Shown: one piece after another, positions 1-64,000 of the stretch
Position numbering within the stretch: the stretch's first letter is position 1
How the letters are laid out: every line of letters begins with the position of its first letter
Assembly (NCBI GenBank): GCA_043228905.1
Contig: JBHGNT010000002.1
Location: 20,646,001 to 20,710,000 of the forward strand
Source of the DNA: Azolla caroliniana
Taxonomy: Eukaryota > Plantae > Polypodiophyta
Reading direction: 5' to 3'
Length of the DNA stretch: 64,000 nucleotides
Notes under the pieces: model-generated
Told to the model about the DNA's origin: nothing
The model's input: the letters and a program-made list of their open reading frames with translations, nothing else
Databases searched by the model: none
Position numbers and translations under genes: made by a program

Positions 1-209
1 ACAACGTTTGTTATGATTTAGTGATTTGAGATATGATCATTTTGCTTTGTTGTCTGCTCGTGGCACAACCTTCAACCTGAATTCGTTGACCCTCATTAGT
101 TTGTCAATTACATTAAGATATCACATCATTTATCACACTTTCCCTTTGTTAAAATTCTTCGTAGTTGAATGGGGGAAGGCTATTTGATAAACGAGAAAGA
201 AACAAAATT

Positions 210-650
210 ATTAACATATTACACAAACATTGACATATTATTATGGGTTTTCGATGCATTAACAATATTGGCGCACAAATTTATATTGAAGGCATTGTAT
301 CATTTAAGGGTTTTCAAACCATTAACAATATTGTCAAACAAATTTATATTGAAGGCGTTGTAGCATTTAAGGGTTTTTGATGCATTAACAATATTGTCAA
401 AGAAATTTATATTGAAGGCATTGTATCATTTAAGGGTTTTTGATGTATTAACAATATTGTCAAAGAAATTTATATTGAAGGCACTGAATCATTTAAGGGT
501 TTTTGATGCATTAACAATATTGTCAAATGAATTTATATTGAAGGCATTATTAACATACTACACAAACATCGACATATTATTTAGGGTTTTCAATGCATTA
601 ACAATATTACAATATTGTCAAACAAATATATATTGAAGGCATTGTATAAT
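210..650. repeat. 63-bp tandem minisatellite (about 6 units, one 87-bp variant unit)
   Basis: Anchor CATTAACAATATT (one copy with a C>T change) recurs at 257, 320, 383, 446, 509 (period 63) and 596 (87). It explains the repetitive ORFs 169..363 and 394..636. Confidence 0.9.
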
Positions 651-2173
651 TATGCTAAATCAAATGAAACATAAAACAAAAGTTCAATGTAGATGACCCA
701 TCAATATATTGGGGACATCAAACATGTGCATGTGGATTATTTATTTATTTATTTCAAAAAAAATATCCTCCATTGGTATTAAAGAAGTCAATATACAAAA
801 CAACCCACTATTACAATGAATATTGCAACATATTTAAGTAGAAAACTCTTGAAAAGTCATATAGCATCAGCAATCCAGCCACATCAAACATGTGCATGTG
901 GAATTTGATGTGGTTTTATGTAACTTGGTTATATCGCAAAAGTTGAGGTCTTCATTCTTAAGTTGAAATTAACATTGCTTTGTGATAAATATATTTCTAA
1001 TGTGTAACGTTTCATTAAGTGGATGCCAATATTCATGTCAATGTGCCCATGTGATTGGGTATCCGAAGCATCCAAGTTGTGTTGTTCCTTTATTAAAATA
1101 GAATGCCACATTTGACTTGATACAAGACAAGTACGACAAATTGATGCATATGTTTCCTGTTTAATGATACATATAGAACTCTAGAAAAAGTGTGAAATCA
1201 ATTACCCTCCCATCTATAGTGCTCCCTTAGAGTTAGAATATTCACTTGACCTCCACATAAGAGTCGTGTATCATGGGACTTCACTACAAATTATAAATTA
1301 AACTTTGTGAAATGGCATACAAATTTGCCATGGTTTTTTGTTGCCATTAATAAAAACACAAAAAAATCATTTTCAGTCAAGGGATAGGGATAAGGACAAT
1401 TACTTCACGATGACATTTCTTCAATTAGTTTAGAATAAAATAAAATATCCACATAAGCCACAACAGTTGTATTTTGCTTGTCATGCTCTACCTTCTCCAA
1501 CTTACATATTGCAATACAAGATAGAAATATGAGAAATTCATTTGATATTGTGTTTTAGATCAACTAATGTTAATTTTTTGGCTTGTCCACGGTCAAACCA
1601 AAATGAGCTTTCAATCAATCAAATGAATCTTTTTAGGATTCAGGATAGAGGGGAATTATTCTGAAACACTTATCTTGCATGAGATTAGCATAAGATATTT
1701 TCCAAACATCACTTTTAAATGGTTTTTGGTAAAAAGAGTCTGATTGCCATATAACGGGAATTTTATTGTGTCAATGAATAGAAAAGTTGAAGAATGTATC
1801 AAAATCGGGATTTTAAACTAGGTCTTTAAGACATTTGATATAAATAGGTAAGCCCACTCTATTTCTACACTTTGTGGAAGAAGAGTCATTTGTGTCTGCC
1901 ACATGTGAGCTCTCCTCAAACCTTGGTTGATTGATTATTTTAGAGATTTTTAGCAAACAATTATGCTTGCTAAAACAATTCGGGTTGTTTTTTTTCCCAA
2001 AAACACACTTATGCTACTACTGCTTGTGTCATGTTTTCTTCATATTCTTGAATATATGTTTTATGAGTTTTTGAACATTTGATTATAATTTATAATGACA
2101 TATTTTGATTCAATCTCTATAGTTCGTTCATACTCATTTTTTTGTAAAGTTCTAAAGTGAGGAGGATAGAGAT

Positions 2174-2296
2174 GTCTTGATTCTTAAGAAGCATCCCAAA
2201 GGTACACATGTGACACAATGCAAATATTGCAACCATACTTATGTCAGTGGTTCACAATGGATTAGAGTCCACTTATTGGGATTGAGAGTGAATCAA
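2174..2296 (+). mobile_element. hAT transposase remnant (BED zinc-finger fragment)
   Basis: Manual translation VLILKKHPKGTHVTQCKYCNHTYVSGSQWIRVHLLGLRV shows CxxC...RxHL spacing like the BED finger of plant hAT transposases. Confidence 0.5.
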
Positions 2297-2559
2297 TATA
2301 TAATATAGACCATAGTCAAGCCAATCCAACTTCAAGATGATTTACCATACACGTTTGATTGAATCATTCTCGAATGCGAATGCATGTATGATACGTATGG
2401 TTCATCTGTGGGCCCTTGTATGTTTCACATTTTGTTTGTTTTTTTATAAAAAAGTGGTGAAGTGATGAAACATTCTAAAGTTATCTTCCATCGTGGGATT
2501 GAGATAACTCAATCCTCACCCTTCATTCCTTATGAGTTAGCTCGCAATTATAGTTCCTG

Positions 2560-2706
2560 TCATGCTCAAAGAAATCTTTGTGACAAAAATAATGCGACAA
2601 AACTTGCCAATACTTAGAAATGTAATCATAAACATGACGAGCGATCAAACATTCTATGAAAGATAAGTACTATCTTCCATTTGAATAGTGCTAAAGAAGC
2701 AATTGC
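2560..2706 (-). mobile_element. LINE 3'-region fragment (copy C)
   Basis: 2598-2706 aligns by eye to 4480-4595 of the long LINE (AGTACTAyCTTCCATTTGAATAGTGC). Confidence 0.75.
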
Positions 2707-2745
2707 CTCTCTCTCTCTCTCTTTCTCTCTCTTTTTTTTGGGGGT

Positions 2746-2778
<33 letters not shown>
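2707..2778. repeat. Two (CT)n microsatellites separated by a 16-nt spacer
   Basis: (CT)n at 2707-2732 and 2749-2778, spacer TTTTTTTGGGGGTAAA. Confidence 0.95.
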
Positions 2779-2781
<3 letters not shown>

Positions 2782-4062
2782 CGTAAATGTATGTTTATAT
2801 TAAAACAACATGATAATACAAAAAAACCTTGCTATCAAAACTACGTCAAAGGTAGTGATGTGGCAAGGAAAACCTTCTAAGGTGTTGTAATACAAAGCGA
2901 CACAAATGTAACTCATTTGGGGACAAAGTTCCCATACAACATAATTGTGAAATTTGCCAAATCAACTTTCCTCTTATCCTACATATCTGTTGAGATACTC
3001 CAGAAAGCCCATCAAATAAGAAACCATTCCGCAAGTTCCAAATATACCACATGCCCAAATACTGCAAATAATCAAACACAAACTTATACTCTAGGGATGG
3101 TAAAACTCTGTCACCTTCAATGAAAACCCATTGAAAAGGTGACAAAACATTTCTAGTTAATGACCCCCACGGTTGTGATATACCTATCCATATACTTTTA
3201 GTAACAGGGCAAGATATAAATTTGTGTCGAGAATCTTCATCAACCGTCGTACAAAAGACACATGTACCACTACTAATGTGTCTTCGTTTTAAAGCCCTAG
3301 CCAAAGGTAACCCACCAATCATAGCCCGCCAAAGAAACACCTTTGCACGGAAAGGAAGATGAGACTTCCATCCTGCTTCTAAAACTCTAGCACACCATTC
3401 ACTTCCACGGATAATGTGCCATGTATCCAAAACCTTGCTCTGTACCCAAACTCTATCCTTAACCAACTTATGGTAAACATCATTTGTGTTCACTACAAAT
3501 AATGATTTCCTGTTATAAAAAAACCAATCTCTCCACGGTTCCACCACCACCAATTGTGGAATCGGTGATGATAAAATAGGCAATTGTACTATTTTTTGCC
3601 AAATCTGACCATATCTTAGACGTATATGAAATCTACTTCTCATAGTTCGAAAAGCCATCATCTGCCTCTGTGACTCTAAAATACCATCCTCCATAGTTAC
3701 CAAACCTAGTTTTGCCATTCTATTAAACTTTGACTTTAAACTGTCCTTTTCATCCCATTGTAATGATCTTGAAGATGCTATCACCTCTGTTGGCAAAGAC
3801 TTGCAATCTTTTCTATAATCAGGTGGTTTCCAATTGAACAACTTCAAACTTTTTTGCCAAGAGACCACTAAATGTTGAACAATAGTAGATGTTGAACATC
3901 TAAATGATCGAGTGCTATTAATAACATGCCACCATGAAGTTCTAATTTTTGTTTTACCATGTTGTATCCCCACTTTCTCCACAAAATAACAAATTATCTC
4001 AACCCATGGTTGAGAACCCAAACACATCTCTTTCAAGAGACTAAACCTTCGAGCAACTAGAT

Positions 4063-4064
<2 letters not shown>
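2779..4064 (-). mobile_element. 5'-truncated LINE (copy B), ORF2 C-terminus with zf-RVT
   Basis: ORF 2846..4108 carries WKSHLPFRAKVFLWRAMIGGLP...CVFC...EDSRHKFISC (zf-RVT). It begins at HLVARRFSL, homologous to HMMARRFS of copy A, directly after (GA)n. Confidence 0.9.

Positions 4065-4092
<28 letters not shown>
4065..4092. repeat. (TC)14 microsatellite at the LINE A/B junction
   Basis: Directly visible in the sequence. Confidence 0.95.
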
Positions 4093-4096
<4 letters not shown>

Positions 4097-4219
4097 GTGA
4101 AAACACACAATTATATTAATAAATGTGTGTAAAAAACACTACTTACAATAAGTGTGACAATGGAGTATGGTCACCCACTAACTACAGTACATGGGTAGTG
4201 GAACATGTTGAATTGCCAA

Positions 4220-7200
4220 TCAACAAGACGAACACTCCATCGAGGAAAGAATTTCCACTTGCTCTAATAAAGAAAATTGCCACATTAGTACTCCCTTCAA
4301 CTTTTGTAGATATGCTTTCACTCCATGTCTACTATCAAATACAAAAGCATTGCGCATATTCCAATTATGACGCAATCCCCAATATCTAAGAAAAAGAAAA
4401 ACGATCTCCACCTCTTATTTTGGGTCAACCTGTGTAAATTGTGCAAACACCCACTGTCTAGGTGTCAAATAACATCGTGATAAAACTTGCCAAATTTGAG
4501 AAATGTAACTCCAAATCTGACAAGCAATTGTACATTGTATAAATCGATGAGTACTACCTTCCATTTGAATAGTGCAAAAGAAACAATTACCCATTGCTTA
4601 TCCACGACGCTTTAGAACTAATCCCAAAGGCAATCCTCCAATCAAAACTCTCCAAATGAAGACCTTTGCTACAAGTGGCAATTTAGAATGCCAACTACGT
4701 TGTAAGATCTGCCACCACCCATGATCAGATTTGTGTAATCTCCATTCTTCTTCAGCCTTCGATGATAACCATCCAAGAGACTCAAGAGAGCAATGATACA
4801 AAAGATTAGTAGTCATTTGTAATAATGATGTTTGACCCTTTAAACACGAATCTAACCACAATTGTTATCTTGTTTGTAGAGGTAAGGGACCTTGCATCAA
4901 TGCAATATTTTGTAGTTGTTACCAAATAAACCTATAATTAGGTGGAATTCGTAATAATTGTCGCGCTTCAACAAACTCCAAAATTCTTTGAGATGGAGCC
5001 TTAACTATATCTCCCACCTCTTTGACCCCCAAATGAAACAAACAATTAAATTGAGAGCGCAATCTCTCCTTTCCTGGCCAACATAATAACCGAGAAGACA
5101 CAAGCAACTCTTTTTGCAAAGAATTGTACAATGCTCTCTACTAGATTATGGTTTCCATACACATAATAGGAGTGCTTCTTGCCATGAGGTAACCAAGTGT
5201 TGAACACATGTAGAGCCTAGAATCCTAAGTGAAATGCATCCATTTAGTAATTGCCACCATGAAGCCTTAATCGTTGACCAAGTGTTGAACACATGTAGAG
5301 CCTAGAATCCTAAGTGAAATGTATCCATTCAGTAATTGCCACCATGAAGCCTTAATCGTTGTCCTCCCATGTGTTAAACCCTCATTCTTAATGAAATATT
5401 GAACAATAGATATCCATGGTTGTGAGTTTGAACACATATATTGTAATTATGAAAATCTACGAGCCATCATATGCTTAGATAAGTTCAATATTCCAGCTCC
5501 CCCCAAGCGCTTAGGGGTTGCTAGATGATTCCATGCAACCCAAGTGATTCCCATCTTATCCCTCTTCGTCCACAACAAATATCGAAGAGGTTGCAAAATA
5601 GAATGCAAAGCCTTCTTTGTCCATGGCAACAATGGCAAGTAATATAGTATCATGGGTTCCATAATACATTGTACAACCTTCAAACATACATGAAATGGCC
5701 AAGATTGTAACTTCCAATACATGAACTTATCCCTCAACTTACTAGACATCCATTCAATCAATTGACCATTTGTAACATTCATTCCTAATGGATAACCCAA
5801 GTGTCAAAAAATAAAGCCTTTCTTCACCACGGTTAATTGCCATCCGAAACATTCCAAATCCCTTTCAGTACATGATATGAGACTAGACTTCCTCCAATTA
5901 ATATTTAATCCGGAAGCCAATGCAAATTGGTTCCATACAAGCATCCCCTTCTAAAGATTCTCTCGTGAGACTTGTAGAAACATGAAAGAATCATCAACCA
6001 AAGCTTGTGCTACTAGTTGCCCTCCAGACGGAAGGTGTAGACCCACAATGTCACCATTTGTTGCAAGTCTGGATAGCATCACCAACAAGGGATGAGTAAC
6101 AATAGCAAACAACAATGGACTAATAGGGCATCCTTGACGAACGGATCTTGTGAGGGCAATATTTGATGTAACTCCCCCATTAAGCATTACTTGAGACATC
6201 GCATCTTGTCCTAATAAAAATATGAGGCGAGACATACGAGGTCCAAAACCCATTGTATGCATTAACCTAGAAACAAAGGACCAATTAACATGATCATAAG
6301 CTTTCTCCAAATCTACTTGCACCATAATCAATTCTTGATGAGTGTTTCGAGCATAATCCATGGCCATTTTAACATTCAACACATTATGCAATATATTCCT
6401 ACCTGCAATAAAACCATATTGGGTGGGATGTATCAACTTTGGCAAATCCTTTTGACATAATTTATTTGCCAAGACCTTTGTAAATATCTTATACAACCAC
6501 CCCATCAAAGAAGTAGGTCTCCATTGATGAAATGACTCTAGAGATGCCACCTTTGGAACTAATTTAATTAGACCAACCTTCCAAGCTTGAGGCATACCCA
6601 AAATCCCAAGAATGTTGAAACATCAAAGTTAAGGGCCCTTTTAAAAGGTTCGAATATCACTTAAAAACTTCATTTGTCAAGCCATCCCAACCGGGGCTCT
6701 TACCACTAGGAAGATGCCTTAAAACTTTGTCCACCTCATCCTCAGTGAAATCCGCATCCAATTCATGACTAATGAGGTCATGCACAATACATCCAACCAC
6801 ATCATAAAACTCATGATGTGCTCTACTCATGTCATTTGTCATTAACATTTGTGGGCCAATCAATTCCTTAAAGTAATGAACACATATGTCAATTATTGTA
6901 GTATGATCCACTATCCATTCATCCCCTTGCTTCACATGTGCCACATTAGATCGAGTATAAGTATGATTTAATGCTTGGAAAAACAAATGAGATTGACATT
7001 GATTATCTATGAGCCCATCCCTCAATTGTCGCATCTTCGCATAACGATAACTTTGGCATTGCAATTGAGAAATAATAACATGCAATTGACATTGGATATC
7101 CAAAAGCTCCGCATCTAATGGTGCATGTATCAATAATGCATTACACCCAGAGAGAACTTGTGAGAATTATCGAAGAAAACCTCTTCTTCGTTGAGCATTA

Positions 7201-7909
7201 GTTGCTCCATACTTACGATGAATGCTCTTAATGTTTCGTAATGTGATTTCCCATGCTTTAACTCCTTTAAGATTCACTTCTTGTGAAAAATTTACCAAAA
7301 TTTGCTCCATGAGAGAATCAAAGTGAGGTTGAAGCAAAAGAGAAGAGTTAAAGCGTAATGGAGGATTTCCAAGTAAAGATTTTAACATGTCAATTGCATG
7401 ACCATAAACCCCCAAACAAATAGGAAAGTGATATGAAGTTCCTACATCTTGTAAAATTGTCATACGAAGTGACGTCGGTAAAAAAGAATCATTGTGCATC
7501 ACATACATTCTATCTAACCGACTCCATGTTTGTCTATGTTGAGTGGATTGGAAAGTAAAACCTGGATAATTCCCATGCAACCATGTCCAAACATCCAACT
7601 TCAGAACATGCATAGCCAATGAATCCCAAGCAAGTTGCTCAGGATCATCCATGATTGAATGTTCAGACGTAGATTGAGATGCATCAACACACATGTTAAA
7701 ATCGCCCATAAGTAATCTTGGACGACCCACAAATAGGGTTTGACGGAGTGAGCCCCTAATGCAATACGTTGAGTGGCTTGGTTAGGGCCATAAATCCCAA
7801 CCACCCACACAACCTCGCAAAAAAAAGTGATTTCTAGAACCAAAAACCGACCATAAGGATCATTATGCACCACCTGAGGGTAATATTTATCCCGCACGAT
7901 TAATACCAC
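4220..7909 (-). pseudogene. LINE ORF2 (endonuclease-reverse transcriptase-zf-RVT), frameshifted with stops
   Basis: ORFs 7601..7909, 7167..7730, 6657..7133, 5951..6601, 5447..5800, 4919..5131, 4598..4861 and 4220..4411 are colinear ORF2 pieces. Confidence 0.9.
5193..5361. repeat. 85-bp tandem duplication inside LINE ORF2
   Basis: CCAAGTGTTGAACACATGTAGAGCC... starts at 5193 and 5278, with 2-3 mismatches. Confidence 0.9.
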
Positions 7910-8120
7910 ACCTAAATAATGATTATTAAGATGTCATGCATAGAATGATGAATATCCACGCAAATGAACAATGGATCTTGTTAACTCATGACACTTCTGC
8001 TCAACTGCACATAATACATCCCATTCTTTATTTAACAAAGTTTTCCATAATATATACTTCTTATGAGGAGAACATGCCCCTCTCACATTCCATGTTATCA
8101 CGTTCATTCAATCAACAATG

Positions 8121-9556
8121 TTATGGGAGCACTTGCTCCTTTAGAGCAACCGATGTCATGAAACTAGTCAAAACATGTTCCAATGCTGCATATGGATTTT
8201 TATCCACCACATCCTTAGGACTGTCTACCGAAATCTTTTGTTTAGGTTCTCCCGCTTGACGAAAACCTTGAGAATTCGATGGATTTACAACCTGTCCCAA
8301 GGAATCAAATTGAAGGTGAAGGGGTAATCCCTTATCCCTAAATTTTCTTTGCCAAGGAACTTTTCGAGGACCCTCCCTAGTTCTTGAATTACCGTTCCAA
8401 GTAGTCTCATGAGTAGTGGGCAAACTATTATGTTGCATATTCATTGATTTCCCCTTCGACTTACCCTTAACTTGATGCCAATCTTTTTCAATAACAACAT
8501 CACTACTAGTTCTATCCAACAGGTTTTTCCCCTTATATATAACCACCAAACTTTGTTTTTCCATATCCATAGATTGAGCTCCCTTATTCTTAGGGCCCAA
8601 ACCTTGAAGTGAAACATCTTTATAACCTGTTCTAGATGATGTTCCTTCATCCATAACAACCACAATATCTGACACACCAACATCTCTCCCAACTCCTTCC
8701 TTACCATTCCCTTCATTAGGAACCTCTATAGTTGAAGGACAATGACGATGACATTCCGCCATAAAGTAACCCCATTCACCACATCCAAAACAATGACCTA
8801 CAAATGTCTACCGCTTCAATTTAAAACAAAGTCTTTTCATACCAGGTGTGTTCATACGCACCCATTTTGGCCTCTTACGACTTGTATCCCATATCACACA
8901 AAATCTACACTTATTTGTAGCATTTGCATGTGGACATACCAACACTTTACCCATTTGACTCATCAACTCTGGTAAAAGTGGCCATAAAAAAGCATGCTTA
9001 CAATCCACTGTTACCCAAACGGGGCATTCTTGTTTTAACAAAGCATGATAGTTCACAACGGGGGACCATTGCATTACATGCACCAATCGTTTATCAAAAA
9101 ACACAAGAACTTTAGCTAACACTGCACTTCGATGTTTCGGTGAACGAAACACTACATCATAAAACCCTCATGGGGTCCTTCATATATATTTTCAACACAA
9201 TTTGGTGACACGATTGTGTTCAACCATTGTTTAATCCAATTAATGCATGGGAGTTTCTTGGTAAAAAACATTATAACTGCATGATCATAGAATGCATCAA
9301 AAGATTGCAACACTACCTTAGCATCAACTTCCACATCAATGCATTCTTTCGCTGCATTTTCATTTTCTTCCACAATATCAGACAACAAGGTATTGGAAAT
9401 TCCCCATAAATTATCCCAATTACAATGATATTTGTCAACCTCATTTACATGTATTACTTCGGCATATGTCGCTTTTTTCTCATAAATTTCCTCAATACCC
9501 TTAAACCTCTTAGAGGTTCCAATGTCTTCCCTTTCACGATTACATTCAACCATCAC
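8121..9556 (-). pseudogene. LINE ORF1 (DUF4283-like), fragmented
   Basis: ORFs 9152..9556, 8808..9152 (HVMQWSP...CPVWV) and 8121..8762 lie upstream of the endonuclease in the same orientation. Confidence 0.7.
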
Positions 9557-10567
9557 ATTACTCTATTTTGGATCAATTGTGTCCATATTGATGTTCCCCA
9601 CAATTTGAGAGGAATTCATATTCATATCCATTATTCTTGATGTGATAGCGATCCGGGATAAAAACAATTTTCCATGAACAAGAAAGATAAAAGGAACTCA
9701 CTCGATTGAAGAGGTCGAAGATGATGAATACAATAGAAGACCCGCACTGTGTGTTGAGTATGTGGATGCCAACAACACAAGATTCCTTATTTCTATCGTT
9801 GCTTCTCGCACATACCACCAAATTTAACTTGTTATATCTCGCTACAAAGCCCTAATTGAGGGATTTCTAAAGCATGTCTTTATGCTCAATTATGTTGCCA
9901 ATAGAGAGCTCAACAATAAAAACGATTTCTCTTCTTCTTCCCCTCTTTACTCTTGTTGAGGGACTAAGTGATGTTATCAATTAGAGTTTTCAAGTGATGT
10001 TATTAAGCATGTGATCGTTTTGAGGGTAGATTACAAGAGGAACTAAGGATGAATTGGCAATATGCTAGAATGTCAAATTTGGATTATTACATTGCAAAGA
10101 TATAGAGATTTTTTACTACAAAGTCGTAAGCCCCCTTCTTAGGAAGGAGTCACGTACAAGATGATATGTTAATTTGGTCCCATAGGTAAAAAATAGCCGC
10201 CTAATGGATGATAAAAAATCTATTTTATTAAACTAATAAATTCTACCTTAAGTGTTGATGAGCTTTTAAGGAATACATGGTCAAGCTCATGATTGGGTTC
10301 ATCAATAATCTTGACCCTAACATCCAAGAAATTATTCACATTGTATAGTGCTTTGCATCCTACCTTCTGCATAACCAAATGCAAATCCTATCTTCTCCAT
10401 AACTTACACAACTCCAACTATATGGTTAATACAAGTATCATTTGAGCTCATCACATTGAATATGGTACACAACTTTCACTCATTTTACTCAAATTATTTA
10501 TTTTTTAACTCAATGCAACCAATAGCCCTAATCCCTTTACCTTTCTTTCCATACTATCAAAAGAGAC

Positions 10568-13500
10568 TGTTGAGATATCAAGCTCAACTTAGTTTAGCCA
10601 TTTAGTTAACCACGTAACTTAGTAGTTACCTAGGTAGAATCTAGTTAGTGTGTTGACCTTTTAAACCCTTAAATAGGTTCTTGTACTTGTATGTAAGTGG
10701 AGATACATTCTAGATCCTCCACTACCACGCATATTTAATATAGGACTTACATCCTTGTACCTATATTCTACTCACACATGTGCACCCTTGCACACGAGTT
10801 GTATATATATCTCATTGTGGGTATTTTTGTAACTTGATTCTAATTAATATAGAGAAAGGTCTTTAACTATACTCTTGTTAATCATCCCCCATTTATATTA
10901 TTGTTCATAAGTGTATCTTCCTCTATCTCTTCCTCTCACACACATACATACACAAATCACATAATCTTTCGTTGCTTTATCAATACTCACATAAGTAGAC
11001 CCTAATTAACCCCTAGTTAATTACCTAATTATTAACATGGTATCAGAGTGTGTAGTTTAGTACATCCATTAAGCCCACTCGACTTCGTGATTGTGTGTTC
11101 GAGACGCCGATGACAAATCCGGCTATTCGCTACCATAGTGCCGCTACGTAGCACGTGTACGTGACCAAAGGAAGAAAAGCCAAGAAGGAAGACACTACAT
11201 CAACATGAACACACAAATGGGTAGCTCGCTCCCTAGTGAAAAGTTAGACCGAAGCAATTATTCATCTTGGGAGTACAAGATGAACCAATACCTAGTCTGC
11301 CATGGGTATTGGAGCTACATCACCGGTGCACTCGAAAACAAACCCGACATCACAAGTGCCAACTACCCAACGTGGGAGCAAGGTGCAAGTCGGGTAATGT
11401 ATTGCTTGGCAACATGTGTCCACGTCCACATGCTTAGCCACATTCGAGACGCCAAGACGCCTCAAGAAGCGTGGGCGAATTTAAAGAAAATTTTCGTTGC
11501 CAACACGATCGCCGGCAAGCTCCAACTCTGGCAAGAATTGAACAACATACAACAAAAAGATATGCTCATCTCGGACTACCCCGCCAAGATCAAGAGCATT
11601 TGTGACTTGCTTGGCTCCATCAACTTAAACATCGATGAAGATGAGATGGTTCAAGTATGCTTGGGCGGCCTCACACATCGGTTCGACCCGATAAGGATGG
11701 CTATCTTAGCGAAAGAAAACCCTCCTTCGTTCTTCGACCTCCAATCAATGTTATTGGTCGAAGAGAACCATGTCCGAACCAAGACCAAGACGTCGGAAGG
11801 ACAAATGTTCTTTTCGAATTCGGATGGTGGCCGAGGACGAGGTCGAGGCGTTAGAAGAGGTCGATTTGACCCATCTCATGAAGGGAACTCAAACCTTCGA
11901 CAACAAGATGGAAGCCATCGAGGAACCTTTAGAAGAAGGGGAGCTTCCATGCTGAACAAGATCGGAAAACGAGGCCCGCAACTTGCAACTATTGTGGCAA
12001 AATAGGCCACCACAAAGACGAGTGCCGAAAGACGAGAAGTGAGTCGGCTTCGTCAAGCCGACAACTCACAAATTACGCTGCCAACTCTGAATACGATGAC
12101 TATGGTGGGCTATTCGTAATGAGACAGAGCGAAATCTATGACGGCCTCCGACTCCACAAGCACCTCTAACTGGGAAGACTTGTGGTTCATCGACTCCGGC
12201 ATCTCACACCATATGACGTCACACCTAGAGTGGTTTCATGGCCTAAGAACGCCGAATCGACGCGGCTACATAGAGACAAGAGACAACACCACACATCCCA
12301 TTCGGCACATCAGCAACGACAGCCAAAACAATTGCATCAAGAATGTCTTGCACGTTCCTACAATAACAAAGAATTTGGTATCAGTCGGCCAAATTGTGGA
12401 GCAAGGCATGCAAGTTCGTTTCAACAACGAAGGATGATTTATAGAGAAGATGACCGACTCATAGCTAGAGGACAAAGAGACGTGCGAACGTTCATTCTCG
12501 ATTCGAACGAGGTGAAATCGGCCATGTATGCCAAAGGTCTCAAAACTGAGACGAACATCGAGTTGTGGCACAAAAGAATCGGCGACATAAACCTCAAACG
12601 GCTTCGAACGATGCAATCACAGGGATTCGTCATTTGACTTCCAGCCTTTGAGTCGAAATGAGTCAACCGAGTGTGTGAAGCATGTCAACTCGGCAAACAA
12701 CATCGACTCCCATTCCCGAAGGAGAGCTACGTAAGCAAAGGCCTCCTCGACGTCATACATTCGGATGTATGGGGACTGTCTCAAACGCTGAGGATCAGCA
12801 GATGCCGATACAACATCACCTTCATCGACAACTACTTGCGCTACACGTGGATCTTCCCGACGAAGAAGCAGAGCGAACTGCTCTCCCAGTTTCAAAAGCT
12901 CAAGAGCCAAGTCGAAACAGAAACCGATCGACACATTCAATGTCTACTATCGGATGGAGGGAAGGAGTACTTCTACGACGAATTCATCTCCTACCTCCAA
13001 GGTGAAGGCATCTAGAGAGAATTCTTATGCCGGCACACACCCCAACATAATGGAGTAGCCGAAAGGAAGAATTGGGACATACTCGAGGTAGCATGCACCA
13101 TGATGCATGAGAAGCACATGCCGAACTTCTATTGGGCCGAAGCGACATCCTTGACTGTGTATCTCATGAATCGATGCACCACCAATGGAGTGTGTGAGCT
13201 AACTCCATACAAGCTCCTTGTCGGAAGGAAGCCGATCCTGTCGCACCTCAAAGTGTTTGGAAGCATTGTGAATGTACGCATCCCGAACGAACAAGAACAA
13301 AAGCTCGACGCAACGTCGGAGACATGTATCCTCGTAGGATACTCGTCCGAGCAAAAGGCATACAAGTGTTATAACCCTTTGACCCGAGTGGTTCGGGTGA
13401 GTCGAGACCTAGTCCTTGACGAATCAACATCTTGATATAAGCTCGATTCGGCTCCATCTGACCCGACCGAGGAAGAGTTGAACATCAACTCAGAGGACGA

Positions 13501-13690
13501 TATTCGGCCAAGACCTTCACCAAAGGACCGTCCAAGCTCTACCGAGCTAAATGGACCACATGAGCCTTCACGTAACCAAAGCACGTTGCGGCCAAGTCAA
13601 ATTGGACAAAAAAAATACAAAGGTAAGATGCCCAAATAGGAAGTCGACCACCTTGACGACAATGATTTAGATGTGTCGGCTCACTCACTA
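10568..13690 (+). mobile_element. Ty1-copia element, 5' half (LTR-gag-PR-IN), 3'-truncated
   Basis: LTR TGTTGAG...TTAACA at 10568-11037, PBS TGGTATCAGAG, gag ORF 11205..12005, protease WFIDSG, GAG-pre-integrase LWHKRIG/CEACQLGK, integrase HSDVWG/LSDGGKEY. Confidence 0.9.
11038..11048 (+). promoter_or_regulatory. Primer-binding site (tRNA-iMet)
   Basis: TGGTATCAGAG immediately after the LTR-ending CA. Confidence 0.85.
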
Positions 13691-13694
13691 GCGA

Positions 13695-14969
13695 TTAATG
13701 GCAGCTAATGCCAGGACAACAGTTGAAGATTCCACTCTTCTTGATTCCATTGGAGATCATATGACCACTAATGAAATTGCCAATGATGTTTTGAATCATA
13801 TAGTCCCTGATCGTGCTTCTTGCTTGTAGTAAAAAAACCTTTGTCATGACTATTGTCAGTTCTATTGTCATGACTATCATCAATTCTATCGACAAAATCT
13901 ATTGTATGTTCCTGATGGTCCCCCATGACTACAAGTTTTACAACATTGCCATGACACACCAATGGCTGGACATTTTGGAGTTCACAAAACTCTAGAATTA
14001 GTTTCTCGACAATATTGGTGGCCTCACCTTCGTCATTTTTTGGAGGAGTATGTTCACAATTGTGATACATGTTGTCGATCAAAGAGTCCTCAAGACCGAT
14101 CCTATGGCTTACTACAACCACTTCCCATTCCTGAAAATCCTTGGATTTCATTATTGATCTCCCAATTTTGAAAGGTTTTGATACAATTCTCACGATGGTC
14201 GATCGATTTATGAAAATGGCACATTTCTTGCCATGTACAAAGTCTATTACTAGTCAAGAGGCGGTCAATCTAGTTATGCAGGAGGTATTCCGACATCATG
14301 GTCTTCCAGATGATATTATTAGTGATCGTGGTCCACAATTCATCTCAAAGTTTTGGAAGCACATGTTCAAACTTCTCCGAATTTCAGTTAAGCTTTCTTC
14401 GGGCTATCATCCCGAGACTAATGGCCAAGCGTACCAACCTGACTTTGGAGCAATATCTTCGTTGTTTCATCAACTACCAAAAAGATGATTGGGTTGATTT
14501 TTTACACTTGGCTGATTCCCCATTTTTTACCTTACTTGGTTGATTGGTTAGGTAATACCTCCAATGATCGAACTTGGGAACCTGTAGCAAATATTGCCAA
14601 TGCCGCAGACATGGTCACCGCATTTCATCGCCAATATCTTCGTAAACCAGGTCCTAGTACAAACCTTAACCATTGTAATGATATGTTTATATGTTTTTTA
14701 GAATATATAATCTAATATCATAAGAATATTCTAGATTACTCTACATTCTAGAATGTCCTAGAATATTCTAGAGTGTTCTATATACTAGAACCTTCTAGAA
14801 TACTCTATAGGGACTTATAAATAAGGATCTATTAATCATCCCAAAACCAAATTGGTTCAACGCCATTCTACAACTACCTATTGCCTACTCTTTGTAATCC
14901 ATCTTATAGTGCAATACAATACTTTCCTTTCAATTCTCCCTCTCCCCCTCTCCCTCTTTTGTCTTAACA
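13695..14969 (+). mobile_element. Ty3-gypsy chromovirus remnant (integrase, partial chromodomain, 3' LTR 14674-14969)
   Basis: AGHFGVHKT...YWWP...CDTC (H2C2 finger), IISDRGPQF (rve), LVDWLG...RTWEP (chromodomain). LTR TGTAATGA...TCTTAACA. Confidence 0.85.
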
Positions 14970-15080
14970 GTTACTGAAATCCAAAAGTGAGTTGGTTTTT
15001 TTATTACTGTTTGTGTTTGGATTGCTTTCTTAATCTACTCTTGATTATGACCTTTATGTGTAATGTTTTTTTTCCATAAG

Positions 15081-15745
15081 GTTTACATGAAGATACAAGA
15101 ACTGATGATGAAAAAATTGTCCCTGCCAACGTGGGAAGAAGTGGAGGAATTGTGCCCAAAAATATCATCATACAAGGCTCTTGAAGAATTCTTTGTAGTA
15201 TTTAGAGAATGGGTATGTGTGTCTACAATATTAATTGATTATAGGATAATGGGTATTTTCTTACAAAACTAATAATTGCAGAAACCACCTCGCTCGAAGA
15301 AACTAGGTGATAGTAATGAAGGCATACCAAGCGCATTCATCACCCATTTGGAACGAGCGAAATATGAAAAGCGGATGACAAAGGGAAAGGAGATGGAGGT
15401 GTCCGAAGACTCAGATAAAGTGAAGAGTTTTCTACACAAGGGCAATCCTTTCCACCAATTGTACTATAGTGTATATAATGGGGATGTGGGTAATATGCTT
15501 GACATATTACCCAAGAGGCATTATACGTTGCTCGTCGTGGATATACCATATGGATTTTGAATAACCGGATCCACATATGATGACATGCCATATAAGTATC
15601 CTCAAATAGAAAAGATGGTGAAGGACTTTGCAGAGCTGACCTTGGCTTCTTTGTGGCGAATCATAATATTCCATAGTATGGGCCAGTCTTTATCAGTCAC
15701 TATTGCGTTAAAGTTGAGATGTCATGCAACTGAACACATGCATTG
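15081..15745 (+). pseudogene. Intron-containing DNA N6A/N4C (beta-class) amino-methyltransferase-like gene remnant
   Basis: Exons 15081-15212 and 15282-15745 join in frame across a GTATGT..CTAAT..GCAG intron. Protein YNGDVGNMLDILPKRHYTLLVVDIPYGF*ITGSTYDD...IIIFH...HMHW resembles GD..e.l..lp..svDLivtDPPY...iiW. In-frame TGA at 15558. Confidence 0.6.
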
Positions 15746-16140
15746 GTAAGCATCAAGTTGCTATATATTAATATACGATTTCAAATGCACTTATTGAGAA
15801 GATTAGCGTGTAGAAGCTAAAACAGACACAACTAGCTCAACTAGACAATAACAGAAAACACAGAGAATCAATGGAGAACACATAGTGAATACAAAGTACT
15901 TGGGAGAGACAAAGAGAGAGCAGAACACAGAAAAATCGATTTCAAAATAACACTCTATACATGGGAATGTACTTAGAAAGCACTTTTATACAAGTTCTTA
16001 AAAAGGATTGACAAGTACTTCAATGCTCATAACTGAGCTATTGACACGAACTCTTGGAATATATAAGTACCTACAAACTAGGAGCGTAGACCTTTAACGG
16101 TCTACCGGCTCTCAGCTTGTTTAGCCGATTGGGCCCATGT

Positions 16141-19100
16141 TGTCGAATACGAGTGTATAATGGCCGCATTCACATTGTCCCTTTGGATAACCCAAGTTTG
16201 GGCTATTTCCGTAAATAGCATAAAGGGCAGTTGCCCTAGGATAGTCACTATATAAAGTGACTCTGTAACCTTTAGAAAAAGGGTTGGTTGTCATTTGTAA
16301 CTGTTGCTATTAAGAAATAAAACGTTTCTGTCAACCCGCTGCCGACCGTCATAGTACACCACACAACATTCTGTTTCTGTTTTTCTTGAAGAACAGAGAA
16401 GAGAGAAGACAAACAAGAAGTCTTCATCTCACTATGTTAAATCACTAATTGGAGTAAGCTAGCCAGCTATACTCTGTTCCTATGATTGTAACCACTTGAG
16501 ATTGGTCTCTAGGCAACAACCAAATTCGTGTTTCATTCGGCTGATCGACATTTGGGAGGATCAGTTGGATCCGTCCCTCTCATCGTTGTAGTCATCCGAA
16601 GCAGAATTGGCCTAAACAATTGGTTTCTTGTGATCGGTATTCGGCATACAATTAGAAGCTAACCGGAGTCACTCCAAGAAGGTTCAACAAACAAGTATCC
16701 GAAACCAAACCGACTCGGGTTCAAGACTGACTAGAACGATATCGGGTGAGCAAACCGACTACACCCCACTAAGGTTCCTAGTCAACTCCGAATAGAGTCT
16801 TACCAACCGAAACCGAATCAGATGGCATCAACATCCGGCTCATCGGAGATGAGTCTAAGGAGGTTCGATGGTTCGAACTTCAACTTTTGGAAGGAACAAA
16901 TGTAGGACTATCTCATAGTCAAGGTTCATACAGACCCGATTGAGTATGAAAATCCTTCAAAAGCATACAATGCAAACGAGTGGCTAAAGTTGGACAGAAT
17001 CGTCCGCGCCACGATTCAGATGCACTTGTCGGAGTCAGTGTACTTCACAGTGCAATCATGCTCGACAACTTTTGAACTTTGGAAAACACTGTTGGAAACT
17101 TATGAAAAGAAGGTCGCTGCAACGAAGATGTATCTGATCCGGAGCCTCTACAACTTGTAGATGAAAGAATCCAATTCGCTTCAAGCACACCTCAACGAGT
17201 ACGAAAGCCTAAGCTCCCAAATATCGTCTCAGGGGACGACAATAGAGGATGAACTTAGAGCAATGATACTCATGAGTAGTCTCTCCTCTTCTTGGGAAAC
17301 TTTCGTCACAACCATGTGCAATGCTTCAACAACTGCCATTAAGTACTCCGAAATCACGAGCGCAATCCTGACTGAAGCAACTCGGAGAGAGTCTTTCGCC
17401 AAAGACTCGGCAGATGAAGCTTACATAGTACAAGGTTCGACCGACCGATCGAACAACCGGGGAAGAAGTTCTTCCCGACCGCCGAACAATAAGGGAAGCC
17501 GGAGCAAGTCCCGGGACAACCGAATCTACAACTCAAAGCAAAAAACAACAAAGCTCAAAGAGCGGATAAGAAGAGTAGCCGGCATGAGGACGTCAACTAC
17601 GTTGGCTCTTTAGCCGAAATTTTGACGACCGACCTGAACATACTGTCCATAGAGAACCCAGTCGAATCAGAAATTCTGCTTACGACTGAGGAATCGAGCA
17701 CATGGCTCCTGGACTCAGGCGCATCGTATCATGTGACACCTCACCGATCTCAGTTTTGGCAATACTTGAACCAGCACTCCGACTCAGTTTGAGTCGGGAA
17801 CTCGCAACACTGTGCCATAATCGGAATCAGCACTGTAGAGCTCAACCTTCTGGGTGGCGCTACACTTGTACTACACAACGTCCGACACGTTCCTGAGCTT
17901 TCAAGTCCCTTGATCTCAGTCGGACAACTTGACGAAGCCAATATCCATGCCGGGTTCTCATTAGGAGGGTGGAAACTCCACAAATGGAACGTCCGGCTTG
18001 CTCGAGGACCAAAGGTACACTCTTTGTACCCTTTATATGTCACACTCAAAGAGGGTGACTTATTTTTGGTTGATATCCCTAAGTCATCGTTATGGCACAG
18101 ATGACTTGGACACCTCAGCAAGGCCGACATAACGCACCTATCCAGAGCCGGTTACATCCCCAAGCTCTCCTTCTTGGATCACCAATTCTGCGAGCATTGC
18201 TAGTACGGCAAACAGGTAGCCGCATCACACCCGACATCAACACCAAGAGAATCGAGTCCCTTGGATTTGGTCCACTTGGACATCTGTGGCCCGATGCCAC
18301 ATCAGTCTCTCGGTAGTGCTTCGTACTTCGTCAGTTTTATTGACGACTCGACTCAGAAGGTGTGGGCTTACCCCATTAGAACCAAAGATCGGGTGTTCTC
18401 GATCTTCTCCGAATGGCTTGCAATGGTTGAAAACCAGATTGGTCGGAAACTAAAATCTCTCCGAACTGATAATGGACGAGAATTCAAGTCTGACGAATTC
18501 GTCAAATTTTGCCGAGAACGCGGCATTCGACATGAATATACGACACCCTATAGTCCGGAGCAGAACGGAATTGCTGCACGCATGAATCAGACGATTCAAG
18601 AACGCATAGTATCCATGATCCAACACTCTAGACTGTCGAATGGCTTTTGGGCAGAGGCTCTCATTACGATAGTACACATAATAAATATGTCGCCAAGTAG
18701 ATCTCTAGGACTTAAAATACCTTAGGAAACATGGACCAGCAGTAAGCCGAATTATGACAAGTTGAGGATCTTCGGCTGCGAGGCATATGCCCTCATACTG
18801 AAAGACGACCGCCGGAAACTCAAACTAAGATCAAGGAAATATGTTTTCCTTGGATATGGACTCGACGGCGAGATCGGATACCAACTTTGGGACCCCGAGC
18901 ACAGACAAATTGTCTGAAGTTCGGACGTCGTGTTCAATGAGTCGACTATGCATAAAACGGCCGAAAGGCCTATTGAAGTTCGAAGTGCCAACCTTTCATG
19001 AAGGCCCAACCCACAACACGAGATCGGTTTCACGGGTAACCGACACCTCTCGTCCTGAATCCACTGATTCAACACAGTCGAATGGCTCGGCTTCCGACCA

Positions 19101-21167
19101 TCCGACACCTTTACCCGGTGCGACCAGTCCAGTCATACCTCGAAGATCCGAGAGACTGTCGCAACCTCCGGAATGGTACTCTCCTGGAATTTTATTTACC
19201 GACGCCGGTGAACCGACGTCTTACGAAGAAGCATCGGCATCTGCCGACTTAGCCACTTGGCATCTGGCGATGGAGTCGGAAATGCACTCCATTCGCGCAA
19301 ACAAGACTTGGGACTTGGTTGAATTACTGAAGAATCGACGTGCTCTTCCGTGTAAGTGGGTCTATCGACTAAAAGAGACGTCCGACTCGACCAACCTAGG
19401 CCAGATTAGTCGCAAAGGGATTTCGACAAGAATATGGCGTCGACTTCGACGAAATCTTTTCACCAGTGGTGAAAATGACAACCCTTCGTTTCATGCTCGG
19501 CGTCGTGGCCGTCGACAACTTGGAGCTGATTCAACTAGATGTAAAAACAACATTCCTCCATGGTGACCTCCAGGAGGAAATCTATATGGAGCATCTGAAA
19601 GGCTTTGTGGCATCCAGCCAGGAACATCTAGTCTACCGACTCAGGAAGAGTTTATACGGCCTGAAACAGGCACCCCGACAGTGGTACAAGAAGTTCGACA
19701 ACTTCATCCAGTTGGTCGGCTTCTCCAAGAGCGATGAGGACCACTGTCTCTTCACCAAAACAGCTCAAGACGGGTCTCCCATCTTTCTCATCATTTACAT
19801 GGACGACATGCTACTCTCCAGCCGACATGCCGAAGAGCTCACCGAACTCGTTCGGAAACTGCGGTTGAAGTTTTCCATGAAGGACCTCGGTCCGGCAAGA
19901 CACATACTTGGTATGAAGATTAGTCGGCATCGCGATACACGACAACTTTTCTTGTCTCAAATCGACTACATCGGACGTGTCTTGGAACGCTTCAACATGC
20001 ACTCGGCCAAGTCTGCTTCGACCCCACTCCCCATTAACCTTCGGCTGTCTCAGTGAGACTGCCCGACATCCGGTTCAGAGGGGGAAGATATGAAGTCAGT
20101 ACCGTATGCACCGGCAATCGGCTCCCTTATGTATGCGATGATCGCGACACGGCCTGATATTTCTCACGTCGTAGGAGTCGTCTACAGATTCATGCACAAC
20201 CCAAGCCGATCGCACTGGAACGCAGTCAAGCATTTGTTCAGATATCTAGTTGGCACAAAAGACCACGATATTCTTTTTGGCCCAATCTCAACCTCAAGCG
20301 TAGTCGGTTACACTGACTCGGACTTCACCGACTGCGTGGATAGTCGGAAATCAACAATTGGATATTGTTTGAAATTCGGCAATGGAGCAATCTTGTGGAA
20401 GTCAAAACTTCAGGAGTGCACAACCACCTCAACGACTGAAGCGGAATATGTAGCTACGTCTGACGCGGCAAAAGAAGCTTTATGGCTCGGTCGGCTGGCA
20501 CACACATTTCGACAAGTCGACCTCGACTCAGCTCCAGTTGTCTACAACGACAATAAGGGTGTTGTTGCTTTGTCAAAAAATCTGGTTCACCACAACGCCT
20601 CCAAGCATATCGACGTTCGATATCATTTTGTTCGAGATTGCGTCATTTCAAGGAAAATCGGTCTCAAGAAGATATCCACAACCGATAATGTCGCAGATGG
20701 AATGACCAAGTGTCTTTCGGCATATCGCTTCCAGTCCCTTTGGCACCAGATGGGCGTAATGAAAAATCTGTCCGGTTAAAGTCGGACACATAGCACAGGA
20801 TGGTTTCGGACAACTGACATCGGTTCTTTGAGGATTGGCTTTAGCTTTTCCGACCCGATCGGTTCGGTCTTCTGTCTTCAGATCTTGCCGACTCGAACAA
20901 AACCGATTTGTCCGATAAACCTTGTATATACCTGTAATTTAAGATACCCCATGTATACGCCCATTACGGGGGAGTGTCGAATACGAGTGTATAATGGCCG
21001 CATTCACACTGTCCCTTTGGACAGCCCAAGTTTGGGCTATTTCTGTAAATAGCATTAAAGGGCAGTTGCCCTTGGATAGTCACTATATAAAGTGACTCTG
21101 TAACCCTTAGAAAAAGGGTTGGTTGTCATTTTTAATTGTTGCTATTAAGAAATAAAACGTTTCTTTG

Positions 21168-21222
<55 letters not shown>

Positions 21223-21305
21223 GTATCCTGTTCATTCTCATACACAGGTCCTTCAACATCACATATGTTGTTTGTTCTTCCACATTGACGACCTTGTCCC
21301 CAACA
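16141..21305 (+). mobile_element. Decayed Ty1-copia element (relative of 47728-53197) nested in another LTR
   Basis: LTRs start TGTCGAATACG at 16141 (partial, to about 16329) and 20975-21305. PPT ACGGGGGAG. TSD CATGT/CATAT. Confidence 0.92.
16822..20779 (+). pseudogene. Copia gag-pol polyprotein, many stops and frameshifts
   Basis: Starts MASTSGSSEMSLR like the intact copy. Integrase DLVHLDICG, RT LYGLKQAPRQW/YMDD, RNase H YTDSD/EAEY/KHIDVRYH. Confidence 0.92.
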
Positions 21306-21859
21306 CATATTGAGGTTGCTTCTCAACAATCCCCCTCAAGCTCAACTTGAGGTTCCATCAGATCTACCGGCTCTATCTTCCGGCTCCTCCTAACATCCTC
21401 ACACCTTTCTCGCGCCCCTCGTCTGGTCTGGTCCTGCGTTCCACGAACCTCCCGTTTCGCGCATCTCGACTCCTTCGGTGGGCTCATCTGATCATCAAGG
21501 CTGTCTTAGCCCCCTCACTATTGCGACATTGGCGCTTCTCAACCCGTCGACTTCTCCGTGTTGGTGTCAACTTCAACCGCCCTCTCGTTCGCTTGGCCTT
21601 CATGTGATTTGACTCATCCGAATCGAACTGCTCTACTGAATCCATTGTCTCCGATTCGTTCCCGCTCTTTGTCCAAATTGGTTATCTCCAATTCATCTTC
21701 CTTCTTTAGGCCCTTGACCACATCTAATCATTCCTGGTCCCGCCCTTTATCTCCTGGTTAGCTCTGCCATCTTTGCTACCTTATTCGACTCTACCGGATG
21801 TATCGACTGACAAACCATCGAATGGACAGGAGGACAGTGGGAGATCGAGTGTTTGAGAT

Positions 21860-22330
21860 GACCATTTGATGGGCATGCGTGAATGAGTGTCCGATGGACA
21901 CTTGACGGGGGGGGTTGGGGGGGGGCTTGTTGTTATTGAGTGTCTGCTCACGAATGTTCGATGGGCACAAATGATTGACTGTCTGATGGGCATTCGTGAT
22001 CGAATGTCCGATGAACTTGGACAAGAGCCCTACCAACACCAACACCATTATTAAAATTATTACCACTACTATCTATTGGTAGAAGAAAAACCATCTATTT
22101 TGTTCGATGTGCACACATGATTGACCATCTGATGGGCATTCGTGATTGAGTGTCCGATGAACCGGGACAAGGGCCCTACCAACACCAACACCAACACCAC
22201 TATTACTACTGCTATTCATCGTGATTGAGTATCAGATGGACCTAGACAAGAGCCCTACTAGCACCAACACCAACACCAACACCACTATTACTACTACTAT
22301 CTATTGCTAGAAGAGAAACTATCTATTATT
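21860..22330. repeat. Degenerate dispersed/tandem repeat cluster with (CAACAC)n tails
   Basis: GATGGGCATtCGTGAt.GAGTGTCCGATG..C..GGACAAG.GCCCTAC(CAACAC)n in about 4 copies near 21868, 21985, 22131 and 22218. Confidence 0.8.
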
Positions 22331-22835
22331 GCTAGAAGAAAAAACCCTCTCCTTTGCTAAGCTGCTCTTTTGTGTTTTTGTTATACCCTACTCCTTCTCC
22401 CCTGCTCCTACTCTGCTATCAAAAACCCTCCCTCTCTCTCTCTCTCCCTTTCCTTTGTTGCACCACACACCCTTCTAGTTCTCAATCTCAGCCCCCCCCC
22501 CCCCATTTCCATTCCAATTTGCCCCACCTTCCCTCAGGAATGATGAACACAGCAGCAATCAATGCCTCCTGAGCGACACCTCTGAATCTTTCTTCTTCAT
22601 CAAGACCCTCCCAACCATGTGAGCATAAATAAAAGAACGAAAAGAAAGGGAGCAGAGGATTCTGTGATGAACAAAGAAGCCATCTCTATACGTGGAAGAC
22701 GAAAGCAGTAGTAGTCTAATGTGATGTTTTTCTCCGCTTCAGGAGTTCCAAAGCTATGTGGAAAGATGATGAGACAGGGGCCTCTGTTTGCATTTTAAGC
22801 TTTTGGTGTCACACCTTGAGCTTCAGGAAGTCTGG

Positions 22836-22931
22836 ATGGCTGGAGTTCTCTTGCGCTTCTCAAGGGCCGCGTCTCTGAAAACAGCACTTCTCTCCAGAAG
22901 GAAAGCTAGGAGATATGCACACTCCTTATTG
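22836..22931 (+). CDS. Exon 1 (putative mitochondrial presequence)
   Basis: MAGVLLRFSRAASLKTALLSRRKARRYAHSLL followed by donor GTAAGC. Confidence 0.7.
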
Positions 22932-25900
22932 GTAAGCTTATTGACTCCTTTTCCATTGGTTCGTTTCGCAAAGAAGAAAAATATATTTACGATTTTGCGT
23001 TAAATAGATGTTGTCTATTAAAATTTGACCCGGGTTTAGGGTTTAACAAGATCAAACCTCTTGAATTTTCACGATATACATTTGCACACTCCATATTAGT
23101 CATCTCATTCACTCATTCGGTTTCTTTTCTTTTAAATAAATAAGATTATGAATTTTGCCAATGGAATGCGTTTGTATATAGATTTGATAACTTATTCTCT
23201 TTTTCCGAGAGATTGCATATATATATATATATATCTGGTATACATTCCTTATCGCGTGTAGGAAAATCTTATATTGTGCATTTTCTAGATATTGCGTGTA
23301 TTTTTCTTTTTACATTCATTATTGCATCTAGAAGATGCACACTCGTAAGCACATCTATTCATTCATTAGGTTCTTTTAAAGACAAAAATTGTACAATGAT
23401 TTCTAAGGACCGGTAGTAGTATTTGCTTATCAAATTTTGTATTGTTTTGAACATCTTTTGGGAAATTAGAAGTCTTTGAATCAAAGATGCCATTGTTTGT
23501 TCATGATTTGTAGGTTTTGTATAATTTGCTAGTTGTTTTTGGGCATGTAATTTTCTATCACATTGAATAATTTTGCTGGTTCCAAAATAACAGAAATTCT
23601 GTAAATGTGGAGATAAAAACCCATAATCTGCAAGAATGGAAAAGGGAGGTTTTTGCATGCTATAATAGTGTTTCTGTTTCAGGAAGTAAACGAAGGAGAG
23701 GAGGTAGTAGGGCTTGTTAATCAAGGCACTAAACTTGGATTCATCTATTCAGCCAAGCACAATTATTCTTCTGCTCTGATTGAGGCAAATAACTTTCTCT
23801 TATTCAGTTCAGAAAGCAACAGAAGAGATGATCTCAGGGGTCCAAGCCTCAATTACATCCAAGGAACAAATTACATCCAAGAAACAAATCCATGCATTGA
23901 TGGGTCACACACGGACCCTAATGACAGCTTTGTGGCATCAGGGAATATGGTTTTCCAAAGTACAAATGGCCTCCCTTTCGTTGACATGAAATCATATTGG
24001 AATACATGTGAGAAATTACCGACCACTGTGTATGATTTGGAGATTTTATCGGATATAGCCCCCTTAGATTCAAGGCTGCTCCTAGAGAGATGCTTGGCAG
24101 CCATTGCTGCCGATGACCTAATCTTCTGCCTTGTGCCAACTTCTCAAGCTCATGAAAAGGTAATTTCTTCCCCTTTGCATCCATTAGAAATTCTTCATCG
24201 ATTTATTGATTGAAATCTCTATTGTTGCAGGTTGTACGCGGTTCATTCGAATCTTTTGGCATGGTAGACCCAAAACATTTTCTCATACTTCAGACATCAA
24301 TGGCTTCAACCATTCAGTACTGGGATATATGGTATCCCTATGTGCCAGCCTGCTCAGCAAATCAGCTCTCGGAACTCGCGGATGTGCCTGGTGTTGTGGA
24401 AGAGCAACAACTGTCAAGCTCAATCAGAGCTTGTCAAAAAGAAGAAGAAGTCCTTGAAAGTAAAGATCCACATGATACCTTGGTCGATGATGACGGAATT
24501 CGAATATCCAAGGTCTTAGAAGAAACAAAACCTCCAAGAAACTTTGATTTGATGTCTAAATTTCGGGTTGCTATACCAAGGCATATGATGGTGTCAATGC
24601 CATCAGCACCGAATGATTCTCTATCATCTCAGCCTGGAGATGAGTTTGGGATTCAAGCAAGAATGGCTTCCCTAGATCAAGCTGACATTGTTAACTCTTG
24701 TATCGAATGGTTAATGGAAGATCAATCCGGGTCACCTTCATTCCTAGGTTTGGTTTGCAAATATGGCCCTAACTTTGGTCCTTGTTTGATTCTACTTTCC
24801 TCGCACCAGCGTGCTGTGCTTCTACCGGTTCCATCCAGGAAGCCAACAAAGTACCCAAAGATGCTTAGAACAGTTTTATCTGATGAAAACCTAGTCAAAG
24901 TCGGCCCAGAGATTCATAAGGATGCCCTAGCGTTGTTTCACTTCTTGGGTCTAGTGACGAACAGATGCATTAAGATAACACACTTGTCTACTGGACAAAA
25001 ACGGAAAAAGGGTGTTTTATCGATTTTCAGGTACTTCCTTCAAATGGATAATTGTTTGAGTATACTGTAATGAGAGACTGACTTAGATTTTTCTCGCTTT
25101 CTCTGGTATAGGGAGCTATTCAATTGGGGATGGACTGAGAAGAAAAGAGTTATTATGAGCGATTGGGGATCACTTCTTAATCTTGAACAGGTCTGTTTTT
25201 ATGAGTTTTGTAGGTATGCTAGACGACACGTCTCTTTCTGTGACTCTCTTTCTGGTGTTGTGAATACATGTTGTACACACTCATACATATATGTGTATTC
25301 CCATGCAAATGTACTTTTGTTGGTTGTATTTATATGTAATGCATATATGTCTATCTATCTATATTGGTGTCTACAAAAATATAATTTCTTATACATATAT
25401 TGTGTGTATATGTATGTGCTACACACATGCCAATATTGTTATAGGCATACCCTTACGGATCAACTCGATAGCTAATTTCAATGGTTTAATGGTAGGTTAG
25501 TCAGGAAAGTGGTTATCCTAGGAACTGGGACAAAACCATATGGACCTATGATCCATTCTTATCCTTAATCTCTTAGTCTTTTGCTTATCATTAGTTTGAT
25601 CCGTAAAAAGGATTTTCATGTTATGATCATGAAAATTATTGTCTTTCCGAGGTAATAAATGAATGCCATATGTGTTACATACATCATGCTTACGCCAACC
25701 GTTGGCGTATAATGCACATTTTCATCTTTCTTGAGCTTCTTGTAACAAGTCAGTTCACCATTTTGCATTCTGCCAATCATGAAGGATTCCTTTTGCATAT
25801 GCTTTTGCTGGTAAACAAATATTACCCCCTGTTTTTTATATTATCTTTACCCTACTAATAGGGCTACAACATGAGATCCTTCTTCTGAAACTTTGAACAT

Positions 25901-28611
25901 AATCTTATCTTGATCTCCTGCAAGCTTTCTGATGATGACCCATCCGATCATATTGTTCAAATAGATTTTGATTATTAGAAACTACAATGTCTGCACAGTA
26001 ATCTCTCATATAGTTGCGGCATTCCATGTATGGCCTTACAGAGTTGTTAGGCTTTGTTTCATGAACTGAACTTTATAACCTAGTGACTACATGACAAAAT
26101 TGTTGATGTTCATCCAAGATCATAGATTCCATCTAAATGTTCAAGAGAGTAATTCAACATTCAGGTTGTAGACTGGTCAGCTCTAATTGCAACTTTTCTC
26201 CTTCATCAATGAACTGTAATGATCTTTGCTCATGCAATTTTCGAATGGCAAATTGTGATATCATTGCCATTTTTGCTCAATGAAAGTAGTATAAGTCAAG
26301 ATGCTGCTTTGAGAAACCACCTTACTGGGCCACAGTGTCAACTTCTGTTCATGGGACATCTGAAAGGATTGAAACCATGAAAGATTTAAGCTCATATTAA
26401 ATCAGAAACTGCTAGAGATTAGAAAACATATTAAAACCAAGAAACTAGAAAAAAACAGTCTCATAACGCTAATTTGTAAACATGGGAGGAAATAGGAAAA
26501 TATCCATTTTTCTAAAGTTTGATTAATCATCAACCATTAAGTTTTTATGGAATCTAAAACCAAATAGCTTATTTTCTCAGATCAAATCTGCAGTTCTATC
26601 TGTGTGGTCATCTCGATTAGTCTGGGCTCGGCAGAGTGAGATGTGGAAGGGAGATGCTCCATCTTTTTCACTAAGAAACATGCCTTACGAGTTGCTGAAT
26701 TATTTCGGAAGATCAGTTTTCAGTCCAGAGGTGACAGTTAAGAAAGATAGAGACACAACAGTGGAGGTATATCTTCTTGGTCATAAACATTTTCATTGAA
26801 TAATGCTGTAAAGGTTTGGATAATGAAACGAGTTTTTTTTCTTTCTTTTTTTCCAGATGACAGGAGCAAAGATAGAAGTTCACAAACATTTTCTGAAGCT
26901 TCAACAAAGCCATTTTAAATCTCGTGTACTAGGCCTAAACTCAACAGTGGAGCTGAGATTTAAAAATGGCCGAGAACCTGAGAAATATCTAACCATGGTA
27001 AGAAGGGGGAATAAGGTTGTCTTAGACCCTGATCGGTCATCAGAATCTTGTAATAGTAATTGTAGTGGCAAGCTACCCCAAGAAATAGACATAGATGTTA
27101 GCATGATCAGCAAAGTGCTAGTAGATAACAGTGATAATGCTGATGTGCAAAGAAAAAAGCTTGAAGATGTCTTGTATTTTCTCTTGTGCACCCCACCTGC
27201 ATGTCCACCTCACATCCTTGTTGCGTTGGGATGCTCTATAGAGAGTGTCGGAGTGAAACCTAAGTCATTTGATCTAGAAAAGGAGTTATTGGATGCGTGT
27301 AAAGGTCAACTCAACTCGAGCCAATTGAAAGCTTGGAATCACATGCTTTCAAACCCTCTTTCAGCAGTCATTGGACCACCAGGGACTGGAAAGACTACCT
27401 TAATTAAAGCGGTTGCAAAAGCATGGGAGCATCTGGGAGAGGCAGGGGAGACTCTCCTGTGTGTGGCACATCAAAATGTCGCCGTTAGGCACATGGCGGA
27501 GTCGATGGTGAAAGAGGGCATACCTGGGGTGCTTTTATTGATTAGTGAAGATTATTATGTGGATTGGCATGAGGACCATTACACACATGTCAAGGATTGT
27601 ATAGTAATTTCTGGACCTCAGACAGCGGCCGGGATGAAAACATGGGCATTTCGGAACAAGGTGACGGTGCCTAAAGTCATTCTATGTACGCTAGCTGTGA
27701 TAGGAAGTCAAGCTTTCTACACAGGGCTAATGGGTACGAAAGTGACTCACTTGATAATTGATGAATGCTCGCAAGCGGCTGAGGGTCACCTAATCTCTAA
27801 CTTGGTGTGCTTACCTCATCTACAAATGCTTAGTGTTCTTGGAGATCCCTCTCAACTTCCACCTTATGGAAAGCCGTTGCAAAGCGTATTTGACCTTGTC
27901 GCAGGCCAATGTGATATCAAATTCCTCCACCAACAATTCAGGATGCCAAATTGCATTGCAAAGTTTGTCTCAGAGGAGTTTTATCAAGGGAGGCTTGAAA
28001 CTGTTCAAAATGAAGCTCAAACAGGCCGAAGCTCGGTGCAAAAGCCATTGATTTGGGTGGCGGTTTCAGGTTTCCCGAGACAAGCTTCGGGCACCAAGAA
28101 GTCTCTATGCAATATTGCTGAGGCTGAAGCCATCGTTTCTTATTGCAAAGAATATAAGGCTAGGATGGATGCTGCAGGAATAGAGTTACATTACGGAAAG
28201 CTCATTGTGCTGTCACTTTATGAAGGGCAAAGGATAATGGTCACGAAGCTATTGAAGGAGAATGAGCTTGAGAAGATCCCGGTCTATAATGTTGATTCAT
28301 TTCAAGGTCAAGAGGCGGACGATGTGTTGATTTCTCTCGTGGTAGGGGACCGAGGTTCATCTTTTGCTGTTGATAGGAACCGGGCTTGTGTCTTGCTGTC
28401 TAGAGCAAAAAGACTCATGTACATCTTTGGTGATATTGAATCGGTAAAAGCCACCCGCCGAAGCCACAACCGCGTGGGTGTGGATAACATCTGGCGAAGC
28501 CTAGCAAACTATTGTGAGAAAAATCATTGGGTCGCAAATGAAGATGACCTTCGGGACATGGTCAGTTCGAATGTGAAAGCTGATGTTGAGTTTCGTGATC
28601 AGGGAGATTGA
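22836..28611 (+). CDS. Six-exon gene, about 1130 aa: presequence-like N-terminus, degenerate 3'-5' exonuclease-like domain and UPF1/DNA2-NAM7-like SF1B helicase
   Basis: Exons 22836-22931, 23683-24159, 24231-25030, 25112-25190, 26581-26766, 26857-28611. All introns are GT-AG with matching phases (0,0,2,0,0), giving 3393 nt with no internal stop. Helicase motifs GPPGTGKT, IIDECSQ, GDPSQLPP, QFRM, VDSFQGQE, NRACVLLSRAK. Confidence 0.85.
23683..24159 (+). CDS. Exon 2
   Basis: Acceptor TTTCTGTTTCAG, donor AAG|GTAATT, within ORF 23653..24213. Confidence 0.8.
24231..25030 (+). CDS. Exon 3 (start of exonuclease-like domain)
   Basis: Acceptor TTGTTGCAG, donor CAG|GTACTT. Contains FLGLVCKY and LSDENLVKVGPEIHKDALAL. 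Confidence 0.85.
25112..25190 (+). CDS. Exon 4
   Basis: Phase-2 entry, ELFNWDGLRRKRVIMSDWGSLLNLEQ, donor CAG|GTCTGT. Confidence 0.8.
26581..26766 (+). CDS. Exon 5
   Basis: Acceptor TTTTCTCAG, IKSAVLSVWSSR...TTVE, donor GAG|GTATAT. Confidence 0.8.
26857..28611 (+). CDS. Exon 6: UPF1-like SF1 helicase core (AAA_11/AAA_12-like)
   Basis: Long polypyrimidine acceptor (TTTTTTCCAG). 584-aa ORF with all SF1B motifs, Walker A at 27373-27396. Confidence 0.92.
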   Translation: MTGAKIEVHKHFLKLQQSHFKSRVLGLNSTVELRFKNGREPEKYLTMVRRGNKVVLDPDRSSESCNSNCSGKLPQEIDIDVSMISKVLVDNSDNADVQRKKLEDVLYFLLCTPPACPPHILVALGCSIESVGVKPKSFDLEKELLDACKGQLNSSQLKAWNHMLSNPLSAVIGPPGTGKTTLIKAVAKAWEHLGEAGETLLCVAHQNVAVRHMAESMVKEGIPGVLLLISEDYYVDWHEDHYTHVKDCIVISGPQTAAGMKTWAFRNKVTVPKVILCTLAVIGSQAFYTGLMGTKVTHLIIDECSQAAEGHLISNLVCLPHLQMLSVLGDPSQLPPYGKPLQSVFDLVAGQCDIKFLHQQFRMPNCIAKFVSEEFYQGRLETVQNEAQTGRSSVQKPLIWVAVSGFPRQASGTKKSLCNIAEAEAIVSYCKEYKARMDAAGIELHYGKLIVLSLYEGQRIMVTKLLKENELEKIPVYNVDSFQGQEADDVLISLVVGDRGSSFAVDRNRACVLLSRAKRLMYIFGDIESVKATRRSHNRVGVDNIWRSLANYCEKNHWVANEDDLRDMVSSNVKADVEFRDQGD

Positions 28612-29321
28612 GAGAATTCAATCTTTGTAGAGGTAAAGAATCTGTAATTTTTCGATTGCGGGTAAGGCTAGAGAATTTGGCATTCATGGGGATTATTCTG
28701 AATAAAATTTATATTCTCTGAAATCCCTGAGTGTCTGTTTATACACATAGCCTTTTGCGGCCATATTGAGCTCCTTATACAAGTTTGCGAAGATTTTGAT
28801 AATATCTTGTCACACCCATTAATTTTCTTTATAACACTTTCTTAAGCTTGAGACGAGTTTGAATAATTGCTCACAACGATGAACGTGTTTGTTATGCAGA
28901 GGTTTTATAAACTGTCTTAAAGCTGGTCTTACATTTGAATTATTTGTAAACAAAATCACAAATTTTGTGTTCTCAAATGTGATTTCAACCATCTGGGTTG
29001 GTTATTGATTTGTTTTTGGTATTGAAAGAAAAAAGATACACTGCAAATGATGCGGTTTGAGAGACATATGGAAAAGAGTGACAGGTGGACTGGGTAAACA
29101 TTCTGATCGGAACTTTTAGCTTCAATGTCCATCATAATATAATTTTTTGATTCGTTGGAAGTCTTAGAGCAAAAACTTGCATTGAAAATAGGCATCTGAT
29201 TTTTATGTGCATATTCAATGTTCAGTGCACCCATAAATCTGATAGATGGGTCTAGTCACTAGTGTGAATAATTGGTAAAGAATTATTGATATTAGATCCT
29301 ACAAAGTTCTCTTTAACATGA

Positions 29322-29539
29322 ACTGTTTACCCAAGACTAAATGTCAATGTATCTTCACATGAGATGTATTGGAACAAGAAAAACTAGAAACAATGTTGAT
29401 CATAGTTGCCAATTAGGAGTTGTTCATACCACTGTTTACCCAAGACTAAATGTCAATGTATCTTCACATGAGATGTATTGGAACAAGAAAAACTAGAAAC
29501 AATGTTGATCATAGTTGCCAATTAGGAGTTGTTCATACC
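29322..29539. repeat. Perfect 109-bp tandem duplication
   Basis: ACTGTTTACCCAAGAC...GTTCATACC at 29322-29430 and 29431-29539. Confidence 0.95.
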
Positions 29540-30543
29540 ATTCATATCATCAAGTGTTGTAAAAATAATGATATACATTGTGTCAAGGTGGAGGGGTTCC
29601 GAACTGTGAGAGATTTGGAAGATAAGAAAGGATGATCGTGGGCTTAGCCCAAAATCAAGTACTTCAAAATGGAAAATTAAGAGAGAATCTTAGGCTTTCA
29701 ATAGATTGATGATAAAAAAGAGTTAAATAAAGAAATACTAAAGTGGGTTGAGTAGAACCCTCAGTTTGTGAGAGGCATGATTACAAGCATATGGAGATTC
29801 AAATAAAAAGAAAGCTGCTATGCTTAGAAGAGTATGTCCTTTTGATTAGCACAAGAGGAAAGCTTCTATGCTTCACACATTTGATAATTATCTAAATTGT
29901 TTGTAGATTAGTTCCCTTGATAATTCTCACTTCACTTTTCTTAATGATTAGTGGACCATATAATCATCTAAGACATTTACCTTATATACCTTTAGGTTCT
30001 CTTCTCCCTTAAAGATAATTTAGAAGTCTCTCTTTTTAAATACTTAGGGTTTACTTGTAGCACTTGGTCTAGATTTGTTTTGAGTATCTTTCTGAAGATT
30101 TGAACCCTTCTCCAAACAATGGGCATTGTGAGCATTGTTCCAACGCATAAAGATGAGTCAAATAATAAGATGGGTTGGCTCAACAAGTATGGAATAAAGT
30201 TCTTTCGTTATTCTTAACAATCAATGTCGGCTGCCTATTTTCATGGGGATCAACAATGTGAGGAGTGTTACATTCCAGCATGATGCTGTATGAGGCAAAC
30301 GATGTTCAGAAGGCAATGACGGTACATAATAGAATATTGATATTAGTTATCCCCTTTCAGCAACCTCAAAAGCAAGTGCAATCTGTCCAAGTTTAGAAAA
30401 CAGTGACTACAGTAACGTTATAGGCATTATGGAAATGTCGATGTAACTGACTTTATGATGCAATAGATCTTCGTCTCTCAGATGTCTTACTGAGATATGG
30501 GAGAACTTGCTGGTAGTAGTCCATGGCCAGTATGACAATGTGC

Positions 30544-30976
30544 TATCATGATATGGCAAGATTCAAACCCATGACCTTATGCGACATGGGTCGAGCTCTT
30601 GACCATTAGACTATACATTATAATACGTAAAATATTATTTTCATTTATGTTTTATTATAGAAAATTGATATATATTCCAGATTTCTCTGGAACATTCTAG
30701 AAACTTCAGGAGTATTCCTTAGAACACTATAAAAGGAGGCACGAGGCATTATTTCGAACCAAATCGGTTCAACGCTAGTCTTAAGCCTCCTAGCTACTAC
30801 TGTACATTCTCTTCACATAATATATATATTTTCTTATCATCTCTCTCTCTCTCTCTCGATCTCTCTCTCCCTCCCTCTCACTCACTCTTTCCTTCTCTCG
30901 AGAGTTCTTCACCTCTCTTAGTACGAATACTTCTTTTAGTACTAATTCCTTCTCTGTCTTAGTATTGTTCCTGACA
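30544..30976 (+). mobile_element. Gypsy solo LTR with TSD
   Basis: TATCATGA...CCTGACA flanked by TGTGC on both sides, near-identical to 32091-32533. Confidence 0.88.
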
Positions 30977-31109
30977 TGTGCATGGTTCCCTAGAGACTAT
31001 GAACAAAAGAAGGAAGAAGCTTCTTCATGATACGTTTAGGATTGAAGACGAAACAAGAATGATAGGTTGAAAACACAAAATAGAGTAAATCCTTGACGTC
31101 GTATAGAAA

Positions 31110-32381
31110 ATCTCCAGTGAAGACACCGCCGAAATTGTCATGCGTGAAGTATGTCGGCATCATGGATTTCCCGATAGTATCGTCAGCGACCGTGGACCCC
31201 AGTTCGTGTCAAAATTCTGGAAGCACCTTTTTAAAATGCTCAAGGTCACTTGTAACCTCTCCTCCGGCTACCACCCACAAACCGACGGCCAAGCCGAACG
31301 AACAAATCAAACACTGGAGTAGTACCTGCGGTGCTTTCTCAGCTATCATCAGGATGACTGGGCAGATATTCTCCACTTTGCCGAATTTGCCTATAATAAC
31401 TCTATCCATGCATCGACTAAAGTTACGCCATTTTATGCTTATACGGGATGTCACCCCCGGTGGTGTGTACTTGAAACCCCAGAGGTGTCCACAAATCCTT
31501 GCGCGGAGGATCGTTTGGAGCGGTTACGCAAGATACAAGCGGATTTATCTACTCATCTCCAACAAGCTCAGCAAACACACAAGGTTTATACGGATTTTCA
31601 TTGACTCCCATCCAGTTTTAACATTGGAGATCGGGTATGGCTACTCCGACGACACATCAAGACTACTCACCCATGCGAGAAGTTGGATTATCGACGATTA
31701 GGTCCTTTCCGTATCATAGGAAAGATTAATGATGTCGCTTTTCGTCTCGATCTACCTCCACAACTTCGGATACATCCGGTGTTTCATTCCTTGAACCCTA
31801 TCAAGAGAGCACCATCCCAGGACGTATTACACAGCCTCCACCCCCGATCGAGCTTGAAGATGGACCTGAGTACGAGGTTGCCGCCATCCTTGATTCCAAG
31901 ATTGTTCGCAACAAGCTCTACTATCTAGTCGATTGGCTAGGATATAGCCCTAGTGCGCGTACTTGGGAACCGATAGAGAATGTCACCAATGCTCGTGCAC
32001 TTCTTGAAGACTTCCATCATCAATATCCAGACAAACCGGGTCCTCAATCCAAAACGACTTGTTACACTCGTCGTTTTAAAAGGGGGATAGTGTCATGATA
32101 TGGCAAGACTCGAACCCATGACCTTATGCTACATGGGTCGAGCTCTTGACCATTAGACTATACATTGTAATACATAGAATATTATTTTCATTTATGTTTT
32201 ATTATAGAAAATTGATGTATATTCCAAATTTCTCTGGAACATTCTAGAAACTTCAGGAGTATTCCTTAGAACACTATAAATGGAGGCACGAGGCATTATT
32301 TCGAACCAAATCGGTTCAACGCTAGTCTTAAGCCTCCTAGCTACTACTATACATTCTCTTCACATAATATATATCTTTTCT

Positions 32382-32430
<49 letters not shown>

Positions 32431-32533
32431 CCTCTCACCCACTCTTTCCTTCTCTCGAGAGTTCTTCACCTCTCTTAGTACTAATACTTCTTTTAGTACT
32501 AATTCCTTCTCTGTCTTAGTACTGTTCCTGACA
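31110..32533 (+). mobile_element. Ty3-gypsy chromovirus 3' part (integrase, chromodomain, PPT, 3' LTR 32091-32533)
   Basis: IVSDRGPQF, YHPQTDGQAER, GPFRI...IHPVFH, YEVAAILDS...YLVDWLGY...TWEP. PPT AAAAGGGGGATAG precedes TGTCATGA. Confidence 0.9.
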
Positions 32534-32659
32534 TGTGCATGGTTCCCTAGAGACTATGAACAAAAGAAGGAAGAAGCTTCTTCATGATACGTTTAGGACT
32601 GAAGACGAAACAAGAATGATAGGTTGAAAACACAAAATAGAGAAGAATTGATTGGAAAT

Positions 32660-33223
32660 GAAGCGCTTCCGAAAGCTACACCACTTTTTCAGCTTCGCAT
32701 ATGCGTAGGTAGTTGGTTGGGTAAAAATTGACCAAGCCGCAGATGCTTAACTGATTTAAGTTTCGAATGATCAGCCACACTGGGACTGAGACACGACCCA
32801 AACTCCATAGGGAGGCAACAATGGGGAATATTAGACAATGGGCGAAATCCCGATCCAACAATATCGTGTGAGTGAGTGAAAAACTTCGCCTTAGCGCGTA
32901 AGGGCAATGCTGCTTGTAAAGCTCTTTCGTCGAGTACGTGATTATGACAAGACTCGAAGAAGATGCCCCAGCTAACTCCGTGTTAGCAACCATGGTAAGA
33001 CGGGGGGGGGCAAGTGTTATTCGGAATGACTGGGCATAAAGGGCATGTAGGCAATGAATCAAGTTGAAAGTCAAAGGCGCCAGCTCAACTAGTGGAATGC
33101 GTTCAAAACCAATTTACTCGAGTGGGACAAAGGGGAGTGGAATTTCGTGTGTAGGGATAAAATCCGGAAATATACGAAGGAACGCCGACTCAGCGAATAC
33201 AATTTTTTGGGTCTCTACTAATG
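32660..33223 (+). rRNA. rrn18: Mitochondrial 18S rRNA fragment, decayed nuclear copy (NUMT), part 1
   Basis: GATCAGCCACACTGGGACTGAGACAC, CTTGTAAAGCTCTTTCGTCGAG and GGTAAGACGGGGGGGG..CAAGTGTT are plant-mitochondrial SSU signatures. Many G>A/C>T changes fall in invariant motifs. Confidence 0.88.
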
Positions 33224-33790
33224 TGTTAGGAAACAGGTCCCTATGGATGGGAAGAGAAGAGCCGAGTTGATGAGGAACTTGGCCGAGGTCGAAACCGAAA
33301 TCGTGTAGACAACCAACTCGAAAGACTAGTTTTAAATAGTCTAAATATGCCCTTATGGGCTACACTTGTAAATAACCCAAAAGGTGTACTAGTATATAAG
33401 TACTTAGGGCAATCATAATATTGTGTGTGATGGGCGATTGTCAAAAGGTTAATCCAAAGGTCATTGCCTCTGTAACTGTGTAACCGTAAGTGAGTGAGAG
33501 TGAGGGCGTGTGTAACTCTGTAGCCGTCTGTCGACGAAGTAGAATCTCGAGGTCGTTGCCTTGGAGCTTCTAGTTGCACTCCTCCTTTTTTTTGGCATAG
33601 TGATTCCGTTTCTCTGGGTTTGTGGACCCCCATGGTTTTTCCCATTTCGGGTTTCCACGTTAAAATCGTGTGTTTCTGTCTCTTGTGCTATTTTTGTTTT
33701 CGAACTTTGTCTTAGCGCATTCTATTTTACATTCCCTGCACTTGAACATCTGAACGAGCAGCTGGTTGTGGCCGGTCACGATTCTCAACA
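33224..33790 (+). mobile_element. Solo LTR (copia-type) inserted in the NUMT
   Basis: TGTTAGG...CTCAACA, TSD TAATG/TAACG. The rRNA is colinear across it. Confidence 0.9.
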
Positions 33791-34215
33791 TAACGCTGAG
33801 GTGCAAAAGCTTGGGGAGCAAACATGATTAGATAGTTTGGTAGTCCATGCCGGAAATGATGAGTGTTTGTCCTTGGTCCACAGATCAGGGGCCCATATAA
33901 TGCGTTAAACACTCCGCTTGAGGAGTACGGTCGCAAGATTGAAACTCAAAGGAATTGACGGGGGCCTGCACAAGCGGTGGAGCACGTGGTTTAATTCAAT
34001 ACAATGCGCAAAACCTTACCAACCCTTGATGTATGAACACGGACACATGAACACTTGACATATGAACTAGTGTGCTTGTCCTTAACGAGACGAAACGAAA
34101 ATTCATACAGGTGCTGCATGGCTGTTGTCAGCTCATGTCGTGAGACATTTTTGGTTAACAGTTCCCATAATGATCGAAACCCTCGTTTTGTGTTGCTAAG
34201 ATATGCTACACCTAG
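33791..34215 (+). rRNA. rrn18: Mitochondrial 18S rRNA fragment (NUMT), part 2
   Basis: GAAACTCAAAGGAATTGACGGGGGCCTGCACAAGCGGTGGAGC, ACAGGTGCTGCATGGCTGT, CGAAACCCTCGTTTTGTGTTGCT. Confidence 0.9.
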
Positions 34216-34219
34216 AGGA

Positions 34220-35151
34220 TCAATATCATGATTCACCCTCGGCAAGCAGTAACATAGAACATGGGTTGGCTTCCGATGAACTTGAGGTTCCGACGAGCAA
34301 GCCGGTGGTAAGAGAGTTGCTTCATCGGTACCTGCCCATGAATCTGTGTTCACAAGAGACTTTAAGTACACGGTACACAAGATTTACGTGGAAACCCTAA
34401 AATAGAGAAAACCACGGGGCAACAGATTTCACTATGAGACAAGATTAGAGAGATAGATTACAAAGCTTTTCAATGGTTAGCCAGGATTGATGACACTCGC
34501 TTTGTGTCGATGTTGCACTCAGTACACGGTACACAAGATTTACGTGGAAACCCTAAAATAGAGAAAACCATGGGGCAACAGATTTCACTATGAGACAAGT
34601 TTAGAGAGATAGATTACAAAGCTTTTCAAGATTACAAGGCTCAAATTACAGAAAATCCCTTCTTAGGGTTTTGGGAAGTTTCACAAAACTATGCCGCCAC
34701 TCACTCGTAATCACTCTCTTTCTCTTCTTTCTTATGTATCTCTTGAATCACACAATAATAATCTCTCTTAATAATCTTGCCCTAACTCCATATGTGTGTG
34801 TGTGTGTGTGTGAATAAGATATTATTATAATGTAATAATAATAATTAATCAACCGACAGGTCGACTTGACTATCCGACCCACAAGTCGACAATTTTGTCG
34901 ATCCGACTAACTGACTCCTATTGTCGACTAATTCGATCAATCCGACTAGTCAGCCTTGTCTTCGACCACCTGGTCGGTCTGACTTAGGTGACTCTATCTT
35001 CGACCTCTTCTCAATTCGGCTAACTGGTCGGTCCGACTCTTCGATCCCAACAATCTTCACTTCGGTTGACCCTCAATTCAGTCGACTCATTAGTCGATCC
35101 GTTAGAATTCGGCTACCGACTTCTCCCATTAGGAGGGACAAAATCCTAACA
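34220..35151 (-). mobile_element. LTR of the same family as 33224, 40870 and 56071 (left boundary uncertain)
   Basis: Shares TTTACGTGGAAACCC...AAAACCACGGGG and the terminus CCCATTAGGAGGGAC...CCTAACA. Internal 109-bp duplication at 34365-34473 and 34521-34629. Confidence 0.7.
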
Positions 35152-35492
35152 CTTCACTTATGGAAAAAGTTGCCTCCTGTTTACAGAATCAACTCAAGGG
35201 CCTCAATGGGACTATCGACTTCCATGGACCCTTTCTTTAATATTAGTAAATCATGGCAGTGTATATCAGCGAATTCCAACACCTTCTACAAAGTCCTATA
35301 TTTGGTCTTAGGATTATTATACTTCATTGTACATAAAAAGTTATAAGCTTTTGGGAAAACAAGTTCAAGTTGTAGCCTTTAGGCGTTTTTTCTTAATACT
35401 ATTGAAGAAAATCTTTGAAGAAAAAGAAAAGAAAAGAAAAGAAAGTAGCACTACTTTTACAATATACCACTACAAATAAAAAAAAAAGCATA

Positions 35493-35705
35493 ACAAACTT
35501 GCATACACTACAATGTTCATTACCCAAACCAATATCATACACCAATACCCAAATCAAATCAATTCATAACAAGCAAACTTGCATACACTACAATGTTGAT
35601 TACCCAAACCAATACCCAAGTAGCCAATATAGGAATCAAATCAATACATAAGCTTGCATACACTACAATGTTGATTACCCAAACCACTACCATAAACCAA
35701 TACCC
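35493..35705. repeat. About 75-80-bp tandem repeat, 3 copies
   Basis: CTTGCATACACTACAATGTT.ATTACCCAAACCA at 35498, 35578 and 35653. Confidence 0.85.
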
Positions 35706-38499
35706 AAATTCTGTTCTTCTACTTTCTTGGGATGAGGCTTCTTGGGGTACCATTGATCAAAATGCTCTTTATTTCTCAATTGGGGTTCTTCAAGGTGTTT
35801 GATAGAAAACTCTATGTACTCTAGTTCTCTCTCTAACTATTGTATCTTCAATGCCAAAAGACCCTGATTGCACATGTCATCATGCAATGGAAATATTGCC
35901 CATGAGCTAAATGTATTGCTTTCTAGGTCCATCACACATTTTTCTAGTGTAAATAAACTATGCACAAGTATAACTTGTCACTATCCTAAGCATGGCCATT
36001 TCTTGAATGTTCTTCTATTAGAGGCGTTCACAAGGAGTTTAGTCCACAATTCACCTTCCCCTTCCACTTTTGGATTATATTTTTTGAAGTGGAATAATTT
36101 TATACCAAAACACCACCAAAGAAGGACATAGATTAATTTCATACCAAAACCAAATGTGCCTCTTTCTCGCTATACTTCGCCCACCCCTTTTTTCGCTAAA
36201 TACACGCAATCCTTTTGTAAAATAGGCATAAGGTTGAAAGCCCTTTGGTCGGCAAAAAAGAATAGTACCAAGTTCCAACATTCTTGAACATGTTCAGACT
36301 CTTAGGGATCATTTTTTGTCAAGTGGTGGTGTTCGGTGATGCTGTGGACTAAGGTCAATAAAAGGTGTCACATGTGTTAGTATTAGTGGCAATTTCATGA
36401 TAACTTATGTGTCATTGCGGTGTCTTTAATGCACACGGTGTCGTGATGTGGCATGTCCACTGAGTGAAAAAGTGTGGTTCCACGCACATCGCACACACAC
36501 TTGTAAATATGAAAATAAATAAGTAAATAAGCTTAGGGCTAAGTGCATACAAACAGGTTGCAAGTAAGATTTGAACCTTGCACCTCCAAGGTAGGAGACA
36601 ATTGACTTATCACTAAGGTTACTACTAAGTGTTCTTAGTTTTGTATATTTTCTTATCATATTTAGTATTCCATAATAAACAAACGTATAAAAGTGTGTGC
36701 ACAAAACCATGGTTTAAACCTATGGTTTTGTACATGTCATTAGCAAAACCATGGTTTTATGCATGAACAAACCTATAAAAACCCCAGTAGAGAGTGTGTA
36801 AAGGGGGGCTCAATATGTGACATCACCATCATCATCACCATCAATATAAAATTCTTGTTATAATTATAATTCTTATTGTTCTTCTTCTTTTATCTTCGAT
36901 CAATATTATCATACTTCTTATTGTTCTTCTTATAATCGTCAATCTTTCATTTTTCGTAAGTGTAACAATGTTTCCTCGACTCTAAAATTGACATTGTCCT
37001 CTTTTCGATAACTTGGCGAATGTCCTCCTAGGCGCAAACATTCTCCCCAATCCGAGACCCCGGTGGTCCCGCTCAAGTAGCACACGCACGCGAGCATTTT
37101 CGCGACAACGGTCAAGTAGCGTATGTAGGATTGATTGCCTTATATTGTTGGAGTAGTGGGTCTAATCACAAGACTTCTTCTATGATGAGCTCTATTGACT
37201 AAGAAATAATCAAATGGGGCTTTGCACACTATGTTGAGGAGTCGTAGATTTTCTATAGAATGCTCGTAAGGTTGCAATGGTGTCCAATATGTTGAAAGGC
37301 TACAGATAGTCTATGTATGCCAAATGTTGTCGTGATGCCCAATTATAAAGAGGTGCCTAAGGGTGTTCTACATAAAGGTGTTTGTCCAAAACTCCCATTG
37401 GGTGGCTTTCAATAGCTCTCAAGGCTATGCATAACAAATGCCCTACACTAGTTGCGAAATGCATGTTGTGTACATGTTGCTATGGAGACCCATACTTGTT
37501 GTGGTGACTCTAACTCATAGGGCAATGTATATTTTTGCAGGTGTTAGATCTGGAGGGTCACAATACTTTCTTAGTTTTATGTATGACCATGGAAGATTGG
37601 AGATTGTCCTCAAGGATGGACATGAACTAGATATGATGAAGTTGCTCCAAGGAAGTTTTATAAGGTAGGATCATATAACTCATGAGTAAACCAATTCACG
37701 AGTTTTCGTTTGACATCATCTTGGAACTTTCTTCACACCTATTGCATAGGCTTTTAGTGAGGAGTCTATAGTCTTGACTCTTGGGCGCTTGATTTTTAAA
37801 GAGATAGGAAAAGGATGGGAACTAAAATAAAATGTATTTTTCATGGACCCAAACTTAGTGGAGGTACACCTTGACTAGTACGACCATTGGCCTTTTAGTG
37901 GGGGTGCACACTTGGACTACGATATGGAGTAACTCACAAAGCGGTGTACAATTCGTCTGAAGGTTTAATTCATGGGCAAGAGTCAATAGGGCTACCGGGT
38001 ATACAAACGTCACGAGGTTTGCAAGGTCTATTGACCAGACAATCACTCGATGGAGGATATCCATGCCTTCAAAGAAGAGTTGCGGTAAGGGTCATAAGAA
38101 CATGTGGGAGATGCAGGTGGTATGGTCAAGTGCTTGGTACTTTGGGGCCGCAATCAGGTTGGCGAGAAGAACATTTTCCACAACCAATTGAGGCCGTTAA
38201 GTCTTTTTCTCCGTCTTTAGCATTTGGGTAGATAAATGATCCCTTTGGATGCTTTGCCCAAGGAGAGGAGAAGATGTTGGGAGGCTAAGTGTGGTCTCTA
38301 AGGTGCATTGGAGAAAAAGCTCTCAATGAAGGTGTTGGGGAGGTAGCGGAGGATCATGGATCAATTCACGCAGTGAAGACCATCTTGGGTCATGTGTATT
38401 TTCTCTTCTTAGTCAACCGAGGGATGTGGAATTTACTTGAGGAACCAACTTTGAAGGTATTATAAAACTTGTATTGTATCTCCCTAAACATCCTATTGT

Positions 38500-38720
38500 A
38501 ACCCCTTAAACCTTAGACCACATAGTTGTCGCGTATTCACAACTGTAAAGCATACCACCATAAATCTTAAACCCTAAGTCATAAGCCATAATCCCTAAAC
38601 TCTAAAACCTATACACAAAACCCTAAAAGTTGTAAAGCCTAAACCTTAACCTTACATCGTCCTACATAAATCTTACACCCCAAATGCTCAACCTAAAACC
38701 AGTTCAAACCTCTAAAACCA
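38500..38720. repeat. Degenerate interstitial plant telomere-like repeats (CCCTAAA)n
   Basis: Multiple AAACCCT/AAACCTT/CCCTAAA variants in a run. Confidence 0.6.
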
Positions 38721-39512
38721 GAACACATACATTTATGTAAACAAATGATGATGTTCATATATTTAAATTTGAGAATTTTGTTCATTAATGATGATTGAAA
38801 TCAAAATGCGAAAAATTCCAATAAATCCAATGTTTTAAATTTTGTTTTAGAATGTTGTGAATAATTTATATATATTGAATCCAAATTGAATACCATTGAT
38901 GATGTCCAATGCCAATGACCCTATTGTTGGAATGAGCCCATGACAATGATCTAAAATAACTAGAGGCGTAGGTTGTTGGGTTTATTTGTTCTTGTATGCA
39001 AATTGAGTATACATCATTCAATTAAGATGTAAAAGATGTATATGCATGTCTTGTATTAACAAACAACTACATGCAAACATATAAGTACAACATAAAAATG
39101 TTTTAGCTATATGTTGTCTTAGTGACATGATTGCTTAAAATTTCCAACTTGAATATTTGTATGTGAATGAGACTATTAAATATTGATGCCTAAATGCATG
39201 TAAAATGTGGATGTACATGGAACTAGAGCTTTTGAGGAAATATTTTGGTTTCCAAGGCTCTGAAATGTTACCTCAACTATAAATCTCACTTAATGTCTAG
39301 CTACACTCGATTTTGCATCTTGTCCGAAACTTCCATTTCACTGAACATGCAATGAAGACATGATCAAAGTACCAAGGCTAGTGTCTATAATGTCGATACA
39401 AATAATGCAAAAAGAATCATATAAGGCAATGCTTGAGATGGCACCAAGATCTTAGTGATAGGCACTCACAGTCTTTGATGGGATGAGAATATTGCAACCC
39501 TTCGGTAATTCT

Positions 39513-39612
39513 TAGGTAAAACCTTAAGAACCAATTCTAAAGCTAACTTTAATAGTTTAAGGGCCTTCACTATTAAAGTTAGCTTTATAATTGGTGCTTA
39601 AGTTTATACCTA
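39513..39612. repeat. 100-bp foldback (about 44-bp arms), MITE-like
   Basis: TAGGTAAAACCTTAAGAACCAATTCTAAAGCTAACTTTAATAGT pairs with ACTATTAAAGTTAGCTTTATAATTGGTGCTTAAGTTTATACCTA with about 4 mismatches. Confidence 0.85.
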
Positions 39613-40869
39613 TAATAGTAGCATTGTGGAATAATATGTAACTAATTATTGGCATTAGATTCATGACTTTAGATGAACCTTTTATCAAGTAACAACTTTG
39701 ATTTGTTTACTAGGCAATATTTTCTTAAGTTTTGACAAACTTTCCCACAACAAAAAGTCTTTTGAATCATGCAATAACTCAATTACTATGAGTGGGAAGA
39801 TTGGTGCTCAAAAATTAATCTTAGAATCTCAATGAATGTAGGATGGTTATGCAACCTAACCTATGATCAAGTTGAAGGGTGCCTAGCCGTTTTAATAGGT
39901 ACCTCATTGAGGTTTGTTTCCCACTTGGGGGTAACCTACCCATGTTTATACCTAGTTCTCGGTCATTTAGTAATCCCTCTAAACAATTTTGCACCTACAC
40001 CAACATAGATATGTGTTACAAACAATGTGTAACACTTGCTGTGATGACGATGCATGTGAGGTTTCTAACTTACTCAAGACAATAATTTCTAACTTAGTAA
40101 CCTTTACCATAGAAAACCTAGACTTGCGCAAACTAGTTTGGTTTACTTTCTTTCTTCAACTCCTAATTTGTAGGAAAAATCAAAATTTCATATACGTAAG
40201 TGCAATAATTATAATAGTCATGAAAATAATGAAGACACTTAGAGAACTAATCGTGATATATTAAAAGAACACACATAGTGTATGAGTGGAGAAAGTGGCA
40301 TACATTATGACATTAGGCACATTGATTGCTACTTCAACATCAACCCTCCAAAGGGCTAGAGTTCTGTTATTTTTTGTAGTGAACAATAACGAAAGGTTAA
40401 TTTTTGTCTCAATCTTTTGCATGTATATATATATATATATGTTTGTTTTGGATATTTTGTAAAGACGATGGGGTGACTTAGTGTACCTTCCCTCTTTTAT
40501 TTTCTCCCCATTTTTCCCAAGCAAGGAACATCAATATTTTCCGTTTTTTTCTAAAACAAAATATCATCAAAAGAAAAGTCATAACAGCTACAACATACAA
40601 AATATTTTTGCCCAACCAGTCTAGTGTATGACAATGGCTAAGGAAACATCAATATTTTCCTTAGGCAAATGGTCTCAACCATACTAAAGAACAAAGTCTA
40701 TGAACCAAAGGAATTATCATATTTATTGAATTCTTAAATATGCAATCTTGTTTTTGGCACTAACCATGTATAACTCATATAAAAACATGTTTCCTTTCTA
40801 TAAAATCTACTTGACTAATTATTCTGCATGCATTAAGGAGGAAAGAAGTGGTTCTTGCAATATACAAAG

Positions 40870-41562
40870 TGTTGAGAATTGACCGGCCACAACCGGTTAG
40901 CGCGTATGCGAATATGGGTACAAAGATCGAGAATCGACAATACACAGATAGACTGAAACCGGAAATACAGAGACTCAATATGTTTTACATGGAAAACCCG
41001 AATTAGGAAAAAACCACGGGGGTCCACAAACCCCAGGAAACAAATCACTAACAGTAAGAGGAATACAATAAGAACCTTCAAGGTACCAACCTTGAGTTCT
41101 TCCTCGCCTAAACAAACGGATGTAGAGTTACAACTCACACACACTCTCTCTCACTCTCTAGTTATAGAGGCAATGACCAACTATAACTTATCAACAACTA
41201 TTCTCATAATGACATAATGATTGCCCTAGGTGTTTTTATACTAATACAACATTCAGGGCTATTTACAAATATAGCCCATAAGGACACATTAACTCTATTT
41301 ACAGATATCGCCCCAGTCGACTTCGACCAATTCGACTATTGGTCGAATCGATTCAGATTCAATTATTCGGCCACAACCGAATCGAACAATCGATTTGATT
41401 TTTCGGCCAAGGCCGATATTGGCCAAATCGATTTTGATTCGATTATTTGGCCACGCACAAATCGATTTGATTTTTCGACCTCAATCGAGTTTTTGTTAAC
41501 TGATTCAGTCCTTTCTTCGACTCATGCTCCTGTTCCCATCCGGAAGGACATGTTTCCTGACA
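40870..41562 (-). mobile_element. Solo LTR with TSD CAAAG
   Basis: TGTTGAG...CCTGACA. Both ends are reverse-complementary to LTR 33224-33790. Perfect 5-bp TSD. Confidence 0.9.
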
Positions 41563-44500
41563 CAAAGAACCTTGGAGTATTGATCCGACATTCCGATGTA
41601 GTGCCACATTTTGAAGTATTTCCAATTGTTGCCACTCCAGGAGATATTGCAATGAAAAGTAGAGTTTTGGTTGTCCTGGATACCAAGGGCATTGAAGATT
41701 CATAACCTAAGGAAGGGTGCATGATTAGGCCCTTGAAACGCAAGAAGGTGCAAGAACTGTCAAGGCAAATATGAGATCTTATGATCACTCAGGTGGTGAG
41801 AAATGATGGTTGACAACTTAACACTCAACGATCTAGGGGAGGAAAGAGGTTTATTTGGTGTGAGGAATTCAACCGTTTCCAAAGGGATTATGAAGAATCC
41901 CATGAGGCCTTACAAAGGATCCTAGTCTATCTTTATGATATCCAAATTCACTAGTTAGAAATGTGTTGAGACCTTCGAACAAACTTTGATAATAAAGGTA
42001 TGAAAGGAAATTGAAAGAGGTGGATGAATGAAGAGTTCTAGCTTCATACTACTTGGCCTCCAATGGCATAAGGGTGGGGTGAGTGCAATAAACCTTCGAA
42101 GAAAAATATAAATAACAAAAGGATTCAAACGAAAACAAGAACCGATAAATAGTCATTATATGAGGCCTGAGCACACATACATGATTGAGACTCTGATATT
42201 AATTGCGGAAATCAAACCTTGAACATATGTTGGTAGAATAGTAGTGATGGCCAATAATGTATTCACTTGAGTGCTTGCCCTAATGTGAGGTTGACAAGGG
42301 GAAATGTGACCATCATCCAATACTTCTCTATCCTAGACTTTGCTTTACACTCTATTTCCTTGACAAACCATATATTTTTGAGGCAAAAATGAAGTCCAAG
42401 GTGGTGGAGAATGACACCACCTACGTAAGAGTTAAGAGTCAATATGAGAAGAGTTTGATCCAATTCTTGATCGTTCAACTGAATCATGGGAGGAACTTGG
42501 ATAGTTTGAAGGAAAGATTAAGATAGATTTTTTAGAATGGTTTATCTAGATGGGGAACAACTATAGTCCAAGTTGGCATTTGTAATCAGATAAGTTTGTT
42601 ATTGTGTCACTGTTCTATCAAGTACTCAATTAGTGGCAAGTTTAACATGTGTTAAGTGTTTAATCTTATGTAAGTGATTATGTTGAAAGCGAGTTTAGAG
42701 TTCTCTTGAATAGTTACTCTAGCATAAGTATCTCAAGGGCAATTTACACTTACCCTTGTTTTTCTCACAAACAATGGGGTAGAGATTTGTATGCCCTTGC
42801 ATATTGATCTCAAGATGGTTCTCAAGAAGAACACCCAAGTAGCTTTCGAATTGTGAAGGATTAAAACCGCCACTGCAAGGTGGTGGTGAACCTCTCATGA
42901 ACTCCTAGTACTATGGATAAGTAAGTTATGAAGCAAGGAAGAACCAACCTCAAACAATAATCTCTACATTTTGTCTTTTGTTTTTTGTTATTTATCTTAT
43001 TCTTGTTTATCATTACAGTTTTCATTAGCAAATCATGGATAGTTTTCATTAGCAAATCATGGATACTAATCCTAGGTCTTCATATTTTTTTCGTGTCCAC
43101 TTTTTGTTTTTTTCTCTTCGTCATTAATCATTTTGTTAATCCATTTACTTTCGCTAAATATAGCCATAACCACTTATTCGCACTAATCGATATTCGTGGC
43201 TTTCTCTAGACTTCACAAGATGATAGAGAATATTGGCACAGTCAAGAGGCTCAAATGCGGCTTGGAAGGATTTCACTTAAAAACTCTTTAAGTTTTGGCA
43301 CTATAACCACTCACACTCACACTCACCCTTGTTGTCTAGAACCATTGTGTAGAGGGTCAGAATAGTCAACCAAAAGCATTGTGTTGAGCTTGGCTCATAA
43401 ATTTTGACTACCTTATGTCATGAGACAATTACTATCGTTGTGTAGAGGATCAAAATCGTCGACGAGAATAATTGTGTTTAGATTAAAAAAGCTACATCAA
43501 CTTTTGTGTGGACCTCATAGAAAAACTTATTTTACAAGCTCAAAACCTCATTAACAACCACCATGTAGAGCTTAGTGACAACCATGGTATTGAGAGTTAA
43601 AAATTCCCAACATCAACATCATGTAGAGTTTAGTAGAACCATTCCATGGAGGTTAGAAAACCTCAATAAAAACCATTTTGCAGAGCTCATTGACAACCCT
43701 CTTGTTGAAAGTAAAAAATCGCAATATCAACCATCATGTAAAGCTAAAAAATCCCCACCATCAACTACCATTAGAGCTCAACAACTCCCATCATGAAGAA
43801 CCATCATGGTGAACCATTGATTTGATAAAAATAAAGAAAGAAAACAAATAAATAAGGGAAATAGTGTCATGTTTCTTTAGTTGTAACACACCCTATAAGG
43901 CTTATCATCTACAATATTAAATAGTGGTCATATGGCAGATATATGTAAGAAACATGGTTATATTGTGATTTGTAAGGAACTCCCCTTTATTATATAGGAA
44001 TGGTTAATGGTAAATGCGCTTGTAATGTGAAAATGACCCTTTAGGGTTTCCAACTTGTATAAAAAGACAAGAGCTCTCGTGTTAAAAGGGCCTTTGGATA
44101 CACAAACTTTGGGGCTAACTTTGGTTCTCATTCTCTCCCGTTTGTATCCACTAAGAGCCACTTTCTTCCATGTAGCTTTTCCACACTAATTAATTGAGAT
44201 ATACATGTTTTTAACTTCATAATTACCTCATATTTAATTTACACACCTTGCATGTTTCTTATTTAATAATGATCTATTTGGCTAAGTCAATTAGTGTAGT
44301 AATTATGTGTGCATTAACTTAACAAGGGTTATGTGGTTGCATGAAGTAGAGAGGTAAGTGATTTTATATATGACATTATCTTTTCGATTGGAGAGTGACG
44401 TCCTCAACCCCTACTTTTTTCCATCAAAAGGAAGGTGTCACTCTTGACACTCATTGTGATGCTTAGAAGAGCAATACTCTTAAGGCACAAGTCATGTTTA

Positions 44501-46600
44501 CCCCTTTGAGAAAACTTAACTCACAATATCCTATGAGCCACACTAAGCTAGGATGAAAGTGGTCACTTTTGGTTCACCTTGAAAGATTAGATTGGAGTTT
44601 GCTTCTATAGGCTTCCAAACAGATTTTGGGATTTTCCTTACGTAAAAGAAACATTTTTCACCAACTCCGCACGAAAAGTGATGAAATGGAACTCCTTTGA
44701 TTAACTTGACTCCCTCAATAAGAAGCAAAAGAGTACATATAGATCAACAATTGATTGATGGAAAACTTTTGAAAAATTCATTCATGGGTTGCATGAATCC
44801 ATCTTACAAAATTTTATTACTGTAAGCCAATGCGAAACCTTCAACCATGCAAAGGGTAGTTATGAGTTTCAAGTATTCAATAATGAGAGGGTGGGGGAAA
44901 ATCATATGGCCTCATATGACCACTTACCATAGTAAGAAAGTAGAGAGACTATCTGAATATACCATGTGTGAGAACGTAAATCACCCACCATACATAACAT
45001 GGCCACCACATCGAGCATGAATGCCACCACATGTGGGACATTGTACTATAACTGATGCGTAAGGTGTTTTTTATGCATAGTACCAAAAAACTGTTAGAAG
45101 GCACCCAACAAGAGATACAAACAAAAGCCATATGTTGAACATCATATGTCGTCTAGTGCCCCACAGACAATTAGACCCATAATTCTATTCCAACAACCGT
45201 TGTCAACTAGAGTTGTGGAATGCCCCTAGCATAACGTGAATATGTTTATATGAACGAGTCTCAAATTGGGAGGGAAACAATGAAATCTCTAAGTAAAAAG
45301 GCATATGAAAGGGAGTTTTTGAGATTCAAATGTTGAGGCTTCAATAATTAGCCTAATCATAATAAACGAAGTTTTTCTTTTTTGTTGGGGCAATGATGAT
45401 CCTGGTGATGCCACTAGCAATTTGATCTTGTAGATGTGATGTTAATTGCTTGGGATGGGTTCCCAAAAGTGAAAACATTTGTTTTCCTGTAAAACCTATG
45501 GAGATGTACTTTTTTGTAGGCCAAAAGGGCTAGATGTACACAATGGCTCAACATAAAAGAAACGCTTGGTAAGGCTCTCCATAAGACAACACATTTGTGT
45601 CCTCATGAAAGCTTCAAAGATGCTCTTTTTGTGTGAGCCCGTGAGAACCGTCAGTCACACCCTATTCACTTTCTTTTGTATGCTTTGTAGAAGTTTTAAC
45701 TATGACGTCTACTTATTTCCGTTTTACTTATCAATCTATTATCAAATTTATTTGAGTATATGTGTTTGCAAGTTTAATTCATAGGTAATTTTTGCTTGAG
45801 GATAAAAATGATTAAAGGTGAAGTACAAAGATTTTCTTTGTGAAATTGTTGGTGATTTGATTTTGTAAGCTTGAGCTAATGTTCCTGGCATCTCTCTCCA
45901 TAAGTGAAAACACTTTATTTCTAGTGGAACCAATGGAGTTCATTATATAGGCCAAACATTCTGCTTCATTACGAAAGAAGCTCTTAGTAAGGTTCTCTTT
46001 TAGAGAGCACAATTGTGCCCTTGGGAAACCTACAAAGACATTCATTCATGTAATCTTGGGAAAGATGGGGCTTGGTTTAAATAGAGCTTCTATAAAAGTA
46101 CACACATAAGTTAGGAGGAATCTAGTAATGAACCTGAGAGCAAGTGGGATATTGAAGTTATCCACGTTAATCATTGCAAAAGGAATATTCTATTCCCAAA
46201 GTCAAAATTGGGGTATAACATTACACATCTGCTCCAAGAAGTGTGTATTCACACACAAGGTTTGTGGTTGAGCTTATCATTTCAATAGGAATCACATGAA
46301 GAGTTCAAAAGTGTACCCCAGGGGTGAATATGCAAGACCATAGACAAGTGAAGTCTTTGAAAGTTCATTGTTCTAAGTAACAAATTTGTACTTAAACATT
46401 TGTCAATACTCACATGTCAAACATTGTTTCTCTTTGACTTCCACTTTTCGTGCAAAATAACATAAGCTTCATGGTAAGAAATGATGCATAACTTTGACGA
46501 CCTAAAAATATCAGACTAAATATTATGAATATTGCAATAGCTTGTCAATTTGAAGAACAAGGAGTTGATAGTTTGGATGGCTTTCAAAGCCTCACCATAA

Positions 46601-46769
46601 CATAGTTCTAGCCATACGTCCCATTCGTGTCATACTCAAACGCCAATATTCGTATCATACTCATACGTGAAAAGGCTCCAAGTATGATTGAAATCCATAC
46701 GCGGTACATAGATATATTATATATACATATGGTGTATATGGTGTACATAGTGTGTGTGTGTGTGAGGGG

Positions 46770-46808
<39 letters not shown>

Positions 46809-47191
46809 CGTGTGTGGTCTAGAGAGAGAAGCCCTGTTTTGCATGTGTGAGGAGACAGTGATTGAGTGTATATCTAGACTCTAGAGAGAGAGAGAGAGGA
46901 GCTATGGGTTTTGTCTGTGTGAGGGAGTATGTAATATGTATATTAGATATCTAGATTTTGTAGAGAGAGAAAATCTGTCAGTTCTCGTGTGAGAGAGAGA
47001 GAGAGTGTGTGTATGTGTGTCAGATGTCACTTCTATTCACAAAATATTATGAATATCAAAAATTAAAAAAACCAAAAAAAAGTCAAAAGAAAAAAAAAAA
47101 AGCCAAACGAATATCGCGTATCATACGCGTACGTTTGCAAACGTTCGCGTACGTCCAGTAAATTGGACGTACGCGAATATTAGGAACTATG
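46601..47191. mobile_element. Non-autonomous hAT-type element (MITE)
   Basis: TIR CATAGTTC...GAACTATG, perfect 8-bp TSD CACCATAA, subterminal CGTATCATAC repeats, internal (GA)n/(GT)n. Confidence 0.88.
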
Positions 47192-47727
47192 CACCATAAT
47201 GATTTAGTAGTCCTTGTTTTATAGATATTTTGATAACTCATCAAAATAGAGATGAGGGTCACTTTAAAAACTTCTTGAAATGCAAGTAAATTGTGTCTTT
47301 CTAAATATTTGAACGACTTCTCATAATGGAGGTGAGGATTCACTATTTTCTAAATGCTTTGATGACTTGTTGAACATGCTAAATCTATAAGCGAACCACC
47401 AAAACCTTATTTAACATTGTCGTCATGTGAATGCGCATTAGGTCTGAGGTTCTTGATTATGAGATGAATGTGAGTTAGACAGATTTTGAGCAGAAGAATT
47501 TGGTTAGATGAAAGAGAAAAGAAGAATAAGGTAAGGAATGTAGCATAGAGTATGAAAGATTTTAACTAAAGACCTCTATACACAAATAGGATAGGATAAT
47601 CATTATTTGATTAAATAGAAAGTAGATATAAAAGTTAACCCTTTGAGTGTAATTACATATCATAGGAGAAAACTTTGTTGGATTCTACTAATCATTAGAC
47701 CAATAAAGTAAATAGATTGGATGGAAG

Positions 47728-47813
47728 TGTTGAAGATGAAGGTCGTCTTTGGGGAAGATCAAGAAGCATTCGTTTTCTTCTCTGTACCTGCGTATGACTG
47801 TTTGTAGGTCGTT

Positions 47814-47847
<34 letters not shown>

Positions 47848-48017
47848 ACAAAAGAGTCTTTATTTCATAAAGAAGAATACAACAAGCCAACCCCACAAAG
47901 AGGTTACAAGGTCACTATATATAGGGACCGACTTAGGGCAACTGCCCTTTATGCTAATTACATAAATGGCCAAAACGGGATAGTGTGAATACGTCCATTA
48001 TACACATGTATTCGACA
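47728..48017 (-). repeat. 3' LTR (290 bp)
   Basis: TG...CA ends, direct repeat of 52910-53197. Confidence 0.97.
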
Positions 48018-48210
48018 CTCCCCCGTAATGGGCGTATACATGGGTTATCTAAGATTACAGGTATAGACTTAGGTTCTCGGACATATCAGCTTTGTTCAAG
48101 TCGGCAGGGTCCGAAGGCAGAAGACCGAACTGGTCGGGTCGGAACAGTTGAAGCCGATCATTAAGGAACTGATGTCGGTTGTCGAGAACTATCCTGCTCT
48201 GTGTCCGGCT

Positions 48211-51200
48211 CTAACCGGACTGGTTTGTCGTTACGCCCATCTGATGCCGAAGAGACCGAAAGCGGTCTGCCGAAAGACACTTGGTCATTCCATCTGCGAC
48301 ATTGTCGGTTGTGGATATTTTCTCTAGACCGATTTTCCCTGAAATGACGCAGTCCCGAACGAAGTGATATCGAACGTCGATATGCTTGGAGGCGTTGTGG
48401 TGAACCGGATTTTTCGACAGGGCAACAACACCTTGTCTGTCGCTGTAGACAATTGGAGCCGAGTCATGGTTGACTTGTCGAAACGTGTGCGCCAGCCGAC
48501 CGAGCCACAAAGCTTCTTTTGCTGCGTCGGACGCAGCTACATATTCTGCTTCGGTCGTTGAGGTCGCTGTGCACTCCTGAAGTTTCGACTTCCACGAGAT
48601 TGCTCCATTGCCGAACTTGAAGCAGTATCCGGTTGTTGATTTCCGACTGTCTATACAGCCGGCGAAGTCCGAGTCGGTGTAACCGACTACGCCTGAGGTT
48701 CGGTTCGGACCGAAAAGAATGCCGTGGTCTTTTGTGCCAGCCAGATATCTGAACACATGCTTGACTGCGTTCCAATGCGATCGGCCAGGGTTGTGCATAA
48801 ATCTGCTAACGACTCCTACGGCATGAGAAATATCAGGCCGTGTCGCGACCATCAGGTACATAAGGGAGCCGACTGCCGGTGCATACGGTACCGACTTCAT
48901 ATCTTCCCCCTCCGGGCCGGATGTCGGGCAGTCTCGCTGAGAGAGCCGAAGATTCATGGGGAGCGGGGTTGAAGCAGATTTGGCTGATTGCATGTTGAAG
49001 CGTTCTAAGACACGTCCGATATAGTCGGTCTGAGACAAAAAGAGATGTCGTTTATCGCGATGCCGACTAATCTTCATGCCGAGTATGTGTCGTGCCGGAC
49101 CGAGGTCCTTCATTGCAAACTTCAACCGCAGTTGCCGAACGAGATCGGCAAGTTCGCCCGCGTGGCGTCCAGAAAGTAGCATGTCGTCCACGTAGATGAT
49201 GAGGAAGATGGGTGAACCATCTTGAGCTGTGTTGGTGAAGAGACAATGGTCCTCATCGCTTTTTAAGAAGCCGATCGATTGGATGAAGTCGTCGAACTTC
49301 TTGTACCATTGTCGCGGTGCCTGTTTGAGGCCGTATAGACTCTTCCTGAGTCGACAGACTAGATGTTCTTGGCCAGGTGCCACGAAGCCTTTTGGCTGCT
49401 CCATGTAAATTTCTTCCTCGAGATCACCATGGAGGAATGCTGTTTTGACATCTAGCTGAATCAGCTCCAAGTTGTCGGCTGCCACTACGCCGAGCAGAAA
49501 ACGAAGGGTTGTCATTTTCACCACTGGTGAAAAAATCTCGTCGAAGTCGACGCCATATTCTTGTCGGAAGCCCTTCGCAACTAATCTGGCCTTGTACTTT
49601 GGGGTGGTCGAATCAGACGTCTCTTTTAGTCGATAAACCCACTTGCAAGGAAGAGCACGTCGGTTCCTGGGTAAGTCGACCAGATCCCAAGTCTTGTTTG
49701 CCCGGATGGAGTGCATTTCCGACTCCATCGCCAGATGCCAGGTGGCGGAATCGACAGATGTCGATGCTTCTTCGTAAGACGTCGGTTCGCCGGCGTCGGT
49801 GAAGAAAATTCCAGGAGAGTACCTCTCCGGAGGTTGCGACAGTCTCTCGGATCGTCGAGGTATGATTGTACCGGTCGCATCGGGTATCGAGGTCGGATAG
49901 TCCGAAAGCGGATTGTTCTGCTGTGCCGAGTCGGAGTTGTCCGAGTCGGTGGTGTAAGGTTCAGCTACCCGTGAAGCTGACCGTGTGTTGAGAGCAGGGC
50001 CTTCTTGAAGGGTCGGCACATCGGAAAATGTTACCCTTCGGACTTCGATCGATTTTTCGACTGATGGGTTCATAGCCGACTCGTTGAACACAACATCCGA
50101 ACTTCGAACGATTTGTCTGCGTTCGGGGTCCCAGAGTCGGTATCCCATTTCGCCGTCTGATCCATATCCAAGGAGAATGCATTTCCTGGACCGAGGTGCA
50201 AGTTTTCGGCGATCATCTTTCGGAATGAGGGCGTACGCCTCGCATCCGAAGATCCTCAGCTTGTCGTAATTCGGCTTGCTGCCGATCCATAGTTCCTGAG
50301 GAATTTGAAGTCCTAGAGGTCTACTTGGCGACATGTTGATTATGTGTACTGCCGTGAGTAGAGCCTCTGCCCAGAAGCCATCCGACAGTCCGGAGTGTTG
50401 GAGCATGGAAACGATCCGTTCTTGGATTGTCCGATTCATTCGCTCTGCGATCCCGTTTTGCTCCGGACTGTGTGGTGCCGTAAGTTCGCGTCGGATGCCG
50501 CGTTGTCGGCAGAATTTGACGAACTCTTCTGATTTAAACTCTCCCCCATTGTCGGTCCGAAGGCATTTCAGCTTTCGGTCGGTTTGATTTTCTACCATAG
50601 CGAGCCAATCGGAGAAGATCGAGAAGACACGATCTTTGGTGCGAATTGGATAAGCCCACACCTTTCGAGTCGAATCGTCAATAAAAGTGACGAAGTAAGA
50701 TGCACCGCCTAGAGACTGATGCGGCATTGGGCCACAGACGTCCGAATGGACTAAATCGAGAGGTCTCGTTTCTCTTGGTGCTGATGTCGGGTGTGATGTG
50801 GCTGCTTGTTTGCCATACTGACAATGCTCGCAGAATTGATGGTCCGAGAAGGAGAGTTTGGGGATGTATCCGGCTCTAGATAGGTGCGTGATGCCGGCCT
50901 TGCTGAGGTGTCCTAATCTTCGGTGCCATAGTGATGACACAGGAATGTCCACCAAAAACAGGTTACCCTCTCTGAGCGTAACATGTAACGGATACAGTGA
51001 GTGTATCTTGGGTCCTCTAGCAAGCAGGAGGTTCCCCCTGTGGAGTGTCCACCCTCCCGAAGAAAAACCGGCACGAATGCCGTCTTCATCTAGTTGTCCG
51101 ACTGAGATCAATGGCCTTGAGAGCTCGGGTACATGTCGGACATTGTGGAGTACAAGTGTAGAGCCACCTGCAAGGTTGAGCTCTACTGTGCCGATTCCGA

Positions 51201-52227
51201 TGATGTCACAGTGTTGTGAGTTGCCGACCCGAACTGAGTCGGAGTGACGGATCGTATATTGCCGAAATTGGGGCTGATGAGGAGTCACATGAAATGACGC
51301 GCCCGAATCCAAGAGCCATGTGCTCGATTCTTCAGTCGTGAGCAGAACTTCTGAGCCGATTGGATTTTCGATTGATAGTATGTTCGGGTCGTCCGGTAGC
51401 ACATCAGCTGAGAAGCTGACGTAATTGATCTCCTCATGCCGGCCACTCTTTTTGTTGTTCTTGTTCTTGAGTGCGCGGCAGTCGGCTTTGATGTGTCCGG
51501 GTTTCTTGCAATAGTTGCAGATTCGGTTGTCCCGTGACTGGCTCCGTCTTCGCTGATTGTTCGGCGGTCGTGAGGAATCTCTTCCTCGTATGTTCGATCG
51601 GTCTGTCGAACCTTGTACTACGTAAGCGTCGTCTGTTGAGTCTTTGGCGAAAGACTTTCTCCGAGCTGCTTCGGTCAGGATTGCGCTCGTGACTTCGGAG
51701 TATTTAACAGCCGTGGTTGACGCGTTGCACACGGTTGTGACGAAAGTTTCCCATGATGAGGGAAGGCTGCTCATGAGTATCATTGCTCTGAGTTCATCCT
51801 CGATTGCCGTCCCCTGTGACGAGATTTGGGAGCTTATGCTTTCGTACTCATTGAGGTGTGCTTGAACCGAGTCGGATTCTTTCATCCGCAAGTTGTAGAG
51901 GCGCCGGATCAGAAACATCTTCGTTGCGGCGACCTTCTTTTCGTAAGTGTCTGACAGTGTTTTCCACAGTTCGAATGCTGTCGTACACGATTGCACCGTA
52001 AAGTATACCGATTCCGATAGGTGCATCCGAATCGTGGCGCGGACGATTCTGTCCAGCTTCTGCCACTCAATTGGTTTGTATCCTTCTGGAGGTTCTTCAT
52101 TTTCGATGGGATCGATTTGCCCCTTGACTATGAGATAGTCTTGCATTTGTTCCTTCCAGAAGTTGAAGTTCGATCCATCGAACTTGCGTAGACTCATTTC
52201 TGACGAGCCGGATGTTGATGCCATCAA
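48211..52227 (-). CDS. Copia gag-pol polyprotein (Gag, CCHC knuckle, protease, integrase, RT, RNase H)
   Basis: CNYCKKPGHIKADC, WLLDSGAS, HSDVCG/RTDNGGE/GIAER, IYVDD, YTDSD/TEAEY/NVADGMTK. Confidence 0.97.
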   Translation of the reverse strand: MMASTSGSSEMSLRKFDGSNFNFWKEQMQDYLIVKGQIDPIENEEPPEGYKPIEWQKLDRIVRATIRMHLSESVYFTVQSCTTAFELWKTLSDTYEKKVAATKMFLIRRLYNLRMKESDSVQAHLNEYESISSQISSQGTAIEDELRAMILMSSLPSSWETFVTTVCNASTTAVKYSEVTSAILTEAARRKSFAKDSTDDAYVVQGSTDRSNIRGRDSSRPPNNQRRRSQSRDNRICNYCKKPGHIKADCRALKNKNNKKSGRHEEINYVSFSADVLPDDPNILSIENPIGSEVLLTTEESSTWLLDSGASFHVTPHQPQFRQYTIRHSDSVRVGNSQHCDIIGIGTVELNLAGGSTLVLHNVRHVPELSRPLISVGQLDEDGIRAGFSSGGWTLHRGNLLLARGPKIHSLYPLHVTLREGNLFLVDIPVSSLWHRRLGHLSKAGITHLSRAGYIPKLSFSDHQFCEHCQYGKQAATSHPTSAPRETRPLDLVHSDVCGPMPHQSLGGASYFVTFIDDSTRKVWAYPIRTKDRVFSIFSDWLAMVENQTDRKLKCLRTDNGGEFKSEEFVKFCRQRGIRRELTAPHSPEQNGIAERMNRTIQERIVSMLQHSGLSDGFWAEALLTAVHIINMSPSRPLGLQIPQELWIGSKPNYDKLRIFGCEAYALIPKDDRRKLAPRSRKCILLGYGSDGEMGYRLWDPERRQIVRSSDVVFNESAMNPSVEKSIEVRRVTFSDVPTLQEGPALNTRSASRVAEPYTTDSDNSDSAQQNNPLSDYPTSIPDATGTIIPRRSERLSQPPERYSPGIFFTDAGEPTSYEEASTSVDSATWHLAMESEMHSIRANKTWDLVDLPRNRRALPCKWVYRLKETSDSTTPKYKARLVAKGFRQEYGVDFDEIFSPVVKMTTLRFLLGVVAADNLELIQLDVKTAFLHGDLEEEIYMEQPKGFVAPGQEHLVCRLRKSLYGLKQAPRQWYKKFDDFIQSIGFLKSDEDHCLFTNTAQDGSPIFLIIYVDDMLLSGRHAGELADLVRQLRLKFAMKDLGPARHILGMKISRHRDKRHLFLSQTDYIGRVLERFNMQSAKSASTPLPMNLRLSQRDCPTSGPEGEDMKSVPYAPAVGSLMYLMVATRPDISHAVGVVSRFMHNPGRSHWNAVKHVFRYLAGTKDHGILFGPNRTSGVVGYTDSDFAGCIDSRKSTTGYCFKFGNGAISWKSKLQECTATSTTEAEYVAASDAAKEALWLGRLAHTFRQVNHDSAPIVYSDRQGVVALSKNPVHHNASKHIDVRYHFVRDCVISGKIGLEKISTTDNVADGMTKCLSADRFRSLRHQMGVTTNQSG

Positions 52228-52909
52228 ATTCGGTTTCGGTTGACTAAGCTCGGTTCGAAGTTGACTACGAACCTTGTTGGAGTGCAGCCGGTTGGCTCAC
52301 CCGATATCGTTCTAGTCGGATTTGAACCCGAGTCGGTTCGGCTTCTTGTTGAACTTGCTCGAATTGACTCCGGTAGCTGGAGGGACAGAACCGACTGGTC
52401 TTCCCGAATGTTACCGAGTCGGAGTGAGTCCGGTTCGCTTCGGATATATATGCCGAATACCGATTATTAAAACCGATTATCTGGACCGATTCTGCTTCGG
52501 GTGGCTGCAGCGACGAGAGGGATGGATCCAACTGATCCTTTCGAATGTCGATCAGCCAGAAGAAGCACGAATTTGGGGTTGTTGTCTTAAGACCGATCTG
52601 CACCGAGTGGTTACAACGAGCGGCGATTGATGACCTCTTCGGATGCCGTTTAACCGAGTGGAGCACGATCGTGTCAAAGTTTCACAAGGGGAATTTCACC
52701 TCAAGCGGTTACGATCTCGGAGGACAGAGTACAATCTGTTGGCTTACTCCAAGCAAGAATGATCTAACGCGATGAGATGCAAACCTGGTTTTTCTTCTTC
52801 TTCTCTCTTTCTTCGAATGACGCGAATACTGTGCAGGCCGTGATGAAGTGAAGAACCGAATGCTGTGCAGTCGGTGATGACGGCCGATGTTGAATGCTCT
52901 GATACCAGA

Positions 52910-53197
52910 TGTTGAAGATGAAGGTCGTCTTTGGGGAAGATCAAGAAGCATTCGTTTTCTTCTCTGTACCTGCGTATGACTGTTTGTAGGTCGTTGCACA
53001 GAGAGAGAGAGAGAGAGAGAGAGAGGCACAAAAGAGTCTTTATTTCATAAAGAAGAATACAACAAGCCAACCCCACAAAGAGGTTACAAGGTCACTATAT
53101 ATAGGGACCGACTTAGGGCAACTGCCCTTTATGCTAATTACATAAATGGCCAAAACGGGATAGTGTGAATACGTCCATTATACACATGTATTCGACA
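52910..53197 (-). repeat. 5' LTR (288 bp)
   Basis: TG...CA ends, adjacent to the PBS. Confidence 0.97.
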
Positions 53198-55032
53198 GGA
53201 AGAACCCATTCCACCTGACCACCCCCAAGCTATGATCAAGACCTAGCCAACCTACCATCGATGTCCCATACCGCCAAATATTAGGATGACTAATACCTTG
53301 AAAGAGATAACACGATCATCGTGACAAAAGCCTAGCCCGCACCACCAGTGTCTTAAGACGACAACCTTCCAACATAATGTGTCTTATGAGGGTGGCTAAG
53401 CCTTATATTTATACCTCGTCCTAAGCCCCTTGAATAGATGTGCCTTTCTAAAACACTTTGCATTCATTAGTTGTCAATATCATGAAGACTCTCAATTATA
53501 GATCGTCAATTTGTGAAAATATAATGCATTCACCTATCATTCTTTTTATCCAATCACGTTAGTCCCTTTCTAACATTAGTGAACATACCCTTCACTTACG
53601 TAGATATTCGTGACCTACCCTCACCTGCGTTATGTGCACATAACACTCCTCTCCCCCTTTCACCCCATAATGAGTTGCCAGGTTATACTGTGTTTCCCAA
53701 GAATCAAGGTTAAGCATGTGTTGCTTAGTGAACGTGGTTTAACCTTCCCATGCACTAAGGCTAAGCATGTATCGCTACTTGCACATATACTTTAGTTTAC
53801 ACTATGAGTGTTCCTTTTTAGTTTATTATTTATACAATTTCCTATGAGATATGTTTTTAACACAATTTCTATGTTTTTGGTATTTACATTTCTTTATAAG
53901 CTTGAGTTGCAAAATTTGAACCTTGGACTCTCTAAAATTACCTTTTGTATTTAGAATGTTGATTATTACCACCATAATGGTAGGAAAGCCTAAATTGCAA
54001 AAGAAGGTTAAATGGGTGAATGATGATGGGGTAATGGTTGTAATTTGTAAACATTGATAAAGACCTAGTGGTCATTTGATGGGTTATGAAAAGCTTAAAC
54101 GTGGCCCATGGATGGCGCAAGAGAAACCAACAATTGGCGACCAAGCCATAGTCAGATCTACCATATCCCTAAGGATGAGGGTCAAAACCAAAATTGACTT
54201 AACAAAAATGAGGGCCCAAGCAAGCTAACACCCCCCACTCCAAAAACTAAGAGAAATTGTTCATTAAATAGACAAATACAATAAACGAATGTAGAGACGT
54301 GGCGTATGTTGTATGGCAAGTCCGGAAGCACCTAACAAAAAGTCAAAGGTAATTTGAGGGTAATATGCTATCTTGGCTCCTAAAAAGTGCTTGAATAGTG
54401 CAACGAAAGTCCATTTGATCCCTATCATTGGCAATCATGTGACAAGATGCAAAATTAAAGCACCATATGTCAACCCAAAATTGTCAACCAAGTGAAAGGA
54501 AAATCAAATAGGCCAAATGGTCCAATGTAAAAACACCTACCAATTGACCATATATAAGGCCACATGTTCAACATGAATGAGACGTTATATTGCCCATTAA
54601 ACCCCAAATGTCAACAACGACCATCAAGGTCCAATTGAACTTGTAGCCCACACTGACACAAGGCATGATTAAATTCACAACCAAGTTTTCTATTTGTACG
54701 ATTTAGTTGTATTCCTGTAGAGTAAGGCAACGACGATTGTGAGTTCAAACTGATAATCCTATTTTTCTAACCAATTTATTTCTTTACTTATCTTTTGTGT
54801 CATTCTTACTTTTTGCTTTTGCACCCTTCTTTCTCCATTACCTCCCATACTCCAACCTCTCTTTCTTCCTTTAGTCAAACATGTTACCCCCATCCTCATG
54901 CATTTTCTAGAATATTCCTAGCTTACATGCATACCTCCACCTTCTTGTATAAATACTCGGGTGCACCTTGATTCTAATCAAGGTGAACAAAACCAGTTGC
55001 AGAAGCATAAATTCAATTCTTGTTCTCTTGTC

Positions 55033-55072
<40 letters not shown>

Positions 55073-56070
55073 ATTTAGTCTCGTCTTAGTTCTACTTGTA
55101 CGTGACAATAACATCAAATTGACATCATCACTTCCACATATAAACCATTCTTAATTCATGTGAAACCCAATATAAAGGGCATCTCATCTTATGTGTGGGG
55201 GACAATAAAAGAGCAATGTGGCTGTTAAAATCTCAAGAGGGTTGAAACACAAGGTGTAATAATATGTATGTTAATATTTTATTAATAAAATCAATTTTAT
55301 TTTTCATTTGTATATTTTTTTTCCAAAGAAGAATATACTCCATTAGTTAAAATGACATACAATACACAACTTTAGACATTACCTACTTCCATATGGGCTA
55401 CATCACTTATTTATCTTACACTAAATAGCCCACATGTTTGTTCTCCATGTTTGTTGTGTCATTCACGCCCCTCTATCATCTAATGGGAGGGGGGAACAGC
55501 CATCTCGGTACTACGTACTACCATCATATATCCACTCCAATTTCTGCAGCCATCAGTGTAGTACACCATCTTTTTCTGAAATTCAACCTCATTAAATCTG
55601 AAGCATTATCTGTTCCATCAATCCGCTCATATTGGGCCCTCAATGTAGTTATTAATGTTTGCCATATTAGCTTAATAGATTCTGCTGGAGGCCGTTTATT
55701 TGCTGAAAATACCCTGGTACATCTTGCAGTCCAAATGTTCCATATGATAATGGGTGCTAGCAACATCCATAGATCTTCAGTTTTCTGCTTCTGGGCATTA
55801 CTTCTAGGTGCATTGTTACCAGCGATCAATCGAATAGTTCCATTCTCCCCTTTGTACATAGTTGTACATGTGCTATCAAATTTCTCTACGTCATCATCAA
55901 GACAATTCCAACAAGCATGTCCCCAATTGAGGGTAAATGAGCTAGAGGCATGGCAAAGCAATCGTAATGCCCTTCTCCATACAACCGTAGCCTCATGACA
56001 TTCCCAAAGACAATGGGAAATGCTTTCTAGTTGTCCACATGCACTACATCTAGGGTCTACATTGGGGCCT

Positions 56071-56842
56071 TGACGGGAACTCAACGCTCCTTATGCACAA
56101 AGCTCGGCCACAACCGAGATTCTTTTCATACACAGAAAACAGGAAACGAAAACACGACTCAAAGGAGAGGAAGGTACACAGGAGGTTTACGTGGAAAACC
56201 CCCAAACTAGGGGAAAAACCACGGCAGCCCACAGGCTGCAAACTGTCACTATCTAGGAATATACAACAGTGAGTTCACTGAGGCACCGACCTTGTGCTCA
56301 CAGATCTTCGCCACACGCGGCGGTTACAACAGAGGCAACGACCTCTTTCTCTCTCTCTCTCTCTGTACACTATTACGTGCTCTCTCTTCTTCTTGCACCA
56401 ACAAAGAAAAAGTAACAACAACCTTTTTCTAAAAGTTTGCCCTAAGTCATATTTATACTAATATGACTTTTCGGCTATTTACAAATGTAGCCTCGATAGG
56501 CTCTCAGAAACATATTTACGAATATGTCTCTTCATCCGGTTCTCACCGGGTCTGTACCATCCGGCTCTCCGTAGCCGGGTATTCCTCATCCGGTCTTCAC
56601 CGGGTCTATATCATCCGGCTCTCCGTAGCCGGGTACTCCTCATCCGGTTCATACTGGGTTTGTATCATCCGGCTCTCCGTAGCCGGGTACTCCTCATCCG
56701 GTTCATACCGGGTCTGTATCATCCGGCTCTCCGTAGCCGGGTCCTACTCATACGGTTTCGGCTCGGCCTATCGGCTGAGGTCGAGTTTGTTCATCGGCAC
56801 TGTTCTTCTCCCTTCCCATCCGGAGGGACCTGTCTCCCAATA
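56071..56842 (-). mobile_element. Solo LTR with TSD GGCCT inserted in the LINE
   Basis: TGACGGGA...TCCCAATA, perfect TSD, family motif TTTACGTGGAAAACCC...AAAAACCACGG. Confidence 0.9.
56530..56750. repeat. 54-bp tandem repeat (4 copies) inside the LTR
   Basis: CATCCGGCTCTCCGTAGCCGGG at 56558, 56612, 56666 and 56720. Confidence 0.93.
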
Positions 56843-59091
56843 GGCCTTTAGCCCACGCCCCTACTGGCAAGGCTCTATGCACAATAAGCCATAAGCACAT
56901 CATTATCTTGCCGCAATATGCCATATTGTGGCCATTAGAACCTGATTTGCAATCACAATCTTGGCTGCAAAGGATATTTTTCTTGCATTCCACCATATTA
57001 ACTTCGCTTTTATTTTGTCCACAAGTAGAGTGTAGTGTTCTAAGCGATCAATGTCCATCCCGATTTTGAAACCCAAGTATCTAGTAGCTTCTCCTCTCCT
57101 CAACCATCTGAAATTAGGGTCTAGAGCCCAATTTACCATAGGCTTATTGCTAATCTAAATGCCCACTGATTTATTCCAGTTTATTTTCCCTACAAAACTC
57201 ATTTATTGCACTTTGTAGTTTGTCCAAGTTGTTTGCATCCCCCTTAACATAGGTTGTTGTATCATCAACGTATTCTGTATCAAGCATCATTCCTGCATCC
57301 TCGAGTAGGGAAGGGCCTTGTATTTGCCAATATCTATCACCAGTCTGATAATGCAAAGCCTCCACTGCAATAATGAATAGGTATGGGGCCAATGGGCATC
57401 CTTGGCGTACCGATCGTGTCATCCTAAAGCTCTTCCCCAAGCTTCCAGCCATTAAAACCTGGCTGGAAGCATCCCTATAAAAGGCAGCTAATCCAAGGAT
57501 CCATTACTGCTCAAAGCCTAGGGCATCCATCACTGCTTCTAGGAATTCCCATGAGATCCTGTGATATGCTTTTTCGAAATAGAGTAACATTATTGCTAGG
57601 TCCACTCCTTGCTCCTCTGCCCATGCTGAATACTCCCAAAAAGTTATCACATTGTCAACAATGCTCTGGTTTTCGAGGAAGCTAGTTTGCAATGTATGTA
57701 TTATGTCCCCTAGGACCATTTTCAATCGACTACTTACAACTTTACCCAGGATCTTATAGGCATTAGTGAGAATCGTCAAAGGTCGCCAATTATCAAGCAT
57801 AGTTAGATCTTTCCCATCCTTGGGAATTAAATAAATCATTCCTTGACACATTGTCAGAGGCATTAAACCTTCAGCCATAATGTATTGCATCCCTTCCAAC
57901 ATGTCATCCTTAATTAGATCCCAATATTTGATGTAAAAATATATAGGGAGTCCATCAATGCTTGCACAGCTTTGTTTGTTCATATTTGAAATTGCATCCC
58001 ACAATTCTTGTATACAAATAGGGGTATTTAGATGGTCCATCATCTAAGCCAAAACTCTCTTCGATATCCTGTTTATTATATTTCTAAAGGCATCCTGCTC
58101 AATATGTTCCTCGTTGCATACATTCAGTAGTTGCATATAATAGCTCGTGGCCATTTCAAGCATTTCCTCTACGCATGTGGTCATTGTGCCATCTGTCTTT
58201 TTCAAACATGAAGGTTGGGTCCCAGAGCCTTTGCATTTTACAGCGTCAAAAAAACCTTCCATAACACGATCTCCTACCCTCATCCAATTTACTGCTTTAC
58301 TACGATAGGCATTAGTAGTCCTTAGTTTTTGATACATATCCAGTTTGCATTTTGCCTCCTCTAGTCGGGCTCAATCCATACATTATTCGGGTATTGTTCT
58401 CTTAGTCCCTGCATTGAAGCAAGTGTCCATTGCATTCTCTGTAGTTTCTCCTTCATCTCTTTTCTAATTTTAGTTCCTTTCTTCCGAAAGAAACATGCAC
58501 ATTCCTCAATTTTCCTAGCCAGCCTATGAGCGGGATCATGATACATCCATTTGACATTAGACCATAGTCTTCTTATATCATTAGTCCATTTATTGTCCAT
58601 GACCAACTCCTTGTTCACCTTCACATTATGTGGATTGCATCACATGTTTTCTTTTATATGTAACAGGATTGGTGCATGGTCTGAGAACATCGTTCCAGGA
58701 CAAATTATGCATTTGCCTTTCATATCTATGAGCCGAGGGTCCAAATACCATCTGTCCAACCTGGACATTGTCCTCCCATGAACGCTTCCTCCTACTCTAG
58801 AGTATAGAAGAGATTTTTCTTTTTGCATCTGAAAGTTAGATGCATTCCAACAGTCTATCACATTATATGCTAAACAAAACTTATCCCATGGCACATCTTT
58901 TTCCGCCCCTTGCACCGTGCCATTCGCATTTCCGCTTCTATCTTCTTGTTGCTCCACCATTTTAAAATCTCCTCCAATGATCCACAGATCTGCGTCCGAT
59001 TTCTTGTCCACTAGTTGCAACCAAAATTCCTTTCTTTCAGTAGTAGAATTTGGGGCATATATGTTTAGTATGCCCAAGTGCCCATATCTAT

Positions 59092-62000
59092 TGTGAAAGA
59101 TTATGTGCGGAAGTAATATAGGAAACCAAACAACAGAAAATGCAGGTTTAATGGAAAGCTTAGGTTTGCACAGTATGCATGGGAGACACAGAGAGAGAGA
59201 AAGACAATTCAAAAAACTAACACTCTATACATACATCGTGCTCAATGAGCACCTTTTATACATGCCCTAACAATGAGCTGACACAAGTACTGACAGTACT
59301 TGACTGCTCATAAATGAGCCTTGACTCTTACTCCCAAAACTATTCCTTACGAGGAATATCTCTCTAACGGCCTTTCGGTTTACACACCGATACGGCCTTC
59401 CTATGCACCTGTCTGCGTACCAGTTTACGCATCCATTTTACGCACCGGTCCGGTCTAACCGATCGGGTCCTCGGCTTGCTCAGCCGATCCAGCTGATGTT
59501 GAGCTTGTCTCTCAACACTCCCCCTCAAGCTCAATTTGAGGCTCTTCGGGATCTTCCTTATCACCGCTCCGGTTCCTCCTGGCTCCACACCTCGCTCGCA
59601 CTCCTCAACCTGTTCGAGTCCGCGCGCTTCGACCCTTCCGGTCGGCTTGTTTACTCCCACGGCCCTTCACAGCTCCCTTGCTATCGCGGTGTTAGCGCTT
59701 CTCCTGTTGCCTTCTTCTTCGCTTGGCTCTTGGTTGATTCAGTGTATCCGAATCAAACATCCGAACCGACTCGGCTACCTCCGATCGGTTTTCGCTCTCG
59801 TCCGAGTTGGTTGTCTCCAACTTGTCTTCAGTCTTCTTGCCCTTGACGACGTCATCTCCCCCATGCTTGGTTGGCTTCGGCTCATCCGTTCGGCTGCTCC
59901 CCTTATGTCCGCTTTTGGACTCTGATCCGCCCTTGGCTTCTTCAGCCGATCCGAAGTCGAATTCGTCATCCGACCCGTCATCACGGTCTTTTCCGCTCCT
60001 TCCTGCTCCCTTGCTTGGTCTTTCGAGACTGTTCTCCCCCTCAAGTTTGGCACATCGAGGTGACGCAACCCAAGCACACCCGAGAACTGCCACAACTTGT
60101 CCAAACCAAGGGGCTTGGTGAAGATGTCGGCGGCTTGCCGATCCGTCGAAACATACTGAAGTTCGACTTCACCAGAAAGGACACGCTCACGGACAAAATG
60201 GTAGTGCACCTCAATGTGCTTGGTCCGTGCGTGGAAAACGGGGTTCTTCGCGAACTGGATGTTGCTGAGGTTGTCGCAGTAGATCGTCAACGGATCAGAC
60301 ACCTCCTCTTGCAGGTCCTTAAGTAGCCGCTTCAACCATATGGCTTCGCATGTCGCGACAGCTGCTCCTCGGTACTCAGCTTCGGTGCTCGATAGTGCAA
60401 CTGTCGGCTACTTCTTACTGCTCCACGCTATCGTGGCACTCCCAAGAGAGAATGCGTATCCGGACGTGGATTGGCGATCGGCAGCGTTGCCAGCCCAATC
60501 AGCATCGGTGTAGCCGACCAACTACGAGGTTGTACCGGTCCGATATAGCAGTCCCCGGTCCTTAGTGCCATTAACGTACCGGAGTACGCGTTGTGCGCAC
60601 TGAAGGTGTTCCTCAGTCAGTCGCGCCATGAACTGACTAACCACCCCGACTGGGTAGCTGAGATCTGGTCGGGTGATGGTCAAGTATATAAGGTTGCCGA
60701 CTATCTGTCGGAACCTCGTCGGGTCGCATACTTGTCCGGGCTCAGGGCGAAGCTTGATGGTTCTATTTAAAGGAGTCAAGACGGACTTACAGTTTGCCAT
60801 CCCGAATTTGAAGAGCATATTCAGCGCGTAATGACGTTGGCTGATCAGTATGCCTTCGGGGGTGCAGATCACTTCGATCCCGAGGAAGTAATGAAGGTCC
60901 CCCAGATCCTTCATGTCGAATGATGCCACGAGCTGGAGCTTCACGCGATCGATTTCACCTAGGTCGGCGCCGATGATGACCAACTCATCAACATATAGTA
61001 AAATACTGACCGGACTGAGTCGACCTTTCCGTATAAACAGAGAAGAGTCCGATTTTGACGTTGCAAAGCCCATCCGATGCAGTTGTTGCGTGATCTTCGT
61101 GTTCCAAGCACACGGGGCTTGCCTCAGTCCGTAAAGGGACTTCTTCAATCGGCACACTGTCGACATGTTCGTTCCGGAGTGAAATCCGGGGGGTTGTACC
61201 ATGTACACCTGTTCCTCAAGCTCACCTTGCAGGAACGCATTCTTCACATCCATCTGATGTAAGTGCCACCCCTTTGCCGCAGCTACCGCGAGCAAAACAC
61301 GGACGGTCGTCATCTTTGTGACCGGCGCAAACGTCTCATCGTAGTCGATGTCGTGTTTCTGCGCGTAGCCTTTTGCCACTAACCGGGCCTTGTATTGGTT
61401 GACCGAGCCGTCGGTGTTGTACTTCATCTTGTACACCCACCTACATCCGATTGGCTTCACACCCTTCGGTGCGTCAACTAGGTCCCAGGTCTCGTTTTCC
61501 GCCAATGCGTGCATCTCTTCCTCCATCGTAGTGCGCCAATTTCCGTCCTTAGTCGCTTTTGCGTAGCTCTCCGGCTCACGCACTTCTGCTACACGGGTCA
61601 TGTACGCATAATGAAGCGCCATGTACTCGTTGTATCCGAACCGCACAACTGGGTTGTTCTGGCGGGTAGATCAGCGTAATCTGTCATTAGCCGATGTCGA
61701 GGTCTTCTCGGCCGACGCGGACTTTGCTCTTGAAGACCCGTCACCACTCCCTCGGAGTCGGACTCGCATCAGTCTAACTCAATTCTATCCGTGCCGGAAT
61801 CCGACACCTTCTTCTTCCCTTTCTCTTTGCACGTAAGCCGTCTCCTCAGCTTCCTACGCGGGGAATGCACGGCCGAGTCTCCACTACTCGCAGGCTCTTC
61901 ATCAGACTGGTCAAACCGACTTAGACATCCATTCGGTCCACTTAACCGAAACGAAATCGGAATCTCTTCGCGCGTCCCGATTTCAGGCTCATTCGAACGC

Positions 62001-64000
62001 ATCTCAGTCTCGCTGACCTCATCGTCAGAGCTCGGATTGGAGTTGAGATCCGGAGTCGGAGGCAAGTACCAGGACGCGGACTCATCAAACACAACGTTGC
62101 GGCTCACACGTGCTTGTTTGGTGCGCGGGTTATAACACTTATAATCCTTTTGCTCGTCCGAGTAACCGACCAAGATACATTTCTCGGCCTTCGCGTCCAC
62201 CTTCCTCCATTTCTCCTTCGGCACATGCACATACGCAATGCTACCAAAAACTCGTAAGTGTCCCAGGTTCGGCTTCGTTCTGAAGTATAGCTCGTGCGCC
62301 GACACTTTTTCTCCGATCCGATTCTGGATGTATATCGCGGTCCTTACCGCCTCGGCCTAGTAGAACTTGGGCAAGCTCTTCTCCTCCAGCATTGCCCGTG
62401 CCGCTTCCACAACCGACCGATTTTTCCTCTCGGCCACGCCATTTTGCTCCGGCGTGTATCTACAACTGAATTCGTGCCGAATTCCCATCTGTTGTAGATA
62501 ACCGTTGAATTGACCGGAAAAGTATTCCTTTCCGCCATCCAACCGCAGACACCTGATCTTTCTTCCTGTTTCCGTTTCCACGAACCCTTTGAGGTCCCGG
62601 AAACAGTCGAAGACTTCGCTCTTCCTCTCAATGAGGTAGATCCACGTGTGCCACGTGTGCTATGTGTAGTCGTCGATGAAGGAGACGAAATATCGGCTCC
62701 CGCCAAGACTAATATTTTTTGTCGGCCCCCACACATCGAAGTGTATCAAGTTGAGCTTGTTCCGACTCCGGTTACGCTCATTGGGGAAAGGAAGTCGGTG
62801 TTGCTTCCCAAGCTGGCAGGCTTCACAAATTTTTGCCTTCCGGCCACTAAATTTGGGCAATCCGAACACCACTTGTTTCGATTGCAGGTCTTGAAGCTGC
62901 TGGTAGTTGACGTGGCCTATCCGCTTGTGCCATAAGTCGATGTTCGACTCGACTTTTTGTCCCTTTGCAAACATTGCGGTGCCACCGTCAATAGAGTTGA
63001 GGATGAACATCCTCCCATCTCTATGCCCTTGCGCAATAACACGGCCTTCTTCCTCAATGAAGCACCCGAGGTGTGTAAACCGGACCTCCATCCCTTGGTC
63101 GACGACCTATCCGACCAACACCAAGTTCTTCGTGATTGTTGGGACGTGTAGCACGTTCATGAGTTTCCATTTCTGCCCGACATGGCTCAGGGGAACTTCA
63201 CCGACATTCACGATCGGATGCGGAGTGTCGTCTCCGGTTGCGACAACTCCCGGTTGCATTGGTTTTTCTAGGTACAAGAACCACTCCTTATGGCTTGTCA
63301 TGTGATTTGACGCGCCGGAGTCGACGTACCACACCTCATCCGATTTTGGGGTGCTCTGCTTCATTGAGTTTGCTTCGTGTCTCGTCACGAAGACTGACCC
63401 TTTTCCGGCTTCTCCACATCCTTCGGCGTAATGCGATCGTTGCCGATTTCCTTTGTTGGTCTGTCCGGAACTTGATCCGGAGCCAGTCCTCTCTGACTCG
63501 ACGCGCTTTTTCCAGCACTCGCTCTCCATGTGTCCTTTCTTACCATAGTACCAGCATTCCGCGGCGGATTTCCCTTGCCGGTTCTCGTTGCCTTGACTCC
63601 CCCTGTTTCCGAAGGGTCCGGAATTGTTGTCGGCGTCACTTCGGTGCCTTCTTCCTTGATCCCGTCGGCCGCCTCCATTGTGTACTGACTCGCCTCGTCC
63701 ACCGCGACCACAGGGCCTATCTCCCTCCGTGTACAGCATCTTGTTGTCGGCATGCGTGCTTGTCCACGCACCCGCGTGGTTCTCCTCTATAAGGAGCATC
63801 GATTGTAAGTCGAAAAACGACGGTGTATTCTCCCATGTACACACAGCAGTTCAGAACGCTTCGAACTTTGACGCCAAACCCCCGAGACAGACTTGGACCA
63901 TCTCGTTTTCCTCGATGTTCACATCAATGGAAGCTAAGGAGTCGCAGATGTCCTTGATCATTGAGGTATAGTCAGCCACCAACAAATCGCGTTGTCATAG
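59092..64000 (-). mobile_element. Ty1-copia element (3' LTR 59092-59517, pol, part of gag), runs off the window, several frameshifts and stops
   Basis: WYVDSGAS, LWHKRIGH, RT ORF 60522..61646, RNase H KHIEVHYH/ADIFTK, PPT reverse complement CTCCCCCTCAAG at 59518. Same family as 10568-13690 (PSFFDLQSMLL.EENH). Confidence 0.93.

Follow-up and report, generated by a model that had tools for sequence, protein, structure and literature searches.

The window (the whole stretch of DNA analysed, 64,000 nt) carries a tRNA-gene-like cassette on the minus strand, close to the start of the 3′ LTR of a truncated retrotransposon that we assign to the Tcn1-type chromoviruses on grounds given below. The features used in the analysis were the following:

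14661..14971, plus strand: LTR of a sister family, in which a 97-nt deletion took the polypurine tract (PPT), LTR start, B box and spacer
30544..30976, plus strand: solo LTR with the second cassette copy (30555–30616) and a 5-bp TSD at 30539–30543 and 30977–30981
30977..31085, plus strand: 109-bp flank, duplicated at 32534–32642 with one mismatch, which marks a local tandem duplication
31086..32098, plus strand: broken 3′ part of an integrase with a group I chromodomain (about 31871–32020), an in-frame stop and a frameshift
32078..32090, plus strand: PPT; on the antisense strand, its complement supplies a T4 run (cassette position 87)
32091..32533, plus strand: 3′ LTR of a truncated, predicted Tcn1-type chromovirus (443 bp, TGTCA...TGACA)
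32096..32167, minus strand: tRNA-gene-like cassette (tRNA positions 1–72 by analogy; no cloverleaf)
32104..32148, no strand: hairpin, a 17-bp imperfect inverted repeat, strong in the window's own family only
32107..32116, minus strand: B box (G52–C61), its core conserved across 17 aligned families
32120..32124, minus strand: variable-loop-like block beside the B box (tRNA positions 44–48)
32150..32160, minus strand: A box (T8 R9 G10 Y11 .. A14 R15 T16 G18 G19), conserved across 17 aligned families
32275..32280, plus strand: inferred TATA box of a Pol II promoter, with an equivalent site in all nine related LTRs listed
32308..32319, plus strand: self-primer at the inferred R start, complementary in relatives to the leader after the 5′ LTR

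The cassette is placed antisense, 16–75 nt inside the LTR; in the window, it begins 16 nt into the 443-bp LTR. The sequence-only reading had quoted the minus strand of 32102–32163 as holding an A box and a B box, 45 nt apart from T8 to G53, in a stretch able to fold as a hairpin of about 17 bp. The letters match as quoted, the boxes were found at 32150–32160 and 32107–32116 at that distance, and the hairpin is real in the family of the window's LTR (hereafter, the window family), with a fold of −24.3 kcal/mol for the window cassette (z −4.84; none of 200 shuffles was as good). Positions are numbered, and boxes scored, according to a tRNA numbering and an A/B box consensus that we take to be the accepted ones. 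The boxes described for Helenus elements (TRGCY, YGG, and GGTTC) agree with the consensus used here in the available text of that paper (PMC10886601). A loose scan for A+B pairs found a pair in 14 of 100 shuffled windows, along with two further, unrelated pairs elsewhere in the real window. The box pair of the single window is only modestly above chance, and it is the family data that decide.

The cassette had been described as present in both LTR copies, with a C>T in the B box of the second. The second copy does lie at 30555–30616 and has C56>T in its B box, plus a change at the free position 59, but the two LTRs, which differ by 17 mismatches over 433 aligned nt, do not form the 5′ and 3′ ends of one element: 30544–30976 is a solo LTR with its own TSD, and the flank is duplicated. 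As both LTRs adjoin the same 109-bp flank, we attribute the pair to local tandem duplication, and the window's two cassette copies are therefore not independent evidence. The cassette's supposed absence from the related LTR at 14674–14969 turned out to be the 97-nt deletion of a single copy, in which the A box is still present in its 3′ half, at about 14661–14675. Locus L066, 92% identical to this LTR beyond the gap, carries the cassette, as do L061 and L040 in the alignments.

Several neighbours of the LTRs were recorded in passing. To the right of the insertion site, 32640–33280 is a decayed fragment of an organelle-type SSU rRNA (Rfam RF00177, E 1.5e-67), likely of mitochondrial origin and copied into the nucleus. 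An intronless frame of 594 codons at 26827–28611 resembles Upf1-like SF1 helicases, with 83% identity both to a protein of Adiantum and to a protein cluster that includes one of Pteridium, which makes a fern the likely host. Two related copia elements occupy 47728–53197 (minus strand) and 16141–21164 (plus strand), the former being young, given its 1361-aa open frame and near-identical LTRs. Tandem repeats lie at 241–651 and 56528–56797, with units of 63 and 54 nt.

The window family is very abundant. The stretch or part of it was present in 20 public sequence runs from 10 studies, covering five organisms and two metagenomes, and 2942–6232 contigs per run aligned to 531 bases; run depths are sums over contigs, from which no copy number is derivable. 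At 32091, about 15 to 66 contigs per run diverged into unrelated flanks. Among public RNA runs, five contained just 4–12% of the stretch's words, and another was flagged as probably DNA. Relatives were collected with a query made from 38 aligned homologous chromodomain ends; the 77 loci obtained come from 16 metagenome assemblies, possibly all of one host group. The integrase halves of these loci were 53–100% identical, and several loci had open gag and pol frames of 1150–1230 aa.

In the window, the PPT and the integrase end precede the LTR. The integrase end matches the PF00385 chromodomain (E 2e-14) with the aromatic Y, W, and Y positions kept, as in group I chromodomains. The leader after the LTR end can pair with 12 nt that follow the TATA box at a distance of about 30 nt (perfectly so in six of nine loci), and in the L022 family, self-primer and leader covary. 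No tRNA PBS was seen among the eight leaders listed, and none of them starts with TGG. Because the leader pairs with the element's own R start, we infer Tf1-type self-priming, which has been predicted for the Tcn1 clade (PMC6317226, in its available parts). Group I chromodomain and self-priming together point to a Tcn1-type chromovirus, an assignment in which the likeness to SM-Tcn1 was judged by eye; the named protein matches were of the Tf1/sushi group from fungi and vertebrates, and the integrase tree holds no reference Tcn1 element.

As far as the accessible text of the papers on the Tcn1 clade goes (PMC2864245, PMC6317226, PMC3350952), members of that clade, SM-Tcn1 among them, share with the elements studied here the group I chromodomain, an LTR of about 440 bp ending in TGACA, the layout of leader and R start, a 5-bp TSD, and self-priming. 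The same text describes moss and lycophyte members only and mentions no Pol III boxes. Compared by eye, the SM-Tcn1 sequence in supplement S3 of PMC2864245 has a very similar chromodomain and the same leader/R-start layout, and the B-box core is absent from its first 130 nt. The authors of that sequence found no priming signal, in the part of the paper available, whereas the complementarity of leader and R start is visible by eye. As a separate observation, the self-primer at 32308–32320, with those of L021, L046, L068, and L074 in the same place, is one arm of a short palindrome, and in these five it also reads as a sense-strand B-box-like word.

An LTR start could be used in 63 of the 77 loci; 10 of the remainder had none by our rule and four lay on contigs that ended too early. 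L007 and L030, both dropped for want of an LTR start by rule, later showed a full or partial cassette. Together with the window, the usable starts formed 25 families at 75% identity. An antisense A+B score of at least 14 out of 16 within the first 130 nt was reached in 15 of these families, against one of 25 on the sense strand, none of 22 in the next 130 nt, and none of 500 shuffles. Most of the 10 families scoring below 14 were single decayed copies. However, one multi-copy family, L044/L063, no longer has an A box, and the cassette is weak in L013 and L071, which is why we consider it dispensable in some lineages. At the LTR start of L044/L063, a partial duplication that contains a second B-box-like word stands in place of the A box. 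The sequence-only reading had allowed that the hairpin alone might be shared, or that the cassette might be confined to this locus; it is the boxes and not the hairpin that are conserved, and the cassette occurs well beyond this locus.

Conservation by position was assessed in 17 aligned families, which were chosen for having the box pair (8 of the 25 were left out), and the share of the top letter was 0.94 at box positions, 0.89 at positions 44–48, 0.55 in the spacer, and 0.50–0.51 in the flanks. In the A box, R9, T16, and G18 were kept in 17 of 17 families, A14 and G19 in 16, and T8 in 15; G10 was kept in just six. In the B box, G53, T55, C56, R57, and A58 were invariant (17/17) and C61 was present in 12. 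Two further elements go beyond the A/B consensus: positions 44–47 (window 32121–32124), intact in 14 of the 17 families, and T35 (window 32133), kept in 16. The spacing from A to B box was 44–45 nt in all 17, whereas the distance from the LTR start to the B box varied from 16 to 63 nt. When 16 multi-copy families were anchored on the B box only, so that the A box was not searched for, T8 was still found in 13, G18/19 in 12–15, and positions 44–47 in 14–16.

Variation within families followed the same positions. At positions 56–57, contigs of coverage of at least 5 read CG in 25 cases, CA in 13, and TG in none (38 of 39 scored). Box-breaking forms (TG twice, TA and AA once each) were confined to the low-coverage copies, of which 22 of 25 were scored. 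In the window family, G57>A made up 0.3–4.2% of summed depth in four public runs from four organisms, and C56>T did not appear at the 1% threshold in these runs. The same G>A change at a control CpG (32140) made up 1.5–7.0%, a comparison based on crude depth sums and on a control site that pairs in the hairpin. Among the 40 of 113 variant entries listed, the common A-box variants hit the free or two-letter positions 9, 11, and 12. Joints that skip the cassette were single contigs of low depth.

A profile of the cassette matched antisense at the LTR start in 56 of the 63 loci at E ≤ 0.01, and the next-best matches included two real tRNA genes (E 0.12 and 0.13). On a midpoint-rooted tree of 21 integrase halves, no main branch is without the boxes, and L044 and L013, the two families in which they are weakened, fall at separate places within intact groups. 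This distribution argues for an old capture followed by losses, and by this evidence the cassette appears ancestral to all sampled families of the clade. Our verdict, as far as comparison of the LTRs can carry it, is that the cassette is real, clade-wide, and apparently under selection. The earlier proposal that a family had captured a tRNA or SINE head holds in part: the cassette is best read as a tRNA-type Pol III/TFIIIC site, but the capture would not be family-specific, in view of the inferred ancestry and of the deletion behind the missing sister copy.

That the cassette is a tRNA gene can be set aside. It gave no Rfam tRNA match at E ≤ 10 and no ARAGORN call, ARAGORN called none on any cassette in 34 loci, and cloverleaf covariation was lacking (49.7% of cells paired, compared with 48.6% in shuffles). 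A relaxed ARAGORN search allowing introns returned 63 junk calls, which were disregarded. In locus L041, tRNA genes for Asn and Thr (552–627 and 831–906) lie 140–490 nt before a truncated element of the clade. A tRNA-derived SINE was likewise rejected: in 325 kb searched there were no copies with a body, a tail, and their own TSD, and the profile matches at E ≤ 0.01 included no free-standing SINE-like copies (two or three were without a clear PPT or LTR start, none with a SINE tail). A second self-priming site had been considered, as the sense-strand word opposite the B box resembles the leader; L022 changed its self-primer and kept its B box, and positions 56–57 prefer CG, where primer pairing would prefer CA. 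The search of viral contigs gave two distant loci, with no LTR in L078 and no match in a motif scan, and none were found in prokaryote genomes.

Consensus sites of the cassette are fixed and free sites are free, the spacing is fixed, and the fold is lost, which is the pattern of a DNA signal read by TFIIIC. On the sequence evidence, the cassette is probably a selected promoter of Pol III type, serving either as a boundary against chromatin spread or read-through transcription or as the source of a functional antisense RNA. The boundary is the reading we prefer, with a confidence that stands about even: a type-2 Pol III promoter, set at the outer margin of U3 and facing out of the element, which TFIIIC likely binds and which likely keeps the Pol II promoter open. 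Since the boxes point outward and the Pol II promoter and self-primer lie further in, Pol III could not make genome RNA from this site. TFIIIC-bound tDNA and ETC sites of yeasts have a barrier role. According to the available text of PMC4228148, TFIIIC-bound sites in yeast also block Pol II read-through. We favour a boundary over an RNA because neither an RNA fold nor a terminator is conserved and because of this yeast precedent (PMC4228148). The elements resemble the yeast tDNA/ETC boundaries in their B-box sites; those act on neighbouring chromatin and on Pol II transcription and are host loci of shown activity, whereas here the sites are predicted ones borne by a retrotransposon (PMC4228148, in part).

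In such a boundary, the B box would recruit TFIIIC, as follows from established Pol III biology, and the A box would place TFIIIB on the AT-rich U3 between the cassette and the TATA box. The bound complex would create a nucleosome-poor zone and block heterochromatin spread or read-in transcription from the flank, protecting a Pol II promoter 110–250 nt further in; a short antisense RNA, if any, would be a by-product. The cassette would go back to a single ancient capture, of a tRNA gene or of a SINE head, that preceded the split of the families, and each round of reverse transcription would copy it into both LTRs. At the 3′ LTR, the genome transcript would have to pass the same complex and might be limited by it. 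In the available text of PMC7466625, chromodomain integrases are thought to target heterochromatin.

The kept A box and the fixed spacing of 44–45 nt fit true transcription as well as they fit a boundary. An alternative that we hold to be somewhat unlikely is therefore that the antisense RNA is itself the point: a short Pol III RNA of about 75–105 nt, terminated by a T run that lies either in the LTR or in the PPT complement, would pair with the U3/PPT end of genome RNA or feed small-RNA control. LTRs of simian foamy viruses provide a precedent, as they make Pol III pri-miRNAs (PMC3993851, in its available part). A T4 run lies within 60 nt downstream in 11 of the 17 families, inside the LTR in seven, with six of the runs at positions 73–81, but these terminators are T4 at most and are missing in six families, and the A4 control was found in as many (6/17). 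Internal T4 is absent from the cassette in all 17 families; internal A4 occurs in only one, so the missing internal T4 says little. The window family has its strong hairpin, and across the clade the window register pairs in 65% of cells, compared with 32–48% when slid; this pairing was nevertheless not above shuffles (93 of 500), RNAalifold gave no consensus pair across families, and the hairpin z in the other 24 family representatives ranged from −2.35 to +0.95. Counts of G-U versus A-C did not tell the strand, as the slid controls share the bias.

A different role, on the sense strand, seems improbable to us: a site just behind the PPT in genome RNA might anneal to a packaged tRNA through the latter's D and T loops, as the U3 half of the bipartite PBS does in Ty3. 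The U3 of HIV-1 has a similar tRNA-like stretch. The best-kept blocks of the cassette are contiguous (14–19 and 44–58), and the asymmetry of C56 and G57 would fit G-U wobble. The position beside the PPT and the antisense orientation are those of the Ty3 3′ PBS, where U3 sequence is complementary to the tRNA T and D arms, as described in the accessible part of PMC5371799. Ty3, however, is tRNA-primed and matches one tRNA, while the elements studied here self-prime and keep pan-tRNA positions only (PMC5371799, in part); the layout for self-priming and the variation at isotype-specific positions rule against a bipartite PBS of Ty3 type. The elements are without a tRNA PBS, the leader being complementary to their own R start (perfectly in 6/9 loci), in keeping with self-priming of the Tcn1/Tf1 kind (PMC6317226). 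Positions 49–51, 59, 60, and 10–13 vary freely, which pairing with a single tRNA would forbid, and the isolated T8 and R9 are kept, in a fixed 45-nt spacing that is gene-like and that pairing would not need.

The third alternative, equally improbable in our estimate, takes the cassette for a selectively neutral remnant of an ancient tRNA or SINE insertion, or for a chance resemblance created by the palindrome. Loss or weakening of the cassette in some families is what it would predict, and the 72 nt of U3 that follow are nearly as alike between families as the cassette (0.53 and 0.56; shuffled 0.46), so the LTRs as a whole have not diverged to saturation. The conservation is nonetheless limited to promoter positions (0.94, compared with 0.55 in the spacer), a CpG open to methylation either persists or changes in the tolerated way only, the spacing stays fixed amid indels, and the palindrome is strong in one family only, so that a relic or chance reading is largely refuted. 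A landing-pad role, in which the boxes would serve retrotransposons that target Pol III or be exploited by them, is very unlikely: 6 of the 63 LTRs break off from their relatives before nt 250, and none shows the LTR end of another element at Pol III start distance, although short collapsed contigs would hide such insertions.

The outward Pol III-type site preferred here has its closest counterpart in Helenus (TRIMp3; Kojima 2024), compared here on the available text of PMC10886601. As in our elements, Helenus LTRs hold tRNA-derived A and B boxes without a functional tRNA fold, the plant and fungal members have a 5-bp TSD, and a SINE or tRNA capture has been proposed as the origin. Helenus elements are, however, non-coding, 311–1263 bp long, and equipped with a tRNA PBS, whereas those studied here encode gag-pol, self-prime, and keep a TATA box. 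In the consensus LTRs of Helenus-1_SMo and Helenus-2B/2C_ToGe, the boxes are in sense, so that Pol III can make element RNA; here they are antisense at the U3 edge in all scoring families. Helenus membership was rejected on the coding capacity, the missing tRNA PBS, and the antisense boxes, despite the match of the boxes themselves. Kojima also argues, in the same text (PMC10886601), that Pol II is obligatory for autonomous partners and that LTR sequence of this sort is unlikely to be shared by them, and remarks that tRNA-like parts occur in “not a few” Repbase LTRs, which the paper leaves undescribed.

The analogy with Cassandra LTRs, drawn from the sequence alone at the outset, is loose. In Cassandra and Ajax TRIMs, a 5S-derived type 1 promoter drives the transcript of a non-autonomous element, while our elements are autonomous, with a TATA box, a self-primer, and outward boxes, and Helenus is the nearer system (PMC10886601, in part). 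LTR cassettes of foamy viruses share the setting of an autonomous retroelement with A and B boxes beside a Pol II promoter; they belong to an unrelated lineage, box mutations lower their RNA, and they have conserved hairpin products and terminators, none of which is conserved here (PMC3993851, in its available part). Our search of the open-access literature found no account of A/B boxes in the LTRs of Tcn1 or of any other autonomous plant element.

Pol III promoters known in LTRs belong to non-coding TRIMs, where they make element RNA, and to foamy viruses, where they make miRNAs. The clade studied here is coding, Pol II-driven, and self-priming, and it keeps such a predicted promoter backward at the LTR edge in many families; because a backward promoter cannot make genome RNA, another use is needed. 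More tentatively, and short of an even chance, these may be a clade of autonomous plant chromoviruses that aim for heterochromatin and bring their own TFIIIC insulator in every LTR. Each insertion or solo LTR would then plant an outward Pol III complex, and where these families rank among the commonest repeats of a genome, such mobile sites could outnumber the real tRNA genes and shape chromatin boundaries genome-wide. The finding further points to a high abundance of Tcn1-type elements in a fern, a host outside the mosses and lycophytes covered by the cited papers. The boundary, if true, would explain simply, and in a way open to testing, how a chromodomain element can remain transcribable after landing in silent chromatin. 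A large surplus of TFIIIC sites would be expected in the host as well, for which natural B-box mutant copies such as 30555–30616 would be built-in controls.
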